Shown here: one piece after another, positions 1 to 54,993 of the stretch
Position numbering within the stretch: the stretch's first letter is position 1
How the letters are laid out: each line of letters opens with the position of its first letter
DNA from: a virus
Lineage: Duplodnaviria > Heunggongvirae > Uroviricota > Caudoviricetes
Length of the DNA stretch: 54,993 nucleotides
Reading direction: 5' to 3' (one strand)
Virus record (IMG/VR): IMGVR_UViG_2923302340_000009
Coordinates: 1-54,993 of that record
Position numbers and translations under genes: made by a program
Notes under the pieces: generated by a model
The model's input: only the letters and a program-made list of their open reading frames with translations
The model's database searches: none
What the model was told of the DNA's origin: nothing

Positions 1-107
1 AAATTTAAAATCTATATTATCGTAACTTTTAAAGTTACAATTATATTGGATATTAGTGATATGGTTCCATTAATTAATAAGAGTTAAATTTAGCAATGTG
101 AAATTTC

Positions 108-134
108 TGATCAGGGTTGCTGCAACCCTGATCA
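108..134. repeat. perfect palindrome with 13-bp arms (tgatcagggttgc-t-gcaaccctgatca)
   Basis: Read directly in the AT-rich non-coding stretch 1-475. There is no adjacent U-tract, so it is not called a terminator. Confidence 0.6.
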
Positions 135-475
135 ATCAACATCCAATTATCCAAGATATGTCTGATGCATCAGAAACTCCTGTTTATACCTAATTGAATA
201 TACTCCCATTTTTTTCATACTACCTAACAGAAATAGTGCGCAAGTAAGTTCTTAGCTTATTGTACATAAAGTAAGATAAAACTATGTCTACTTCTGGCAC
301 ATAGCACACCTAAAACAGTAGCGTGTAATCATGTAAGCTCGGTGTAAGGAGGAGCAAATCCTCTCATGCAAAAAATACATAAAATCAGTAATGGCTGGAA
401 ATTATTCAATACCCGAACTATCAAAGGTTCGCCAGCAAGCCGCAGTATTCCGCCATGACAAGTTGCTGCGACTTT

Positions 476-784
476 TTATGTTGAATGGATAAATACCCAG
501 ACCAGCAGACACGCCACCACCGGCACAGCAAAATCCATCAGGCTTGTCACATCCCATGCACGTGTATCAAAACCGCCCCACCACGGCATATTCATTCGCT
601 TGCCATGCCCGAACATTTCGATCCAGCGATATTCTGCCTGGGTGTGTTCACGCGCAATGAAGAACGTACAACCGGCTATCGCCCCGTAAGCCCAGTTCCC
701 GGTAAAAAGACCAATCAGTAGCTGCGCAGCCACAGCACAAAGCGCATGAAGAAAAGGTGTTATATCCATTTTCATCCTACCCAA
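476..784 (-). CDS. small hypothetical membrane protein
   Basis: 102-aa ORF with three hydrophobic segments (ALCAVAAQLLIGLF, YGAIAGCTFFIA, FAVPVVACLLVWVFI). It is the last gene beyond the tail fibres. No family recognised; start uncertain. Confidence 0.5.
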   Translation of the reverse strand: MGRMKMDITPFLHALCAVAAQLLIGLFTGNWAYGAIAGCTFFIAREHTQAEYRWIEMFGHGKRMNMPWWGGFDTRAWDVTSLMDFAVPVVACLLVWVFIHST

Positions 785-811
785 TAAAACGGGGCGCTCG
801 GCCCCTTAATA

Positions 812-1852
812 TTATTTAGACGCAAGCGCCGCATCAATTGCAGATAATCTTTGTCTTAATTCTGCGTTTTCTTCTTCCAGTGCTGTTATTCTGTCGTCTG
901 ACTCTCTGGCTACCTGAACAAGCAAGCCAGTAACACCAGAATAATCTACTGTGTAATAACGTTCACCTTCTTCACCTTCCGATCCGCTCGCACCGTCCTG
1001 ATATTTCATTGCGGAACCTACAACTTCTGGGATTGCTTCCAGAGCTTCCTGTGCAATGACACCAGCATAGGGCATACCGTTTTCTTTAAGCGTGTATGTA
1101 TAGCCGTTCATTTTACGGATGCGGTCGGTTGCATTATCGATCACCTGAATGTTGTCTTTCAGATCCCGGTCGGAATGCTGGTTAAATGCGGTGGCATGAC
1201 ATGCACCATTAACGCTTAACATATAGGTGTTATCGGTATTTTTCTGCGCATAGAACATATAAGCGCCACCATCAACACCGACTTCATAAACAACAGGACG
1301 GCTGGAGTTGCCCCACAATTGAGCAGTAACACCAGCATAAGCGGTTCCCTGTGTGTTTAATGTCATGGTTGACCCATGATTGGCATATTTGATCTGTAAT
1401 GTGTCGGTGTAATCAAATTTAATAAGCGCGTTACTTCCACGCTTGCTGTATGACATAAGGCAGTTACCCATTTTGAGGTATCCGCTGTCACCGGGAAAAA
1501 TCATCGTACCGCCATAAAGGTTGGTAAAGTCCCAGCAAATGTTTGTCCCGTTATCGTTCAGGTTAAGGCGCGCCATTGCGTTACCTGGGCTGTCTATCCA
1601 TTTTTTGAGGTATAGCTCGCAATACGCATCCTCAACACCTGCCGTCCTGTGAGTTGAGCGGAGTTTTCTCCCAAATATAGCTCCGCTAGTTGGCAATACC
1701 TGCTGATACCATGAAGCAGACCAGTCACCAACGATTTCATCTTTGCTGTCTACATATAATTTTGTTGCGTAGCTTCCTTGATCGTTTTTTAATTTGCTAA
1801 CGTCGGATTTTAGCGTTTTGATGTCATCAGGAATTACTGTCGATGTAGCCAT
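812..1852 (-). CDS. tail fibre / tail spike-like protein with C-terminal intramolecular chaperone (peptidase S74-like) domain
   Basis: 346-aa ORF. The C-terminal part (HSDRDLKDNIQVIDNATDRIRKMNGYTYTLKENG...GVIAQEALEAIPEVV...LEEENAELRQRL) has the pattern of self-cleaving tail-fibre chaperone domains. Confidence 0.75.
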   Translation of the reverse strand: MATSTVIPDDIKTLKSDVSKLKNDQGSYATKLYVDSKDEIVGDWSASWYQQVLPTSGAIFGRKLRSTHRTAGVEDAYCELYLKKWIDSPGNAMARLNLNDNGTNICWDFTNLYGGTMIFPGDSGYLKMGNCLMSYSKRGSNALIKFDYTDTLQIKYANHGSTMTLNTQGTAYAGVTAQLWGNSSRPVVYEVGVDGGAYMFYAQKNTDNTYMLSVNGACHATAFNQHSDRDLKDNIQVIDNATDRIRKMNGYTYTLKENGMPYAGVIAQEALEAIPEVVGSAMKYQDGASGSEGEEGERYYTVDYSGVTGLLVQVARESDDRITALEEENAELRQRLSAIDAALASK

Positions 1853-1861
1853 TTTTCTTCC

Positions 1862-2143
1862 TCACATCCAGCCACGAAGTTGATGCTCAACAGCAACCAC
1901 GTATTCATCGAATAATGACGATATTTGCGAATCATTAATGATGCGCACGCTTACAAAATATCCGTCCTCCTTAACACATACCGGCTCGCCATCTTCAGTA
2001 AGTTCTCCGGTTTCTTTGTACACATTACCTATCACGTCAATAAGAATATCATCCTGCATCGACTCGTCATCATAATAGCCAATACTCTCCATAAAGGCCG
2101 AAAAGTCGGCCCTGTCGGCAAATTTGAGTGTTAAATCTTTCAT
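1862..2143 (-). CDS. hypothetical acidic protein in the tail-fibre module
   Basis: 93-aa ORF. Its start abuts the stf stop (2143), which suggests coupling. No family recognised. Confidence 0.45.
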   Translation of the reverse strand: MKDLTLKFADRADFSAFMESIGYYDDESMQDDILIDVIGNVYKETGELTEDGEPVCVKEDGYFVSVRIINDSQISSLFDEYVVAVEHQLRGWM

Positions 2144-4521
2144 TAGATTGACTCCCCCACCTGAGCATCAGTCAATGCCTTGTGCCATATTCTGAAATTC
2201 CTGACATGACCAAATAAATGACGTAACCCGGCTGTAGTCTGGCCTCCAATACGGATAATTGCGGTGTTCTGAATACAGGACCATGTGGTTTTTGTTTCGC
2301 TGGATATATGCCCGTTACTTACTGAGCACGTAGACTGCTCTGACTTTACACGCATCCCCATAACCATTTTTTCAAGCGATGCGTTTTCGTTTACCCGTCT
2401 GTTAGCTCCTCCAATATCGCAATAAGGAAATCCGTCGTAATCTGTTGAACGACCGAAGCCAAGAATAATAGCCGCTCCGGTTTGATGACCGCCGGTATCA
2501 AAAACACGTGGCGCTGCATTTGGCGTTTTATACCAGTTCTTATGTACCTCACAAAGAACCGTAAAAGGAAGATTATAAAGATTATTCTTAATTGGAACTG
2601 TAACTATATCGCTTGCGCGGGTCGCCGCCGTCGCTCCTGATATAATAAAAGATGATACACAAGGCCCATCTTCTACTTGTGGGGTGGCCAGATAAATATA
2701 GTCACCAGATACGGTTGCCCCGCTCTGCTTAGGAGAATACTGTATCTGAGAGCCTATTTTTAACTCCCCATCAATTGCCTGAATTGTTGCCTCTGCAAAA
2801 ATCCATCCGGTAGCTTCGTCCTTTCTGACTCTCGCTGTAATTCTTGAGGCAGCACCGCCTGTCATATTAATTTCAAGCGTTTGTGTATCAATATACGCAT
2901 CACCAAGAAAAGTTGTTGCGCTACCGTCATATTTATCAAACCGGATACGCAACCTTACCTGCAGTTCTGTTTTAAAACGACATGAGGTTGTCACGTGTTT
3001 ATTATCGCCTGAGACATCAACTGACTTTGTTGCAGCAATTGATGCCATATTAATGGCTGAGGTTTGCCCAATCAGAGAATCGTTGCAGACAAACTTTCCA
3101 TAGGTAAAACCAAAATTATCCGTCCCTGTTTCGGGCACATCCATATTTGACGATCGCCCCCAACTGGCAGGGCTTTCCGAATTGAGCATGTAGTTTGTTC
3201 TTTGCCCCTCAATAAGCAGGCCATCACGTTCAAATCGTGGCTCGTCAATGGCAGCCTCTGTCAGCACACCAGATTTGTTAATATAGGTTGCTTTCGATGC
3301 ACGTTTAAACTTAACAATCTTGTCGCCAGGCATCGTTATTTCATCGTCACCAATAACAATTTTTTTATATGATGGCGAAAAGCCCGTAATCATATCCAGC
3401 GAATCGTTAAATGGTATCCACACATCAGGCAGCGGCTGTAAGACATATTTATACGGCTCCGCAGCCTGGCTTGCGTACTCTCTGGCTGCATCTTCGCTTG
3501 CTTTAGCTGCCGTCTGGCTTGCTGCCGATGCTTTCGCTGAGTTCGCAGCCGCTGTTTCGCTCACCTTTGCGTTGGTTTCACTGGTTTTTGCTGCTTTTTG
3601 ACTGTTAGCTGATGCAGTGGCAGAAGCAGCCGCCGCGCTTGCAGAACTGGCTGCGGCACTCTCGCTTTGGGCCGCTGCATCCTGACTGCTTTTCGCCGCA
3701 GTTTCACTGGCTTTGGCATTCGTTTCGCTGGTCTTCGCTGCCGTCTGGCTGGACTTTGCGTTAGTTTCACTCGTCTTCGCAGCTTTCTGGCTGTTAGCCG
3801 CAGCAGTTGCTGATCCAGCTGCTGAAGTCGCAGAACCGGCTGCCGCGCTCTCGCTTTGGGCTGCTGCAACCTGGCTGTTTTTTGCTGCAGTTTCACTGGC
3901 TTTAGCATTCGTTTCGCTGGTCTTCGCTGCCGTCTGGCTGGACTTTGCGTTGGTTTCGCTCGTCTTTGCGGCTGTCTCGCTATTTTTCGCGTTGGTTTCT
4001 GATTTTTTAGCTGCTGTTGCGGAGTTTGCCGATGCAGTCTGCGAGGCCGCTGCCGCCTGTGCGCTGTTAGCTGCATTCGTTTCTGAGGTTTTCGCCGCGT
4101 TCTTCGATGATGCCGCTGCAGTTTCGGATTTCTTTGCCGCCGCTGCGCTCTGAGAGGCGGCTTCAGCGTTGCGTGCCGCTTCTTCCACCATTTCCTCAAA
4201 ACGACGCAATGCCTCCGGCATGACATCATCCTCCGTCATGGCACCGAGAAAATCATTCAGCGTACCGGGTTGAGAATCTTCATACACGGTGATGGTCCCG
4301 GCATGTGACGGCGGGAATCCCTCCACCAACAGAATAACGCTGTACTGACCGTACTCAACGTCCATGCTGTAACGCCCGGCTTCATCCGGATTTTCTGAGG
4401 CCAGCGTGTTCACCACCACCGTGGTACTGTTACGTTTTGCTTTCAGCTGGATTGTGCAGTTCTGTACCGGTTTTCCTGTGCCGTCTTTCAGTACACCTGA
4501 AATCTTTACTGCCATATTCAC
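2143..4521 (-). CDS. stf: side tail fibre, with lambda Stf N-terminus and non-lambda distal half
   Basis: 792 aa. The first ~100 aa (MAVKISGVLKDGTGKPVQNCTIQLKA...TITVYEDSQPGTLNDFL) match lambda Stf as I recall it. An Ala/Ser/Thr repeat shaft follows. The C-terminal ~400 aa are unlike lambda. Confidence 0.85.
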   Translation of the reverse strand: MNMAVKISGVLKDGTGKPVQNCTIQLKAKRNSTTVVVNTLASENPDEAGRYSMDVEYGQYSVILLVEGFPPSHAGTITVYEDSQPGTLNDFLGAMTEDDVMPEALRRFEEMVEEAARNAEAASQSAAAAKKSETAAASSKNAAKTSETNAANSAQAAAASQTASANSATAAKKSETNAKNSETAAKTSETNAKSSQTAAKTSETNAKASETAAKNSQVAAAQSESAAAGSATSAAGSATAAANSQKAAKTSETNAKSSQTAAKTSETNAKASETAAKSSQDAAAQSESAAASSASAAAASATASANSQKAAKTSETNAKVSETAAANSAKASAASQTAAKASEDAAREYASQAAEPYKYVLQPLPDVWIPFNDSLDMITGFSPSYKKIVIGDDEITMPGDKIVKFKRASKATYINKSGVLTEAAIDEPRFERDGLLIEGQRTNYMLNSESPASWGRSSNMDVPETGTDNFGFTYGKFVCNDSLIGQTSAINMASIAATKSVDVSGDNKHVTTSCRFKTELQVRLRIRFDKYDGSATTFLGDAYIDTQTLEINMTGGAASRITARVRKDEATGWIFAEATIQAIDGELKIGSQIQYSPKQSGATVSGDYIYLATPQVEDGPCVSSFIISGATAATRASDIVTVPIKNNLYNLPFTVLCEVHKNWYKTPNAAPRVFDTGGHQTGAAIILGFGRSTDYDGFPYCDIGGANRRVNENASLEKMVMGMRVKSEQSTCSVSNGHISSETKTTWSCIQNTAIIRIGGQTTAGLRHLFGHVRNFRIWHKALTDAQVGESI
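3655..4040. repeat. tandem duplication (~189-bp period, with 42-bp sub-repeats) inside stf
   Basis: The DNA block starting ctcgctttggg recurs about 189 bp later. The protein shows AAKTSETNAKSSQTAAKTSETNAKASETAAK twice. This explains the long spurious ORFs in other frames. Confidence 0.8.
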
Positions 4522-4579
4522 CCCACAAAAAAGCCCGCCTGAACCGGCGGGCTGTCATAACACTGTGTTACCTGGCTAA

Positions 4580-5179
4580 TCAGAATTTATAACCAACACC
4601 CACGATGAACCCGTCAGTGCGCCAGTCACCACTGCCAGAACCTTCATAAGCAATATCAATGGCCACGGATTCGGTCGGGTTAAACTGCACGCCAGCCCCC
4701 CACGCCAGAGACGTGTTGCTGTGGCGACCGTCATCACTTCCGGTCAGCACATCGTGCGTTTTCCCCTTGTTGTCAGTTACGCGAAGGTAATCCCCGGAAA
4801 AAGTCGAAACACGGCTGTAAGCCATACCCGCCATCGCATACGCGCTGAACCATTCATTCACGCGCACAGACGGCCCCGCCATCACGCTGAACCAGCGGTT
4901 ACGCACGGAATCTTCATGCCAGCGGGTATCGCTGTAACGGGTCAGCTGGCGATTCTTGTCTCCTGCATAGCTGAATGACGTCACCAGCCCCAGCGTATCC
5001 GTAAACTCATAACGGTATTTCACGTTAATCCCGTTCAGATCATCACTGCCGGGAACGTTGGTCCGGGCATGAAGATACCCCGCGCTCAGCGTGGACTGAT
5101 GTTCAGATGCCCATGCAGGCGCACCGGATACGGCCAGACAAATGGCTGCGGACAAAATGGCGGCATAAAGTTTACGCAT
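4580..5179 (-). CDS. lom: outer-membrane protein Lom (Ail/Lom family)
   Basis: 199 aa with a signal peptide and a beta-barrel C-terminus (GVGYKF). It holds the lambda position between J and stf. Confidence 0.95.
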   Translation of the reverse strand: MRKLYAAILSAAICLAVSGAPAWASEHQSTLSAGYLHARTNVPGSDDLNGINVKYRYEFTDTLGLVTSFSYAGDKNRQLTRYSDTRWHEDSVRNRWFSVMAGPSVRVNEWFSAYAMAGMAYSRVSTFSGDYLRVTDNKGKTHDVLTGSDDGRHSNTSLAWGAGVQFNPTESVAIDIAYEGSGSGDWRTDGFIVGVGYKF

Positions 5180-5245
5180 AATTACCTCTCGCTTTTCTGC
5201 AATAAAAAAGGCGTCATTTCTGACGCCCGTTCTGGGTTATAAAAT

Positions 5246-8647
<3,402 letters not shown>

Positions 8648-8704
8648 TCACGCTCCATAAATGACAAAACCGCCCGCAGGCGGTTTCACATAAAACATTT
8701 TGCA

Positions 8705-9376
8705 TCAGCGACCAATCACCACAACCTGACCACCGTCCCCTTCGTCTGCCGTGCTGATCTCCTGAGAAACCACACGTGATCCCACGCGCATTTCACCGTA
8801 CAGAACGGGCAGAACATTGCCCTGGGCAACCATGTTATCCAGTGAGGAGAAATAGGTGTTTTGTTTGCCGTTATCCGTTGTCTGTGTACGGGGAGTTCTG
8901 GCTTTCGGTGCCAGCATCTGGGCCACACCACCGAGCACCATACTGGCACCGAGAGAAAACAGGATGCCGGTCATACCACCGGCCCCAATGGCTGCCCCCC
9001 ACGCTGCAAGGGTGGCTCCGGCAGTAAAGAATGATCCGGCAATGGCGGCTGCTCCCAGGACAATCTGGAATACGCCACCTGACTTGGCCCCGGCGACTCT
9101 GGGAACAATATGAATCACAGCGCCATCAGGCAGAGTCTCATGTAACTGCGCCGTTAACCCGGACGTGCTGACATCCCGCCCGGCAATCCGTACCTGATAC
9201 CAGCCGTCGCTCAGTTTCTGACGAAACGCCGGGAGCTGTGTGGCCAGTGCGCGGATGGCTTCAGCCCCCGTTTTCACACGAAGGTCGATGCGGCGGCCAA
9301 ATCGTTGCAAATCCCCGTAAAGGCAGATGCGCGCCATGCCCGGTGACGCCAGAGGGAGTGTGTGCGTCGCTGCCAT
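8705..9376 (-). CDS. I: tail assembly protein I
   Basis: 223 aa, matching lambda I in length and position. Confidence 0.95.
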   Translation of the reverse strand: MAATHTLPLASPGMARICLYGDLQRFGRRIDLRVKTGAEAIRALATQLPAFRQKLSDGWYQVRIAGRDVSTSGLTAQLHETLPDGAVIHIVPRVAGAKSGGVFQIVLGAAAIAGSFFTAGATLAAWGAAIGAGGMTGILFSLGASMVLGGVAQMLAPKARTPRTQTTDNGKQNTYFSSLDNMVAQGNVLPVLYGEMRVGSRVVSQEISTADEGDGGQVVVIGR

Positions 9377-10017
9377 TTGTCGGTATACCTCTCTCGTTTG
9401 CTCAGTTGTTCAGGAATATGGTGCAGCAGCTCGCCATCACCACAGTAAATGGCGGCATGATTCGGCACCGATGAACCAAAACAGCACAGCAGCACATCGC
9501 CCAGTTGTGCTGATGACAACGGCACCTGATACAGCCCTGTGGCCTCCAGATTATCCAGATAGAGATTCTGACCGTGACGCCACCAGTCATCCCCGCGATG
9601 AAAATCCGGCATCTCAATCCCCGCCAGATGATAAGCATCCCGGAACAGCGTGTAACAGTCCGTCACCCCGTGCTCAAAGCGCCGCCCGGTGAGATGCGGC
9701 ACACAGCGGAACTTATGAATCGTCCCCCGGCAGACCAGCCACCACGGCAAATCACTCTGCACCTGCAGCCGCCGGTCGGCCTCACTCAGCCAGGGCAGAC
9801 CACCGGGGTGGCTGTGGACCAGCGCCACAATCTCACCCTGCATTTCTGCCTGCAGCCAGTCTTCCGGCGACATACGGAAATACGCCTCCGGCTCACCGGA
9901 GATATTCACGCAGGGGAAATATCTTTCCCCCTCCGGCGTGCTTACCACGAAGCCGCACGACTCCGCTGGCGCACATCGCCGGGCGTGCGCCAGAATCGCT
10001 GATTCTGTCTGTGTCAT
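9274..10017 (-). CDS. K: tail tip assembly protein K (JAB/MPN plus NlpC/P60-like)
   Basis: ORF MTQTESAILAHARRCAPAESCGFV...; lambda K sequence. The classical 199-aa annotation would start at the internal Met (MSPEDW). Confidence 0.93.
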   Translation of the reverse strand: MTQTESAILAHARRCAPAESCGFVVSTPEGERYFPCVNISGEPEAYFRMSPEDWLQAEMQGEIVALVHSHPGGLPWLSEADRRLQVQSDLPWWLVCRGTIHKFRCVPHLTGRRFEHGVTDCYTLFRDAYHLAGIEMPDFHRGDDWWRHGQNLYLDNLEATGLYQVPLSSAQLGDVLLCCFGSSVPNHAAIYCGDGELLHHIPEQLSKRERYTDKWQRRTHSLWRHRAWRASAFTGICNDLAAASTFV

Positions 10018-10022
10018 GGGAT

Positions 10023-10721
10023 TTACTGCGAAAGTTTGTTAATGGAAAGGAAGCCGCCAAAGTTGCCGACGTTATTGCGGAACTTACAACCGCTCAGGCA
10101 TTTGCTGCATTTATCCTTCGTGATATCGGACGTTGGCTGGTCATATTCATCCGCGACCGCCGGACCGTGATAACCGCACTCATCGCCGCGATAGGTCCAG
10201 GTGCAGGTGTTGGCCAGCATGATACGTCCCGGAAAAACAGCGCCGTCCGTTTCCGTCGGCGTGGACAGTACAAAAGAGGCACTCACCGCGCTCAGTTCGC
10301 TGCACTGCTCAATGCGCCAGCGGCTGATCACCTCCTGCTCCGGATCGGCGTCACTGTTTCCGTTGACGAAGTTCACCGCATCCAGAAAACGGGCGTAAAC
10401 CTTACGCCGGACCACCGTTCCGCCGACCAGACTCTGCAGATCTTCCGCCATCCCGGTGACCATACCGTACAGGTTAGAAACCGTCAGCGTGGGGCGCGTA
10501 CTGGTGCCTTTGCCATTCAGTTCAAAACCACTCCCCTGAATGGGATACGGCTGATACTGTCGCCCCTGCCAGGTGACCGGCTCACCTTTTTCGTTCTGCT
10601 CATTACAGAAAAAATAACGTTCTCCACCGACCTCTGTCAGATCGATTTCCCAGAGCACCACGCTGGCAGACTGCTCCGCACGGGTGCATTCATTCAGTGT
10701 TTCCTGCCGGATATCCTGCAT
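10023..10721 (-). CDS. L: minor tail protein L
   Basis: 232 aa, in lambda order. Confidence 0.95.
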   Translation of the reverse strand: MQDIRQETLNECTRAEQSASVVLWEIDLTEVGGERYFFCNEQNEKGEPVTWQGRQYQPYPIQGSGFELNGKGTSTRPTLTVSNLYGMVTGMAEDLQSLVGGTVVRRKVYARFLDAVNFVNGNSDADPEQEVISRWRIEQCSELSAVSASFVLSTPTETDGAVFPGRIMLANTCTWTYRGDECGYHGPAVADEYDQPTSDITKDKCSKCLSGCKFRNNVGNFGGFLSINKLSQ

Positions 10722-11050
10722 CAGTTCACCACCTGTTCAAACTCTGCGCTGAACTCAACACGCAGCATACTGACCCGCGACGACCATTTTGCGCAGGTCA
10801 CCTTTATCTGCCGCCACTCATAAGGCGGCGTCCACAGAAAGGATTTCCAGCCCCCGTGCTCAGCCAGAAACGACTCAAGCGCCGTGGCCTCCCAACGGGG
10901 AACAGAAAGCGTCACGCTGTACGTTTTCAGGTCGGCATTCAGCCCGGCAGGCGCTCGCTGGGAATAGCCATCACCAAAGCGCACCTTTCTTACGGAAGGG
11001 GCCGAAGCCACATCCATACCGGGTTTCACTTTCCAGCGGAAGGTTTTCAT
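10721..11050 (-). CDS. M: minor tail protein M
   Basis: 109 aa, in lambda order. Confidence 0.95.
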   Translation of the reverse strand: MKTFRWKVKPGMDVASAPSVRKVRFGDGYSQRAPAGLNADLKTYSVTLSVPRWEATALESFLAEHGGWKSFLWTPPYEWRQIKVTCAKWSSRVSMLRVEFSAEFEQVVN

Positions 11051-13596
11051 CGTCCACCTCCGGAGAACAGACCACCATCGCGCATCTGCCCGGTCACAAC
11101 ATCCATTGCCGCCTTACGGGCTACGTCATAAACCGCCTTCAGTGCCTGTGGCCCTATCTGCCCGTTCGTGCCGTCGTTGTTAATCACCACATGGTTATTC
11201 TGCTCAAACTTCCCGGACGCCTGCGAGAGGCTGTCCGCCATGCTGCCCGGTGTACCGACATAACCGCCGGTGGCATAGCCGCGCATCAGCCGGTAAAGAT
11301 TTCCCACGCCAATCCGGCTGGTTGCCTCCTTCGTGAAGACAAATTCACCACGGTGAACAATCCCCGCTGGCTCATATTTGCCGCCGGTTCCCGTAAACCC
11401 TCCGGCCGCAAAATGGAATTTCGCCGCAGCTGCCTGAATGGCTGTACCGCCTGACGCGGATGCGCCGCCGCCAATGGCGCTGCCTATACTTCCGACAATC
11501 CCCACCATTGCCTGCTTAAGCAGAATTTCTGTCATCATGGACAGCACGGAACGGGTGAAGCTGCGCCAGTTCTGTTCACTGCCGGTCAGCATCGCCGCCA
11601 TATTCTGTGCAATACCATCAAAGGTCTGCGTGGCAGCACTTTTAACCTGCGACATACTGTCCGTGGCGCTCTCTTCCCACTCACTCCAGCCTGACCTGAG
11701 GCCTGCCATCCAGCTCCCGCGAAGCTGGTCTTCAGCCGCCCAGGTCTTTTTCTGCTCTGACATGACGTTATTCAGCGCCAGCGGATTATCGCCATACTGT
11801 TCCTTCAGACGCTGTTCTGTGGCTTCCCGCGCTGCCTGCCGGTCAGTCAGCCCCCGGCTTTTCGCATCAATGGCGGCCCGTTTTGCCCGTTGCTGCTGTG
11901 CGAATTTATCCGCCTGCTGCGCCAGCGCGTTCAGGCGCTCCTGATACGTAACCTTGTCGCCAAGTGCAGCCAGCTGGCGTTTGTACTCCAGCGTCTCATC
12001 TTTATGCGCCAGCAGGGATTTCTCCTGTGCAGACAGCTGGCGACGTTGCGCCGCCTCCTCCAGTACCGCGAACTGACTCTCCGCCTTCCACAAATCCCGG
12101 CGCTGCTGGCTGATTTTCTCATTTGCTCCGGCATGCTTCTCCAGCGTCCGGAGTTCTGCCTGAAGCGTCAGCAGGGCAGCATGAGCACTGTCTTCCTGAC
12201 GATCGCCCGCAGACACCTTCACGCCGGACTGTTTCGGCTTTTTCAGCGTCGCTTCATAATCCTTTTTCGCCGCCGCCATCAGCGTGTTGTAATCTGCCTG
12301 CAGGATTTTCCCGTCTTTCAGTGCCTTGTTCAGTTCTTCCTGACGGGCGGTATATTTCTCCAGCGGCGTCTGCAGGCGTTCGTAAGCCTTCTGCGCCTCT
12401 TCGGTATATTTCAGCCGTGACGCTTCAGTATCGCTCTGCTGCTGCGCATTTTTGTCCTGTTGAGTCTGCTGCTCAGCCTTCTTTCGGGCGGCTTCAAGCG
12501 CAAGACGGGCCTTTTCACGATCATCCCAGTAACGCGCCCGCGCTTCATCGTTAACAAAATAATCATCCTTGCGCAGATTCCAGATGTCGTCTGCTTTCTT
12601 AAACGCAGCCTCTGCCTTAATCAGCATCTCCTGCGCGGTATCAGGACGACCAATATCCAGCACCGCATCCCACATGGATTTGAATGCCCGCGCAGTCCTG
12701 TCTGCCCAGGTCTCCAGCGTGCCCATGTTCTCTTTCAGGCGGCGGGTCTGGTCATCAAACCCTTTCGTTGCGGCCTCGTTCGCCGCCTGCAATGCCCCGG
12801 CTTCATCGCCGGAACGCTGCAACTGAGCAACATACGCAATCTGCTCCGCCGTCACGTTATGGAACTGGCGTGCCATCGCCGTCAGCCCCGACGTCGGGTC
12901 TGTGGTCAGCTTCCCGAAGGCTTCAGCGACCTTGTCCACCTCCACGCCGGATGCAGAGGAGAAACGCGCCACACTCTGGCTGATGGACGCAATCTGAGCC
13001 TCACCGCTTACCCCCGCCTTAACCAGTGCGCTGAGTGACTCGCTGGTCTGGTTAAACGTCAGCCCTGCCGCCTGCCCGGCTCTGGACAGGACCAGCATGC
13101 GATCTGCCGTCAGACCCGACTGATTGCCGGAAAGGACCAGCGTTTTGTTGAAATCGGACAGGGTTGAGTTGCCCTGATACCAGGCATACGCCAGCGCACC
13201 GGTCGCCACCGCCAGCGAGGTGGCCCCCACCATCGGCAGGGTGATCGCACCGGCAAGCCCCCTGAACATGGGGATCATCCCGCCGAAGGAGTCCTTCACC
13301 TGCCCCCCCTGTTGCAGCAGGATCAGCCACGGACTTTGCCCGCCTGCAAGCTGCGTGGCCACGTCGGTGAACTGTGCAGGCAGCATACGCATGGCGGCTT
13401 TATACTGCCCGACGGAAATCCCCGCTTTCTGTGCAGCCAGCGCCTGTCGGCTCAGCGACTGTTCAACGACTGCCGCTGTTTTTTTCGCATCACTTTCCGT
13501 ACCGGAAAAATGACGCCTGACTCTGGCCATCTGCTCGTCAAATCTGGCCGCATCCAGACTTAAATCAACGACCAGATCGCCTACCGGTTCAGCCAT
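11047..13596 (-). CDS. H: tape measure protein H
   Basis: 849 aa (lambda H is about 853 aa), with a lambda-like sequence. Confidence 0.95.
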   Translation of the reverse strand: MAEPVGDLVVDLSLDAARFDEQMARVRRHFSGTESDAKKTAAVVEQSLSRQALAAQKAGISVGQYKAAMRMLPAQFTDVATQLAGGQSPWLILLQQGGQVKDSFGGMIPMFRGLAGAITLPMVGATSLAVATGALAYAWYQGNSTLSDFNKTLVLSGNQSGLTADRMLVLSRAGQAAGLTFNQTSESLSALVKAGVSGEAQIASISQSVARFSSASGVEVDKVAEAFGKLTTDPTSGLTAMARQFHNVTAEQIAYVAQLQRSGDEAGALQAANEAATKGFDDQTRRLKENMGTLETWADRTARAFKSMWDAVLDIGRPDTAQEMLIKAEAAFKKADDIWNLRKDDYFVNDEARARYWDDREKARLALEAARKKAEQQTQQDKNAQQQSDTEASRLKYTEEAQKAYERLQTPLEKYTARQEELNKALKDGKILQADYNTLMAAAKKDYEATLKKPKQSGVKVSAGDRQEDSAHAALLTLQAELRTLEKHAGANEKISQQRRDLWKAESQFAVLEEAAQRRQLSAQEKSLLAHKDETLEYKRQLAALGDKVTYQERLNALAQQADKFAQQQRAKRAAIDAKSRGLTDRQAAREATEQRLKEQYGDNPLALNNVMSEQKKTWAAEDQLRGSWMAGLRSGWSEWEESATDSMSQVKSAATQTFDGIAQNMAAMLTGSEQNWRSFTRSVLSMMTEILLKQAMVGIVGSIGSAIGGGASASGGTAIQAAAAKFHFAAGGFTGTGGKYEPAGIVHRGEFVFTKEATSRIGVGNLYRLMRGYATGGYVGTPGSMADSLSQASGKFEQNNHVVINNDGTNGQIGPQALKAVYDVARKAAMDVVTGQMRDGGLFSGGGR

Positions 13597-14427
13597 ACCG
13601 GATTCCTCCTGCGATCCCTTCTGATACTGTCATCAGCATTACGTCATCCTCCGTCATGTCCGCCACATCCGGGGAAACGGGGATAACTTCATTCCCGTCC
13701 GGGCCAAAGCGGACACCTCCGGCAAGCCCTGTCGCTTTCTGCATCAGCACATCATCTTCAGGCTCTTCGTCAGCCTCGCGCCGGTTCAGCAGACTGAAAT
13801 CCAGCGGATGCATATCCGGATCGCTGAAAAACAGGCTGAGCACGATGTACGTCAGCCCGGAAAAGTGCATATCCAGCAGAACATCATGAAAATAATGGGT
13901 ACTGTAAAAGCGGTGCCAGTCGGCATACTCCGTGGATGACATCCCGGCAAGCATGGCACGCCAGTCGGGTCGCCCCATCTCGCGCGCCAGTTTCAGGGCA
14001 AAACTCAGCTCACCGTCGAACACTTTCCCGCAGAAACAGGCTCTGCAGGCCCGGCGTCCTCTGTCTGTTCAGGGGCATTATTCACAACAAACTCATACAT
14101 ACCAGACAGCCGGTACACCACGTTTTCAGCATGAGAAATTGCCTCTGTGGGCCAGGTGGTAAGCACTTCCTGCTCAATCTGTTTAACGGCTTCATTCATG
14201 GACGGCATCTGCGTCTTCTGCGGATGGTTATGCCACAGGGACATCGCCACCAGAAACGCGCCGGTTCTGATGGCGTCTTCCACAGTAAACTTCCGGTTGC
14301 TGTCTGACTCCGCCTGTTCTGCCTGCCGTTTCATCAGGGCGAGATGCTCAATACGCTGCAGGGCTGACAGTTCAGAAAGCGTGACGGTCACGCCGTTATG
14401 TTCAAATGATTCGGTTTTCAGGAACAT
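13589..14427 (-). CDS. T: G-T fusion chaperone made by -1 programmed frameshift
   Basis: The T frame (13589-14023) overlaps the end of G. The slippery heptamer lies at the overlap. Confidence 0.9.
14005..14427 (-). CDS. G: tail assembly chaperone G
   Basis: 140 aa, matching lambda G. Confidence 0.95.
   Translation of the reverse strand: MFLKTESFEHNGVTVTLSELSALQRIEHLALMKRQAEQAESDSNRKFTVEDAIRTGAFLVAMSLWHNHPQKTQMPSMNEAVKQIEQEVLTTWPTEAISHAENVVYRLSGMYEFVVNNAPEQTEDAGPAEPVSAGKCSTVS
14023..14029 (-). promoter_or_regulatory. G/T -1 frameshift slippery site GGGAAAG
   Basis: The plus strand reads ctttccc, which is GGGAAAG on the coding strand, at the G/T overlap as in lambda. Confidence 0.9.
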
Positions 14428-14442
14428 CGCTGACTCTCCGGA

Positions 14443-15183
14443 TTAACTGTCAGTGACAGTGATTTCTGCAACCGCAGCAAGTTCACCATTACCGGATACA
14501 ACCGGAATGTTGACCTTACCTGCAGCAACGCCGTTCACGGTGATGGTCATACCACTGACCGACACGGTGGCTTTTGTTTTATCCGCAGACACCGCACGAA
14601 AGCTCTTGTCGGTTACGCCCTCCGGCTGGAAGGCCACGGTCAGCGTGGTGCTCTGCCCTTTCACCACCGAGGTGCTGGCAGGCGTCACGGTCATGCCGGT
14701 TGCCGCTGTTACCGTGCTGCGATCTTCTGCCATCGACGGACGTCCCACATTGGTGACTTTCACCGTGCGGGTGATCACTTCCTTCGCCGTCACCGCCTTA
14801 CCGATACTGCTGACCCAGCCACGGAACACATCGACCGTGCCGTTCGGGAAGCGGATTTTATAGGCACGGGTATCGCCTTCATTAAACCACGCCAGCAGCG
14901 CCTGCTGCCCCTGCTCTCCGGGCATCCACGCCAGCGTGAAGCTGGTATCTCCGGCAGATTTCTGCCCCTGCCCGGTCGCAGTCCAGTCTGCATCTTCATC
15001 ATCGAGATAGCTGTCGTCACAGGACTCAGCGGTCAGTTCGCCGGGCGTCAGGTCTTTAACTTTTGCCAGACGCGACCAGTCAACGTCTGAAAGCGGATTC
15101 GCATAAGGGTCACCGCTCCCCTTATAAACCCACAGGGTGGTCCCGGCACCTTTCACCGGCATTGTAGGATTTGGTACAGGCAT
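14443..15183 (-). CDS. V: major tail protein V
   Basis: The lambda V N-terminus [14 protein letters not shown] starts at the ATG at 15183. The ORF track starts 10 codons upstream. An Ig-like C-terminus is present. Confidence 0.95.
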
Positions 15184-15190
15184 AGCGTCC

Positions 15191-15586
15191 TCACATTTCA
15201 TAGGTAATGACATAAGTCAGACCGGCTGAACTCCACAGGCCCGCATCATCGTCGCGCCGGTAGTCATAGCCGCTGGCCACCATACTGGTGATCAAATCTG
15301 ACAGTGCCGGGATATCGCTCATCACCGGATAAATCCGGGACTCCATCCACGCATCCAGCTCTGAATCCGGCACCTGAGCAGGCAGGAAAACTTCGATATG
15401 CAGCTCCGCCTGCCAGGTATCGCTGTCCAGCTCTTCGCCCGTGTATTCAGCGCCGGTGAGATAAACGGCAACTGCCGGAAAATCCGCCTCATCAAAAACA
15501 GCGGGGCGACCATCAAAAAGCGTCGCCCCGGTGTCATGCTTCTCCAGTGCATCCAGTACGGCTGCACGGAGTTCAGTATGTTTCAT
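15191..15586 (-). CDS. U: tail terminator U
   Basis: 131 aa, in lambda order. Confidence 0.95.
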
Positions 15587-16161
15587 CGCTTTATTACCAT
15601 TCTCAGTTGATGCTGCAGCGCATAGCCCAGCTCTTTCGGAAGACGTTCACGCCGTATCCGTTCAATATTCTGTTTAAACGCCGTGGTCAGCGGCACCGCC
15701 ATCGGGATTTTCACCACATCAATGGGGTAACGGTTTTTCCCGGCCACACGCTGCATGACATGCCAGCGGCCATTTTTCAGTTGCTGAATAAACGCGCCGG
15801 GAATACGACGGTTTCCCACCACAAGCACGCTGCCGCCACCTTTCAGGGCTGAACGCTGCCCCTTTTTACGACGCCTGCGTCGGGACAGGACAATCCGCGC
15901 GTTACCCTGCTTTATTACGGGCAAATCCCCCCGGTTAACCCTGATTCTGGCCTGCGGATTTTTGACCGTGGCCCTTTTCAGCCTGGCCCTTTCCTTTACC
16001 AGTTTCCGGCGTACCTTTGTCTCACGGGCAACCTGTGACGCAGACTGCGATATCGCGGATGACGCAACGCGGTTAATGGCCATTGCGGCGGCACCAGGCA
16101 CCGCCGTTTTGCTGATACGGCTGAGGTTTTCAACGGCCTGCTCAAGACCTTTTATGGCCAT
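15583..16161 (-). CDS. Z: tail completion protein Z
   Basis: 192 aa, in lambda order. Confidence 0.95.
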   Translation of the reverse strand: MAIKGLEQAVENLSRISKTAVPGAAAMAINRVASSAISQSASQVARETKVRRKLVKERARLKRATVKNPQARIRVNRGDLPVIKQGNARIVLSRRRRRKKGQRSALKGGGSVLVVGNRRIPGAFIQQLKNGRWHVMQRVAGKNRYPIDVVKIPMAVPLTTAFKQNIERIRRERLPKELGYALQHQLRMVIKR

Positions 16162-16172
16162 ACATCCCCCTT

Positions 16173-16523
16173 TCAGCGGCGACGGTTAACGGCAGGCGGC
16201 ACGCCACGCCCAAGCCAGAGATGACAGCTTCCGCCATCATCCGGCGAAACCCGGTCTATCCAGAAGTTTTCCTCACCGATGGTCAGCGTGTCTCCACGCC
16301 GCAGCTGCCGCACCTCATCAGTCCGGACAAACAGGGACGGGCTGGAGCCTTCAACGCGCACGCCCTGTCCGGCATAGCTGATATTTTCAGGGTCATCAAA
16401 AACACCACGTATCACAGCACCGGACTGCTCACCGGATGTCATGGTGGCTGACGTTCCCATGTACCCGCGTATCGTTTCATCAGCGCGGGCAATGGCAGCA
16501 TCGAACAGGTTATCGAAATCAGC
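16173..16523 (-). pseudogene. FII: head-tail joining protein FII, body severed from its start by IS insertion
   Basis: It encodes ADFDNLFDAAIARADETIRGYMGTSATMTSGEQSG...NRRR, i.e. lambda FII without its initiation codon. An in-frame TGA lies just inside the IS end. Confidence 0.9.
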
Positions 16524-16553
16524 GTAAGCGGCTCGTCAGAACCGTATTGATAT

Positions 16554-18125
16554 TTACTGAGAGCTCAGATCAACTTTCCAGGGCAACAGATCGCGTACCC
16601 GGTTTGCCGGCCAGTCCTGGATATGTTCAATGACGTAGCGCAGCCACTTTTCTGGCTCCACATTGTTCAGACGGCATGTGCCGATCAGCGAGTACAACAC
16701 CGCCGCATGTTCACCACCGCTGTCGGAACCCGCGAACATCCAGTTTTTCCGGCCTACGGCCACTCCCCGTAAGGCGTTCTCTGCGATGTTGTTGTCGATT
16801 TCCACCCAGCCATTACTGCAGTACACGTTCAGTGCATCCCACTGTTTCAGCAGGTATGCGAACGCTTTTGCCGTATCTGAGTGACGCGACAGTGTTTTCA
16901 TCTGTTGCTGTATCCAGTCATACAGTGACTGCATCAGTGGCGCGGCTCTGGTTTTTCTTGCCGCCAGACGCTGTTCTGCTGAACAGCCCCGGACCTCTGC
17001 CTCGATGGCATACAGTTCACCGATACGCTGCAGGGCTTCCGTGGTGATGTCGGTGGGCGCTCTTGCATGCACATCGTGGATTTTTCTCCGGGCATGAGCC
17101 ATACACGCGGCTTCCGTTATTCTGCCGGATTCGTATAACGCCCGGTAACCACCGTAAGCATCGGCCTGAAGCACACCGCTGTAACCGGCCAGGTGATTTT
17201 GTGGATGGATACCTTTCCGGTCCGGACTGTACGCGAACCAGACCGCCGGGGGCATCTGTGAACCGGCGTTACGGTCATCACGGACGTAGACCCACAGCCG
17301 GGCTGTCCGGGTTTTACCGCTGCCCGGCTCCTGGACCGGGACGGGGATATCATCAGCATGGACTTTACCGGGCATCAGCACATACTGGCGCAGGACGTCA
17401 TACAGCGGCTCCAGTAGTTCAGCAACGGCACCTGTCCAGCGCCCCAGCGTGGCGCGGCTCAGCTCCACACCCTGACGGCGGTATATCTCTGACTGGCGGT
17501 ATAACGGCAGATGGTCTGCATATTTTCCGGTGACGACATGGGCCAGGAGCCCCGCTCCGGCATAACTGCGTGCAATGGGTTTTGAAGGTACTGGTGCCTG
17601 CACGATATGGTCGCACCGGCAACAGGCCAGTTTCGGACGTTGTGTTTCGATAACCTTAAAGGCGCTGCTGATAAGCTCCAGTTGCTCTGACACATCACAT
17701 CCCAGAGAACTGAGTTCACCACCACAGGCCGGACAGCATTCCTCTTCCGGCCGGATAACCCGGGTTTCACGGGGAAGTGAGGCCGGTAACGGTTTACGGG
17801 CTGAAGACTGGCGCAGGGCGGATGGCAGTACCGGGTCATATTGCTCACCCAGCGTTTCCGCCATTTCTTCCTGAAGTGCGCTGATTCGCTCCTGTGCTTC
17901 CTGTATCTGCCGTTCGGTTTTTGCGCGAAGTTTTTCTGAGCTTTTACCGAACTGCATACGCTGCAGTTTCGCAACCAGCGCCTTCAGCCGGTTGATTTCG
18001 GAAGCATAAGCCGCCACCCGCTGTGAGAGCAGGCGGTTGTATTCAGCCATCTGGCGTATGGTGTCCTGTTGCGTCTGCAACAGTGCCCGCAGGCGGGCGT
18101 TCTCATGAGCAAGTGAGGTGTCCAT
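16554..18125 (-). CDS. tnpC: IS66-family transposase (TnpC/orf3)
   Basis: 523 aa with an N-terminal leucine-zipper-like coiled coil, a CxxC...CxxC zinc motif and a DDE-type core typical of IS66 orf3. Confidence 0.9.
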
Positions 18126-18144
18126 ATCCTCACTTTACAACGGG

Positions 18145-18492
18145 TTATATACGGATTCCAGCGCGTTCCGTTCGTTTCGGGTGCTTCCAGTTGATACCTT
18201 CAAGAAGCATGGATAACTGAGCCGGAGTAAGGTGCACCTTGCCGTCACGGGTGACTGGCCAGACGAAGCGGCCCCGCTCCAGGCGTTTGGTGAAGAGGCA
18301 CAGTCCGTCACTGTCAGCCCACAACACTTTTATCTGGTCACCCCGGCGTCCGCGGAAGATGAACAGGTGTCCGGAGAACGGGTCATCCTTCAGGACGTTC
18401 TGAACTTTTGATGCCAGGCCGTTAAAACCATTTCGCATGTCGGTGATACCGGCAACCAGCCAGATACGCGAACCGGCAGGGAGAGATATCAT
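18145..18492 (-). CDS. tnpB: IS66-family accessory protein TnpB (orf2)
   Basis: 115 aa, MISLPAGSRIWLVAGITDMRNGFNGL..., the characteristic IS66 orf2 sequence. Confidence 0.9.
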   Translation of the reverse strand: MISLPAGSRIWLVAGITDMRNGFNGLASKVQNVLKDDPFSGHLFIFRGRRGDQIKVLWADSDGLCLFTKRLERGRFVWPVTRDGKVHLTPAQLSMLLEGINWKHPKRTERAGIRI

Positions 18493-19169
18493 CAGTGGCT
18501 GCTCCCTTTCATTTCGCGGATAAGTGTCTGTAATAACGCCGGCGTCAGTTTACCTTTAAGCCTGAGAGTTCCGGCCGGCAGAACCAGCTCGCAGCACAGA
18601 CTGTCTGGCAGTGTATTTATCTGTTCAGGTATCTGCACTGGTGCCGGGATTTTATTATCCGGCTCCGGCGTTAACGTCACGGGAAGTAGCGATGTTTCAT
18701 GTTCGCCGGGCGGCTGCAGGCCGCCGTTACGCCAGAGATGCCGCCAGTTAAAGAGCAGGTTATCGTTGATTCCGTTTTCCCGGGCGATCTGCGCCACACA
18801 GGCTCCGGGCTGCAGTGACTGCTCCACTAAGGCGATTTTAAACTCATAAGGGAAGTTGGGCCGCCGGGGACGTTTTTTTACCACGGGGGCTTCGGATATA
18901 ACGGTGCTTTCAGGACGTACGACTGGTACCGTGGAAAATTGTCCGTAAAGGCAGGCATCAAGTTCCTGCTCCGACATGCCTGCGGGCAAAGGCCACGAAA
19001 GGCCAGCTCTCCGAAAGCGCACGAACATACTACAAACGGTTGATTTTGGTACACCCAGGCGACGCCCGGCCACAACCCGGGGTAAATGTTCTTCAAAGTG
19101 AAGACGTAAAGCTTCAGTGATCCAGGTCCGATGTTTCATACGATAGTGTCCATTAAAAATGATGGACAT
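18492..19169 (-). CDS. tnpA: IS66-family accessory protein TnpA (orf1)
   Basis: 225-aa ORF with HTH-like segments. Its stop overlaps the tnpB start. An alternative start lies at 19139. Confidence 0.8.
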   Translation of the reverse strand: MSIIFNGHYRMKHRTWITEALRLHFEEHLPRVVAGRRLGVPKSTVCSMFVRFRRAGLSWPLPAGMSEQELDACLYGQFSTVPVVRPESTVISEAPVVKKRPRRPNFPYEFKIALVEQSLQPGACVAQIARENGINDNLLFNWRHLWRNGGLQPPGEHETSLLPVTLTPEPDNKIPAPVQIPEQINTLPDSLCCELVLPAGTLRLKGKLTPALLQTLIREMKGSSH

Positions 19170-19222
19170 TATTTTTGTAGAGCCGGAGGAAACAGACCAG
19201 ACGGTTTAAATGAGCCGGTTAC

Positions 19223-19233
19223 AAATCAGCCAC
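19223..19233 (-). pseudogene. FII: orphaned 5' stub of FII (GTG GCT GAT TT) with its RBS
   Basis: The coding strand reads gggaggcgct GTG GCT GAT TT directly after the FI stop. Joining it to 16523 after removing the IS and one target-duplication copy restores FII. Confidence 0.85.
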
Positions 19234-19244
19234 AGCGCCTCCCG

Positions 19245-19640
19245 TTATTGCATTCTGGCCAGGCCACGTTCTGTCATTTCGGCTGCCACACCGGCAGAGA
19301 CACGAAACGCCGTTCCCGGCAGCACAAATGCCACAGGTTTATCCCGCGTGGCGTGAAGTGCATCAGTATGCAGCGTCACCAGTGCCACGACCGTGACCAG
19401 AGCAGCCGTATCAATCACGGTATCCGGCTGCGCTGATACCACCTCATTTTCATGCCCGGTCAGCACATTTTCCCGGCTGAGAGGGGTGTCCTGACCGGCA
19501 CTGTCGCCCGTGTCATCAAGCTCTTCTTCCAGCTCTGCCACACGGAGCGCCAGTTCTTCTTTCGTCCCCGTCAGGCTGATATCACGGTTCAGTTGTTCAC
19601 CCAGCGAGCGGAGACGGGCAATCAGTTCATCTTTCGTCAT
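19245..19640 (-). CDS. FI: DNA-packaging / head-assembly protein FI
   Basis: The lambda FI N-terminus MTKDELIARLRSLGEQLN starts at 19640, downstream of a GGAGGAG RBS. Confidence 0.94.
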   Translation of the reverse strand: MTKDELIARLRSLGEQLNRDISLTGTKEELALRVAELEEELDDTGDSAGQDTPLSRENVLTGHENEVVSAQPDTVIDTAALVTVVALVTLHTDALHATRDKPVAFVLPGTAFRVSAGVAAEMTERGLARMQ

Positions 19641-19681
19641 GGACTCCTCCACAGAGAAACAATGGCCCCGAAGGGCCATGA

Positions 19682-20707
19682 TTACGCCAGTTGTACAGAC
19701 ACGAACTCATCAGGGTCAGCCAGCAGCATCAGCGGTGCTGACTGAATCATGGTGAACTCACGCGCCGGGTCGCCGGTGGTCACCCAGTTTTTCGGGTAAC
19801 GGGCAGAGGCGTTAATGCCTTCACGCTGTGCGTCCGCATCCTGAATGCAGCCATAGGTGCGCAGACCGCGTGCCTGAGTGTTCCCCAGCACCATCGTGTT
19901 GTCCGGCAGGAAGTTCTTTTTGACGCCGTTTTCCACGTACTGTCCGGAATACACGACGATGGCCACATCGCCATACATTCCCTTATAAGACACCGCTTTG
20001 CCCAGGTCTTTTACCGCTGTCTCCAGCTCGGAATGAGAGCCGCGACGGGTATCCAGCTTCTCCTTGACGGCCTTGAAGGAACGGAACAGCGCCCAGCCTT
20101 TCGGATCAAACACGATGATATTCACCACACCGCTGGCGTTCAGCGCGTAGGCTTCGATATCGTCGGTCGGGTCATACGTGGACTTGTCACGCTTGCTCCA
20201 CTCCGTGCCGCCGGACTGCGTGATGTTATTCGCCGCACTGCGGCCCATATCCACCTCAACCGGATCGAAGGCTTCACCGGTCATGGTGTATTTGCCCTTA
20301 AGCACGGCAGAAACTGCCTGCATCTCTTCGACCTGGGCAATCGCCAGATTTTCATCCAGCATATTCTGCCGAATAATACGGCGACGACGGTAAGCCGGGT
20401 CAGCCAGGTTCTGCGGATCTTCATCCGGCAGGCGACGCAGGGTCATCTGCGGATTCACCTCATGCTTGGGTTTGACATAACCCGGCGTAAATTCAGAGGT
20501 GGAGCCGCCACGGGATCGGATAACCTCACCGGAAACAATCGGCGAAACGTACAGCGCCATGTTTACCAGTCCCGGAATTTGTGAGAGATAGACTTTCTCC
20601 GTGGTGAAGGGATAGCTCTCACGGAAAAAGAGACGCAGAAACAGCGGATCAAACTTAAATTTCTGCTCATTTGCCGCCAGCAGTTGGGCGGTTGTGTACA
20701 TCGACAT
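19682..20707 (-). CDS. E: major capsid protein E
   Basis: MSMYTTAQLLAANEQKFKFDPLFLRLFFRESYPF..., 341 aa as in lambda E. Confidence 0.96.
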   Translation of the reverse strand: MSMYTTAQLLAANEQKFKFDPLFLRLFFRESYPFTTEKVYLSQIPGLVNMALYVSPIVSGEVIRSRGGSTSEFTPGYVKPKHEVNPQMTLRRLPDEDPQNLADPAYRRRRIIRQNMLDENLAIAQVEEMQAVSAVLKGKYTMTGEAFDPVEVDMGRSAANNITQSGGTEWSKRDKSTYDPTDDIEAYALNASGVVNIIVFDPKGWALFRSFKAVKEKLDTRRGSHSELETAVKDLGKAVSYKGMYGDVAIVVYSGQYVENGVKKNFLPDNTMVLGNTQARGLRTYGCIQDADAQREGINASARYPKNWVTTGDPAREFTMIQSAPLMLLADPDEFVSVQLA

Positions 20708-20762
20708 AAAAAAATCCCGTAAAAAAAGCCGCACAGGCGGCCTTTAGTGATGAAGGGTAAAG

Positions 20763-21095
20763 TTAAACGATGCTGATTGCCGTTCCGGCAAACGCGGTCC
20801 GTTTTTTCGTCTCGTCGCTGGCAGCCTCCGGCCAGAGCACATCCTCATAACGGAACGTGCCGGACTTGTAGAACGTCAGCGTGGTGCTGGTCTGGTCAGC
20901 AGCAACCGCAAGAATGCCAACGGCAGCACCGTCGGTGGTGCCATCCCACGCAACCAGCTTACGGCTGGAGGTGTCCAGCATCAGCGGGGTCATTGCAGGC
21001 GCTTTCGCACTCAATACGCCGGGCGCGGTTGCGGTATGAGCCGGGTCACTGTTGCCCTGCGGCTGGTAATGGGTAAAGGTTTCTTTGCTCGTCAT
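20763..21095 (-). CDS. D: head decoration protein D
   Basis: [26 protein letters not shown]..., 110 aa as in lambda D. Confidence 0.96.
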
Positions 21096-21104
21096 AAACA
21101 TCCC

Positions 21105-21710
21105 TTACACTGGTGTGTTCAGCAAATCGTTAACGGCATCAGATGCCGGGTTACCTGCAGCCAGCGATGCCGGTGCCCCCTGCATCAGACGATCCAGCGC
21201 AGTGTCACTGCGCGCCTGTGCACTCTGTGGTGCTGCGGCCAGAATGCGGCGGGCCGTTTCCACGGTCATACCGGGGGTTTCTGCCAGCACGCGGGCCTGT
21301 TCTTCGCGTCCGTGAGCCTCCTCACAGTTGAGGATCCCCATAATGCGGCTGTTTTCTGCCGCAACCGCAGCGGTGATCTGCGCGTTCACGTCCGGCTGCG
21401 CCGCGCTGGCGTTTTCGCCCTCCGTCGCTGGCACCACGTCAGTAACGTCAGCCTGCGAAGCAGTGGCTGAAACAGTTGTTGATTGAGTCTCTTTGGTCAT
21501 TCGCCCTCCTGAGAGACGGGATTTACGTGCATCCAGTGCATCACGCATAACGGTGATCGCATCGGTACTGTTAACAAGTTCATCAGCCAGTCCGGCATCA
21601 ATGGCCTCCTGACCGCTGTACACTGCAGCCTCGGTATCCAGCACAGCCTGCACAGACAGGCCGGTATATGCCGACACCTTCTGCGCAAACATCTGGCGGG
21701 TTGCGTCCAT
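21105..21710 (-). CDS. Nu3: scaffolding protein Nu3 (nested in-frame in C)
   Basis: The internal ATG at 21710 (MDATRQMFAQKV...) gives 201 aa, the lambda Nu3 length. Confidence 0.75.
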   Translation of the reverse strand: MDATRQMFAQKVSAYTGLSVQAVLDTEAAVYSGQEAIDAGLADELVNSTDAITVMRDALDARKSRLSGGRMTKETQSTTVSATASQADVTDVVPATEGENASAAQPDVNAQITAAVAAENSRIMGILNCEEAHGREEQARVLAETPGMTVETARRILAAAPQSAQARSDTALDRLMQGAPASLAAGNPASDAVNDLLNTPV

Positions 21711-22424
21711 CCGGGACTGCAGTGTCTCCCGGACGTCATCCGGAAGATGGCTGTAGGGATTGCCATCCACCTTATGGCTGCCGCTGTAAATCAGCGTGAT
21801 TTCCACGCCCTGTTTCTCCAGCGCAGCACCGTAATTGCTGTGAGCCATCATGACGCCGATGGAGCCTGTCCGGGCGGTCTGCGTGACCAGACGCCGGGAG
21901 GCGGCGCTGGCAAGCAGCTGACCTGCACTGCAGTTCATGTCGTTGGCCAGCGCCCATACCGGTTTTATGTCTCGCACACGGGCGATGATGTCAGCACAGT
22001 CAAATGCTCCCGCCACCATCCCGCCCGGTGTGTCCATATCCAGCAGAATGCCGTCCACCATCGGATCGCTGGCAGCCTGTTGCAGACGGGCGATAATGCC
22101 GTTGTAACCGGTCATCCCCGAGTACGGCTGCAGCGCCCGCGTCCGGCTGACCAGCGTACCGGACACCGGCAGCACGGCGATGCCGTTCATGACCTGATAG
22201 CTGCGGGCCTGTCGTGGTCCGTCATCATCACCGGATATCGCCAGCGCCGCGGGTGCCTCTCCGGCAGTCAGGCTGTCGCCGGATACTGCATCCGTCAGGC
22301 GGCTGATCCCAAGCTGGCCTGCAAGCGCACAAAAGAAAACCCGCGCATAGGCGGGTTCAAGCATCAGCGGCTCATTAAAAGCCATGCTGGCAATATGCGG
22401 GAGATTACGCAGCTCTGCTGTCAC
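21105..22424 (-). CDS. C: head maturation protease C
   Basis: A GTG start after GAGGAGGAG gives VTAELRNLPHIASMAFNEPLMLEP..., 439 aa as in lambda C. Confidence 0.93.
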   Translation of the reverse strand: MTAELRNLPHIASMAFNEPLMLEPAYARVFFCALAGQLGISRLTDAVSGDSLTAGEAPAALAISGDDDGPRQARSYQVMNGIAVLPVSGTLVSRTRALQPYSGMTGYNGIIARLQQAASDPMVDGILLDMDTPGGMVAGAFDCADIIARVRDIKPVWALANDMNCSAGQLLASAASRRLVTQTARTGSIGVMMAHSNYGAALEKQGVEITLIYSGSHKVDGNPYSHLPDDVRETLQSRMDATRQMFAQKVSAYTGLSVQAVLDTEAAVYSGQEAIDAGLADELVNSTDAITVMRDALDARKSRLSGGRMTKETQSTTVSATASQADVTDVVPATEGENASAAQPDVNAQITAAVAAENSRIMGILNCEEAHGREEQARVLAETPGMTVETARRILAAAPQSAQARSDTALDRLMQGAPASLAAGNPASDAVNDLLNTPV

Positions 22425-23178
22425 TCTTCTCCTCCTCTGTTGATTGTCGCAGTCCGGATTCAAATGCCGCAGCCGCCCAGGCGGGCGGTTTAAGACCGGC
22501 TGCACGGCGCTCCATCGTTTCACGGACCTGCTGGGCAAAAATTTCCTGATAGTCGTCACCGCGTTTTGCGCACTCTTTCTCGTAGGTGCTCAGTCCGGCT
22601 TCTATCAGCATCACCGCTTCCTGTACTTCTTTCAGACCATCGATGGCCATACGACCGGAGCCTATCCAGTCACAGTTCCCCCAGGCACTGCGGGCTTCCT
22701 GAAAGCTGAAGCGCGCTTTTGAAGGTAACGTCACCACGCGGCGAACGATGGCCTCTTCCAGCCAGCACAGAAACATCTGGCTCGCCTGACGGGATGCGAC
22801 GAATTTTCGCCGCCCCATAAAGTACGCCCACGACTCGTTCGCGCTGGCCCGTGCCGTGGAGTAGCTCATCTGGGCGTAATTCCGGGAAAGCTGCTCATAC
22901 GAGACACCCAGCCCGGCAGCGATATACCGCAGCAGTGACTGCTCAAACACGGAGTAGCCGTTATCCGTATCCTGAGCCGTCTGCAGGTTCAGTGAGTCAC
23001 CCGGCATCAGGTGCGGCACTTTTGCGCCTCCAAGCCGGACCGGCGCTGCGGCGTAATACGCGGCAATTTCACCAATCCAGCCGGTCAGCTTGTCCCGCTG
23101 CTCCTGACTGTTCGCGCCCAGAATAAAATCCATCGCTGACTGCGTATCCAGCTCACTCTCAATGGTGGCGGCATACAT
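22405..23178 (-). pseudogene. B: portal protein B, 3' part (codons 277-533)
   Basis: MYAATIESELDTQSAMDFILGANSQEQR...EEEKSDSRAA is the C-terminal 257 aa of lambda B. It is separated from the 5' part by 10.9 kb. Confidence 0.93.
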
Positions 23179-23186
23179 CGCCTTTA
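23170..23186. repeat. island-proximal att repeat (core cata[c]atcgcctt)
   Basis: The 13-mer catacatcgcctt (23172-23184) recurs as cataaatcgcctt at 34072-34084, exactly 10,900 bp away. The extended match is 14/17. Confidence 0.85.
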
Positions 23187-23258
23187 TGAAAAGACAGGAA
23201 AAAATAAAATTTAAAAACAGTACATTACGAATGCTCAGACCTATCGTTTAAAGGAGTC

Positions 23259-23280
23259 GCAATACACACTGCAATACACG
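23259..23280 (+). repeat. two direct copies of GCAATACAC(A/G); candidate integrase arm-type sites
   Basis: The copies gcaatacaca (23259-23268) and gcaatacacg (23271-23280) lie ~80 bp from the att core. Three more copies sit at the other island end. Confidence 0.6.
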
Positions 23281-23313
23281 ATTATTTATAAGATGAGCGG
23301 CATCCGTCATAAA

Positions 23314-23552
23314 GCTGGTGGATGCTTTTTCTATGCATATATGCACAGTTTTAGTGGGCGTTAATGTCGATATAGGGATCCCCATATCGAGATTGGATAC
23401 CTGGCTTTTTTCCGGTTAACCTTTAATCAGGCTGGTGGGCTTTACCTGTTTTGTATGAGTGGTCATCATGACCATGTCATAACAAAAACCCCATATTCGT
23501 GGTTTTTCTGTGTCGGGCTATTCTGTCGTTGCTGTGCTGATTTGGCTGGTGG
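23314..23552 (+). repeat. three co-oriented Chi octamers (GCTGGTGG) in non-coding DNA
   Basis: Exact gctggtgg occurs at 23314-23321, 23431-23438 and 23545-23552. Confidence 0.9.
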
Positions 23553-23620
23553 GCTGAATCATCATTACGGCGATGCAGCTATGTAGACGTTCCGGCCTCC
23601 TCAAATTGAGGATTGTGGAA

Positions 23621-23769
23621 GAATCAATGGGTTAGTCTTACTTTCCCGACATCCCCCAATGGGGGTTTTCGAAACAATCAATAGCTTAGGCTTACTTCCC
23701 CGATTTCCTGCATTGCAGGTTTTCGAAATAATCAATGGGTTAGGCCATCGTGCAATTTTGCACTTTGCC
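23621..23769 (+). repeat. tandem units (54, 54 and ~41 bp), each an AATCAATRGSTTAG box plus a short GC hairpin and T-run
   Basis: Unit A (23621-23674) and unit B (23675-23728) are 42/54 identical. The hairpin cccccaatggggg in A becomes cctgcattgcagg in B through paired substitutions. The third unit carries gtgcaattttgcac. Confidence 0.75.
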
Positions 23770-23954
23770 AGCCAGCGCAATGTCGCGTTATCAGTCCTCA
23801 GATGTGAGGGATGTAGCCAGCTTTTCCCCCAGTGGGGGATATCCAGCACCGACGGCTTAACTGTGCGTGCCAGCACAAGGTAGCCTTGAACTACTTACTG
23901 CATCCCATCTTACAGGCCGTGCCTTCCTGCTTAACTTTTTGCAATGCAACAAGT

Positions 23955-23978
23955 CAGCCAGCGCAATTTTGCGTTATC
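23955..23978 (+). repeat. 24-bp direct repeat cagccagcgcaatNtNgcgttatc (second copy)
   Basis: The first copy lies at 23769-23792 and matches 22/24. It contains the small palindrome cgcaa-tt-ttgcg. Confidence 0.7.
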
Positions 23979-23993
23979 GGGAATATCAGCAAG

Positions 23994-24275
23994 TTACCGC
24001 CGCAATCGTTCCGGCTTCTTCCACTGGTAAGTATTTTTCGCGCTCTCCCTCCGTTGTTGAGAAAGGCGACGATATGCCAGCAACTCAAGGACTCTTGTTC
24101 GTATGTTGCGCATATCCACGCCGTTAAGCTCAATACCGTCACGGCGCATCACCTCAGCCACTACACGCACATAATTATCTGCGGTCACGCTGTCCGGCTG
24201 CGTGGCCTGTTCGTCATGCTGCTTGCTGATTCCACAAGCACGGCGGATTAATCGCAGTATTTCGGATTCAGTCAT
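23994..24275 (-). CDS. hypothetical basic protein downstream of the island small terminase
   Basis: 93-aa ORF, 12 nt after the terS-like stop. No family recognised. Confidence 0.5.
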   Translation of the reverse strand: MTESEILRLIRRACGISKQHDEQATQPDSVTADNYVRVVAEVMRRDGIELNGVDMRNIRTRVLELLAYRRLSQQRRESAKNTYQWKKPERLRR

Positions 24276-24286
24276 AGCGTACTACG

Positions 24287-24829
24287 TTACTTATCTTTAT
24301 TCGGCTGCAACTTATCCGGTACGTTTCCGGCAGTTTCCATCAGATAATCGGACAGCATCAGCGGTATGTTTTCGTCAAGTTTTGCGCATGCGTTACAGGC
24401 TCTGATAACTTCTTTTTTCAGTCCATCCAGCATAGACGGCTTCATGTCGGGAAACTTCCTTGTCATGGCAAGCGGCAGGCTGTCCATGATTGAAGAAATC
24501 TGACTCGCCAATTTTGAAAGCACGTATATACAAAACGCTGTATCAATAACGTCGCCGCGTTCGCGCTCGTTTTTAAGCTCCTGCGCCTCTGCCTGTGCTG
24601 TCAGCAATCTGATCCTGACTCGTAGGAGTTCATCATCATCAATCTCGCCTTTGTCGTCTGTAATCTGGTTAATTGCATTGCTAACCCGATTGTCTATTAC
24701 GCTGGCAACATCATAAAACGCCTCGCGGCCTTTACGTTCAACGGGAGTCACTCCCCACTTGTCGAACGCTGTCGCACTTACACGGCAGCTTTGCGCCATG
24801 TTTTTTTTGTTCATCAGGTGCGATTTCAT
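24287..24829 (-). CDS. small terminase subunit, Nu1-like (island-encoded)
   Basis: The C-terminal half (AQAEAQELKNERERGDVIDTAFCIYVLSKLASQISSIMDSLPLAMTRKFP...) aligns with Nu1 in this same window (AQADAQELKNARDSAEVVETAFCTFVLSRIAGEIASILDGIPLSVQRRFP...). The N-terminal wHTH part is diverged. The start at 24829 follows a GGGGA RBS; the ORF track starts at a GTG at 24841. Confidence 0.85.
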   Translation of the reverse strand: MKSHLMNKKNMAQSCRVSATAFDKWGVTPVERKGREAFYDVASVIDNRVSNAINQITDDKGEIDDDELLRVRIRLLTAQAEAQELKNERERGDVIDTAFCIYVLSKLASQISSIMDSLPLAMTRKFPDMKPSMLDGLKKEVIRACNACAKLDENIPLMLSDYLMETAGNVPDKLQPNKDK

Positions 24830-24841
24830 CAATATCCCCAC

Positions 24842-25030
24842 TTAAGTAATGTTTCAGGTTGGTGTATTGACTTTATCTTTTCCTTTTTATTCATAGAGAT
24901 AGAGCGAACAACAAAACCACCACCAGCACCCGAAAAAGGCTCATAAATAGCGAAAACCCGCGAGGTCGCCGCCCCGTAGCCTACCGGATCACCGGAAAGG
25001 ACCCGCCAGCCAGAGCGGGCCCTAATTTCA
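24842..25030 (-). promoter_or_regulatory. island cos site (cosQ-cosN-cosB); cosN 12-mer at 24963-24974
   Basis: Positions 24941-25012 are 64/72 identical to the prophage cos (37706-37777). cosN on the coding strand reads GGGCGGCGACCT, the canonical lambda cohesive end. The cosB side toward terS is unrelated to lambda. Confidence 0.85.
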
Positions 25031-25414
25031 TCAACCAATCAGCTTATAGCGACCATCCCGTGCATTGCGGCGTACACGCTCAATCTTGAGGCATAGCGCC
25101 GCATCTGGCTTTTTTGGGACAGGTACGCGGCAATATTCAGAAGCGCGAGGAATATTATTTATCCAGTCGATCACTTCACTTAAATACCAGGCCTTACGCC
25201 CTTCCGTAACCTGCACACGCTCCGGGAACTCTCCACTAGCCTCAAGGTTTAGCAGTGTACGACGACTCAGGGTTGTAATTTCCATCACCTGATTCATATC
25301 AACAAGGCGCTCGCTTAAACACATTTTGTCAGCGATAGCTTTTAATTCCTCTACAGCTGGATTCGGGTACATCATTTCGGCAATTGGCTTAAGGTCATTG
25401 TAATCATTCTGCAT
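25031..25414 (-). CDS. AlpA/MerR-type HTH protein (island late region)
   Basis: 127 aa. The central segment LVDMNQVMEITTLSRRTLLNLEASGEFPERVQVTEGRKAWYLSEVIDWI fits the AlpA-family HTH pattern. Confidence 0.65.
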   Translation of the reverse strand: MQNDYNDLKPIAEMMYPNPAVEELKAIADKMCLSERLVDMNQVMEITTLSRRTLLNLEASGEFPERVQVTEGRKAWYLSEVIDWINNIPRASEYCRVPVPKKPDAALCLKIERVRRNARDGRYKLIG

Positions 25415-25425
25415 TGTATCCCCCT

Positions 25426-25767
25426 TTACACACGAGCCAGCGGCTGAACAGAAATACCTGAGCCAACAAACGCTGCAACCTTTACTGACAGTTCTTTAAC
25501 AGACTCAGGCCAGTTCAGAGCATCAACATTTAAGACACCTGTCTTATAGACCTGAGCCTGTGTTTTTTTCGCGGTGTCGATTTGTACAGCGGAAACATAA
25601 ACCGCTTTACCTACGCTCGAACCATCCCATACCACCAGTGCACCTGTTGCATCTTCCTGCATCAGTGGCGTAAATGCAGGAATTACCCCTTTATTAGCTG
25701 AAAATATCCCCAGCGTAGTCACCAGTGCTTCAGTGCCAGCCATGAGTTCAGTGTAATGAGTAGCCAT
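25426..25767 (-). CDS. head decoration protein D homologue (island-encoded)
   Basis: 113 aa with a strong RBS. It shares the D pattern TPLM..D....LV.WDG....AV...YK.G......L.WPE......AF.G..ISV with the helper D at 20763-21095. Confidence 0.75.
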   Translation of the reverse strand: MATHYTELMAGTEALVTTLGIFSANKGVIPAFTPLMQEDATGALVVWDGSSVGKAVYVSAVQIDTAKKTQAQVYKTGVLNVDALNWPESVKELSVKVAAFVGSGISVQPLARV

Positions 25768-25776
25768 TGCTCCCCC

Positions 25777-26823
25777 TTAGCCAATGCGAACGGTAACAAA
25801 ACGATTGATGCGGGCCGGTATTGGCTGTGGTGCTGAATGTGTCTGCACATATTCAATAGCCGGATCACCAGGCACAATATAGTTTTTCGGTGCAAGTTCG
25901 GCTTTAGTCAGCCCCATTCGGATTAGCTCCGGATCCTGAATACCGCCATAGGCGACAATCCCCTGAAGAGCCGTATTGCCAAGCACCATCAAATCAGGAT
26001 CAAGGAAATGTTTTTCTGTTCCGTCCTCGTCGGTATAACGCCCGCTGTAAACAACAATCGCAACATCGCCCATATACCCTTTAAAACTCACCGAATCACC
26101 AAGGTCTTTAAGGGCCGTTTCCAGTTCGGAATTAGAACCACGACGGGTATCCAAAGCCTCTTTTATCGCTCTGAATGAACGGTATTTCTTCCATACATTA
26201 CCACCCATAATGATGATATTAGTGACGCCCTCACTAAATTCTGCGTAGCTCTCAATATCATCATTTGGATCAAAAGTTTCTTTATCCTTACCTGACCACT
26301 CAGTACCGCCAGACTGAGTGATGATATTTTGTGGTTTTATATTCCAGTCCAGCTCATAACGTTCAATACCATCGCCCTCAATGATATTTTTCCCCGTTGT
26401 GATTGCCTGAACAGCAAGCCATTCAATACGTGCACGAATAGCTTTAGCCTGATTTACAATCGCCTGTTTAACTTTAATATTACGCGCCCCAAAAGCATTG
26501 TATTGCTCAGGTGACACACCAGCAGGGCGCACAGCTAACTTATTTGGATCAATGCTGCTTTTCGGCTTCATATAACCTGGACGAATTGTTTTTGATTCGT
26601 ATCCCTCATCTCGTGAAACTTTACTGCCCACCATAGGAGAGCAAAACGCCGCGATCGGGATATTTGGATCGTCGATCGTATCAAGAATAATGTCTCTCGA
26701 TTCAAACATTACCGAGCGAGTGAAAAACAAACTGGTAAACAACGCATTTAATTTTTTTTGCACATCTTCAGCATTAGCCACCTGCACAAGCTGTGTAGGC
26801 GAATATAAATCAACCATACTCAT
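25777..26823 (-). CDS. major capsid protein E homologue (island-encoded)
   Basis: MSMVDLYSPTQL... compares with lambda MSMYTTAQLL. A long collinear similarity includes GGTEWSGKDKETFDPNDDIESYA...DTRRGSNSELETALKDLGDSVSFKGYMGDVAIVVYSG against the helper E. The start could be 26823 or 26817. Confidence 0.88.
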   Translation of the reverse strand: MSMVDLYSPTQLVQVANAEDVQKKLNALFTSLFFTRSVMFESRDIILDTIDDPNIPIAAFCSPMVGSKVSRDEGYESKTIRPGYMKPKSSIDPNKLAVRPAGVSPEQYNAFGARNIKVKQAIVNQAKAIRARIEWLAVQAITTGKNIIEGDGIERYELDWNIKPQNIITQSGGTEWSGKDKETFDPNDDIESYAEFSEGVTNIIIMGGNVWKKYRSFRAIKEALDTRRGSNSELETALKDLGDSVSFKGYMGDVAIVVYSGRYTDEDGTEKHFLDPDLMVLGNTALQGIVAYGGIQDPELIRMGLTKAELAPKNYIVPGDPAIEYVQTHSAPQPIPARINRFVTVRIG

Positions 26824-26988
26824 CCTCTTTACATTCATTACAAATAATTGTGAATATATTCTATTACCGATGTCTGCTATGCGAACACATGCAACCAAGT
26901 GCAATGTTGTATAAAATATGCCGTAACAACTTCAGTGCTGATAATTCGTGTTAATGTATTTACTTCCTTTGGTCGGGATTTATGTAGC

Positions 26989-27017
26989 ATGCCGGAAAAT
27001 CTATTTTTTTCCGGCAT
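26989..27017. other. 11-bp-arm hairpin (atgccggaaaa-N7-ttttccggcat) between the ssb and capsid genes
   Basis: Read directly. A T-rich run follows on the plus strand only, so its role as a terminator of the minus-strand operon is uncertain. Confidence 0.5.
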
Positions 27018-27034
27018 CTTTTTGTTTGCAGAAT

Positions 27035-27457
27035 TTAAAACGGTATATTATCGCCGTACGGATCATCATTCCCCGACTGTTGTTTTGCCCTGTTCAGTGC
27101 GTCAGTGGCCTGCCCCTGCTGGCCTTTTTTGCCGCCCGGTCGCGCCGTTCGCGCACTGATTACGCTGTCTGCGATAACCTGCCAGCCCCGCCGCGTTTCG
27201 CCGTTCTGGCCTGTCCACTGGCTTACCTGCATGTTACCCGCCACGCTCACCAGTTCGCCTTTGTGGTGTTTTGCCAGTGCGTCGGCCTGTCTGCCAAACG
27301 CCAGGACGGATAACCACATCGTCGCCGTTCCGTCATCTGCCTGGCTGCACGGCAGGGGAACCGCCATACTCGCCATCGCCATTTGTGTCCCTTTGCTGGT
27401 GGTCTTTAACTGCGGGTCAGCCACCAGCCGCCCGTAAGCCGCTATCTGTGCTGTCAT
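27035..27457 (-). CDS. ssb: single-stranded DNA-binding protein
   Basis: 140 aa with an OB-fold-like N-terminus, a Gly/Gln-rich linker and the acidic SSB tail ...DDPYGDNIPF. Confidence 0.8.
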   Translation of the reverse strand: MTAQIAAYGRLVADPQLKTTSKGTQMAMASMAVPLPCSQADDGTATMWLSVLAFGRQADALAKHHKGELVSVAGNMQVSQWTGQNGETRRGWQVIADSVISARTARPGGKKGQQGQATDALNRAKQQSGNDDPYGDNIPF

Positions 27458-27705
27458 GCTGTCTGCTCTCCGGTTTTAACATTGATGGTTGTCACCTGTT
27501 CCGCTTCGGCAATCTCCCGTTCTGTCAGCGTGGCAAAGTTTGCCGCTGCTGTGGTCATAAATGCGCTTATCAGGTCGGGATGTTCCTTCGCGTATCCTGC
27601 CCGTGTGTGGTGGTCTATCGCTTTGATTGCCACCTTTAAGGAAAGCTCTGTCATGTCTAACGCTTTATATTTTGCCTGTGTTCTGTCTCTGCGAATTTTG
27701 GTCAT
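27454..27705 (-). CDS. hypothetical protein
   Basis: The ORF overlaps the ssb start (ATGA). The likely start is MTKIRRDRTQAKYK at 27705; the tracked ORF extends to 27768. Confidence 0.5.
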   Translation of the reverse strand: MTKIRRDRTQAKYKALDMTELSLKVAIKAIDHHTRAGYAKEHPDLISAFMTTAAANFATLTEREIAEAEQVTTINVKTGEQTA

Positions 27706-27818
27706 TTGTCGCCCCTGATTCATGTTTTCGGCTGGCATGTTTGTTAAGTGATTTTTATGTATGCGCATTTATTTTCACCCCCCCTCGTTTAAAAAGTTTT
27801 TAGTTGTGCCTCCCCCCC

Positions 27819-28037
27819 TCTACCCATCTACCCGAATGCTCATCATGTCAGTAATGGCGCCGCTTTCAGCGGGTAGATAGCTTTTTTGACTCCTCTACCT
27901 GCCGTCTACCCTGCTACCTGAAACTGATAAAATCAGGTAGAAGAGGTAGAGAGCTTTTATTAGCCTTCTACCTAGCCCTATATCCACTTATCATGTTGAA
28001 TAATATGCATTTATTTCGTTCAGGTAGATGGGGTAGA
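27819..28037. repeat. island replication origin: at least 10 TCTACC/GGTAGA iterons flanking an AT-rich core
   Basis: tctacc occurs at 27819, 27827, 27894, 27905 and 27967. ggtaga occurs at 27872, 27936, 27945, 28023 and 28032. The AT-rich stretch at 27975-28020 lies immediately downstream of the primase-helicase gene. Confidence 0.8.
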
Positions 28038-28053
28038 TGGCTTTTACAAAAAA

Positions 28054-29808
28054 TTATAAAAACGCGTCGCAATCGTCTGTTGTAATTGCGTTGGTCTGCG
28101 TTACTCCCTTAACTTTTCGCGTAATATATTCATGCCCGTAAACTTTCGCCGCTGGCTTCATGGCCTTGCTGAACTCAGCCACGTTTAGCGGTTTGCTCCT
28201 GCCCGCGTATGCCATAAACGCCAGATAGACGCGGTAAAGGCTGTTCCTGGTCGTGTACTTCACTGAATCACCACCGCCACCCATCATCAGGCCGCGCGCT
28301 TCCTCCAGAAAATTCAGGAACTGGCAAAACTCAATAACCGGATCCGTCTGTTGCTTTATTGCCAGTGCTTCATCACCGTCACGCTGTTCCAGTAGTAAAG
28401 CCCGTGCCTTCTCAGGGTCGGTAAAGTTCGCCAGCAATCGGCGGATAATAACGGGGATTTCAGCCGCAATCTTTTCCGGTAGCTCCCTGTCTTTTTCGGC
28501 CTCACTGACGATATTGTCGAAACGGAAAATCACGCGACGACGTGCCACACCTCCGGCCCGTTCGGTGAATATCATCGGGTTGTTGTTGGTCGCCAGCACC
28601 ACCGCCCTGATTACCGCCGTGAAACGCTTTTCATATTTCGGGTTAATTTCCACGGGGTCGCCGCCTGTGATTTTCTTGATGCCCGTTCCTTCGCCTGTAT
28701 ATTTCGGCTGGTCAGCCAGGACGATAAGACGACTCCCGACAACCTGCGCACGTCCACCAGCATCATCAAGCGATGTCATTTCAGCGCTTACCGTGTTCTG
28801 TTTCCCTGCCAGAAGGCTGGCTATGTGTGTGAATGTACTTTTACCGCTCCCGCCGTCTCCGGTGGCCTCAATAAACATCTGCCAGTCGTACCGGTTCGCC
28901 ATAATCATGTACAGCGCGGCACATATACGCATCATCTTGCGCGGGTCTTTTCCGGCTGCGTGCTCAAGCCATTTATGAAAGTTTGGCGCGTTATCGCGGA
29001 TGTTCTCCCCTGGTGCTGGTGGCGTGTACTCAATGCCGTTGTGCGTGGTGATCCAGTTCTCCGGCGTGTGCGGGGAAAATTCCCCCGTTTTCAGGTCAAG
29101 CGCACCATTGGCGAACGGCAGCAAATCGCCAGACGGCTCGCCCATTGGTTCGGCAATAACTTTTAACGCTTCCACGGCGTTATTGATTACGCGCTTGCTG
29201 AAAGTGGCCCTGTGCTCTGAATAGATCGCCACCATTTCGCGGCTAAGTTCCATTGTGCTGACCGGACACCATACCCCGCCGCGCCATACGTGAACGATTT
29301 CACTTTCAGGATGTACGCAAACGCCATCAAAGCGATCGGCAAGCAACTGCGCGCGCTCACTGTCCGCCATCTGCGAAAGTTGCGCCTTTTGCTTTACCGG
29401 AAGCTCAATGACCAGACCATCAGAAAGATTCTGGCGTTCACGGGCCAGATATTCGCGCCAGGTCTGCACCTCCTGGCCGTGCATACCCTCAGGATAAAAA
29501 TTTGCATCCTGTACGCCTGCTGCCGCCAGCTTCTGACCAATCGCCTTTATCATTACAGGCGCAAGATATCCGGCCCTGTATATGCGTGCTGATTTTCGGC
29601 CTTCCGGCACAATTTGCAGATTATCCAGTTCGGATAGCTGCTGCTCCCCAAGCCACACAGGAGGCTCATTATCTCCGGCCATACGCGCATCATGTTCCTG
29701 CCATTGTTTCGCGTGTGCCCAGGCATCACTACCCGCAAAAATAATTACTTCTGTTCCTTTGTGTTTTATGCCGCGTGACTGCTGTTTTACGTTCGGTGCC
29801 AGTTTCAT
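28054..29808 (-). CDS. primase / SF3-helicase replication protein (P4-alpha / D5-like)
   Basis: 584 aa with a Walker A motif EATGDGGSGKSTF and a central phage/plasmid-primase-like region. It is adjacent to the iterons. Confidence 0.8.
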   Translation of the reverse strand: MKLAPNVKQQSRGIKHKGTEVIIFAGSDAWAHAKQWQEHDARMAGDNEPPVWLGEQQLSELDNLQIVPEGRKSARIYRAGYLAPVMIKAIGQKLAAAGVQDANFYPEGMHGQEVQTWREYLARERQNLSDGLVIELPVKQKAQLSQMADSERAQLLADRFDGVCVHPESEIVHVWRGGVWCPVSTMELSREMVAIYSEHRATFSKRVINNAVEALKVIAEPMGEPSGDLLPFANGALDLKTGEFSPHTPENWITTHNGIEYTPPAPGENIRDNAPNFHKWLEHAAGKDPRKMMRICAALYMIMANRYDWQMFIEATGDGGSGKSTFTHIASLLAGKQNTVSAEMTSLDDAGGRAQVVGSRLIVLADQPKYTGEGTGIKKITGGDPVEINPKYEKRFTAVIRAVVLATNNNPMIFTERAGGVARRRVIFRFDNIVSEAEKDRELPEKIAAEIPVIIRRLLANFTDPEKARALLLEQRDGDEALAIKQQTDPVIEFCQFLNFLEEARGLMMGGGGDSVKYTTRNSLYRVYLAFMAYAGRSKPLNVAEFSKAMKPAAKVYGHEYITRKVKGVTQTNAITTDDCDAFL

Positions 29809-30104
29809 TTTTTACCTCTGAATCCGTTAATCATGGTTTTCATTTTCTGGATATTTCCCCACGCTTTTTCCCTGCTGATGGGCTTACTGCGGGGTGCGGC
29901 ATATACCAGGGAAAAATCACGCCGGAACTGATAAACAGGCATCACGCAGTCATAGCTATACCCCTCACGGCGGTAAGTGATGCGCCGTTCTGCCACGCCT
30001 TTAATCGTTACCGTGCCGCCGTATTTATCGCGGTAAATATCGCCGTTCATAAATTCAGGTCGAGCGGGGCCGCTGGCAATAAAGCCAGAATTTTTCATTT
30101 CCAT
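29805..30104 (-). CDS. DUF4222-like small protein
   Basis: 99 aa. The motif GDIYRDKYGGTVTIKGVAERRITYRREGYSYDCVMPVYQFRRDF resembles DUF4222 proteins. Family recalled from memory. Confidence 0.5.
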   Translation of the reverse strand: MEMKNSGFIASGPARPEFMNGDIYRDKYGGTVTIKGVAERRITYRREGYSYDCVMPVYQFRRDFSLVYAAPRSKPISREKAWGNIQKMKTMINGFRGKK

Positions 30105-30121
30105 ATTATTTATTCCTCGAC

Positions 30122-30343
30122 TTAACTCGACTTATTTGATAGCAGGGCACTATTTATTGCGTCATTGAGTTTTTCTGCTGATTCATCAATAAGTGACAAC
30201 AGGCCATAAGCAATATTTGCATCTTCATTGTCATTTATGCAATCAAGCCACATATTTAATATTGCTTTTGCTGAATTATTTAAAGTTAATGAACTTTCTG
30301 CACATGCTAACAATTTAAAAAAGACTTCCCGTTCTGTATTCAT
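30122..30343 (-). CDS. hypothetical protein
   Basis: 73-aa ORF in the operon, low GC. Confidence 0.45.
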   Translation of the reverse strand: MNTEREVFFKLLACAESSLTLNNSAKAILNMWLDCINDNEDANIAYGLLSLIDESAEKLNDAINSALLSNKSS

Positions 30344-30535
30344 TTAATCCCCCACCAGCTTACTTTCTTCCTCAATCAAAAAACTAGCGACACTTCCCGA
30401 AAGACGCGCCAGTAGGCTCGCCAGTGCGGATATATCAGCATCTGTAATTTTGTTCGGGTATACCTCAAGAAGGCGGCAAATAATTTCTGTCTGGTGCGCA
30501 CGTTCAGCGGCTTCGTGTAATGTAATTTCCTGCAT
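30344..30535 (-). CDS. hypothetical protein
   Basis: 63-aa ORF abutting its neighbours, which suggests coupling. Confidence 0.45.
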   Translation of the reverse strand: MQEITLHEAAERAHQTEIICRLLEVYPNKITDADISALASLLARLSGSVASFLIEEESKLVGD

Positions 30536-30720
30536 TAATGCACCTCTTTTAATTCATACACTGCTGAAATAATGACTTGTGATAAGCCATATTCTGATGA
30601 TTCGCTTCTCACCGCAGCAATAGCCGTCTGAACATTAACAGCCTTCACATTCTGAGCGATACCAATTGTGTGGCCTATTGGGTTAACAGCTCGGGCAAAT
30701 ACACGGAAGGTTTTAAGCAT
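30535..30720 (-). CDS. hypothetical protein
   Basis: 61-aa ORF. Its start overlaps the stop of the upstream gene (ATGCTTAA). Confidence 0.45.
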   Translation of the reverse strand: MLKTFRVFARAVNPIGHTIGIAQNVKAVNVQTAIAAVRSESSEYGLSQVIISAVYELKEVH

Positions 30721-30910
30721 GACTCACTCCCTGGCGGATTTTTGCAGCGAATACAGCAACACAACCGGACGGGCAACGGCTACGCGCTTCGCGTTCCGTC
30801 CAGGCGGTTACGTGGATGATTTGAGATTCTCCGGCACTCAGTGCCAGAAAACGCCACACAAAGGCCGTTTGTGTGTGTACAAGGTGTGGTATATGATTTA
30901 CAGCAACCAT
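30713..30910 (-). CDS. Icd-like small protein (cell-division-inhibitor-like family of P1/P4-type elements)
   Basis: 65 aa, MVAVNHIPHLVHTQTAFVWRFLALSAGESQIIHVTAWTEREARSRCPSGCVAVFAAKIRQG, with an AGGAG RBS. It is the only credible part of the 356-aa tracked ORF. Family recalled from memory. Confidence 0.45.
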   Translation of the reverse strand: MVAVNHIPHLVHTQTAFVWRFLALSAGESQIIHVTAWTEREARSRCPSGCVAVFAAKIRQGVSHA

Positions 30911-30939
30911 AACGGCTCCTAGTTTACGTTGTTGGTTAG

Positions 30940-30973
30940 ACGCCCCGTATGTGTTCCCAGCACTGCGGGGCGT
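30940..30973. other. 8-bp-stem hairpin (acgccccg-N18-cggggcgt) in the leader of the island early operon
   Basis: Read directly. It lies between the operator repeats and the Icd-like start, so it is a candidate leader or antisense RNA element. Confidence 0.45.
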
Positions 30974-31001
30974 TGCTCTTTGTATTTCAACAATCCTTTC
31001 G

Positions 31002-31079
31002 GTGTGTTTCATGTTATGAGCGCATGAAACACACGTCAAGGCTTTTTGTATTTCTTTTTTTGTGTATACTGAAACACAC
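31002..31079. promoter_or_regulatory. operator-like repeats in the divergent control region
   Basis: A perfect 12-bp inverted repeat gtgtgtttcatg (31002-31013) / catgaaacacac (31023-31034) is present. A third half-site tgaaacacac lies at 31070-31079, just upstream of the RHH-like gene. Confidence 0.65.
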
Positions 31080-31100
31080 CGATGATTAGGAGTTTCAGAA

Positions 31101-31406
31101 ATGGCAACGGCTAACAAAAACGCAAAATCACAACTGACAACTGTCAGAGTCCCACTAGATGTTATGCAAGGGATGGAATCCGTTAAGCTGGACGGTGAAA
31201 GCAATGCCGGATTTATCGTAACCGCCATGCGCGGAGAAATAGCCCGCCGCCAAGCAGAAGGCAGCGGAGAAAATCCCCTTGTGTCGTCACTGGATGCCCT
31301 GGCTAAGGTCGAACAAATCGGCATCAAAGCAGCCGAGGAGATCGGGCAACTCGTCACCGTCGCGCGTGAAGAACTCCAGCGACGCAAGGTCAAAGAGCAT
31401 GAATAG
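31101..31406 (+). CDS. putative ribbon-helix-helix regulator (candidate island repressor)
   Basis: 101 aa with an AGGAG RBS. The N-terminus QLTTVRVPLDVMQGMESVKL...GFIVTAMRGEIARRQ fits a beta-strand plus two helices. It is divergent from the replication operon. Confidence 0.45.
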   Translation: MATANKNAKSQLTTVRVPLDVMQGMESVKLDGESNAGFIVTAMRGEIARRQAEGSGENPLVSSLDALAKVEQIGIKAAEEIGQLVTVAREELQRRKVKEHE

Positions 31407-31463
31407 CCAATATCAGCGCCATAGTTTGAGGAACGCAGGCGCATTGCTTTACAGGACAGCACC

Positions 31464-31643
31464 ATGAGCGACACAGAATCAACCAAAACACCATCACCAA
31501 CTCGTAAGAGACGACGCAAAAATATAGCGCATGAACATGAATCAGAAAGATTCGCACCTTGTTCGTTTGCTCTTGAGAAATTCCTTAAAGAGCACAGGAA
31601 AAAGCTCTCGTTGCAAACCTTGGAACGAACCAAATCTGACTGA
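31464..31643 (+). CDS. possible 59-aa basic protein
   Basis: ATG at 31464 with AGGA 7 nt upstream. It encodes MSDTESTKTPSPTRKRRRKN... and is followed by a terminator. It falls below the ORF-track cutoff. Confidence 0.35.
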   Translation: MSDTESTKTPSPTRKRRRKNIAHEHESERFAPCSFALEKFLKEHRKKLSLQTLERTKSD

Positions 31644-31709
31644 TCACATTGCCCACCAGCCGCAAATGTGGCATTGTTGGTGATGCTTTTGTTTTCCCTT
31701 GTTCCCACT

Positions 31710-31739
31710 GGCGACCCTTTTGCGGTCGCCTTTGTTTTG
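31710..31739 (+). terminator. rho-independent terminator
   Basis: The hairpin ggcgacc-cttttgc-ggtcgcc is followed by tttgttttg. Confidence 0.75.
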
Positions 31740-32318
31740 TCACTGAATGCGGTTACCAAAGTAAAACTCAGGCTGATATTCACGTATCAGCGTTTTTTCT
31801 TCTTCCTCCAGCTCACGCTTTTTGCGCTTACATGCCTGTAGCTCCCTCCCCTTCTCGCTGGCACTTATTTGATATTGCTCTTTACGGCGGGAAAAATCCT
31901 GTAATGCACCCCACGGGATACCATAAGTCCCCGTTTTTCTGATACCTGGTATCACATTTCTGAATACCCAGTTACTGAAACGATGAGCAAATGTGCCAGG
32001 CGTCGTTGCTTTGCGGCTGCGGGCTATTAGTTTGTAGAAACCTGACTCAGAGATAATTCTCATATTCTGATTTCCTCCTGGGGTGTAAGTTAAATTTACT
32101 CCCTTTTCATCATCATCAAGCATCTGCAACGCCGTACGCGAATTGGTTAGTTCCAGCGCAGCACAAACATCTTTTGCAACAAACCACGGATCGCCGTTCA
32201 GATACACCACACGAACGTTCACACTATCAAAGCGCAGAACGACGAGATCACGAATATCGCAGAATTTTTTCACTGGACGAGCGTACCCCTTGCCCGTCAC
32301 GGCAATATTTTTATTCAT
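31740..32318 (-). CDS. Bro-N domain protein (antirepressor-like)
   Basis: 192 aa. VRVVYLNGDPWFVAKDVCAALELTNSRTALQMLDDDEKG...ISESGFYKLIARSRK matches the Bro-N pattern. Confidence 0.75.
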   Translation of the reverse strand: MNKNIAVTGKGYARPVKKFCDIRDLVVLRFDSVNVRVVYLNGDPWFVAKDVCAALELTNSRTALQMLDDDEKGVNLTYTPGGNQNMRIISESGFYKLIARSRKATTPGTFAHRFSNWVFRNVIPGIRKTGTYGIPWGALQDFSRRKEQYQISASEKGRELQACKRKKRELEEEEKTLIREYQPEFYFGNRIQ

Positions 32319-32338
32319 CGCGTTTTTACCTTATAGAC

Positions 32339-32361
32339 AAAAAACCCCTCGTGATGAGGGG
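32339..32361 (-). terminator. rho-independent terminator between the alpA-like and bro-like genes
   Basis: The coding strand reads gcccctc-atcac-gaggggtttttt. Confidence 0.7.
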
Positions 32362-32374
32362 CATTATTTACTGG

Positions 32375-32632
32375 TTATTGCTGTTTTGTTTTTCCAGGTT
32401 TCCATCCAGGATGCCACTCACCACGGATCCATGCCTGAACCTCTGAAAGTCGATACCCTGCAGCACGTTCACCGATCTTGATACGTCGCGGGAATTTACC
32501 TGCCTGCTCCATTTTCCAGCGTGTTGAGTTTGCCAGCGTGGTAAGTGCTATGCACTCTTTTTCACGAATGAACCGATCAATGTCCTTCATTGTGCGCAAA
32601 TCGTTTTCATCAACAAGAGAATAAATTGCCAT
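32375..32632 (-). CDS. alpA: AlpA-family transcriptional regulator / excisionase-like
   Basis: 85 aa. FIREKECIALTTLANSTRWKMEQAGKFPRRIKIGERAAGYRLSEVQAWI is the AlpA pattern. It lies immediately downstream of int. Confidence 0.85.
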   Translation of the reverse strand: MAIYSLVDENDLRTMKDIDRFIREKECIALTTLANSTRWKMEQAGKFPRRIKIGERAAGYRLSEVQAWIRGEWHPGWKPGKTKQQ

Positions 32633-32633
32633 A

Positions 32634-33875
32634 TCACACCACCTCTTTATTAAGCTCGATAACGTTGTTGTTAAATCCTGCTATCGTATTAAGGTAATTA
32701 ACCCACATATTAAGCACCTCAAGTTTTTTCTTTATATGCCTGCTTTTATTGTAAACACCAGCAACCCCTTTCACTTTATGACCTAAAAGAAGTTCGACAA
32801 TATAAGGATCCGCCCCCATATCATTAAGCGTAGTGGAAAATGTGCGCCTGAAATCATGTATGCACCACAAGCCATTAGTATCATGACCAAGACGCCTGCA
32901 TATTCTGTTTGCAGCCCCTGTTATTGTCGCCCTTTGCAAAGCACAACCGACAACATAACCGCGATTTTTTGTTTCTGCGTAAAGATTAACGATCCATTGT
33001 TTTATTCCGTCAGGAACAGGCCTTACTATAGCCTCCTTGTTTTTGCTGTGCTCTTTTGGGACTGTCCATACCCAGTTTTTTAAATCCCATTCGTCCCAGG
33101 TGGATAGCCTCGCCTCCTGCTGTCGGCAACCAAACACCAGGCAGATAACCATTATTCTTCGGTTATATATTGATGACAGAGTTAGCAAATTATTACCGTA
33201 AGCATAAGACCATACATCAGCGGTTTCATTGATATTAAGAACGCGATCCCTTATACCGGATGAGCGCCCGACATAACTTACGTTAATATCTCCAAAGGGA
33301 TCGCACGCGATGTATTGCCTGACGCGACAAAAACGCAACGCCTGTTTGATATCAAGAAAAATTGCACCAGACATAACAGGCGCATTTTTTTTGATCCTGT
33401 CAAAGACGGTAAGCCATGTGTGTAATTTGCACTGTTCTATAGCCATATCACCGATATAGGGGAAGATATGCTTTTCAAATCGTTTTATTAAATATTCATG
33501 CTCTTTTCTGGCTGTTGTGGCGTGATTGTCGTACCAGTAAAACAGCGCATCCCTTACGGTCACTGGTTGCATAGTTTTTTCGGCAGCAAGTTTTATTTGC
33601 CTGCGGGGGTCCAGATTTTCAGCCAGCCATTCACGGCACTGATCACGCATGCGCCTGGCCGTTGCAAGAGACATGTCAGGATAGCGACCAAGTGTAAGCC
33701 ATACCGGAGGGAATTCCCTGCCACCAAGACGATAGTAAAAAACAAAGCTGATCCCCCCAACCATGCTTACACGCACAGACAACCCGCGCCCATCCGCTAT
33801 TGTTTTTTGTTTGTCCTGCCGTTTTCCGACAAGACTCTTTAACAGTTTGTCACTGAGTTTGTTTTCAATAGCCAT
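32634..33875 (-). CDS. int: tyrosine integrase, P4-type
   Basis: 413 aa with an N-terminal DUF4102-like arm-binding part and the catalytic motifs HDFRRT, LLGH and a C-terminal Tyr region. It is adjacent to the att repeat. Confidence 0.92.
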   Translation of the reverse strand: MAIENKLSDKLLKSLVGKRQDKQKTIADGRGLSVRVSMVGGISFVFYYRLGGREFPPVWLTLGRYPDMSLATARRMRDQCREWLAENLDPRRQIKLAAEKTMQPVTVRDALFYWYDNHATTARKEHEYLIKRFEKHIFPYIGDMAIEQCKLHTWLTVFDRIKKNAPVMSGAIFLDIKQALRFCRVRQYIACDPFGDINVSYVGRSSGIRDRVLNINETADVWSYAYGNNLLTLSSIYNRRIMVICLVFGCRQQEARLSTWDEWDLKNWVWTVPKEHSKNKEAIVRPVPDGIKQWIVNLYAETKNRGYVVGCALQRATITGAANRICRRLGHDTNGLWCIHDFRRTFSTTLNDMGADPYIVELLLGHKVKGVAGVYNKSRHIKKKLEVLNMWVNYLNTIAGFNNNVIELNKEVV

Positions 33876-33895
33876 TAAAAGCCCTCAAGAGATTT

Positions 33896-33947
33896 GCAAT
33901 ACACACCCATCCCGATCGCCAATTTGCAATACACATTGCAATACACA
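33896..33947 (+). repeat. three direct copies of GCAATACACA; candidate integrase arm-type sites
   Basis: The copies lie at 33896-33905, 33926-33935 and 33938-33947, in the same orientation as the two copies at 23259-23280. Confidence 0.6.
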
Positions 33948-34023
33948 AAACCGCGAAAAACTGGAAGGGTGATGAACGGTCATCAAAAGCATGGAAAACG
34001 ACATTCCAGACGCAGCAAGGGTT

Positions 34024-37004
<2,981 letters not shown>

Positions 37005-37030
<26 letters not shown>

Positions 37031-37550
37031 TCAGCAACCCCGGTATCAGTTCATCCAGCGCGGCTGCTTTGTTCATGGCTTTGATGATATCCCGTTTCAG
37101 GAAATCAACATGTCGGTTTTCCAGTTCCGGAAAACGCCGCTGCACCGACAGGGGGATCCCGTCGAGAATACTGGCAATTTCACCTGCGATCCGCGACAGC
37201 ACGAAAGTACAGAATGCAGTTTCCACCACTTCAGCGGAGTCTCTGGCATTTTTCAGCTCCTGTGCGTCGGCCTGCGCACGCGTAAGTCGATGGCGTTCGT
37301 ACTCAATAGTCCCTGGCTGGAGATCTGCCTCGCTGGCCTGTCGCAGTTCTTCAACCTCCCGGCGCAGCTTTTCGTTCTCAATTTCAGCATCCCTTTCGGC
37401 ATACCATTTTATGACGGCGGCAGAGTCATAAAGCACCTCATTACCCTTCCCACCGCCTCGCAGAACGGGCATTCCCTGCTCCTGCCAGTTCTGAATGGTA
37501 CGGATACTCGCGCCGAAAATGTCAGCCAGCTGCTTTTTGTTGACTTCCAT
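37005..37550 (-). CDS. Nu1: terminase small subunit Nu1
   Basis: 181 aa, MEVNKKQLADIFGASIRTIQNWQEQGMPV, matching lambda Nu1. Confidence 0.97.
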
Positions 37551-37790
37551 TGTTCATTCCACGGACAAAAACAGAGAAAGGAAACGACAGAGGCCAAAAA
37601 GCCCGTTTTCAGCACCTGTCGCTTCCTTTCTTTTCAGGGGGTATTTTAAATAAAAACATTAAGTTACGGCGAAGAAGAACGGAAACGCCTTAAACCGGAA
37701 AATTTTCATAAATAGCGAAAACCCGCGCGCCTTCCGCCCCGTAGCCTGCCGGATCGCCGGAAAGGACCCGCCAGCCATTCGGGTTTACTT
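37551..37790 (-). promoter_or_regulatory. prophage cos (cosB-cosN-cosQ); cosN 12-mer at 37728-37739
   Basis: The cosB and cosQ flanks match my recollection of lambda almost base for base. The coding-strand cosN reads GGGCGGAAGGCG instead of GGGCGGCGACCT. Confidence 0.85.
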
Positions 37791-38131
37791 CACAATGGGA
37801 TTTAATATCTGAACGACCAAAGTCGTGCGGCCACGGTCGCACAGACCTGAATACACGTCCTGTTTCTTCCACCCCCGCACAGGACTGGCGAGCATGAGGG
37901 ACAAACCCGCGAATCATAAACGCGGTAAAAACCCGGTGTGCATCGTTTTTGATTATTCCCGCACACTCGCGCAGAAGGAATTCCCCGTCGGGCTACGGTC
38001 ATGGTTAATGCGGGAATACGGCGACGATACAGCGCATAATGTGTCAGGCTTGAATACCTTTATCGAATCCCGGTAACGAATTCTCCTGACGTTCCAGTCA
38101 GGTGATGATATGCATGGTGAGATTCAGATAT

Positions 38132-38156
38132 GAAAAAGCCCCGCTAAAAGCGAGGC
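38132..38156 (-). terminator. rho-independent terminator after the post-Rz ORF
   Basis: The coding strand reads gcctcgc-tttta-gcggggc followed by ttttt. Confidence 0.65.
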
Positions 38157-38174
38157 CATAAATCACTTAATATC

Positions 38175-38549
38175 TTATTGAGGACGCTGGAGTAATCCGT
38201 GCTGAGCGAGAGTTAGAGCAATGTCATAAGACCCTTGCCTGTCTTTATAGCAAGTTTTATCAACTAGCTCAGCTTTGCTAATTCCGGGTAAATCAAGAAT
38301 CAGATTCGCAACTTCAATTGCCCTTTGGTACAACTTACCGATCTTTTTCTCCCCATGATGTGGTTTTACATTCTTCAGATAACCGCTATCCGCCAGAGCG
38401 AGAAACGTTGCCCTTGGGCATCCCTTCTTTCTTGCCGATTCGCTTTCTGTAACCTCAGCGACAGCAGCATCCCATGCATCACGCGGGGATATTGAATTAT
38501 CAGCAACCAAATAATAAGCAATTAAAGCGGCGCGCGCGTATTGAGACAT
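38175..38549 (-). CDS. hypothetical protein (moron between Rz and cos)
   Basis: 124 aa from the ATG at 38549 (MSQYARAALIAYYLVADNS...). It occupies the slot where lambda carries bor. No family recognised. Confidence 0.55.
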   Translation of the reverse strand: MSQYARAALIAYYLVADNSISPRDAWDAAVAEVTESESARKKGCPRATFLALADSGYLKNVKPHHGEKKIGKLYQRAIEVANLILDLPGISKAELVDKTCYKDRQGSYDIALTLAQHGLLQRPQ

Positions 38550-38587
38550 AATGCATCCATATACAAAAATCTTATGATAAGACTTTT

Positions 38588-39031
38588 CTAATATGAACAC
38601 TGTGATCTCACATACTCTTGCAGGCCATTCAATTGGTTAGTTATGGTTTCGATGCGCTCTCTGAGAACGAAATAATCCCGTTGAGCGGTGTCAGTAAGTC
38701 TGGGGCTGGAAGCATCATCCACGCCGGAGGCGGCGGTGGTTTTATGCATGTCGGGACAGACTGCTTTGACGTGCAGCCACTTACGACCAGCAGAAACATC
38801 AGCACGAAGACTTTCGATAGTCGCGTTAGCATCAGCAAGCTCCTTTGTATATCTGGCATCGAGTTCAGCTACATTACGTTGACGTTTCTGCATGTCAGCG
38901 ATAATGGATGCGGCCTTATCGCGCTGTTCTTTGTAGGCGATGGCGTTATCACGGTAATGATTAACAGCCCATGACAGGCAGGCGATGATACAAATAACCA
39001 GAGCGGAGATAATCGCAGTTACTCTGCTCAT
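38588..39031 (-). CDS. Rz: i-spanin Rz
   Basis: 147 aa with an N-terminal TM segment and a coiled coil. An Rz1 frame is embedded. Confidence 0.9.
38641..38832 (-). CDS. Rz1: o-spanin Rz1 (lipoprotein, embedded in Rz)
   Basis: [33 protein letters not shown] has a lipobox LVVSGC and a proline-rich region as in lambda Rz1. Confidence 0.85.
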
Positions 39032-39504
39032 ACCTCAATCTCACTGACCGTTCCGCCTGCTTCTTTGAATTTTGCAATCAGGCTGTCAACTTTATGCTCG
39101 AACTGACCATAACCAGCGCCCGGCAGTGAAGCCCAGATGTTGCTGCAACAGTCGATTGCCTGACGGATGTCACCGCGATCAATCATTAGTAAAGCACCAC
39201 GCTCCTTAATCTGCTGCAATGCAACAGCATCCTGGCTTTTAGGAGAGAAGTCTGTCAGCCCTAACTGCTTGCGGTAAGCATCCCACCAGCGTGAAAGAAG
39301 TTGATAACGGCCTGCGGCTGTTGATTTGAGTTTCGGGTTTAGCGTGACAAGTTTTCGAGGGTGATCGGAGTAATCAGTGAAGAGTTCGCCACCGACAATA
39401 ACGTCATAACCGCGGTTACGTGTCGGTTGTCGCCCGTTATCCGTTCCTTCTGACCACGCCAACATATCGAGGAAAGCTTTACGCTGAGGATTAAGATTTT
39501 GCAT
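39028..39504 (-). CDS. R: endolysin R (lambda-type lytic transglycosylase)
   Basis: 158 aa; [44 protein letters not shown] matches lambda R. Confidence 0.95.
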
Positions 39505-39808
39505 TTTTCACCCCTGTCAGTCGTTCCCAGAAGTACGTCAGTGCAACCGAGCCCATCGCACCACTAATCCCCGCTGTCGCGAGAATCATGTAAATACTGA
39601 ATCCACTTTCGATACTGATCAGGCCACCAATAACACCGGTGAATCCCGATACCACTATCTGAGCCAGAGCATTTATCCAGCTCCACGTTGCTTTACTTTG
39701 CTTCACATCTATCAGATAGCGGACCAGACCGCCCCAACCTGCGATGATCAGCAAAACGAGCCAGAACGCTCCGGCAAGGCTCTCTTTTTCGTGCATATGA
39801 ATAGCCAA
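39491..39808 (-). CDS. class I holin (three TM segments; not lambda-S-like)
   Basis: 105 aa with three hydrophobic helices and two closely spaced Met codons at the N-terminus (MAIHMHEKE). It lies directly upstream of R. Confidence 0.8.
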   Translation of the reverse strand: MAIHMHEKESLAGAFWLVLLIIAGWGGLVRYLIDVKQSKATWSWINALAQIVVSGFTGVIGGLISIESGFSIYMILATAGISGAMGSVALTYFWERLTGVKNAKS

Positions 39809-40025
39809 TGTTTCGCCGCCGACGAAAGGCCGGGACGCTAATGATTAAAAACTTACATGGGAAATATTGTTATAAACAGTCAACTCAAAAATAACTAAAA
39901 AATCTTATAACTACGCGAATGGCCTTCAAAAGCCGATCCGTGCAACTTGCATAAAACGATCTTTATCAATGAGTTACATGTGTGGTTAAATACCATGCTT
40001 TAAGGACTAAGAGCATTACCAGCAG

Positions 40026-40829
40026 ATGACAGAAAAAGATAACATTGGTAAGTTAATTTGGCATATTGCTTGCGATGAATCTGGCATTGATGGGCAACGT
40101 TTCTACGGCTTTGGCAGTCTGTGGATGAAGTACCAACGCCGTGGGGATTTCTGTCAACTAATCAGAGAACTACGCAGCAAACATGGTTTTTTTGAAGAAA
40201 TAAAATGGCAAAAAGCCCATTCAAAAAGATACTCTGAATTTTATCTTGAGCTGATCGACTTATTCTTTAGAGTTCCTTGGCTAGCTTTTCATTGTATCGT
40301 GGTTGAAAAATCAATAGTAAACAAGGCATTTCATAATGGGGATTATGACCTGGCAAGGAGAAAGCACTTCACAAATCTCATTACCACAAAAATTAGCTCT
40401 GTAATTTCTGCACACCCTGAAAGAGACAGTTACTTCAGGATTGAAGTTGATCCTATCGCATCTCGTTATAAAAAGGCCGATGAAGAACTAAATGTTATTG
40501 CCAATAACATATTGAATAGAAAATTTGGTCGTAAAGGGATAATCAGCAGTGTAGTGACAAAAGACTCTAAAGCATCTGAAAACATTCAGCTAGCCGATTT
40601 TTTCTTAGGTGCGGTTATGTGCGCATATCAAGGAAAAGCTTCATCTGAAGCCAAAATAAGAGTATCAAACTATGTTGCTTCATATTTAGGCTGGGATCAT
40701 TTGCAATATGATACATGGCACACTGAGAGAAAATTTAATATCTGGTATTTTTATGATAAAACTCGAGGGCCACGAGATATAGAAACTCAAAATGTTAGCT
40801 TAAAGTATCCACTTCCCCAAAAGAAATAG
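40026..40829 (+). CDS. DUF3800-like protein (orphan moron, antisense to the late operon)
   Basis: 267 aa, low GC. The motifs HIACDESGIDG, EIKWQKAHS and NIQLADFFLGAV resemble the DUF3800 signature. Family recalled from memory. Confidence 0.55.
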   Translation: MTEKDNIGKLIWHIACDESGIDGQRFYGFGSLWMKYQRRGDFCQLIRELRSKHGFFEEIKWQKAHSKRYSEFYLELIDLFFRVPWLAFHCIVVEKSIVNKAFHNGDYDLARRKHFTNLITTKISSVISAHPERDSYFRIEVDPIASRYKKADEELNVIANNILNRKFGRKGIISSVVTKDSKASENIQLADFFLGAVMCAYQGKASSEAKIRVSNYVASYLGWDHLQYDTWHTERKFNIWYFYDKTRGPRDIETQNVSLKYPLPQKK

Positions 40830-40948
40830 ACGTCGACCTCTCAGCCGACACGGTTGGAGTCCCAGACCAATTATCGAGTCGAAGTTACCAACTTGGCGGT
40901 TATCTTTTGGGAGCCGCCCCTTCATTCCCAAAACCTTTATTGCAGAAA

Positions 40949-40977
40949 AATCTATATCCTGGAAATTGGATAGTCAA
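40949..40977 (-). promoter_or_regulatory. late promoter PR' candidate
   Basis: The coding strand reads TTGACT, a 17-nt spacer, then TAGATT, ~75 bp downstream of the Q stop. Confidence 0.65.
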
Positions 40978-41050
40978 CCCTTACGACACCTACGAACAGT
41001 TGCACATACAACATTGGCAAAATATCAGATTTACACGGAATATATGCCTT

Positions 41051-41740
41051 TCAATCCAGTTTTGCAATACTTTGCTGTGAAAATGTCGTCTTTTGTTTTG
41101 AACGTGTTCTCGTTACAAGCAATAAAGCTTCGCTATCAAGCTGTAGAAAAATGTGCTTCATTGCAACCCAGCGTTCAGTAAATGTCTCAGACCAGTTTTT
41201 TGATGTCACTCCCACCAGTGATGCCAGCTCCTGGTATTCATAGGTCTTACGCCCTGCCAGCTCATTCTTCACATCCTGTGCCGCCAGCCAGATCAACTTC
41301 TTCAAACGTTCCAGTGTCTTACCTGCAATTTTCCTGGTACCCAACAGAGTCTTAAACTCGCTCCATACCCACTGCGTTATGGTGACCTGATGTTCCCAGC
41401 GAACACTTTCGCTGTAACTCCACAGCAACCACGCTTTCTGATGTTCTTCGAGAGACAGAACCGCGCGGCGCCATGAAGATGTTGAGAACTCAACCTGGCT
41501 GACCAGTGCAATGGATGAACCTTTTGCGTACGACTGCTTACCGGAAATCGGCGGATTATCCAGCGTAATCATCTTGCCCGTTACCTCATCCAGAATGCGC
41601 GGCTTCTTTCGTTTATATGTACCAGTATCAAATTGTGCATGCTCCAGCCAGGCTTCAAGCTGGCCTTTCGTTGCTCCGCTCAAATCAGCAGTAGCCACAA
41701 TGAGTTGCTCGCGGACATACTGTAAATATTGGGTATTCAT
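41051..41740 (-). CDS. Q: late antiterminator Q (DLP12 QuuD / phage-82-like type)
   Basis: 229 aa from the ATG at 41740 (MNTQYLQYVREQLI...) with an AGGAG RBS. It sits between rusA and the lysis genes. Confidence 0.8.
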   Translation of the reverse strand: MNTQYLQYVREQLIVATADLSGATKGQLEAWLEHAQFDTGTYKRKKPRILDEVTGKMITLDNPPISGKQSYAKGSSIALVSQVEFSTSSWRRAVLSLEEHQKAWLLWSYSESVRWEHQVTITQWVWSEFKTLLGTRKIAGKTLERLKKLIWLAAQDVKNELAGRKTYEYQELASLVGVTSKNWSETFTERWVAMKHIFLQLDSEALLLVTRTRSKQKTTFSQQSIAKLD

Positions 41741-41873
41741 GCGGCAGCTCCTTTCAGTGTTTTGGCGTAATTCTTCAGTATTCGGTAATCGGTCAAAACA
41801 GAACCGGGGAAACGATATAAGCGCAGACGCCACCAGCGGTGGCGAAGAAGTTCTGCCATATAAAACTCAAACA

Positions 41874-42236
41874 TCATTCATTCCCCATTTCGGTGATGGT
41901 CAGTTCCAGCCTCCCACCTTTGGTAACAGGCATCTTCACAACGCGGTAATCAACGACCTGAGCATCATCCAGCCAGAAACCTGCTTTGGTGAGTGCGTCA
42001 AAAGCGGCTTTTTGCAGATTATCCAGGTCACGGCGACGGCGATCCGGCATGTGGCACTCAATACGGATTTTCACTGGCATAGCCAAGCCGATATCCAGCA
42101 TTGCGTTTTTAATGATTCGGGCGACGTTATCACGGTATGCCTGCCCTTCTGCGCTGATGTGCGTGCGCCCGCGATTATGCCTGTAGTAGCGGTTATTGCT
42201 CGGCGGCCAGGGTAGTGTGATGTGGTAAGTATTCAC
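41874..42236 (-). CDS. rusA: Holliday-junction resolvase RusA
   Basis: A GTG start gives (V)[25 protein letters not shown]...[11 protein letters not shown], 120 aa, matching E. coli RusA. Confidence 0.93.
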
Positions 42237-42523
42237 GCCTTGATTACCCCCTCTTTCAGCCAGATAACCTGCGTTCTCGCCATACCTTCCAGCGCGCATT
42301 CTTTTGCGTACTCAGCATCGACAAAATGCGTGCGGCGGTCGATTTCGTCGTGACAGGCAGAACAGGCAATGGTGGCAATAAGGTCTGGCGGTTTGATACC
42401 GGTACCGCACAATCCAGCCAGCCGGATATGTGCCAGTACTGACGTTTCAGGATTGCCATTACATACGCCAGGGATTCTTACCTGGCATTCCCGACCACGC
42501 GCTGCTTTTCTCAAATCAGCCAT
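42233..42523 (-). CDS. ybcO: YbcO (DUF1364) protein
   Basis: [35 protein letters not shown]..., 96 aa, matching DLP12 YbcO. Confidence 0.9.
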
Positions 42524-42686
42524 GATTCCTCCTTGCTGCCAGTCGCAACCATTTTTTATCAACCAGGCTGGCGGTATACCCGAGCAGTGTTGGTATTTCG
42601 GATGGCTTCAGCTCAGGTTTACGCTTACGACGATTTGGTACTTTGTAGATGTGTCCGTTCATGACACGAATAAGCGGTGTAGCCAT
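42516..42686 (-). CDS. ninE: NinE
   Basis: 56-aa ORF below the track cutoff, translated by hand: [56 protein letters not shown]. The start overlaps the ybcN stop and the stop overlaps the ybcO start. Confidence 0.85.
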   Translation of the reverse strand: MATPLIRVMNGHIYKVPNRRKRKPELKPSEIPTLLGYTASLVDKKWLRLAARRNHG

Positions 42687-43141
42687 TACGCCTCCTGCTT
42701 GTCGCGCAGCAGCTGGAACTCGCAGCTCTGCGGAATAGTCAGGTGGCAGCCAATATTCATCGCCCAGGCTTCAACCTTACACAGGAAGACATACATCTCT
42801 CCGGTATCAAGATCGGAGGTATGGCGTAACGACTGGATAGTAGTGATTTCGCCGGTTACGACATCAACCAGGTCCTTGGTTTCATAACCGAGGTATGTGT
42901 GTTTGAGAGCATCTTTTACCCAAGCTGGAGTAGCAAACGTTTTACCCCTGCTGATGAGGTACTCACTAATTTCGCTGTACCACATGTGGCTAAGTGCATT
43001 CTGGGAAAGACTGCGTCTCTTGCGCCACGGTTTAAGCACCATGCGAAAGCATTTGCCTTCCTCCAGATAAGGCTGGATCTGCTGGCCGATAGCGGTGAAG
43101 TTGCCGCGATGTAATTTGATGCCGTCTTGTGAGAGGTTCAC
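42686..43141 (-). CDS. ybcN: YbcN (NinB-position DNA-binding protein)
   Basis: 151 aa, [38 protein letters not shown], matching DLP12 YbcN. Confidence 0.9.
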
Positions 43142-43328
43142 GCTTCACCTCCGCAGAGGTCAAACGCTAGATGCAAAGAATTGCAGGTGCATTTCTGCAT
43201 CTGTGAAGGGAGAAGAGAGTTTGGATTGTATGTGCGCATAAACGTCCCCGTTTAGCGCAGAAGTCACCGGAGTTGTTCAGGCTCCGATGACATGATTATG
43301 GCTAATAGCTTAGTTTTTATCAATTGTA

Positions 43329-44639
43329 CTATGGATTAGAGAGTGAATCTGGATGTGGTATTTCAGCCATGACCTCCTCTGCATCACAGTTGTCGATAAA
43401 AAAGTATAAAGTTGAGTCAACAATTTTTAAACGCCTGGTACCTTGATCATAATCGAATAATGGCGGAACGATATTCTGATTTGTTTGAAGTATAGGCAAT
43501 CGCTTCAGTGTCCCTGTTACATCAGAAGTTCTGACGTTATCAGGATGAGTATGTATTTCTTTAATAAGTTCCTGTAGAGTCTTTCTCTCAATCCCATCCT
43601 TGAGCTCAGAATAAGTTCTACTTAACAGAACTTGAACTAAATAATACTGAAGATACAAAGCCACAGCCTCTTCACTTGGCCTGCGACTTCGACTCCCTGC
43701 GGCAATTGACTCAAGACTACGGACATGTCTTGACGAATAATCTGCAACCTTAACGTCAATTGCTCTTTGTAGAACGGCCATATCACTCAAATAAACTACT
43801 TCTTGTTGGACCATTCGTATTCCTGACAATTCACAAAGTTGCTTAAGAAGCTCTTGCACTACTGCAACACTTCCATGGGCCTCTTCAAATATACGCTCTT
43901 TAATTTGCTCTGAAATAGATATATTTAAACACTGCTCGCCAACTGTAGCGATTCTTGAAAAGTCACCTTTATCCCATGGCTCAACAGGAACCTCAGCCAT
44001 ACGGTCCTGTAAGTCGCCATTAAACTGAATAAGACGATTATTTTCTCTCCATACTCCGAGTATGATAAATCTAATACCCATTTCTTCAAATGTACGAAGA
44101 TCAAATGCCAACTGTCCTTGAACTTCAACAGAGAGATAATGAAAGTTTTCGAGAACGAAGAACTTATCCTTCCCGCCAACATTAATCAATAATTCTCCTA
44201 CATCTTGTGCCGCCGTCAAGTTGAACTCAATCGGCCTAGATTTTGTTTCTGTATTTTTGGATATCGTCCCTTCAACCCCCGCCTCTACTTCAGTTTTTGC
44301 TAAAAATGGCAGGATGGCAGAAAAAGTGCTTTTTAAAGACGCTGAAGCCTCCTTAGAGTTACCTGTTGTTCTCTCGGTAATAATTTCCACTCCAAAGTGA
44401 CGTAAAAATGTACGATAGATATCTTCCGCAGAATTGGTGGGACCACAATGATATGTAACCCTGCTGTTTTCATCTAAATGGCGCTGAAGTAAGGCTGTTT
44501 TCCCTTGTTTTGATGAGCCATAAATCACGATCTGCTTCGTCGTTGCAAGTGCATCAGCAAGTGCCTGATCGACCTTTTCACGTTCAATATAGCTGGCTAC
44601 CGGATCTCTTGATACTCCGAATACATTATTTAGATGCAT
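43329..44639 (-). CDS. orphan P-loop ATPase (AAA/Arch-ATPase-like) with alpha-helical C-terminal half
   Basis: 436 aa. Walker A is GSSKQGKT and the Walker-B-like motif is FFVLENFHYL. It is low in GC and flanked by non-coding DNA on both sides. Confidence 0.7.
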   Translation of the reverse strand: MHLNNVFGVSRDPVASYIEREKVDQALADALATTKQIVIYGSSKQGKTALLQRHLDENSRVTYHCGPTNSAEDIYRTFLRHFGVEIITERTTGNSKEASASLKSTFSAILPFLAKTEVEAGVEGTISKNTETKSRPIEFNLTAAQDVGELLINVGGKDKFFVLENFHYLSVEVQGQLAFDLRTFEEMGIRFIILGVWRENNRLIQFNGDLQDRMAEVPVEPWDKGDFSRIATVGEQCLNISISEQIKERIFEEAHGSVAVVQELLKQLCELSGIRMVQQEVVYLSDMAVLQRAIDVKVADYSSRHVRSLESIAAGSRSRRPSEEAVALYLQYYLVQVLLSRTYSELKDGIERKTLQELIKEIHTHPDNVRTSDVTGTLKRLPILQTNQNIVPPLFDYDQGTRRLKIVDSTLYFFIDNCDAEEVMAEIPHPDSLSNP

Positions 44640-44830
44640 GGTTCATTTCCTTGTTATAAAAGAAAAATCTTAGCATATTAATACATTAATAACTTCCGCC
44701 CCTTGTTTAACTGTACAATTAATAGACTTTTATGCCTCCTACCCAATGACCGGAAGAATATCCGTAATACCTAGCCCCATTTATCACCTTGTCATGAGTT
44801 GAATCCGAGGTCCGTAGCCTCCCTAGCAAA

Positions 44831-44855
44831 ATAGCCCTCCATTCGGAAGGGCTAT
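44831..44855 (-). terminator. hairpin terminator downstream of emrE
   Basis: atagccctcc-att-c-ggaagggctat has A/T runs on both sides. Confidence 0.6.
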
Positions 44856-45028
44856 TTTTAGATTGTTATAAATCGAGCAGTTTCCCAATGAGTGGAGAGC
44901 ACTAAAATGTCTAAATAGTCATAAGGGCAATATCCAAAATCTCCAACAACAATTGGTAGTCTTATAAATTACTCAGTTCAACATACGGTAGGTGTGTTTC
45001 TAATTGATGAAGTAGCATGGTGCGTTAT

Positions 45029-45361
45029 TTAATGTAGTGCACTTCGTGACAACAAATTAATCACCAACACACCGGCACAAATCAACATCATGCCTATAAT
45101 GGCTGGCAGGTCCAGCCGTTGGCCGAAAAATCCCCATGACAGTAAGCTAATCAGGACAATCCCGACTCCTGACCAGATAGCATAAGCAATCCCTGTAGGA
45201 ATATAAGCCAGCGTCTGAGCTAATAACCAGAATGATGCACAGTAACAAATAATTGTACCAACAGATGGCCATAACCGTGTAAAACCTTCTGAAAACTTCA
45301 TTAAGGTTGTACCAATGACCTCTGCAAGTATTGCACCACCAAGATAAATATAAGGGTTCAT
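45029..45361 (-). CDS. emrE: small multidrug resistance transporter EmrE
   Basis: 110 aa, MNPYIYLGGAILAEVIGTTLMKFSEGFTRLWPSVGTIICYCASFWLLAQTLAYIPTGIAYAIWSG..., matching E. coli EmrE. The position next to ren is the same as in DLP12. Confidence 0.95.
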   Translation of the reverse strand: MNPYIYLGGAILAEVIGTTLMKFSEGFTRLWPSVGTIICYCASFWLLAQTLAYIPTGIAYAIWSGVGIVLISLLSWGFFGQRLDLPAIIGMMLICAGVLVINLLSRSALH

Positions 45362-45428
45362 AGCATATTCTTTCCTGTTCAAACTGGAGAGAATTGTACT
45401 ACAGTTTGAACTCAACTCACCTGTTTCA

Positions 45429-45731
45429 TCATTGTGTTCCCATTGATGTTCTTTTATATACCCTCAATACCCGTTTCATCGCGGCACTCTGGCGACACTC
45501 CTTAAAAATCAGATTCGTGCTCACCTTTCCTTCCCGTTCTTCTCTGGTAGCGAACCGGTAATACACCGTTCGCCAGACCTTACCATCAACGACCAGGATT
45601 CCTGCCCGCGCCATTTTAGCCGCAGCCTGATTTATGCTGGTTACGGTTGCGCCTGTTACCGCGGCAACGTCCTGTGCACAGAAGCTCTTATGCGTCCCCA
45701 GGTAATGAATAATTGCCTCTTTGCCCGTCAT
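45429..45731 (-). CDS. ren: Ren
   Basis: MTGKEAIIHYLGTHKSFCAQDVAAVTGATVTSINQAAAKMARAG matches lambda Ren. Confidence 0.92.
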   Translation of the reverse strand: MTGKEAIIHYLGTHKSFCAQDVAAVTGATVTSINQAAAKMARAGILVVDGKVWRTVYYRFATREEREGKVSTNLIFKECRQSAAMKRVLRVYKRTSMGTQ

Positions 45732-46429
45732 ACACTTGCTCCTTTCAGTCCGAACTTAGCTTTAATTTCTGCGATCTTCGCCAGAGCCTGTGCACGATTT
45801 AGAGGTCTACCGCCCATAACAGGAAGTTGTTTTACTGGTTCAGGTATCGTCTCACCACGGTTAATTCGCGCTGTCATACAGGTCAGTTCATCGGCAGCCT
45901 TGCGCCGTAATTCCGCGTCAGTCAGCGCATTGGCCCGCATGTTCTGGTACAAGTTGGTAACCAACCAGTAATGCGCGTTCGATTTCCACGGATAAGACTC
46001 TGCATCCGGATACAGGCCACGCTTCCGGCAATACTCGTAAACCATATCAACCAGCTCGCTGACGTTTGGCAGCCCGGCGTTAACAGATGCTTCTTCCCGG
46101 CACCAGGCGACAAACTGCCCGGGTGATGGCAGGAATGGTCGATTCTGCCGACGGGCTACGCGCATTCCAGCGTTAACCTGTTCCATTGTGGTGATCCCGT
46201 TTTCCCGGAAAGCCAGAACCCACTGGCAGCGGATTTCGTTCAGTTCATTCTGGTCACGGTTAGCCAGGCTCGCCGGGAAAGTTGCCAGTAACTGGCTGAA
46301 CACACCGTTGATGATCTGCGCTACCTGCTGTACCTGTGGCTTTTCGTCGTACTGTTCCGGCATGTTGTTGGCGATCCGGCGCATCTGCTCACAGTCAAAG
46401 TTAACCATCTGTGCGGCGATGTTTTTCAT
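45728..46429 (-). CDS. P: replication protein P (DnaB loader)
   Basis: 233 aa, MKNIAAQMVNFD.EQMRRIANNMPEQYDEKPQVQQ, matching lambda P. Confidence 0.95.
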   Translation of the reverse strand: MKNIAAQMVNFDCEQMRRIANNMPEQYDEKPQVQQVAQIINGVFSQLLATFPASLANRDQNELNEIRCQWVLAFRENGITTMEQVNAGMRVARRQNRPFLPSPGQFVAWCREEASVNAGLPNVSELVDMVYEYCRKRGLYPDAESYPWKSNAHYWLVTNLYQNMRANALTDAELRRKAADELTCMTARINRGETIPEPVKQLPVMGGRPLNRAQALAKIAEIKAKFGLKGASV

Positions 46430-47355
46430 AGCTCCACCCCGTAAATCCAGTCAGTGTTCGTCAGGTCGAGTTTTGGTTTGCCGGCTGTCACGCCAGCCTG
46501 TTGCTTGTTTCGGTTGATTTCGAGCTGGGTCCACTTGTCGCGGAGTTTGGCCGGACTTAGCACGTTACCGGACCAGAAGTTGTCCTGGCATGCCCAGCGG
46601 AACAGCACGCACATGTCGCGGTGGTTACGTCCGTCACGTTCACGCATCAGGCGGATATCGTTAGCCCACCCTGCAAAATTCGGTTTTCTGGCTGATGGCG
46701 CGATGGTCTTCACCATGTCAAACATCCACTCTGCGGCGGTCAGGTCTTCTGCTGTCCCCCACTTGCTGCCGCTCTGAATTGCAGCATCCGGTTTCACCAC
46801 AGGAAGATCGTTTTCTGGTTGGTCAGAGGATTCGCCAGAATTCTCGGACGAAAAAGGTTTTATATTGTCTTTTGTTAGTTTGTCTTTTGTGTTTACCTGA
46901 TTCGGGTAAACGCCTTTACCTGATTTGGGTAAACTTTTTTTACCTGATTCAGGTAAATTTACCTCTTTCAGGTAAACTTTATTTTTCTTACCTGATTCGG
47001 GTAATGTTGACCATTCACTGACCACATTATTAATGCCGGTATTCCGCCCGCTCTGAATAAAAATCCCACGCTTTACCAGAACACTTTTTGCAGCAGAACA
47101 CTTGTGCGGCAATATCCCGGTTAATTCGGAAAGTTGCTCGTTGCTCACCCAATCCAGTTTTTTATTAAAGCCATATGTTTTGCGCATGACAGCCAGAAAG
47201 ACCAGAAGCTGGTGCTGTGTTAATCCGGCCAGCATCACAGCTTCCAGCAACTCATTTGCAATGCGCGTATAACCATCATCGAGATCTGCCACGCGCGGCT
47301 CCTTTTGTGCCGCATCCGGCACTGGAAAATTGAATATCTCAGCAGTGTTTGCCAT
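46426..47355 (-). CDS. O: replication initiator O-type protein (non-lambda iteron specificity, lambda-like C-terminus)
   Basis: The start MANTAEIFNF follows GGGAGG. The iterons lie inside the gene. The C-terminal P-interacting part is lambda-like. Confidence 0.88.
   Translation of the reverse strand: MANTAEIFNFPVPDAAQKEPRVADLDDGYTRIANELLEAVMLAGLTQHQLLVFLAVMRKTYGFNKKLDWVSNEQLSELTGILPHKCSAAKSVLVKRGIFIQSGRNTGINNVVSEWSTLPESGKKNKVYLKEVNLPESGKKSLPKSGKGVYPNQVNTKDKLTKDNIKPFSSENSGESSDQPENDLPVVKPDAAIQSGSKWGTAEDLTAAEWMFDMVKTIAPSARKPNFAGWANDIRLMRERDGRNHRDMCVLFRWACQDNFWSGNVLSPAKLRDKWTQLEINRNKQQAGVTAGKPKLDLTNTDWIYGVEL
46893..47004. repeat. prophage ori: five 17-bp iterons TTACCTSWTTCRGGTAA followed by an AT-rich tract
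   Basis: The copies lie at 46893-46909, 46916-32, 46940-56, 46959-75 and 46988-47004. The AT-rich stretch at 46857-46890 is adjacent. Confidence 0.88.
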
Positions 47356-47441
47356 AATTCCTCCCGCAATGAGTGTGTTACGATTTGCACCTGAAAGTCG
47401 GTTCTGTTCCAGCAGACCGGCTTTCGCCATTTCTGAACCTG

Positions 47442-47981
47442 TCATATCGCCCCCAGCATGGTAGTAACCATCGCCATCAATGGACCAGCCAGATCTGGGT
47501 CCACACGAAACATCGACACAATACCTTCACTAATTTCCTTCAGTTTCTGGTGGCGTGGTGCGTTGAGAATGACAGCCTGTTTTGCCTCACTGAGTTCCTT
47601 TTCCATTTCAGCCAACCTAGCCATGAAGCTATCCTGCTCAACCAGGTAACCGCGATATTCCAGCGGTAGTACCGCCAGAATTGCCGGGGTCAGTTCACGC
47701 ACGTTATTTCGGTATTTTTCAGAATCGAATTTGTTATCGAGGAAGCGGAACAGCTTCTGGCGTGCACGGCTGACATCATCAGGGAAATCGATGGTGCCGC
47801 CGCCCTGCTCCCGATACTCATTCACAATGAGTGTGGCAACGACATCCTGATTATCTACAGCCGACCAGGCGCGGACGGCATCACGGATTTTTTCGTGGCC
47901 TGGCACCTGTTTTGTTTGAGAACGATTTATCACCGCAGTCGGGCTAAATCCGCTAGTCTGTTGGTATGTAAGTGGTTGCAT
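47442..47981 (-). CDS. YdaT-family protein in the cII position
   Basis: 179 aa. IVNEYREQGGGTIDFP and LTPAILAVLPLEYRGYL resemble Rac YdaT. Confidence 0.7.
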   Translation of the reverse strand: MQPLTYQQTSGFSPTAVINRSQTKQVPGHEKIRDAVRAWSAVDNQDVVATLIVNEYREQGGGTIDFPDDVSRARQKLFRFLDNKFDSEKYRNNVRELTPAILAVLPLEYRGYLVEQDSFMARLAEMEKELSEAKQAVILNAPRHQKLKEISEGIVSMFRVDPDLAGPLMAMVTTMLGAI

Positions 47982-48026
47982 AATTGACTCCTTTAGTTTG
48001 AATTGACTGTTAAGTTGATTGCTTAT

Positions 48027-48038
48027 TGTTAAAGAGCG
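48027..48038 (-). promoter_or_regulatory. boxA-like element (CGCTCTTTAACAA) downstream of cro
   Basis: The coding strand reads cgctctttaacaa 13 nt after the cro stop. It matches the rrn/lambdoid boxA consensus. I could not find a convincing boxB hairpin after it. Confidence 0.55.
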
Positions 48039-48050
48039 TGAAATGGAAAT

Positions 48051-48281
48051 TTAAGCTGCGTTCTTTTCGGTGTGTGGAAACAACTTCGGAAGATCCGGGC
48101 GAATCTGGTATGCCTTCACTACTCCACCAGTAGCCGTAACAATGCTGCCGACATGTTCAGGGGATACCTTTGCTTTGTTGTGAAGCCACTTATAGACGGC
48201 CTGCTGTGAAACTTCGCAAGCAGCGCCCAGTTTCTTTTGTGAACCAACGATATTGATCGCTGTTTTGATAGCTGGGTTCAT
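48051..48281 (-). CDS. cro: Cro-like repressor (YdaS type HTH)
   Basis: 76 aa with an HTH (GSQKKLGAACEVSQQAVYKWL). It is divergent from cI. Confidence 0.8.
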   Translation of the reverse strand: MNPAIKTAINIVGSQKKLGAACEVSQQAVYKWLHNKAKVSPEHVGSIVTATGGVVKAYQIRPDLPKLFPHTEKNAA

Positions 48282-48385
48282 AACAACCTCCGTGGTTAAT
48301 TTGAATCAAGATTAAAACTATGGTTGTTTTTAGTCAACAACCATTTTCGCTTGATGGAATAAAACCTTGGTTGTACATTTGGACT
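48282..48385. promoter_or_regulatory. OR/PR/PRM control region
   Basis: A perfect inverted repeat atggttgtt-N7-aacaaccat lies at 48320-48344, with related AACC..GGTT sites at 48283-48300 and 48363-48376. The PR candidate on the minus strand is TTGACT (48332-48337), 17 nt, TAATCT (48309-48314). A possible TACATT -10 lies 7 nt before the cI ATG, which would give a leaderless cI message as in lambda. Confidence 0.65.
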
Positions 48386-49075
48386 ATGAAAACAACACTC
48401 TCAGAAAGACTTAAAGAAGCCAGATTAGCGCGAGGCCTTACACAAAAGGCGCTTGGGGATTTGGTCGGGGTTAGCCAGGCTGCTATTCAGAAAATCGAAA
48501 CAGGGAAAGCTAATCAAACAACTAAAATCGTGGAGATCGCGAACGCTTTGGGTGTGCGCGCAGAATGGTTATCTTCTGGCGTTGGAAATATGTCAGACAG
48601 TACAGTGCAACCAATACAATCAACTGTCAGCCATTCCAAATACTTCAAGATTGACGTTCTTGATATAGAAGTCAGTGCTGGGCCGGGAGTCATCAACCGT
48701 GAGTTTGTAGAAGTTCTACGCTCGGTTGAGTACTCGTTTGACGATGCTCGTCACATGTTCGATGGTAGGAAGGCGGAAAATATCCGCATCATTAACGTGC
48801 GTGGTGACAGCATGTCAGGAACGATCGAACCAGGTGATCTGCTGTTCGTTGATATCACAGTTAAATCTTTCGACGGTGATGGTATCTATGCGTTTCTGTA
48901 CGACGACACAGCCCATGTAAAGCGCCTGCAAATGATGAAGGATAAGCTGCTGGTCATCTCTGATAACAAAAGCTACTCACCGTGGGACCCGATCGAGAAA
49001 GACGAGATGAACCGGGTGTTCATCTTCGGTAAGGTTATTGGGAGCATGCCGCAGACATATAGGAAGCATGGGTAG
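48386..49075 (+). CDS. cI: CI-type prophage repressor (HTH plus S24 LexA-like autopeptidase)
   Basis: 229 aa from MKTTLSERLKEARLARGLTQKALGDLVGVSQAAIQKIE. The C-terminal part carries GDSM...K (VRGDSMSGTIEPGDLLFVD...HVKRL). Confidence 0.9.
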   Translation: MKTTLSERLKEARLARGLTQKALGDLVGVSQAAIQKIETGKANQTTKIVEIANALGVRAEWLSSGVGNMSDSTVQPIQSTVSHSKYFKIDVLDIEVSAGPGVINREFVEVLRSVEYSFDDARHMFDGRKAENIRIINVRGDSMSGTIEPGDLLFVDITVKSFDGDGIYAFLYDDTAHVKRLQMMKDKLLVISDNKSYSPWDPIEKDEMNRVFIFGKVIGSMPQTYRKHG

Positions 49076-49195
49076 TACCAATTAAAAATTATCAACTGGG
49101 CATTGTGCTCATTCAGTAAAGAACTAATTCCTATCTTTGCTCTAGGTAGTAATATTAAGCCACCGCAATAATATCTTTACCTAACGGCGTAAGAA

Positions 49196-49222
49196 TCCCG
49201 GTCACCGTGCCGGGTTTTCTTT
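49196..49222 (+). terminator. rho-independent terminator after cI
   Basis: The hairpin cccgg-tcaccgtg-ccggg is followed by ttttctttt. Confidence 0.75.
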
Positions 49223-49319
49223 TGCCCTCCCCTCATCACACACACCGTTAAAAAAACCACCATAACCTCGCTTCAGTTATCGCTATGCGATTCAAGTCAC
49301 AAAATAAATCCATCCTAAA

Positions 49320-49393
49320 TACAACCAGTTATATCTAAAACAACCAATAAAACAACTTTTGTTGTTGACGATAAAACAACCATGGTTTTAAAT
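49320..49393 (+). promoter_or_regulatory. OL operators and PL promoter candidate
   Basis: The inverted repeats are aacaac-tttt-gttgtt (49351-49366) and aaaacaaccatggtttt (49373-49389). The promoter candidate is TTGACG (49365-49370), 17 nt, TTAAAT (49388-49393). Confidence 0.6.
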
Positions 49394-49398
49394 AAGTT

Positions 49399-49540
49399 CA
49401 TCGCAACAACACAACGATACGGCAACTACCTGATTCACCGTTGCGATGACCGCTTAGATCCGCAGTTTGAATTTCAGCAGGCTTCGGGGAGTGCGAGGGG
49501 TGAAACGGACGCGTGAACGTCGGTGTGACCAGCTGAAATT
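49399..49540 (+). other. two long-range 9-bp stems in the PL leader (candidate structured RNA)
   Basis: catcgcaac (49399-49407) pairs with gttgcgatg (49440-49448). aatttcagc (49470-49478) pairs with gctgaaatt (49532-49540). Confidence 0.4.
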
Positions 49541-49586
49541 AACTCAACATTTCATACCTTAGTCGCTTCAACGAGGCGGCTTAGTT

Positions 49587-49877
49587 ATGACAACCGGCGG
49601 CCATCCACCGCCTGAATACGCGCAGAAGTCTCTATATGTTCAGCAGCCCAGCTTACGGGCAGGAGTTTTTATGGTTCATCAACATTATGGAACGCAGACC
49701 GTTAATCGAGGTGCGGTCATGCCAGGAATGCTGGTCAAACACAAAGATGGTACCTGGACTGCATCAGCTAATTTACGCGGACGGCTTTATCTGCATCGCG
49801 GCATCGAGCGCACTTATACCCGTGATTTGCTCGTGGAAGTTTTTCTCGACGGACGCGGTAACGGCCTGAATCACTAA
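49587..49877 (+). CDS. hypothetical protein in the N/early-left position
   Basis: 96-aa ORF, possibly starting at the internal MVHQHYG. It has no arginine-rich motif, so it is not called N. Confidence 0.35.
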
Positions 49878-49952
49878 TCCCCTTTCCTGTTTTCCTAATC
49901 AGCCTGGCATTTCGCGGGCGATATTTTCACAGCCATTTTCAGGAGGTCAGCC

Positions 49953-50249
49953 ATGAACGCTTATTACATTCAGGATCGTCTTGAGGCTCAGAGCTGGGCG
50001 CGTCACTACCAGCAGATCGCCCGTGAAGAGAAAGAGGCAGAACTGGCAGACGACATGGAAAAAGGCCTGCCCCAGCACCTGTTTGAATCGCTATGCATCG
50101 ATCATTTGCAACGCCACGGGGCCAGCAAAAAAGCCATTACCCGTGCGTTTGATGACGATGTTGAGTTTCAGGAGCGCATGGCAGAACACATCCAGTACAT
50201 GGTTGAAACCATTGCTCACCACCAGGTTGATATTGATTCAGAGGTATAA
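49953..50249 (+). CDS. gam: RecBCD inhibitor Gam (short form)
   Basis: 98 aa, [59 protein letters not shown], matching lambda Gam. Confidence 0.95.
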
Positions 50250-50254
50250 AACGG

Positions 50255-51040
50255 ATGAGTACAGCACTCGCAACGCTGGCAGGGAAGCTGGCTGAACGTG
50301 TCGGCATGGATTCTGTCGACCCACAGGAACTGATCACCACTCTTCGCCAGACGGCATTTAAAGGTGATGCCAGCGATGCGCAGTTCATCGCATTGTTGAT
50401 CGTCGCCAACCAGTACGGCCTTAATCCGTGGACGAAAGAAATTTACGCCTTCCCTGATAAGCAGAACGGCATCGTTCCGGTGGTGGGCGTTGATGGCTGG
50501 TCCCGCATCATCAATGAAAACCAGCAGTTTGATGGCATGGACTTTGAGCAGGACAATGAATCCTGTACATGCCGGATTTACCGCAAGGACCGTAATCATC
50601 CGATCTGCGTTACCGAATGGATGGATGAATGCCGCCGCGAACCATTCAAAACTCGCGAAGGCAGAGAAATCACGGGGCCGTGGCAGTCGCATCCCAAACG
50701 GATGTTACGGCATAAAGCCATGATTCAGTGTGCCCGTCTCGCCTTCGGATTTGCTGGTATCTATGACAAGGATGAAGCCGAGCGCATTGTCGAAAATACC
50801 GCATACACTGCAGAACGTCAGCCGGAACGCGACATCACTCCGGTTAACGATGAAACCATGCAGGAGATTAACACTCTGCTGATCGCCCTGGATAAAACAT
50901 GGGATGACGACTTATTGCCGCTCTGTTCCCAGATATTTCGCCGCGACATTCGCGCATCGTCAGAACTGACACAGGCCGAAGCAGTGAAAGCTCTTGGATT
51001 CCTGAAACAGAAAGCCACTGAGCAGAAGGTGGCAGCATGA
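50255..51040 (+). CDS. bet: recombinase Bet
   Basis: 261 aa, [48 protein letters not shown], matching lambda Bet. Confidence 0.96.
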
Positions 51041-51717
51041 CACCGGACATTATCCTGCAGCGTACCGGGATCGACGTGAGAGCTGTCGAACAGGGGGATG
51101 ATGCGTGGCACAAATTACGGCTCGGCGTCATCACCGCTTCAGAAGTTCACAACGTGATAGCAAAGCCCCGCTCAGGAAAGAAGTGGCCTGACATGAAAAT
51201 GTCCTACTTCCACACCCTGCTGGCTGAGGTTTGCACCGGTGTGACTCCGGAAGTTAATGCTAAGGCGCTGGCCTGGGGAAAACAGTACGAGAACGACGCC
51301 AGAACTCTGTTTGAATTCACTTCCGGCGTGAATGTTACTGAATCCCCGATCATCTATCGCGACGAAAGTATGCGCACCGCCTGCTCTCCCGATGGTTTAT
51401 GCAGTGACGGCAATGGCCTTGAGCTGAAATGCCCGTTTACCTCCCGGGATTTCATGAAGTTCCGGCTCGGTGGTTTCGAGGCCATAAAGTCGGCTTACAT
51501 GGCCCAGGTGCAGTACAGCATGTGGGTGACACGAAAAGATGCCTGGTACTTTGCCAACTATGACCCGCGTATGAAGCGTGAAGGACTGCATTATGTCGTG
51601 GTTGAGCGGGATGAAAAGTACATGGCGAGTTTTGACGAGATGGTGCCGGAGTTCATCGAAAAAATGGACGAGGCACTGGCTGAAATTGGTTTTGTATTTG
51701 GGGAGCAATGGCGATGA
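51037..51717 (+). CDS. exo: exonuclease Exo
   Basis: 226 aa, [54 protein letters not shown], matching lambda Exo. Confidence 0.96.
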
Positions 51718-51872
51718 CGCATCCTCACGATAATATCCGGGTAGGCGCGATCACTTTCGTCTACTCCATTACAAAGCGAGGCTGGGTATTTCCCGGCCTT
51801 TCTGTTATCAGAAATCCACTGAAAGCACAGCGGCTGGCTGAGAAGATAAATAATAAACAGGAGGATATATGA
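51714..51872 (+). CDS. small ORF after exo (lambda orf60a-like N-terminus, shortened)
   Basis: 52 aa, translated by hand: [52 protein letters not shown]. It overlaps the exo stop and, through ATGA, the next gene. Confidence 0.55.
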
Positions 51873-52933
51873 GTCAGGTTGGTAATCATTCATTCGAATT
51901 TCCGGCATCGCAAGGTGTACAGGGTGGTACTGTTACACTCTTCCTTACCATACCAGGAAGATCGCTGGCTCGTTTCCTCGCTTCAGATAATTACGGCCAT
52001 ACACTGGAACGCTCTCAGCGAGAAATTAATCCAAATCGAGTACGAAAATTTTTAAATTATCTCACTAACGCAGACTCAAGAAATGAGCCTTTTATCATTC
52101 CCCCTCTCGTAGGTAACTGTGATTCGAATATAGAATTTGTACCGTTTGGCAACACAAATGTTGGTATAGCCAGAATTCCCCTCGACGCCGAAATAAAACT
52201 TTTTGATGGTCAACATCGTGCAGCTGGCATTGAGATATTTTGCCGAAGCTCCCCATCAACGCTCATGGTTCCCATGATGCTTACAATGAATCTGCCGCTA
52301 AAAACCCGGCAGCAGTTCTTTTCGGACATAAATAACAACGTTTCTAAGCCATCAGCGACCATCAATATGGCGTATAACGGCCGGGATGATATTGCTCAGG
52401 GAATGATATCCTTCCTGACCCAACATACTGTATTTGCCGATATAACCGATTTTGAACACAACGTAGTGCCATTAAAAAGTAATATGTGGGTGAGTTTCAA
52501 GGCACTCACTGATGCAACGTCAAAGTTCGCTAGGAACGGCAATCAACAACTTGAAATGGGATATATAGAATCTGTCTGGGAGGCATGGATTACACTAACT
52601 CAGATTGACTCAATTCGACATGGTGTACACCACGCTACGTACAAGCGCGATTATATTCAGTTCCATGGAGTAATGATTAACGCTTTCGGTTTTGCGGTTC
52701 AACAGATGATGGTTAATCATTCCATCGCAGAAATAACTTCTATGATCGAAAAACTATGTGCAACTACCAGCTCTGCAGAAAGAGAGGATTTTTTTCTGAT
52801 GGATAACTGGGCGGGGATCTGCACGAAAGCCAGCCAGGAAAAACTATCTGTTATTGCCAATGTGGCAGCGCAGAAAGCAGCAGCAAACAGACTGATACAA
52901 GCTTTTACCAAAGGAAGTCTGGAAACAACTTAA
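51869..52933 (+). CDS. DGQHR-domain protein (DndB-like, ParB/Srx fold)
   Basis: 354 aa. The literal motif LFDGQHRAAGIE is preceded by QREINPNRVRKFLNYL. GC is low relative to exo. It has its own terminator. Confidence 0.75.
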   Translation: MSQVGNHSFEFPASQGVQGGTVTLFLTIPGRSLARFLASDNYGHTLERSQREINPNRVRKFLNYLTNADSRNEPFIIPPLVGNCDSNIEFVPFGNTNVGIARIPLDAEIKLFDGQHRAAGIEIFCRSSPSTLMVPMMLTMNLPLKTRQQFFSDINNNVSKPSATINMAYNGRDDIAQGMISFLTQHTVFADITDFEHNVVPLKSNMWVSFKALTDATSKFARNGNQQLEMGYIESVWEAWITLTQIDSIRHGVHHATYKRDYIQFHGVMINAFGFAVQQMMVNHSIAEITSMIEKLCATTSSAEREDFFLMDNWAGICTKASQEKLSVIANVAAQKAAANRLIQAFTKGSLETT

Positions 52934-53000
52934 TGAATCAACATTGTCTCATATCAGCATGCTGTACGGCGTCTTTAAGGAACGGTGAGCATGAAAAACA

Positions 53001-53021
53001 AAATCATCATGGAGCTACAGG
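53001..53021 (+). terminator. rho-independent terminator after the DGQHR gene
   Basis: The hairpin ggagc-tacag-gctcc is followed by tttttt. Confidence 0.75.
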
Positions 53022-53086
53022 CTCCTTTTTTATTATTCGCATTCACCCTCAAGCGTATTAACCAACAATTCAGGGATTAATGAAAG

Positions 53087-53305
53087 ATGGCAGACATCAT
53101 TGATTCAGCATCAGAAATCGAAGAATTACAGCGCAATACAGCAATAAAAATGCGTCGTCTGAACTACCAGACTGTATCCGCAACTCATTGTTGTGAGTGT
53201 GGCGATCCGATAGATGAGCGAAGACGCCTGGCTGTTCAGGGTTGTCGGACTTGTGCTAGTTGCCAGGAGGAGATCGAACTTAAGAACAAACAATGGGGAC
53301 TGTGA
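53087..53305 (+). CDS. TraR/DksA-family C4 zinc-finger protein
   Basis: 72 aa with CCECGDPIDERRRLAVQGCRTCASC. Confidence 0.8.
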   Translation: MADIIDSASEIEELQRNTAIKMRRLNYQTVSATHCCECGDPIDERRRLAVQGCRTCASCQEEIELKNKQWGL

Positions 53306-53352
53306 TGGCCTCAAAGCAGCAAATTTCAACATCGTCCAACTGAGGTGTAAAA

Positions 53353-53631
53353 ATGTTCAGAATCATTTTTCCTAACACCTGGTACGTCGACCACCACGGC
53401 ACTCCCTGCAAAATCCTGCGTTCTACCCACAACAAAGTTCACTACATCCGAAAAGGCAGAACATGTATCGCCAGCATGTTCCGCTTTAATCATGACTTTG
53501 AACCTGTGAATAAAGCTGATGCAGATCGGATAGCAGAAGAGATCGAAACGGCAGAACACATTAAGAAGTTACGTGACATGCGTTCAAAAAGCAGAGGTAA
53601 CCATGGAATCATACAGCCTCACACTCGATGA
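53353..53631 (+). CDS. DUF4222-like small protein
   Basis: 92 aa. WYVDHHGTPCKILRSTHNKVHYIRKGRTCIASMFRFNHDFEPV resembles the island ORF at 29805-30104. Confidence 0.5.
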   Translation: MFRIIFPNTWYVDHHGTPCKILRSTHNKVHYIRKGRTCIASMFRFNHDFEPVNKADADRIAEEIETAEHIKKLRDMRSKSRGNHGIIQPHTR

Positions 53632-53974
53632 GGCCTGTCAGTTTCTTAAGATATCCAGACCAACCGCCACCAACTGGATACGAACAGGCCGCCTACAGGC
53701 AACACGTAAAGATCCAACCAAGCCAAAATCTCCTTACCTCACAACACGGCAAGCCTGCATTGCGGCGCTTCAGTCTCCGCTGCATACTGTCCAGGTGAGC
53801 GCGGGTGATGGCATAACAGAGGAAAGAAAATGTCACTCTTCCGCAGAAATGAAATATGGTATGCCTCGTATTCGCTCCCGGGCGGGAAACGAATTAAGGA
53901 ATCTCTTGGCACAAAGGACAAGCGGCAAGCTCAGGAGTTGCACGACAAGCGAAAAGCAGAACTCTGGCGTGTAG
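53603..53974 (+). CDS. xis: excisionase (P22 Xis-like HTH)
   Basis: [50 protein letters not shown] follows an AGAGG RBS. The 3' end overlaps int. Confidence 0.75.
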
Positions 53975-54993
53975 AAAAGCTAGGGGATTTACCTGATGTC
54001 ACTTTTGAAGAGGCCTGCCTAAGATGGCTTGAGGAAAAAGCTGATAAAAAATCTCTCGATTCAGATAAAAGCCGGATTGAGTTCTGGCTTGAACATTTTG
54101 AGGGTATAAGGCTTAAAGATATCTCGGAGGCAAAGATTTACTCTGCTGTAAGCAGAATGCATAACAGAAAGACGAAAGAAATATGGAAACAGAAAGTTCA
54201 GGCCGCTATCAGGAAAGGTAAAGAACCGCCTGTTTATGAACCAAAGCCAGTATCAACTCAGACAAAGGCAAAGCATCTTGCCATGATAAAGGCCATTCTC
54301 CGTGCTGCAGAACGCGACTGGAAGTGGCTGGAAAAAGCGCCTGTCATCAAGATACCAGCGGTCAGAAACAAGCGAGTCAGATGGCTGGAAAAGGAGGAAG
54401 CAAAACGCCTTATTGATGAGTGCCCCGAACCACTGAAATCTGTCGTCAAGTTTGCGCTGGCAACTGGTCTGAGAAAGTCGAACATCATAAATCTGGAATG
54501 GCAACAAATCGACATGCAGCGACGAGTTGCCTGGGTGAATCCAGAAGAGAGCAAATCAAACCGCGCCATTGGTGTGGCGCTGAACGATACCGCCTGTAAA
54601 GTGTTGCGTGATCAAATAGGCAAGCATCACAAATGGGTGTTTGTACATACCAAGGCGGCTAAGCGAGCAGATGGAACATCAACGCCTGCGGTCAGGAAGA
54701 TGCGCATCGACAGCAAGACATCATGGCTATCAGCTTGTCGTCGTGCAGGAATTGAAGATTTCCGTTTCCATGACCTCAGACACACCTGGGCAAGCTGGCT
54801 GATTCAGTCAGGCGTCCCATTATCAGTGCTTCAGGAAATGGGCGGATGGGAGTCCATAGAAATGGTTCGTAGGTATGCTCACCTTGCGCCTAATCATTTG
54901 ACAGAGCATGCGAGGAAAATAGACGACATTTTTGGTGATAATGTCCCAAATATGTCCCACTCTGGAATTATGGAGGATATAAAGAAGGCGTAA
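53830..54993 (+). CDS. int: tyrosine integrase, P22 / DLP12 IntD type
   Basis: 387 aa. [40 protein letters not shown]...[39 protein letters not shown]. The stop codon is the last base of the window, so the att site lies outside. Confidence 0.95.

What the first reader, a model, noticed from the sequence alone, without database searches (positions are those of the whole stretch)
40026..40977. Orphan DUF3800-like gene placed antisense between PR' and the holin
The Q-S interval, where lambdoid phages carry cargo such as toxins, holds a single low-GC gene on the opposite strand to the late operon. Its product has a DESG...KW...QLAD signature that I associate with DUF3800. The candidate PR' (TTGACT-17-TAGATT, 40949-40977) fires straight through it in antisense. 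It would therefore be expressed in the lysogen and silenced by convergent transcription once the prophage enters late development. That is the behaviour expected of a lysogen-protecting (defence or exclusion) moron.
Basis: partly seen in the sequence, partly recalled or inferred. Interest (0 to 1): 0.5.

Follow-up and report, generated by a model that had tools for sequence, protein, structure and literature searches.

The report
DUF3800 nuclease gene with lambda-6S-like RNA

Summary
The ORF at 40026-40829(+) is real. It passes the Pfam DUF3800 test, carries the DE and QxxD motifs, has low GC and lies antisense between Q and the holin.

The Q protein is 97.8% identical to phage 82 Q. The 82-type PR' sits at 41067-41039, with +1 at 41032 and the +25 pause at 41008.

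A 1.17-kb cassette (about 39841-41007) is inserted just after that pause site. It holds three things:
- a conserved promoter and the DUF3800 ORF;
- a roughly 109-nt structured RNA (40935-40827, minus strand), convergent with the ORF;

Compensatory base changes support four of the RNA's five helices. The fifth, which would make a pseudoknot, is invariant and so untested. In protein-selected phage contigs the RNA follows this DUF3800 clade in 66 of 74 loci. These include lambdoid, P2-like and P4-like elements.

The same RNA, without DUF3800, forms +25 to +131 of the lambda PR' leader known as 6S RNA. Rfam has no matching family.

Best reading: a two-part RNA-nuclease module, probably toxin-antitoxin-like or defensive. 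No function has been shown.

The parts
39841..41007 (.). Inserted cassette of about 1.17 kb: DUF3800 gene, convergent small RNA and both promoters. In an 'empty-site' Q82 prophage about 225 nt occupy this position, including the tR' hairpin.
   Evidence: Comparison with E. coli 2018-06-4CC, which has the same Q type and the same holin with a 321-nt gap. Homology ends near 41007 and resumes near 39840. GC is 0.36-0.41 inside the cassette.
39963..39991 (+). Candidate promoter of the DUF3800 gene: TTATCA-17-TTAAAT with a TG extended -10. It lies in a conserved block at about 39952-40000 (AAAACGATCTTTATCAA...TGTGGTTAAAT).
   Evidence: This block is the only upstream stretch conserved across genera (80-88% over 33-49 nt in 8 loci from other organisms). 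The hexamers were read by eye and fall below the 9/12 threshold of the scan.
40026..40829 (+). DUF3800 protein, 267 aa, with an RNase H2-like fold.
40827..40935 (-). Structured small RNA homologous to the core of lambda 6S RNA. Helices:
- S1: 40933-40926 with 40912-40905
- S2 (proposed pseudoknot, GGCGG/CCGCC): 40918-40914 with 40899-40895
- S3: 40892-40888 with 40857-40853
- S4: 40880-40878 with 40867-40865
- S5: 40851-40843 with 40838-40830, closed by a GAGA loop
   Evidence: Covariance model gives 109 bits here. Pair counts: 93.5%, 92.8% and 92.5% of cells paired; covariation 0.259, 0.306 and 0.416 against about 0.11 in shuffles; 0 of 500 shuffles reach the observed value. There are 48 G.U against 4 A.C cells, and a GNRA loop in 16 of 16 sequences. 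Lambda 44612-44718 scores 68 bits, E=2e-15. S2 never varies, so covariation does not support it.
40949..40977 (-). Promoter of the small RNA, TTGACT-17-TAGATT. The inferred start is near 40942, about 9 nt before S1.
   Evidence: A sigma-70-like site lies upstream of the RNA in all 16 loci. The mean is 8.5 of 12 matches, against 5.1 in random windows. The -10 element ends 7-17 nt before S1 in 13 of 16. In L005, L008 and L064 the site lies downstream of the phage's own terminator.
40820..40851 (-). S5 hairpin followed by CUAUUUCUUUU. This is the candidate terminator of the small RNA, and the first terminator-like site downstream of PR'82.
   Evidence: Found by the terminator scan. A T-rich run follows S5 in 26 of 41 distinct DUF3800-linked RNAs and in 0 of 39 lambda-type RNAs. 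Caveat: the T run is the complement of the Lys codons at the end of the ORF.
41008..41067 (-). Phage-82-type late promoter PR' and its pause region. TTGCAA-17-TATATT lies at 41067-41039 with +1 at 41032. The pause region has an extended -10-like TGaTATTTT at +6 to +14, GCC at +15-17 and U at +25 (41008).
   Evidence: Found by the promoter scan. Q is 97.8% identical to phage 82 Q. The same promoter occurs in phage 434 and in the empty-site prophage. The features match the description of 82 pR' in PMC5001585.
41051..41740 (-). Antiterminator Q of the phage 82 type.
   Evidence: Pfam PF06323 at E=1.5e-94. tblastn gives 97.8% identity to phage 82 Q in record X92588.1.
39491..39808 (-). Holin, the first late gene downstream of the cassette.
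   Evidence: Pfam PF16083 at E=8e-22. Identical to WP_000544528.1 in related prophages.

Best explanation
The locus is a mobile two-part cassette inserted immediately after the +25 pause site of a phage-82-type late promoter.

The two parts:
- Part one is a DUF3800 protein with an RNase H2-like fold and intact acidic motifs. It is expressed from its own conserved promoter.
- Part two is a structured RNA of roughly 110-120 nt transcribed towards the gene from its own sigma-70 promoter. It ends in a GNRA-capped hairpin that abuts the stop codon.

How I think it works:
- The RNA is the cognate partner of the nuclease. It would bind and restrain or direct the protein, much as an RNA antitoxin does, and as RT-DNA is thought to do for the DUF3800 effector of type VII retrons.
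- Its complementarity to the 3' end of the mRNA may also damp expression.
- The pair would act as a toxin-antitoxin-like or abortive-infection module that benefits the lysogen.
- When the host prophage enters late development, Q-modified polymerase from PR'82 reads through the RNA gene and then antisense through the ORF. This would raise the RNA and lower the mRNA, so the module would be switched off for its own phage.

Shown:
- the anatomy and the fold;
- the RNA structure and its strand;
- the linkage between gene and RNA;
- the identity of PR';
- homology to lambda 6S RNA.

Inferred:
- transcription of either unit;
- RNA-protein binding;
- toxicity;
- defence.

My rough odds:
- anatomy, about 0.9;
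- RNA and protein being functional partners, about 0.6;
- a defensive or TA-like role, about 0.5;
- RNA acting as inhibitor, about 0.35.
For: Protein:
- Pfam DUF3800 above cut-off.
- AlphaFold model pLDDT 90.4.
- D17, E18, D142, D180, Q188 and D191 are invariant.

No protein partner: among 80 genomic loci, the only shared neighbours are ORFs overlapping the gene itself.

RNA:
- The roughly 105 nt after the stop codon are 74-94% identical across genera. In L005-L007, L009 and L010 that exceeds the protein identity.
- Covariation statistics support the structure.
- The strand is set by 48 G.U against 4 A.C cells and by GNRA loops.

Linkage:
- 17 genomic or phage loci carry the RNA, always adjacent to the gene and convergent with it.
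- 66 of 74 protein-selected IMG/VR loci carry it. At least five of the other eight end at the contig edge just after the gene.
- The set includes divergent pairs, such as Mannheimia phage PHL101 (48% protein identity; RNA 46 bits with R1 and 72 with R2).

Own promoter.

Contexts:
- the Q-holin interval of lambdoid prophages carrying three different Q families;
- a P2-like hotspot beside bSEFIR and PDC-S49;
- beside a P4-like primase;
- next to cI.

Precedents:
- DUF3800 genes associate with 11 other RNA motifs, in either orientation (PMC5737381).
- DUF3800 is the retron type VII partner (PMC7736814).
- TPR-DUF3800 proteins accompany Cas12a2 and Cas12a3.
Against: - There are no expression, binding, toxicity or phage-challenge data of any kind.
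- The same RNA core sits in lambda-type PR' leaders with no DUF3800 gene nearby (99 of 121 pattern hits). Its invariant nucleotides must therefore serve something that does not need a DUF3800 gene in cis. The RNA could instead be a generic late-leader element.
- Two enterobacterial relatives (L042, L052) and the marine and myxobacterial clades lack this RNA.
- The pseudoknot helix S2 is invariant, so it rests only on conserved complementarity and an RNAalifold prediction.
- The fold energy of the single sequence is ordinary (z=0.11).
- PADLOC files the protein under a multi-gene candidate whose second gene I could not identify.
- The U-run after S5 may simply reflect C-terminal Lys codons on the other strand.
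Confidence: 0.45

Rival explanations
1. Hitch-hiking leader. The RNA is a lambda-type late-leader element with its own function, for example binding a host factor such as Hfq. That function would have nothing to do with DUF3800. The DUF3800 moron once landed beside it, and the two now move together because they are adjacent. DUF3800 would act alone.
For: - Most copies of the RNA in phage contigs are plain PR' leaders, 106 nt after a lambda-type Q, with no DUF3800.
- The invariant core is the same in both settings.
- Lambda 6S RNA is reported to be Hfq-associated (bioRxiv 10.1101/2024.10.31.621285).
Against: - Linkage persists outside lambdoid phages, in P2-like and P4-like elements and next to cI. 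It also persists down to 48% protein identity.
- In these settings the RNA has a private promoter, even downstream of the phage's own tR'.
- Its geometry is fixed, with S5 abutting the stop codon.
- DUF3800 genes in general attract structured RNAs.
Confidence: 0.25
2. Pure cis-regulatory element. The RNA region serves only as an antisense regulator, terminator or insulator. It would stop incoming lytic transcription or pair with the 3' end of the mRNA, with no RNA-protein complex.
For: - The arrangement is convergent and no plus-strand terminator lies between the stop codon and the RNA gene, so the transcripts should overlap (sequence).
- S5 plus a T-run follows 26 of 41 distinct DUF3800-linked RNAs.
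- The scan picks this site out as a terminator.
Against: - A 105-nt RNA with five helices, invariant loops and compensatory changes is far more than a terminator or antisense function needs.
- In lambda the same core does not terminate: 6S RNA runs on to tR'. It is also antisense to nothing there.
Confidence: 0.15
3. A solitary DUF3800 defence moron is silenced in late development by a PR' at 40949-40977 that fires straight through it.
For: - The family and orientation are right.
- Late transcripts must cross the gene to reach the holin.
- The protein hits a PADLOC candidate.
Against: - PR' of this Q type is at 41067-41039, and its published pause features run to +25 at 41008.
- The 40977-40949 promoter belongs to the RNA and recurs in non-lambdoid contexts.
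- A hairpin plus U-run lies between that promoter and the ORF.
Confidence: 0.05
4. A helper for the phage, not a defence. DUF3800 is an RNA-processing or RNase H-type enzyme that acts on 6S-like leader RNAs, or on R-loops, for the benefit of the carrying element.
For: - The fold is RNase H2-like.
- Lambda 6S RNA is reported to be processed from about 194 nt to about 121 nt, mainly in the lytic cycle.
- The RNA and the enzyme are adjacent.
Against: - The gene is oriented against lytic transcription in every lambdoid context examined (window, L005, L008, L064, L011). In phage PHL101 it lies downstream of cI on the same strand.
- Lambda itself has the RNA but no DUF3800.
- Low GC and hotspot positions are typical of accessory cargo.
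Confidence: 0.1

Closest known systems
DUF3800-associated RNA motifs DUF3800-I to -XI (Weinberg et al. 2017, PMC5737381)
   Same: A conserved structured RNA is encoded next to a DUF3800 gene, on either strand and often with a terminator. No function is known for these either.
   Different: No Rfam family matches this RNA, even at E<=10. It would therefore be a further, twelfth structure. I could not confirm that all eleven motifs are in Rfam. Unlike those motifs, this one also occurs without DUF3800, as a phage late-leader RNA.
Phage lambda 6S RNA (the 194-nt PR'-tR' leader transcript)
   Same: The cores are homologous. Lambda 44612-44718, which is +25 to +131 of the transcript, scores 68 bits and E=2e-15 against the model built from DUF3800-linked copies. 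It has the same helices and invariant loops. It is made constitutively in lysogens.
   Different: In lambda the RNA is transcribed from the Q-responsive PR', continues to a separate tR', and has no DUF3800 neighbour. Here it has a private promoter with no room for a pause or Q-binding element. It usually ends at S5 and faces a DUF3800 ORF. The Q82-type leader native to this prophage lacks the motif.
Type VII retrons (RT + msr/msd + DUF3800; Mestre et al. 2020, PMC7736814)
   Same: A DUF3800 protein with an RNase H2-like fold is paired with a structured non-coding nucleic acid in a mobile, defence-associated locus.
   Different: There is no reverse transcriptase here and no conserved protein neighbour. 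The retron DUF3800 proteins lack the Q of QxxD, whereas this protein keeps it.
Type III toxin-antitoxin systems (ToxIN) and the phage decoy pseudo-ToxI (from my own knowledge)
   Same: The proposed logic is the same. A pseudoknotted RNA restrains a nuclease, the pair is carried on mobile elements, and a phage-borne copy of the RNA could act as an antidote.
   Different: The RNA here is single-copy rather than a processed repeat array. The arrangement is convergent rather than co-directional. The protein is RNase H-like, not of the ToxN fold. Nothing has been shown experimentally.
StxS, the short PR' transcript of Stx phages (Sy et al. 2020, PMC7547250)
   Same: It shows that a short, constitutively made RNA from the late-promoter region of a lambdoid prophage can have a function of its own in the lysogen.
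   Different: No sequence or structure relationship is claimed. StxS is an Hfq-dependent base-pairing sRNA. This RNA has a conserved tertiary-type architecture and a linked nuclease gene.

Membership tests
Pfam PF12686 (DUF3800) | Profile HMM score above the curated gathering threshold | tested here: met
   42.7 bits against a cut-off of 21, E=1.2e-10, covering profile positions 4-146 of 149.
Pfam PF12686 (DUF3800) | N-terminal DE motif and C-terminal QxxD motif | tested here: met
   D17-E18 and Q188-L-A-D191 are present and invariant in 33 homologues. The motif definition is as quoted in PMC7736814.
Pfam PF12686 (DUF3800) | RNase H-like (type 2) fold | tested here: met
PADLOC candidate system PDC-M04 | Protein A model hit | tested here: met
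   PDLC04353, E=7.7e-35, 118 bits, covering 6-227 of 232 profile positions.
PADLOC candidate system PDC-M04 | Presence of the other gene(s) of the multi-gene candidate | tested here: inconclusive
   No conserved protein neighbour in 80 loci. Small ORFs around the RNA hit nothing in PADLOC. The composition of PDC-M04 was not found in the literature library.
PADLOC candidate system PDC-M04 | Demonstrated anti-phage activity | not testable with these tools
   This needs a phage challenge. PDC systems are candidates only.
DUF3800-I to -XI RNA motifs (Rfam, e.g. RF02969 and RF02968) | Covariance-model match to one of the described motifs | tested here: not met
   No Rfam hit at E<=1 over 37500-43500. 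At E<=10 over 40790-41000 there was only a chance snoR135 match.
DUF3800-I to -XI RNA motifs (as a class) | A conserved structured RNA consistently encoded next to DUF3800 genes | tested here: met
   Adjacent and convergent in 17 loci and in 66 of 74 protein-selected loci. Covariation supports the structure.
Lambda 6S RNA (PR' leader) | Sequence and structure homology to lambda +25 to +131 | tested here: met
   Lambda 44612-44718 scores 68.4 bits, E=2e-15, with a model built only from DUF3800-linked copies. blastn linked the family to lambda.
Lambda 6S RNA (PR' leader) | Transcribed from the Q-responsive late promoter and terminated at a separate tR' | tested here: not met
   The RNA has its own promoter about 9 nt upstream, with no pause or Q-binding region. 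It ends at S5, and no separate tR' lies before the ORF. PR'82 lies 98 nt upstream and would read into it.
Phage 82 late promoter PR' | Adjacent to the Q82 gene, with an extended -10-like pause element, GCC at +15-17 and a pause at +25 ending in U | tested here: met
   Located at 41067-41008. Q is 97.8% identical to phage 82 Q. The sequence features were read and compared with PMC5001585. The element is conserved in phage 434 and in the empty-site prophage.
Type III toxin-antitoxin | Tandem-repeat RNA antitoxin upstream of, and co-directional with, a ToxN/CptN/TenpN-type endoribonuclease | tested here: not met
   The RNA is single-copy and convergent with the gene. The protein fold is RNase H2-like. 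Only the logic is proposed to be similar.
Type VII retron | A reverse transcriptase and msr/msd next to the DUF3800 gene | tested here: not met
   No conserved neighbouring protein. The flanking genes in the window are Q and the holin.

The most novel reading that the evidence does not exclude
The 6S-like RNA is the specific inhibitor (antidote) of DUF3800 nucleases. On this reading, lambda-type phages keep the same RNA under their constitutive PR' as a decoy that neutralises DUF3800-based abortive-infection modules carried by resident prophages. That would give lambda 6S RNA its first function, and it would define an RNA-nuclease immunity and counter-immunity pair.
Probability: 0.15. Interest if true: 0.9.

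Novelty: new variant of a known kind. Interest (0 to 1): 0.7.

Why it matters
DUF3800 is a widespread, uncharacterised RNase H-like domain. It recurs in retrons, in Cas12a2/a3 loci and next to eleven enigmatic RNA motifs. A compact E. coli example with a well-defined RNA partner is a tractable entry point to its function.

Separately, lambda 6S RNA was one of the first RNAs ever sequenced, and it still had no assigned function in papers from 2020 and 2024. This work shows that its core is a conserved structured RNA family. It also shows that a homologue is the constant neighbour of a nuclease gene. Together these turn an old open question into a set of simple experiments.

For annotation, it is also a warning. 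A good sigma-70 site between Q and S is not necessarily PR'.

Tried and rejected
- **Rfam scans** of the window region, the RNA alone, lambda 6S and eleven related loci found no family.
- **PDB sequence searches** with the protein and with the profile found nothing meaningful. Only the fold comparison was informative.
- **A conserved protein partner** was sought by clustering all ORFs within 4 kb in 80 loci. None was found.
- **PADLOC scan of small ORFs** overlapping the RNA found nothing.
- **Covariance-model search** of the marine, myxobacterial and other loci found no copy of this RNA.
- **A second conserved block** lies 3' of the marine clade's gene. It was seen by blastn and by eye, but the automatic alignment and fold gave no usable structure, so I do not claim it.
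- **Literature searches** for PDC-M04, PF12686 and drum/skipping-rope plus defence gave nothing relevant.
- **The plus strand** (sense to the ORF) was rejected as the functional strand of the RNA. It would have 84.5% pairing against 93.5%, 48 G.U pairs would become A.C mismatches, and the GNRA loops would be lost.
- **The S5 hairpin as the phage's tR'** was rejected as its origin. The hairpin is part of the conserved RNA in all contexts, although here it may do that job.
- **The RNA region as a protein-coding ORF** (the 43-aa ORF at 40800-40931, or lambda orf-64) was rejected. The variation is compensatory in stems, and there are 1-2-nt indels in the linkers.
Full report
**1. The observation**

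The late operon of this prophage runs on the minus strand: Q (41051-41833), holin (39491-39808), endolysin, Rz, then terminase.

Between Q and the holin lies one large ORF on the plus strand, 40026-40829, encoding 267 aa.
- It passes the Pfam DUF3800 threshold (42.7 bits against 21).
- It belongs to phrog_3732.
- RefSeq annotates it as 'DUF3800 domain-containing protein' in near-identical E. coli prophages.
Its D, E, K, W, Q and D residues are invariant in 33 homologues spanning 53-83% identity.
- GC drops to 0.36-0.41 across 39750-41250, against about 0.50 outside.

The string TTGACT-17-TAGATT is at 40977-40949 on the minus strand. What it means needed revision.

**2. Where PR' really is**

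The Q protein is 97.8% identical to phage 82 Q.

A second minus-strand promoter-like site, TTGCAA-17-TATATT, lies at 41067-41039 and overlaps the Q stop codon. The same promoter in the same place is found in phage 434, which has a Q82-like Q followed by an annotated terminator. It is also found in an E. coli prophage (strain 2018-06-4CC) that has this Q type and this holin but no DUF3800 gene.

Counting from the -10 element puts +1 at 41032. The transcript then begins AAAUCUGAUAUUUUGCCAAUGUUGU. It has an extended -10-like element (TGaTATTTT, +6 to +14), GCC at +15-17 and U at +25. These are the features described for the sigma-70-dependent pause of 82 pR' (PMC5001585).

Homology with the 'empty-site' prophage stops at about 41007, one base past +25, and resumes at about 39840, just before the holin. 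So a 1.17-kb cassette has replaced about 225 nt of the native leader. The lost stretch includes the terminator hairpin AAGCCC...GGGCTTTTCTGTTT.

**3. The cassette contains an RNA gene**

I collected 80 loci encoding relatives of the protein, one genome per species.

Clustering all neighbouring ORFs showed no conserved protein partner. The non-coding flanks, however, were informative.
- The roughly 105 nt immediately after the stop codon are 74-94% identical in loci from Pantoea, Xenorhabdus, Erwinia, Ewingella, Superficieibacter, Citrobacter, Silvania, Huaxiibacter and a P2-like coliphage. In L005-L007, L009 and L010 that exceeds the protein identity.
- A roughly 45-nt promoter-like block upstream of the ORF is also conserved.

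A covariance model built from twelve of these sequences finds the element in 17 loci. It is always directly 3' of the ORF and always on the opposite strand. The set includes divergent copies in Gilliamella and in Mannheimia phage PHL101, where the protein is only 48% identical.

**4. Structure and strand of the RNA**

The RNA has five helices.
- S1 varies widely with compensation: UUUUGGGA/UCCCAAAA, CACAAAG/CUUUGUG, GUAGUGAGA/CUUACUAC, GGUGAGA/UCUCACC, GUAACAAGG/CUUGUUAU and UUCAGG/CCUGAA.
- S3 covaries (GUUGG/CCAAC, GUGAG/CUCAC, GUUCG/CGAAC).
- S4 covaries (GAC/GUC, GGC/GCC, GUC/GAC).
- S5 covaries.

Pair counts on three alignments:

| Alignment (call) | Cells paired | Covariation score | Shuffled score | Shuffles reaching it |
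|---|---|---|---|---|
| A5 | 93.5% | 0.259 | about 0.11 | 0 of 500 |
| A6 | 92.8% | 0.306 | about 0.11 | 0 of 500 |
| A8 | 92.5% | 0.416 | about 0.11 | 0 of 500 |

Controls with slid partners stay at or below 0.105.

S2 (GGCGG in the S1 loop, pairing with CCGCC downstream) would make an H-type pseudoknot. RNAalifold predicts it. It persists in compact variants where the S1 loop is only GGCGGC. But its five core pairs never vary, so covariation cannot confirm it.

The functional strand is the one antisense to the ORF.
- There are 48 G.U cells against 4 A.C cells.
- Pairing is 93.5% on that strand, against 84.5% on the other.
- S5 is closed by a GNRA tetraloop (GAGA, GUGA or GGAA) in 16 of 16 sequences.
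- One S4 is closed by UUCG.

The minimum-free-energy fold of the single window sequence is unremarkable (z=0.11). The support is therefore comparative.

**5.

A sigma-70-like site lies upstream of the RNA in all 16 loci. The mean is 8.5 of 12 matches, against 5.1 in random windows. The -10 element ends 7-17 nt before S1 in 13 of them.

This holds in P2-like phages and other non-lambdoid settings. In three other lambdoid prophages the order on the late strand is Q, PR', an intrinsic terminator, this second promoter, and then the RNA. The promoter therefore belongs to the cassette.

In the window it would start transcription near 40942, giving an RNA of about 115 nt if S5 plus CUAUUUCUUUU terminates. 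A T-rich run follows S5 in 26 of 41 distinct DUF3800-linked RNAs. These T residues are also the complement of C-terminal Lys codons, so this point is suggestive only.

In the window no terminator lies between PR'82 and the RNA. Constitutive PR'82 transcripts should therefore also include the RNA, as a product of about 205 nt if S5 terminates. Some terminator must exist before the holin for the lysogen to be viable. S5 is the first candidate (inference).

**6. The twist: homology to lambda 6S RNA**

A 20-nt core of the RNA hits at least 120 IMG/VR contigs. Only 22 of the 121 matches lie in a locus with the DUF3800 gene, and there the RNA is always convergent and adjacent.

The rest carry a full-length copy scoring 65-83 bits. 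blastn identifies these as phage lambda 44612-44718 and its relatives HK446, HK630, mEp506, Kapi1, IME10 and Salmonella SI8.

In lambda this stretch is +25 to +131 of the 194-nt PR'-tR' transcript known as 6S RNA.
- 60 of 83 such copies lie 106 nt after a lambda-type Q gene.
- Most of the others follow a Q-sized ORF.
- The Q82-type leaders (empty site and phage 434) lack the motif. In the window it therefore arrived with the cassette.

Rfam has no family for it. [quoted passage not shown] A 2024 preprint (10.1101/2024.10.31.621285) says its role is still undetermined. It also reports that the RNA is made in both lysogenic and lytic states, is Hfq-associated, and is processed to about 121 nt mainly in the lytic cycle.

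**7. Is the RNA tied to the protein?**

I selected loci by protein rather than by RNA. Of 74 IMG/VR loci, 66 have the RNA in the standard position. At least five of the remaining eight end at the contig edge just after the gene. The linked set includes divergent, GC-rich variants (35-50 bits) that still keep all helices.

Contexts of the cassette:
- the Q-holin interval of lambdoid prophages with three unrelated Q families (PF06323, PF03589, PF06530);
- the gpA-proximal hotspot of P2-like prophages, beside bSEFIR (E=7e-101), a PDC-S49 KAP-NTPase or a PIN protein;
- next to a P4-type primase;
- next to cI.

Persistent linkage across such different backbones argues that gene and RNA form one unit. 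So do the private promoter and the fixed geometry. There is also a general precedent: DUF3800 genes attract structured RNAs (Weinberg 2017).

Two facts argue for caution. The same RNA lives without DUF3800 in lambda-type leaders. And some relatives of the protein lack it.

**8. The protein**

The AlphaFold model is confident (pLDDT 90.4, pTM 0.89). Its best structural matches are type 2 RNases H:
- RNase H3;
- then PIWI domains and endonuclease V.

This agrees with published modelling of DUF3800. The N-terminal CDESG resembles the DEAG motif of RNase HII, and KDSK...IQLAD resembles its D-S-x...A-S-I motif. Both resemblances are from my own knowledge and were not tested. No relative has a solved structure.

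**9. Mechanism proposed and its status**

Shown:
- the anatomy of the cassette;
- the true PR';
- the RNA family, its strand and its helices;
- linkage between RNA and gene;
- the fold of the protein;
- homology to lambda 6S RNA.

Inferred:
- Both units are transcribed in the lysogen.
- The RNA binds and restrains or directs the nuclease, as an antitoxin-like partner. Its overlap with the mRNA 3' end adds antisense control.
- The pair acts as a TA-like or abortive-infection module.
- Q82-dependent read-through raises the RNA and suppresses the mRNA during the prophage's own late development.

The most novel reading left open is that lambda-type phages carry the RNA as a decoy against DUF3800 nucleases. 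This would parallel pseudo-ToxI. I give it about 0.15.

**10. Verdict**

- The gene call and the family call are right but ordinary: the gene is already annotated and is a PADLOC candidate.
- The PR' assignment is wrong.
- The interesting content is the unannotated RNA and its two settings. It is the constant partner of a DUF3800 nuclease gene, and it is also the core of lambda 6S RNA.
- This is a new variant of a known kind, namely DUF3800 genes with associated structured RNAs. It has an unexpected link to a classic orphan RNA.

Interest: 0.7.

Noticed in passing
window 43329-44639 (-): A 436-aa AAA-type ATPase in a low-GC patch (about 0.40). It matches PADLOC candidate PDC-S59 strongly (E=1.5e-72) and lies just upstream of ninB. 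It looks like a second candidate defence moron in the same prophage.
   Followed up: no
window 38175-38600 (-): A DUF6979 gene (PF22399, E=3e-29; phrog_5039) lies directly after Rz, between the lysis cassette and the terminase genes.
   Followed up: no
L015, L016, L070 (Colwellia and relatives), L024, L025 (Ferrimonas), L020 (Psychromonas), L021, L023 (Vibrio): the roughly 95 nt after the DUF3800 stop codon: The marine sister clade of the protein lacks the 6S-like RNA. It shares a different conserved block in the same position (a long hairpin, then ATTTTAGCC...GCGTTA). It has no Rfam hit at gathering thresholds, and the automatic alignment and fold gave no usable structure. It may be another DUF3800-linked RNA.
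   Followed up: partly
L004, L282, L283 (E. coli strains ANT, T16R and SC516, next to trkG): Rac-like prophage remnants carry the cassette cut by IS1 at three different end points (after query bases 866, 657 and 217). Each cut removes the RNA together with the 3' part or all of the ORF. No listed copy keeps an intact ORF without the RNA.
   Followed up: partly
L207 (lambda 44612-44718) and about 80 IMG/VR loci (L087-L206): The core of lambda 6S RNA is a conserved, covarying structured RNA family found 106 nt after lambda-type Q genes. It is absent from Rfam. The annotated lambda orf-64 overlaps it.
   Followed up: yes
L168:5501-5613 (-): This lambda-type copy of the RNA has S1 and S5 of the leader type. 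It also carries the 10-nt S4 loop (UCGAUAAUUA) found in DUF3800-linked copies such as L005, which suggests recombination between the two kinds.
   Followed up: no
window 39952-39969 (+) and the same position in 10 other loci: The conserved block upstream of the DUF3800 promoter reads AAAACGATCTTTATCAA. It includes a GATC site next to the -35 element and a TTATCAAC-like string resembling a DnaA box. It may be an operator or a methylation-sensitive element.
   Followed up: no

Follow-up and report, generated by a model that had tools for sequence, protein, structure and literature searches.

A rare single-gene AAA+ ATPase cassette in a DLP12-type prophage of Escherichia coli belongs to the candidate defence family PDC-S59

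Introduction

What is a P-loop ATPase doing on its own in the cargo slot of a prophage? The question is raised by a 436-aa open reading frame (ORF) at 43329..44639 on the minus strand of a 54,993-nucleotide stretch of viral DNA (hereafter the window), in a lambdoid, DLP12-type prophage of Escherichia coli. The product is 100% identical to the E. coli protein WP_107236128.1 (AVS48983.1), which is annotated there as 'hypothetical protein'. An initial annotation, made from the letters of the window, described a stand-alone P-loop NTPase in a variable prophage slot and considered it a possible defence gene, without being able to assign it to a named system. The analysis presented here confirms a stand-alone NTPase, of the AAA+ type, in a prophage cargo hotspot, and supplies the family that was missing. 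The candidate family was known; its member in this prophage is new.

A sharply bounded cassette with one gene

When the window was compared by blastn with the H10 prophage, which carries a different cargo, homology was found only at 42600-43302 and 45028-45800. The stretch between them, 43303..45027 (minus strand, 1,725 bp), is thus a sharply bounded insert in the ren/emrE-ybcN cargo hotspot, bordered by the 33-aa ORF/ybcN backbone on one side and by the emrE stop codon on the other. It consists of the ATPase gene with 26 bp downstream and 388 bp upstream, and holds no second gene. The low GC content noticed at first is confirmed, with values of 0.394 for the cassette and 0.404 for the ATPase ORF (GC3, 0.318), compared to about 0.50 in the ybcN-Q and ren-P-O flanks and 0.508 in the whole window. 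Another DLP12-type prophage has ylcJ/ybcK and further genes at the same position, in agreement with the proposed DLP12 accessory slot, and the cargo of this slot differs between prophages. It is noted that DUF3800 and DndB-like genes are among the accessory genes of the same prophage.

The gene had been described as flanked by ~390 and ~190 bp of non-coding DNA. The upstream value stands (389 bp, 44640-45028), but the downstream value does not. A conserved backbone ORF of 33 aa at 43138-43239 (102 bp), annotated in RefSeq genomes, lies downstream of the ATPase gene, and only ~89 bp of truly non-coding DNA are left once it is subtracted. In the upstream 389 bp there is no Rfam match and no credible small ORF, and the predicted folding is no better than that of shuffled sequences (z = -1.6); a hidden partner in the flanks was rejected on these grounds. 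The upstream DNA is also not conserved between the window copy and the Klebsiella copy. Just 3' of emrE, at 44835..44850 on the minus strand, an intrinsic-terminator-like hairpin with the extended stem AAAAAUAGCCCUUCC-GAAU-GGAGGGCUAUUUU is predicted to set the ATPase gene apart from emrE transcription. The AT-rich 5' region that follows (44640..44834, minus strand) is presumed to provide the gene's own promoter and ribosome-binding site AAGGAAatgaaccATG. No promoter in this region passed a consensus promoter scan, and the presumption is based on the terminator upstream and on the long upstream gaps at homologous loci.

A full-length match to PDC-S59

The PADLOC profile HMM PDC-S59 matches the protein with an E value of 1.5e-72 (243 bits), aligning residues 2-414 to profile positions 4-399 of 428, and by this match the ATPase is a full-length member of the family. 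PDC-S59 is one of 145 phage-defence candidates in PADLOC, has candidate status only, and was flagged through its embedding in, or adjacency to, BREX, DISARM or type I restriction-modification (RM) loci (Payne et al., bioRxiv 10.1101/2024.01.29.577857). The window gene shares with it, besides the full-length match, the single-gene organization and the presence of RM, Hachiman or Thoeris genes beside some homologues, whereas the PDC-S59 entry itself comes without a name, a description of the fold, a mechanism or a phenotype. Within PADLOC-DB v2.0.0, which covers systems described up to 2023, the only other matches were two marginal ones to PDC-S01 (E about 0.008-0.01), with none to Avs, Gabija, Septu, PARIS, Lamassu or BREX. 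PDC-S59 is unmentioned in the literature that was searched, and this protein is undescribed there, including among Orc1/Cdc6 defence proteins. The accessible part of the supplements to the PADLOC paper names PDC-M04 and does not name PDC-S59.

General-purpose libraries gave far less. Searches of Pfam and NCBIfam returned sub-threshold AAA_22, AAA_35, ATPase_2 and nSTAND6 matches at the N-terminus and no dedicated family; the score for ATPase_2 (PF01637), 15.6 bits, lies below the gathering threshold of 33.2. The single type of match in PHROGs is a family of unknown function, and the BFVD viral structure library gave generic clamp-loader AAA+ matches only. A single-sequence search of the PDB found nothing meaningful, and the best sequence-level match of a family-profile search was TnsC (E = 6e-4).

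At E<=1e-3, 1,980 cluster representatives (50% identity) match the ATPase profile, so that the gene is not a chance ORF; more than 1,483 homologues were obtained in the homologue search. Members are typically ~430 aa long and are distributed patchily over many bacterial phyla and some archaea. Identities of 58-65% across proteobacterial classes, and of at least 40% to archaea, point to a conservation that is unusually high for an immune protein, which speaks against a defence role. Fusions to an extra nSTAND3 NTPase or to an alpha/beta hydrolase are rare and occur in distant branches. Considered as Rosetta stones, these fusions, with nSTAND3 and a weakly matching alpha/beta hydrolase as the only partners, were set aside as uninformative for this subfamily.

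Domain architecture and ATPase motifs

Structure prediction (pLDDT 89.4 and pTM 0.86 for the second of two models) suggests an AAA+ base, a helical lid and a C-terminal winged helix; all positions below refer to the minus strand. The alpha/beta base domain would span residues ~34-220 (43980..44540). Only five columns are invariant among 77 diverse homologues (23-60% identity), namely G46, K47, L210, R213 and W222. The first two belong to the Walker A motif, or P-loop, GSSKQGKT (residues 41-48, 44496..44519), which is canonical and has the sequence first reported. The Walker B-like strand is FFVLENFHYL (residues 160-169, 44133..44162), and its 'DEFQ-like' description is supported by the family profile, which aligns it with 'IIIDEFQHL' of TnsC. 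Its E164-N165 pair sits at the canonical D-E position, giving hhhhEN in this protein and hhhhE(D/N) across the family, compared to the canonical hhhhDE. Of the 77 homologues, 64 have E and 13 have D at position 164, and 51 have D, 23 N and 3 E at position 165. In both models R213 (44001..44003) lies just ahead of strand 214-218, and the family profile places it at 'GRF' of TnsC.

After strand 2/helix 2, an insertion of ~42 residues (92-133, 44241..44366) is predicted to be disordered, with pLDDT <50 in both models. Sequence entropy in the ATPase half peaks in this block, which contains the conserved motif F106-x-A108-x-x-P111, the three named residues being invariant within the close subfamily. 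The base is followed by the predicted helical lid (residues ~221-272, 43824..43979), with conserved W222 and Q262. The C-terminal half was described initially as helical, and it is mostly helical in the models, with a winged-helix-like domain in addition (residues ~330-417, 43389..43652), to which both the models and the structural alignment point. The models give this domain two helices (352-362 and 371-387) and two wing strands (395-398 and 403-406); Q385 and D408 are at least 90% conserved. The protein as a whole is acidic (pI 5.3) and its winged-helix region neutral (pI 6.9), which lends weak support to DNA binding. The counterpart of this domain in STAND proteins has a regulatory role. 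The ATPase has no domain of the nuclease, NADase, protease or membrane type.

Comparison with known ATPases

Structural alignment superimposes ~290-300 residues of the model onto three-domain PABY2304 (PDB ID: 2qen), SSO1545 (PDB ID: 2fna) and Orc1/Cdc6. PABY2304 and SSO1545 are PF01637-type 'Walker-type ATPases', to which the sequence similarity is marginal (12-14% identity), and the prophage protein departs from their architecture by its disordered insertion, by a linker helix of greater length and by a tail at the C-terminus. We know of no function for either of these two proteins. The archaeal Orc1/Cdc6 proteins (PDB ID: 2qby, 1fnn, 2v1u) have a helical initiator-specific (HEH) insert after strand 2, whereas the prophage ATPase appears to have the disordered loop with short strands instead. 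It further differs from them in having EN rather than DE in Walker B, in that no sensor-2 arginine is evident, and in that its winged helix is not basic. Orc1/Cdc6 genes are origin-linked and essential, whereas this gene is rare mobile cargo; with 3 carriers among 5,426 complete E. coli genomes and 427 among 185,579 species genomes, it does not have the role of an origin-linked replication initiator.

The STAND/NLR-like antiviral ATPases (Avs, bacterial NACHT, NB-ARC) are proteins of 800-2,000 aa with a C-terminal repeat sensor (TPR, WD40 or LRR) and usually an N-terminal effector. The prophage ATPase, with its ~430 aa, lacks both, and its model is closer to Orc1/PF01637 than to NB-ARC. Compared to TnsC, TniB and MuB, it has the extra winged-helix domain and no transposase partner, and its model matches them less well than PABY2304 and Orc1. 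BREX also contains ORC/Cdc6-type ATPases. BrxC has 1,200-1,300 aa and is part of a six-gene system, and BrxD is tightly linked to the BrxHI helicase (PMC12839542). The prophage ATPase, in contrast, matches neither the PADLOC BrxC nor the BrxD profile and has no linked partner.

Rarity, mobility and gene neighbourhoods

The flanking backbone sequence is present in ~2,800 E. coli genomes, compared to the three that carry the cassette, and a tblastn search of 50,697 phage genomes gave no match to the ATPase. The gene is therefore not a housekeeping phage function, an alternative that the initial annotation had named. In Klebsiella prophages it occupies the equivalent slot. Other members of the family adjoin an integrase, lie on conjugative plasmids, or are found in prophages or integrase-flanked islands. 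The ATPase gene is a horizontally mobile, rare single-gene cargo.

In the clustering of neighbours at 80 loci from many phyla, no neighbour family occurred in more than 11 loci and the recurring ones were generic superfamilies. A conserved protein partner was rejected by this result, in line with the absence of a partner gene reported for the window. Around homologues, the gaps have a median of 304 bp on the upstream side and 217 bp on the downstream side, and tight same-strand neighbours were found upstream in 3 and downstream in 5 of 58 loci. The homologue thus appears to be normally an isolated transcription unit. A 359-aa gene overlaps the homologue downstream in Variovorax and was not seen at other loci. 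Co-occurrence with emrE had been suggested as worth checking; the association proved to be positional only, and a functional tie was rejected, there being no SMR neighbour in the Klebsiella prophage copies or in the 80 diverse loci.

Some homologues have defence genes nearby, including Thoeris, NACHT and type IIG RM. Hachiman was found near the homologue in two loci, and OLD/Gabija-type ATPases were also seen. Locus L051 contains Hachiman and a PLD-helicase, and locus L078 a type I RM operon. At the Pseudomonas putida locus, a 190-aa upstream gene looks TIR-like by eye and is likely part of the adjacent Thoeris. Many homologous loci have housekeeping neighbours only, and the association with defence is therefore moderate. 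For the suggested defence role, this means that family membership and the neighbours of some homologues support it, but many loci do not. Abortive infection, the other role named in the initial annotation, found no support.

A proposed ATP-gated switch and its alternatives

A role in inter-phage or anti-phage conflict is most likely for this gene. We propose, with a probability of about one half, that the mobile cassette encodes a self-sufficient, oligomerising AAA+ switch, Orc1/Cdc6-like or PF01637-like, that defends by occupancy and not by catalysis. ATP would be bound through the canonical P-loop. Hydrolysis may be slow or absent because the second acidic residue of Walker B is Asn, and the ATP state would be long-lived. 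It should be mentioned that E164 could still support hydrolysis. ATP-bound protomers could then join into a ring or filament through the invariant R213 acting in trans. Since the protein contains no nuclease, NADase, protease or membrane domain, the output would be occupancy or sequestration, in which the winged helix and the flexible insertion may engage DNA as it invades or replicates, or a universal factor of replication or packaging. As a result, phage replication would be blocked or the cell arrested. Among other PADLOC candidates, 4 of 8 protected E. coli B; PDC-S59 was outside those eight. Extended to the whole of PDC-S59, the proposal becomes one of effector-less immunity, in which an ATP-locked Orc1/Cdc6-like AAA+ protein polymerises via its invariant, putative arginine finger on phage DNA or on a universal replication or packaging factor, and occupancy alone stops infection in hosts as far apart as E. 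coli and methanogenic archaea. The ATP-locked state is put forward because members naturally have Asp or Asn at the catalytic position of Walker B. The fold of a replication initiator would in this way have become an antiviral clamp. This general form is a speculation that we consider unlikely to hold as stated.

The first alternative is a non-defence role, as an ORC-like, ATP-dependent DNA-binding regulator of the element's replication, partition, transcription or maintenance, or of host DNA transactions to the benefit of the element. The predicted fold is shared with replication initiators and with AAA+ regulators that sit on DNA (Orc1/Cdc6, TnsC, MuB), and a conserved molecular target would be in keeping with the high sequence conservation. 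The gene directly follows the replication genes in the E. coli and Klebsiella prophages, the Shewanella plasmid copy adjoins parA/parB, and the Leisingera plasmid copy lies in the repC region. However, almost all related prophages lack the gene, its absence from the phage genomes searched indicates that it is dispensable for the element, homologues occur in non-replicative contexts that include defence islands, and no replication, transposition or partition neighbour is conserved. A regulator of this kind seems improbable to us, though it deserves to be weighed before the others.

Somewhat less probable still is an accessory or sensor component that needs a variable or non-adjacent effector, such as RM, Hachiman, Thoeris or a host nuclease. 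[quoted passage not shown] The rare nSTAND3 and alpha/beta hydrolase fusions may be read in the same way, as may an alpha/beta hydrolase gene directly upstream of the Leisingera plasmid copy. The neighbour counts and the isolated transcription unit found as a rule both argue against it, as does the window, where the gene stands alone between emrE and ybcN. The spread across phyla and archaea also argues against a specific host partner.

A TniB/TnsC-type target-selection ATPase of transposition, or a transposon remnant, is very improbable and was rejected despite the TnsC match in the PDB and weak TniB Pfam matches in 7 of 77 members, because the neighbours include no conserved transposase, genes of a transposase or transposon are missing from the borders of the cassette, and the predicted fold, including the C-terminal winged helix, is clearly nearer to PABY2304 and Orc1/Cdc6.

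Implications

If the cassette protects against phages, an anonymous PADLOC candidate would become a validated single-gene system. Its design would be unusual, that of a bare Orc1/Cdc6-like ATP switch without a nuclease, NADase, protease or membrane effector. The broad horizontal spread, the lack of a partner gene and the strong conservation together hint that the target is universal and the mechanism simple. A system of this kind would lend itself to transfer into other hosts. For E. coli, the cassette adds one further type of cargo to the ren-ninB hotspot of DLP12-like prophages. The defence switch proposed here, if true, would also provide a function for the structurally solved but unexplained PF01637-type ATPases of archaea.

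Location of the ATPase in a cargo slot

The prophage filling the window is of the DLP12 type and lambdoid, and its minus-strand genes run from high to low coordinates as O (46426-47445), P (45728-46429), a ren-like gene (45429-45731), emrE (45029-45415), the 436-aa P-loop ATPase (ORF 43329..44639), a 33-aa ORF (43138-43239), a ybcN/ninB-like gene (42686-43141), ninE, ybcO, rusA, ylcG and Q (41051-41833), with emrE directly before the ATPase. Homology to the prophage of E. coli strain H10 ends at 43302 and restarts at 45028, so the cargo is a sharply bounded 1,725-bp cassette, 43303-45027. The initial annotation had described this slot as one normally carrying ybcK-type genes in DLP12, and H10 indeed holds ylcJ, ybcK, a P22AR fragment and a hypothetical gene there. 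Since further prophages hold other cargo (NGF1 and NC101 a DUF4145 gene with a pol III theta pseudogene, S51 five small unrelated genes), the slot is a true cargo hotspot. The ATPase is carried by 3 of 5,426 complete E. coli genomes, with adjacent backbone sequence present in ~2,800, and no homologue is detectable in 50,697 deposited phage genomes. A housekeeping phage function, named initially as the finding that would speak against defence, is excluded by this distribution.

It is noted that emrE is itself low in GC (0.413). The three ATPase-bearing genomes have the emrE allele WP_096921130.1, and H10 has WP_001070451.1; despite this difference, nucleotide homology to H10 restarts at the emrE stop codon with 97.8% identity.

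The ATPase gene and its flanks

The ORF encodes a Walker A motif, GSSKQGKT (44496-44519), and a Walker B-like motif, FFVLENFHYL (44133-44162), both on the minus strand. Its GC content is 0.404 (GC3 0.318), compared to 0.50 for the ybcN-Q and ren-P-O flanks and 0.508 for the whole window, in agreement with the initial description of a low-GC gene with this Walker A. An E. coli protein 100% identical to it (WP_107236128.1 / AVS48983.1) is annotated just as 'hypothetical protein'.

Both flanks had been regarded as non-coding, which holds upstream but only in part downstream. The 389 bp upstream (44640-45028) match nothing in Rfam, contain no credible small ORF and show ordinary folding (z = -1.6), and a consensus scan detected no promoter for the ATPase. 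Within them, directly 3' of emrE, lies a strong terminator-like hairpin on the minus strand (44835-44850; 44822-44856 with flanks), AAAAAUAGCCCUUCC-GAAU-GGAGGGCUAUUUU, preceded by an A-run and followed by a U-run. As the hairpin belongs to the cassette and not to the backbone, the cassette supplies the emrE terminator. The ~190 bp downstream are partly coding, because the 33-aa ORF (43138-43239, minus strand) sits there; it is annotated in RefSeq as a hypothetical protein, ends with a stop overlapping the ybcN start codon (GTG) and is part of the conserved backbone common to ~2,800 E. coli genomes.

Other accessory genes of the prophage

A 267-aa DUF3800 protein is encoded at 40026-40829 on the plus strand (Pfam 1.2e-10; PADLOC PDC-M04A 7.7e-35; phrog_3732 6e-137). 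The gene lies in the Q-holin moron slot on the opposite strand, has a GC content of 0.36-0.39 and is found in several other E. coli prophages. It is a second defence candidate in this prophage, PDC-M04 being defined as a two-gene cassette. A stand-alone DndB/DGQHR-domain gene (51869-52933, plus strand; Pfam PF14072 3.8e-46; PADLOC DndB 4.3e-37), between the exo/bet recombination genes and an intD-type integrase, is a third, possibly conflict-related, accessory gene; no further dnd genes were seen near it. A YdaT_toxin-domain protein (47442-47981, minus strand; Pfam 8.5e-30) occupies a cII-like position adjoining a small HTH gene, and a LexA/CI-like repressor with HTH and S24 peptidase domains is encoded at 48320-49075 on the plus strand.

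Family membership and distribution

In curated libraries the N-terminal P-loop gives sub-threshold matches to Pfam AAA_22 (24.4 bits, cut-off 27), AAA_35, ATPase_2 and nSTAND6, and NCBIfam gives none. The full-length match is to PDC-S59, a PADLOC-DB phage-defence candidate family (E 1.5e-72, residues 2-414 to profile positions 4-399 of 428). The initial view that it could not be assigned is superseded: although a member of none of the named systems of PADLOC v2.0.0, the ATPase belongs by this profile match to a catalogued candidate family that had already been flagged. The PADLOC authors present PDC families as candidates only, and neither 'PDC-S59' nor the ATPase accessions are mentioned in any paper of the searchable literature. 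In an independent study, four of eight other PADLOC candidates protected E. coli B, so the prior is roughly one half.

A word-indexed search returned >1,483 homologues; almost all have 430-450 aa and no name. Identity to the ATPase is ~80% for enterobacterial copies and 58-65% for those from Pseudomonas, Xanthomonas, Variovorax, Zoogloea, Laribacter and Aeromonas. The family profile, searched exhaustively, matched 1,980 clusters (50% identity) at E<=1e-3 and 309 at E<=1e-30. When one genome per species was scanned, relatives appeared in 427 of 185,579 species, among them Firmicutes, Bacteroidota, Cyanobacteria, Planctomycetota, Verrucomicrobia, Acidobacteriota, Nitrospira, Streptomyces and Methanomassiliicoccales archaea; homologues at the best 80 loci are all at least 39% identical over their full length. 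A family so rare, patchy and well conserved bears the mark of horizontal transfer. Few plasmids carry it (19 of 72,556 records, one a conjugative Shewanella plasmid).

Genomic neighborhoods of the homologues

The ATPase had been described as having no partner gene, and clustering of all ORFs within 6 kb of the homologue in the best 80 loci bears this out. No other ORF family occurs in more than 11 of the 80. The recurrent neighbors belong to generic superfamilies (ABC ATPases, sigma-54 activators, SDRs, histidine kinases, EF-G) whose position and strand vary; integrases recur in eight loci, and resolvases and HsdR in three each. With median gaps of 304 bp upstream and 217 bp downstream, and a tightly coupled same-strand neighbor in only 3/58 loci upstream and 5/58 downstream, the single-gene description is well supported.

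The link to defence and mobile elements in the sampled loci is real but moderate. The 149 nearest neighbors at 40 loci include two complete Hachiman pairs, several OLD/Gabija/PARIS-type ATPases and also many housekeeping genes. A Colwellia MAG (L051, 6890-14598) has HamA-HamB, the PDC-S59 homologue and then a PLD-helicase-DUF3427 gene; this last gene (1,069 aa, PLD nuclease, SNF2/ResIII helicase, DUF3427) is on the opposite strand, and the whole forms a compact defence island. Elsewhere the homologue immediately precedes a complete hsdM-hsdS-hsdR operon (L078), adjoins a type IIG RM gene and a resolvase (Variovorax), abuts a prophage integrase (Xanthomonas) or sits in a phage remnant near smpB (Aeromonas). 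In P. putida an integrase-bearing island has it after a Thoeris ThsA/ThsB cluster, and the product of a 190-aa gene upstream there resembles, by eye, a second TIR protein. In Klebsiella it is found in the corresponding lambdoid-prophage slot and is followed by a NACHT gene, so that this replication-to-ninB slot holds two NTPase-type candidates. The NACHT protein there (L004-L007, 9978-11879) has 633 aa and is encoded ~670 bp 3' of the 80%-identical homologue, on the same strand.

Predicted structure and conserved residues

AlphaFold2 gave a model with pLDDT 78.8 and pTM 0.72 from 39 close homologues, and one of unchanged topology with pLDDT 89.4 and pTM 0.86 from 77 diverse homologues. The predicted chain comprises a 33-residue N-terminal lead, an AAA+ base (~34-220), a helical lid (~221-272), a long linker helix (287-313), a winged-helix-like domain (~330-417) and a short acidic C-terminal tail. 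A disordered insertion after strand 2/helix 2 (92-133) has a conserved F-x-A-x-x-P motif. The ATPase lacks any nuclease, TIR, SIR2, protease, kinase or transmembrane element.

Across the 77 homologues (23-60% identity) only G46, K47, L210, R213 and W222 are invariant, while G41, K44, Q45, F166, H167, Y168, G195, W197, N207, Q262, Q385 and D408 are at least 90% conserved. The second acidic position of a Walker B motif is normally the catalytic glutamate. Here the first position is E in 64 and D in 13 of the 77, and the second is D in 51, N in 23 and E in only three, being always N in the subfamily of the window. We read this pattern as a binding-dominated switch with slow turnover. R213, immediately before strand 5 in the model, is at the position of the arginine finger of ORC/Cdc6-type ATPases as described for BrxD (PMC12839542), which suggests nucleotide-dependent oligomerization.

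Conservation of the C-terminal half depends on the depth of comparison: across the broad family it is far lower than that of the ATPase half (entropy ~3 bits), and in the proteobacterial subfamily the winged helix with its wing hardly varies. The protein is acidic (pI 5.3) and its winged-helix region neutral (pI 6.9), which weakens a simple DNA-coating model.

Proposed function and alternatives

We propose an anti-phage or anti-MGE role, with a probability of roughly 0.5-0.55. The ATPase would be a self-sufficient single-gene conflict module, borne as prophage cargo and built as an ATP-gated, oligomerizing Orc1/Cdc6-like switch. Its output would be occupancy or sequestration rather than catalysis, acting on nucleic acid or on a universal replication/packaging factor; this occupancy mechanism is a tentative and doubtful part of the proposal. 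The ATPase may work like members of the Orc1/Cdc6 clade, although membership is not demonstrable; in contrast to them it has no helical initiator insert, its Walker B is non-canonical and its gene is not origin-linked. It also falls outside the STAND definition, having neither sensor repeats nor an effector.

A non-defence DNA regulator serving its mobile element is an unlikely alternative.

Less likely still is a sensor dependent on a variable partner. In distant branches only, the family has hydrolase and nSTAND3 additions that may act as effectors or sensors. On a Leisingera plasmid (L094, 5520-6551) a homologue of 38% identity has an alpha/beta-hydrolase gene immediately upstream, a weak N-terminal Abhydrolase_6 match is fused to the ATPase module in one distant member (P0243, 669 aa), and two others (P0147, P0151) have an extra N-terminal nSTAND3 NTPase.

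A transposition ATPase is very improbable: TnsC is the best PDB sequence match of the family profile (E 6e-4), the alignment pairing Walker A, '..lE(d/n)FHYL' with 'IIIDEFQHL' (which upholds the DEFQ-like Walker B noted initially) and 'ngDLsgR' with 'NSQLHGR', but with no transposase the ATPase is outside the TniB definition.

As an effector-less, initiator-like ATPase spread across domains of life, the putative defence protein is an attractive and cheap experimental target.

Follow-up and report, generated by a model that had tools for sequence, protein, structure and literature searches.

Results

A full-length member of the DGQHR/DndB family in a lambdoid prophage

It is well supported that the gene described here is full-length and intact and that it belongs to a branch of the DGQHR/DndB family carried by mobile elements, and we propose, at a probability of about 0.45, that its product is an early-expressed, NTP-gated and DNA-associated protein of the ParB/sulfiredoxin (Srx) fold, which would aid the establishment of the element that carries it. 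The carrier is a DLP12-type lambdoid prophage of Escherichia coli, contained in the 54,993 nucleotides of viral DNA that were analysed as a whole (the window). Positions 30000-54993 of the window are not contiguous in any complete E. coli genome, the best coverage being 75%. This prophage looks defective, with its portal gene broken by a satellite and an IS66 insertion. The open reading frames (ORFs) of at least 300 aa in the window resolve to phage, IS or satellite functions by Pfam or RefSeq annotation, with two exceptions, namely, the ORF at 30713-31783, which had no match, and that at 43329-44639, which matches only the PADLOC candidate PDC-S59. PADLOC also reports PDC-M04A, so that two candidate defence genes are present elsewhere in the prophage.

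As claimed in the initial annotation, the gene encodes a protein with a literal DGQHR motif (Table 1), and it is coupled to a shortened orf60a-like ORF by an ATGA at 51869-72, where its ATG overlaps the upstream TGA. The orf60a-like ORF has 52 aa when read from 51714, the ATG used in lambda and RefSeq, and 54 aa from the first in-frame ATG at 51708, versus 60 aa for orf60a of lambda. The GC content of the DGQHR gene is 0.429, compared with 0.522 for gam-bet-exo. Its product matches phrog_7901 (7e-216), and 281 of the 283 copies found in E. coli are full length at ≥99% identity.

Table 1. Features of the DGQHR gene and its surroundings (positions are those of the window).
Feature	Position	Strand	Remarks
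DGQHR-domain ORF (DndB-family, ParB/Srx-fold; mobile-element subfamily)	51869..52933	+	354 aa
Codons for D113-G-Q-H-R117	52205..52219	+	residues 113-117
Shine-Dalgarno AGGAGG	51859..51864	+	4 nt 5' of DGQHR ATG
DUF1317 / lambda orf60a-like ORF	51714..51872	+	52 aa; PF07026 4.4e-31; RefSeq annotation; lambda alignment
Right junction, lambda similarity resumes	52945..52960	+	lambda alignment
Terminator-like hairpin GGAGCTACAGGCTCC + T-run	53011..53031	+	backbone DNA, identical in lambda
Terminator-like hairpin inside orf60a	51778..51800	+	conserved with lambda ~31.26 kb

The proposed DGQHR/DndB-like, ParB-fold assignment was borne out by profile searches, with two models scoring above their curated cutoffs: PF14072 (DndB), with 158.2 bits and an E-value of 3.8e-46 (cutoff 29.1), and TIGR03187 (DGQHR), with 188.8 bits and an E-value of 1.5e-55 (cutoff 58.85), the entire 276-position profile of the latter being covered. 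Judged from its sequence, the domain assignment is solid and far above chance. The N-terminal domain adopts a ParB/sulfiredoxin fold and is followed by a helical domain; in the structure model, the DGQHR motif lies at the end of a strand (109-113) and the start of a helix (115-127), a position that by analogy corresponds to the phosphate-binding box of ParB-type NTPases (PMC10164549). The motifs RSQRE, DGQHR, FFSDINNN and DFE are invariant across the whole length of the protein in 34 homologues of 52-73% identity.

The C-terminal part of the protein gave no clear fold match, and a viral fold search against BFVD retrieved only uncharacterised DndB/DUF262-like proteins. An NCBIfam scan returned DGQHR and DndB-related models only, and DndB was likewise the sole PADLOC match; in ten longer relatives (430-661 aa), Pfam gave DndB alone, that is, no fusion partner. 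There was no match to ParBc (PF02195) at E-values up to 1, and the match to a ParB-like phrog was weak (E 0.011), so the likeness to ParB is one of fold only. Pfam did not place the protein among ArdA, ArdB/KlcA or ArdC, and its link to anti-restriction proteins is therefore one of neighbourhood. Since the isoelectric points are mildly acidic to neutral (5.4-6.7 in all sampled subfamily members but one), and no helix-turn-helix was recognised, it is homology alone that suggests DNA binding. The suggestion that modified DNA might be cleaved lost ground, as DndB was the only Pfam match and no nuclease domain or motif was detected, including the HNH/DUF1524 domain of the GmrSD and SspE type.

A clade set apart from DndB

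On sequence grounds, the DGQHR protein is not DndB, because it fails the equivalog cutoff (TIGR03233, 106.9 bits versus 328), shares only 23% identity with E. coli DndB (homology over residues 5-284, E 8e-26), and lacks Cys29, a residue on which DNA binding or conformation depends and which was shown to be key in Salmonella DndB (PMC4507180). Ile28 occupies the position aligned to Cys29 of E. coli DndB, which is I, V or A in the homologues. Ten cluster representatives were scanned, including six of the eight with the best scores, and they too fall below the TIGR03233 cutoff. Identity is 29-82% among mobile-element members and 19-28% to two true DndBs, and this gap, together with clade-specific motifs, indicates that the mobile-element proteins are a separate clade. 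DndB (DptB) and the DGQHR protein are homologous over ~280 residues, and share the DGQHR box, the ParB/Srx N-terminal and helical domains and a similar length; however, the clade has RSQRE where DndB has RAQR, DFEHNVVP where DndB has TELEKS, and a C-terminal W.G.C motif that is missing from the two aligned DndBs.

DndB, which is encoded beside dndCDE and often dptFGH, is a DNA-binding repressor of dndBCDE (PMC4507180), and the absence of dnd partners noted in the initial annotation was upheld: tblastn searches with E. coli DndC, DndD, DndE, DptF, DptG and DptH gave no match in the window. The same searches found none in 31 loci (the window and 30 others) with relatives of at least 29% identity and flanks of up to 10 kb. 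Thus, members of the clade, which in this analysis came from phages, plasmids and integrative elements, are never beside dndCDE or dptFGH in the examined loci, and the solitary state is the rule for the whole subfamily rather than the mark of a fragment of a modification cluster. In contrast, a Halobacteriovorax DndB that is 25% identical to the DGQHR protein does have DndC and DndD downstream. No member of the TGT-like (DpdA) family was seen among the scanned ORFs of the window or in the neighbour tables of the relatives. The operator to which DndB binds, the palindrome TACG-N10-CGTA, was found zero times in the window, with 0.26 expected, although any operator would sit in the dnd promoter of the host. 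It is well supported that the gene is unconnected with any dnd, ssp or dpd cluster.

Of 5,426 complete E. coli genomes, 283 (~5%) have the DGQHR gene and 207 have dndCD, which leaves at least 76 carriers without a dnd system of this type. Among the matches listed, 30 carriers and 60 dnd-positive genomes share no accession, with 0.3 expected by chance, a number too low for this comparison to carry weight.

A replacement within the early-left operon

The accessory slot that had been proposed is indeed such a slot, the gene being an accessory replacement in the exo-int interval. More precisely, it takes the place of lambda orf63/orf61, as an allelic replacement, within the early-left operon (gam-bet-exo-orf60a); the ea genes, also claimed to be replaced, were not, according to comparison with lambda and with the sister prophage L041, which has DUF1382 and a hypothetical gene at the replaced site. 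Identity to lambda drops after ~51858, the Shine-Dalgarno sequence being just beyond, and it resumes at the right junction, which delimits a replaced segment of ~51859-52945. That the exchange took place at gene boundaries is well supported.

The stops and starts of bet, exo and orf60a overlap, and the ATGA chains the DGQHR gene onto them. A consensus scan, which is weak evidence, gave no sigma-70-like promoter upstream of the gene on the + strand, and no pL-like promoter; it is from the gene order that early expression from pL is deduced. The strong terminator of its own that had been ascribed to the gene turned out to be a modest hairpin in flanking DNA (53011-53025), 78 nt downstream, with a 6-bp stem and a 3-nt loop. 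The fold of the region around it is no better than that of shuffled sequences (z = -0.29). Because the hairpin and T-run are backbone DNA, base for base the same in lambda, which is without the DGQHR gene, they are not gene-specific. In lambda, the terminator tL3 lies near the position of the hairpin inside orf60a. The features of the DGQHR gene do not fit a prophage 'moron', an accessory or defence gene that is expressed autonomously, as the gene has no promoter-like site of its own, its hairpin belongs to the backbone and its start overlaps the upstream stop.

Relatives on phages and plasmids

Relatives on phages and prophages, which include plaque-forming Salmonella and Klebsiella phages, always lie in early-left operons, with recombination functions on one side and xis/int on the other. 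Their neighbours comprise exo/bet, RecE/RecT, RdgC, an Rv2179c-like 3'-5' exonuclease and, in a Vibrio phage, DNA ligase. In the plaque-forming Salmonella phage SPN1S, where the homologue is SPN1S_0033, and at the Citrobacter and Advenella loci, an MT-A70-type methyltransferase gene lies directly downstream, and in Lelliottia one follows after ~0.5 kb, while in Serratia the same methylase family is encoded in the nin region, far from the DGQHR gene.

On plasmids, tblastn gave matches on 1,071 replicons, 885 of them conjugative, a minority of the matches being true DndB. IncL/M plasmids have a co-oriented array of RadC-HTH-DGQHR, an antirestriction protein and ssb, adjoining mobA/traI; in IncN-like plasmids the gene is directly 5' of ardB-ardR-ccgD-ccgC; in a Buttiauxella plasmid it overlaps psiA, with DUF932 and a relaxase downstream; and in a Xenorhabdus element ArdC and an integrase are near. 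The neighbours in sampled plasmids thus include ardB/ardR, a KlcA-like gene, ssb, psiA or ArdC, and also mucAB. They vary widely, however, as anti-restriction or psi genes occur within 7 kb in ~4 of 9 sampled plasmid or integrative and conjugative element contexts; two other contexts adjoin parAB, and in two plasmids a KorA-like (TrfB-related) gene is next to or near the DGQHR gene, so that a regulatory or maintenance role fits as well. Anti-defence genes are over-represented in the leading regions of plasmids (PMC11541004).

In IncL-type plasmids of pOXA-48 type and size the homologue is split by IS1, and is hence dispensable there; the copy on IncM plasmids of pCTX-M3 type is intact. Two pOXA-48 functional-genomics papers do not mention the gene, and the name DqlB on pOXA-48 maps, which was considered for it, was rejected since it denotes an unrelated dinQ-like type I toxin.

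Discussion

The reading we favour is that induction or infection would be followed by early production of the protein, alongside the recombination proteins, and that the relatives on plasmids would be expressed from the leading or establishment region shortly after transfer. An NTP may bind in the DGQHR pocket, as ATP and GTP have been shown to bind to a DndB-like protein (PMC12704722), and the nucleotide state would control association with DNA, as in the ParB-fold proteins DndB, KorB and HerB. Its role would be to help an incoming or awakening element to establish itself, either because element DNA is shielded or handled against host restriction and nucleases, or because host or element transcription is reprogrammed. 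A literature search on DGQHR and DndB-like proteins, phages, prophages, leading regions and anti-defence brought up no work on a DGQHR protein that stands alone on a mobile element.

The closest precedents in context are HerB (YfjB) of the F plasmid and KorB of RK2, which are orphan ParB-like plasmid CTPases that bind DNA and regulate transcription; HerB is encoded in the leading region, binds the host chromosome and reprograms transcription (PMC13370423). Like the relatives described here, they are establishment or leading-region genes near ssb and psi, outside a ParA partition pair (PMC13370423), and the KorA-like neighbours add to the resemblance. However, the DGQHR protein lacks a PF02195 match and a recognisable helix-turn-helix, has another C-terminal domain, and has DGQHR where HerB and KorB have a GxxRxxA box; the likeness is thus one of fold and context, and not of family membership. 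The ATPase DpdB, which works with DpdA in 7-deazaguanine DNA modification, acts on DNA and is likewise a ParB-fold NTPase with a helical C-terminal domain and no nuclease motif (PMC10164549), but its motif is DGQQR, it is closest to SspE/DUF262 and it requires DpdA, whereas no TGT-like gene was seen in the window or near the relatives. The DUF262 type IV restriction enzymes (GmrSD, BrxU) and SspE differ by a C-terminal HNH/DUF1524 nuclease.

The gene had been put forward as a candidate for defence or anti-defence, and its context leans away from the former and towards early establishment or anti-defence, on account of the missing promoter-like site, the operon chaining and the anti-restriction, ssb and psiA neighbours on plasmids. 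As a prophage defence or superinfection-exclusion gene, it would guard the lysogen against other phages, its DGQHR domain sensing foreign or modified DNA in an NTP-dependent way, like the related DUF262 domain in GmrSD/BrxU and SspE. The accessory slot, DndB as the only PADLOC match and the presence of PDC-S59 and PDC-M04A in the same prophage speak for this, yet no nuclease or other effector domain is evident, the gene has no promoter-like site upstream and is chained into a repressor-controlled early operon, the terminator-like hairpin belongs to the backbone, its plasmid relatives do not sit in defence islands, and PADLOC-DB 2.0 holds no single-gene DGQHR system; we regard defence as decidedly unlikely, and less likely than an establishment role. 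Also unlikely is an accessory role in recombination or replication, in which the protein would work with Red (exo/bet/gam), RecET or RdgC on DNA ends, nicks or single-stranded DNA, for instance as a factor that loads on recombination intermediates or protects them. The phage copies are always in or beside recombination genes, and plasmid relatives are near ssb, psiA, mucAB and RadC; however, the partner is not the same at each locus, the same Red genes work in lambda and in the sister DLP12 prophage without a DGQHR gene, and no resemblance to known recombination mediators came to light.

There is a slim chance that the protein helps a phage DNA methyltransferase to evade restriction, in the manner of DpdB, an ATPase that drives DpdA (PMC10164549), or of the ParB-fold-methyltransferase fusions that are enriched in prophages (PMC12704722). 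The MT-A70-type genes next to or near the DGQHR gene at four loci speak for such a helper, but methyltransferase adjacency is missing at most loci, tblastn found no SPN1S-type methyltransferase in the window, the Serratia methylase is distant, and the DpdB motif differs from DGQHR (PMC10164549). Finally, a true DndB-type regulator, with which the phage would bind the host dnd promoter, alter phosphorothioation and so manipulate phosphorothioate-based defence, is very improbable. The homology to a known repressor is what recommends it, against which stand the low equivalog score and identity, the isoleucine in place of Cys29 and the carriers without dndCD. Moreover, repressing modification would be no obvious gain for a phage facing DndFGH, and the anti-Dnd factor known from phages is a kinase (PMC12345140).

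Beyond this locus, and more tentatively, since we would sooner bet against it, the mobile-element DGQHR proteins may form an unrecognised establishment or anti-restriction class of temperate phages and conjugative plasmids. Its members would be DndB-derived, NTP-gated DNA-binding switches, made at element entry or induction, that guard element DNA from host restriction and defence or reprogram the host like HerB. If this is true, elements that are the targets of defence systems would have taken over a regulator of such a system.

The gene family is common, yet it is annotated merely as "DGQHR domain-containing protein". Caution is due in genome surveys that take DndB/PF14072 matches as evidence of phosphorothioation systems. 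The family is a cheap and testable candidate, as it lies consistently in those regions of phages and plasmids that are expressed first, next to genes for anti-restriction and SOS control. It could represent a new establishment or anti-defence function or, after HerB and KorB, a second example of a ParB-fold nucleotide switch working outside DNA segregation on mobile elements.

Domain assignment and relation to DndB

The initial annotation had described a 354-aa protein with a literal DGQHR motif and a DndB-like domain, and both were recovered (Table). At the sequence level the domain call is unambiguous: Pfam DndB (PF14072) matches residues 11-286 (3.8e-46), NCBIfam TIGR03187 "DGQHR domain" scores 188.8 bits (cutoff 58.85), the PADLOC DndB model matches at 4e-37, and phrog_7901 ("unknown function") matches over the full length (7e-216). 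As judged from the same kind of comparison, however, the protein is not DndB itself. It reaches 106.9 bits with the DndB equivalog model, whose cutoff is 328, and shows 23% identity to DndB from one E. coli dnd island (residues 5-284, E 8e-26), with Ile28 aligned to Cys29; in Salmonella DndB, Cys29 is key to DNA binding (PMC4507180). DpdB, the other characterised relative, differs in having DGQQR (PMC10164549).

In agreement with the reported lack of dnd partner genes, tblastn with E. coli DndC, DndD, DndE, DptF, DptG and DptH found none in the window. The same six queries found none in 30 further loci with relatives at least 29% identical, several of them near-duplicates and some with flanks ending at contig ends, which speaks against homologues being always embedded in modification clusters. 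A Halobacteriovorax match served as internal positive control: it is 25% identical to the window protein and 48% identical to E. coli DndB, with DndC and DndD directly downstream. Window ORFs of at least 300 aa were assigned, by Pfam or matching RefSeq annotation, to tail, head, IS66, satellite, replication, terminase or integrase, with two exceptions: 30713-31783, without a match in this check, and 43329-44639, whose sole match is a PADLOC candidate. Of 5,426 complete E. coli genomes, 283 carry the gene, always at 99% identity or more (281 full length), and 207 carry dndCD, so that at least 76 carriers lack that dnd type; DUF1317 adjoins it in every E. coli row among the matches listed. The dnd island of E. 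coli NADC 6564 has a second DGQHR gene between dndE and dptH, annotated as two pieces ('DGQHR domain-containing protein' and a short 'DndB'); dnd islands themselves therefore hold extra, possibly decayed, DGQHR paralogues.

In a 15-sequence alignment, mobile-element DGQHR proteins were 29-82% identical to one another versus 19-28% to two DndBs. They have RSQRE where DndB has RAQR, and RQQFFSDINNNxSKP, D(F/Y)E(H/K/N)N, SFKAL and, in most members, a C-terminal W.G.C, all absent or changed in DndB. An exhaustive profile search gave 831 clusters at E <=1e-3 (79 at <=1e-30). None of ten cluster representatives scanned, a set that includes six of the eight best-scoring, passed the DndB cutoff, and the best 150 of the 831 fell by nearest type into 39 enterobacterial mobile-element, 39 Vibrio-phage and 72 DndB clusters. 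The gene belongs to a branch of the DndB family that is uncoupled from phosphorothioation and, apparently, specialised for mobile elements.

A replaced segment in the early-left operon

The coupling to a shortened orf60a-like ORF was borne out, as the TGA of that ORF overlaps the ATG of the DGQHR gene (ATGA, 51869-51872), and its length, counted from the lambda-equivalent start, is 52 aa versus 60 aa in lambda. Since bet/exo and exo/orf60a also overlap further upstream, gam-bet-exo-orf60a form a compact series of genes that ends with this one. No sigma-70-like site was found upstream on the + strand, by a weak test. The GC content of the gene (0.429 versus 0.522 for gam-bet-exo) fits a module of different origin.

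Alignment with lambda placed the left edge of the foreign segment at ~51858, with similarity returning at ~52945-52960, right of the gene, whose start codon takes the exact start position of lambda's next gene (locus 1662-1853; DUF1382 by RefSeq in L041, the sister DLP12-type prophage of strain Ch1). Lambda orf63 and orf61 are thus the genes displaced, and the claimed replacement of ea/orf genes holds for the orf genes but not for the ea genes. At the same argU site, L041 reads exo-DUF1317-DUF1382-hypothetical-TraR/DksA-DUF4222-intD, and the window exo-DUF1317-DGQHR-TraR/DksA-DUF4222-(HTH)-intD. The terminator attributed to the gene is neither strong nor private but a feature of the backbone: the hairpin (6-bp stem, 3-nt loop) and its T-run are identical in lambda, which is without the gene, and the region folds no better than shuffles (z = -0.29).

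The DNA of the downstream TraR/DksA-type zinc-finger ORF is highly conserved in lambda (J02459 ~30.4-30.65 kb, between orf61 and ea22), where the record has no CDS. In the same prophage arm of E. coli AST217, IS21-family ISEc62 separates the TraR-like gene from DUF4222 and the annotation marks gam as a pseudogene (internal stop), whereas the DGQHR gene is intact.

Table. Features of the window and of comparison loci
Feature	Position	Strand	Remarks
IS66-family transposase	16554-18125	-	Between tail and head modules
Separate ORF, transposase-type HTH domains (HTH_Tnp_1)	18492-19169	-	Between tail and head modules
Portal, C-terminal piece	22405-23178
Satellite-like integrative element	23200-34000		Splits lambda-type portal gene
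Nu1-like (small-terminase-like) gene	24287-24841	-	Satellite
Second capsid-E-like gene	25777-26904	-	Satellite
SSB	27035-27457	-	Satellite
D5_N primase	28054-29808	-	Satellite
Tyrosine recombinase (integrase)	32634-33875	-	Satellite
Portal, N-terminal piece	34024-34905
DUF3800 protein, 267 aa	40026-40829	+	PADLOC PDC-M04A, 7.7e-35; between Q and lysis genes
AAA-like protein, 436 aa	43329-44639	-	PADLOC PDC-S59, 1.5e-72; between replication and nin/Q genes
DUF1317/lambda orf60a-like ORF	start 51714	+	PF07026, 4.4e-31
Shine-Dalgarno AGGAGG	51859-51864	+	5' of DGQHR gene start
DGQHR gene	51869-52933	+	354 aa
D-G-Q-H-R codons	52205-52219	+	Residues 113-117
Hairpin GGAGCTACAGGCTCC plus T-run	53011-53031	+	78 nt 3' of DGQHR gene, lambda-shared region
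TraR/DksA-type ORF	53087-53305	+
ISEc62, E. coli AST217	L001 13628-15594
Second DGQHR gene, NADC 6564	L011 8108-9268	-
MT-A70-type gene, SPN1S	L008 8065-8658
MT-A70-type genes, other loci	L022 ~11065; L019 ~11056; L015 ~11526
TrfB-related (KorA-like) genes	L038 7204-7518; L036 2813-3142
Split DGQHR homologue	NZ_CP068321.1 30197-31929		pOXA-48-size plasmid

Relatives in phages, plasmids and integrative elements

A word-indexed protein search gave 247 related proteins, 120 of which were listed; these cover all or almost all of the window protein and are 53-73% identical to it. The source-named relatives among the matches listed are all from Enterobacterales and called "DGQHR domain-containing protein" or "hypothetical protein". 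In all prophage and phage contexts examined, the gene sits in the early-left operon with recombination functions on one side and xis/int on the other. The neighbours are exo/bet in E. coli prophages, an upstream Rv2179c-like exonuclease in Serratia, RdgC upstream and an Rv2179c-like exonuclease downstream in Tatumella, RecE/RecT, with DUF1317 upstream, in Salmonella phage SPN1S, and an RdgC-like then a Spo0J-like gene in Klebsiella phage ST101-KPC2phi6.3; in 83-kb Vibrio phages a 490-aa relative (30% identical) lies among early genes near DNA ligase and RdgC. An MT-A70-type DNA methyltransferase gene (197 aa) lies directly 3' of the SPN1S, Citrobacter and Advenella relatives, its start overlapped by the DGQHR stop in SPN1S, and ~0.5 kb further downstream in a Lelliottia locus. 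A 5.5-kb contig labelled 'MAG: Bacillota bacterium' (L012, JAEWTL010000063.1), with an identical protein (100%) and flanking products at 96-100%, in all likelihood derives from E. coli and was mis-binned.

By tblastn, relatives mostly ~37-43% identical were found on 1,071 of 72,556 plasmids, 885 of the 1,071 being predicted conjugative; a minority of these matches are true DndB (Vibrio, Pseudomonas and others). Among the contexts sampled, IncL/M has a co-oriented RadC(JAB)-HTH-DGQHR-DUF4942-Hha-DUF1380-antirestriction protein-ssb array reaching mobA/traI, on the same side as the leading-region gene orf35 of pCTX-M3 (PMC8125031). Other arrangements include mucAB, DGQHR and directly ardB-ardR-ccgD-ccgC (IncN-like plasmid); DUF1281, DGQHR overlapping psiA, DUF932 and relaxase, in that order (Buttiauxella contig); nearby integrase, ArdC and UvrD-like helicase (Xenorhabdus integrative element); and topoisomerase III, H-NS, nuclease and TrbM (Salmonella conjugative-plasmid-like contig). 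In two plasmids the gene adjoins parAB. TrfB-related (KorA-like) DNA-binding genes lie directly 3' in one of these two, pSD21_54kb, and 3.8 kb upstream in the IncN-like plasmid, which hints at a KorA/KorB-style regulatory pairing. In pOXA-48-size (~63.6 kb) plasmids of Klebsiella, Enterobacter, E. coli and Citrobacter (H183-H198), the homologue is split in two, with an IS1-family element annotated at the break in most listed records; related IncL/M plasmids (L034) keep an intact 427-aa copy.

Other elements of the prophage

The element within the portal gene resembles a capsid-forming PICI or P4-like satellite in having its own capsid-like and small-terminase-like genes, primase, SSB and integrase, and its host prophage is probably defective. 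The defence cargo of the prophage appears to be the two accessory ORFs with hits to PADLOC candidate defence families (PDC-S59 and PDC-M04A), not the DGQHR gene.

Proposed role and alternatives

In the AlphaFold2 model (pLDDT 81), DGQHR closes strand 109-113 and opens helix 115-127, where by analogy ParB-type NTPases have their phosphate-binding box (PMC10164549). The invariant RSQRE (residues 48-52) and SDINNNVSKP (152-161) fall in low-confidence loops, which would be consistent with loops that a ligand brings into order. The helical C-terminal half had no convincing structural neighbour, and no nuclease domain was detected in the protein.

Our tentative reading (probability roughly 0.45) is an early-expressed, NTP-gated, DNA-associated protein that favours establishment of the element, because fold and motif, orphan ParB-fold precedents and first-expressed position agree. 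Because of the fold and the invariant box, it would be a nucleotide-triphosphate-binding switch; a DndB-like protein binds ATP and GTP (PMC12704722). The protein would associate with DNA, as do the characterised orphan ParB-fold proteins DndB, HerB/YfjB and KorB. KorB is a CTP-dependent clamp and repressor, and transcription regulation is common to all three. DndB represses its own operon (PMC4507180), and HerB/YfjB, a leading-region product of F, attaches to the chromosome of the host and reprograms transcription directly after transfer (PMC13370423). Gene order suggests early-operon expression, so the protein would be among the first made on entry or induction, in phages and plasmids; its neighbours handle incoming DNA or host responses (Red/RecET, RdgC, ssb, psiA, ardB/ardR, KlcA-like, ArdC, RadC), and plasmid leading regions concentrate anti-defence functions (PMC11541004). 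Establishment may proceed via anti-restriction or DNA protection, or via transcriptional reprogramming. Every sampled member but one has a pI of 5.4-6.7, and an HTH could not be recognised, which counts against this reading; further weak points are the variable neighbours, the IS1-split copy in pOXA-48-type plasmids and a prophage that looks defective.

An accessory to recombination would agree with the phage neighbours, but partners differ between loci and lambda manages without the gene, making this unlikely. A prophage defence gene is quite unlikely, since no effector domain was seen and both the place in the operon and the surroundings of plasmid relatives speak against it. The MT-A70-type genes directly or shortly downstream in four loci would suit a helper of a DNA methylase, which is nevertheless improbable, as the SPN1S-type methylase was not found in the window. 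That the protein is a true DndB-type regulator of host phosphorothioation is very improbable, every membership test that could be run having come out negative.

A DndB-family branch of this kind would not startle a specialist in ParB-fold proteins. Routine annotation stops at "DGQHR domain-containing protein", the PHROG is without function, and in the literature we found no work devoted to a solitary phage or plasmid DGQHR protein. The family is widespread, uncharacterised, present in clinically important plasmid backbones and directly testable.
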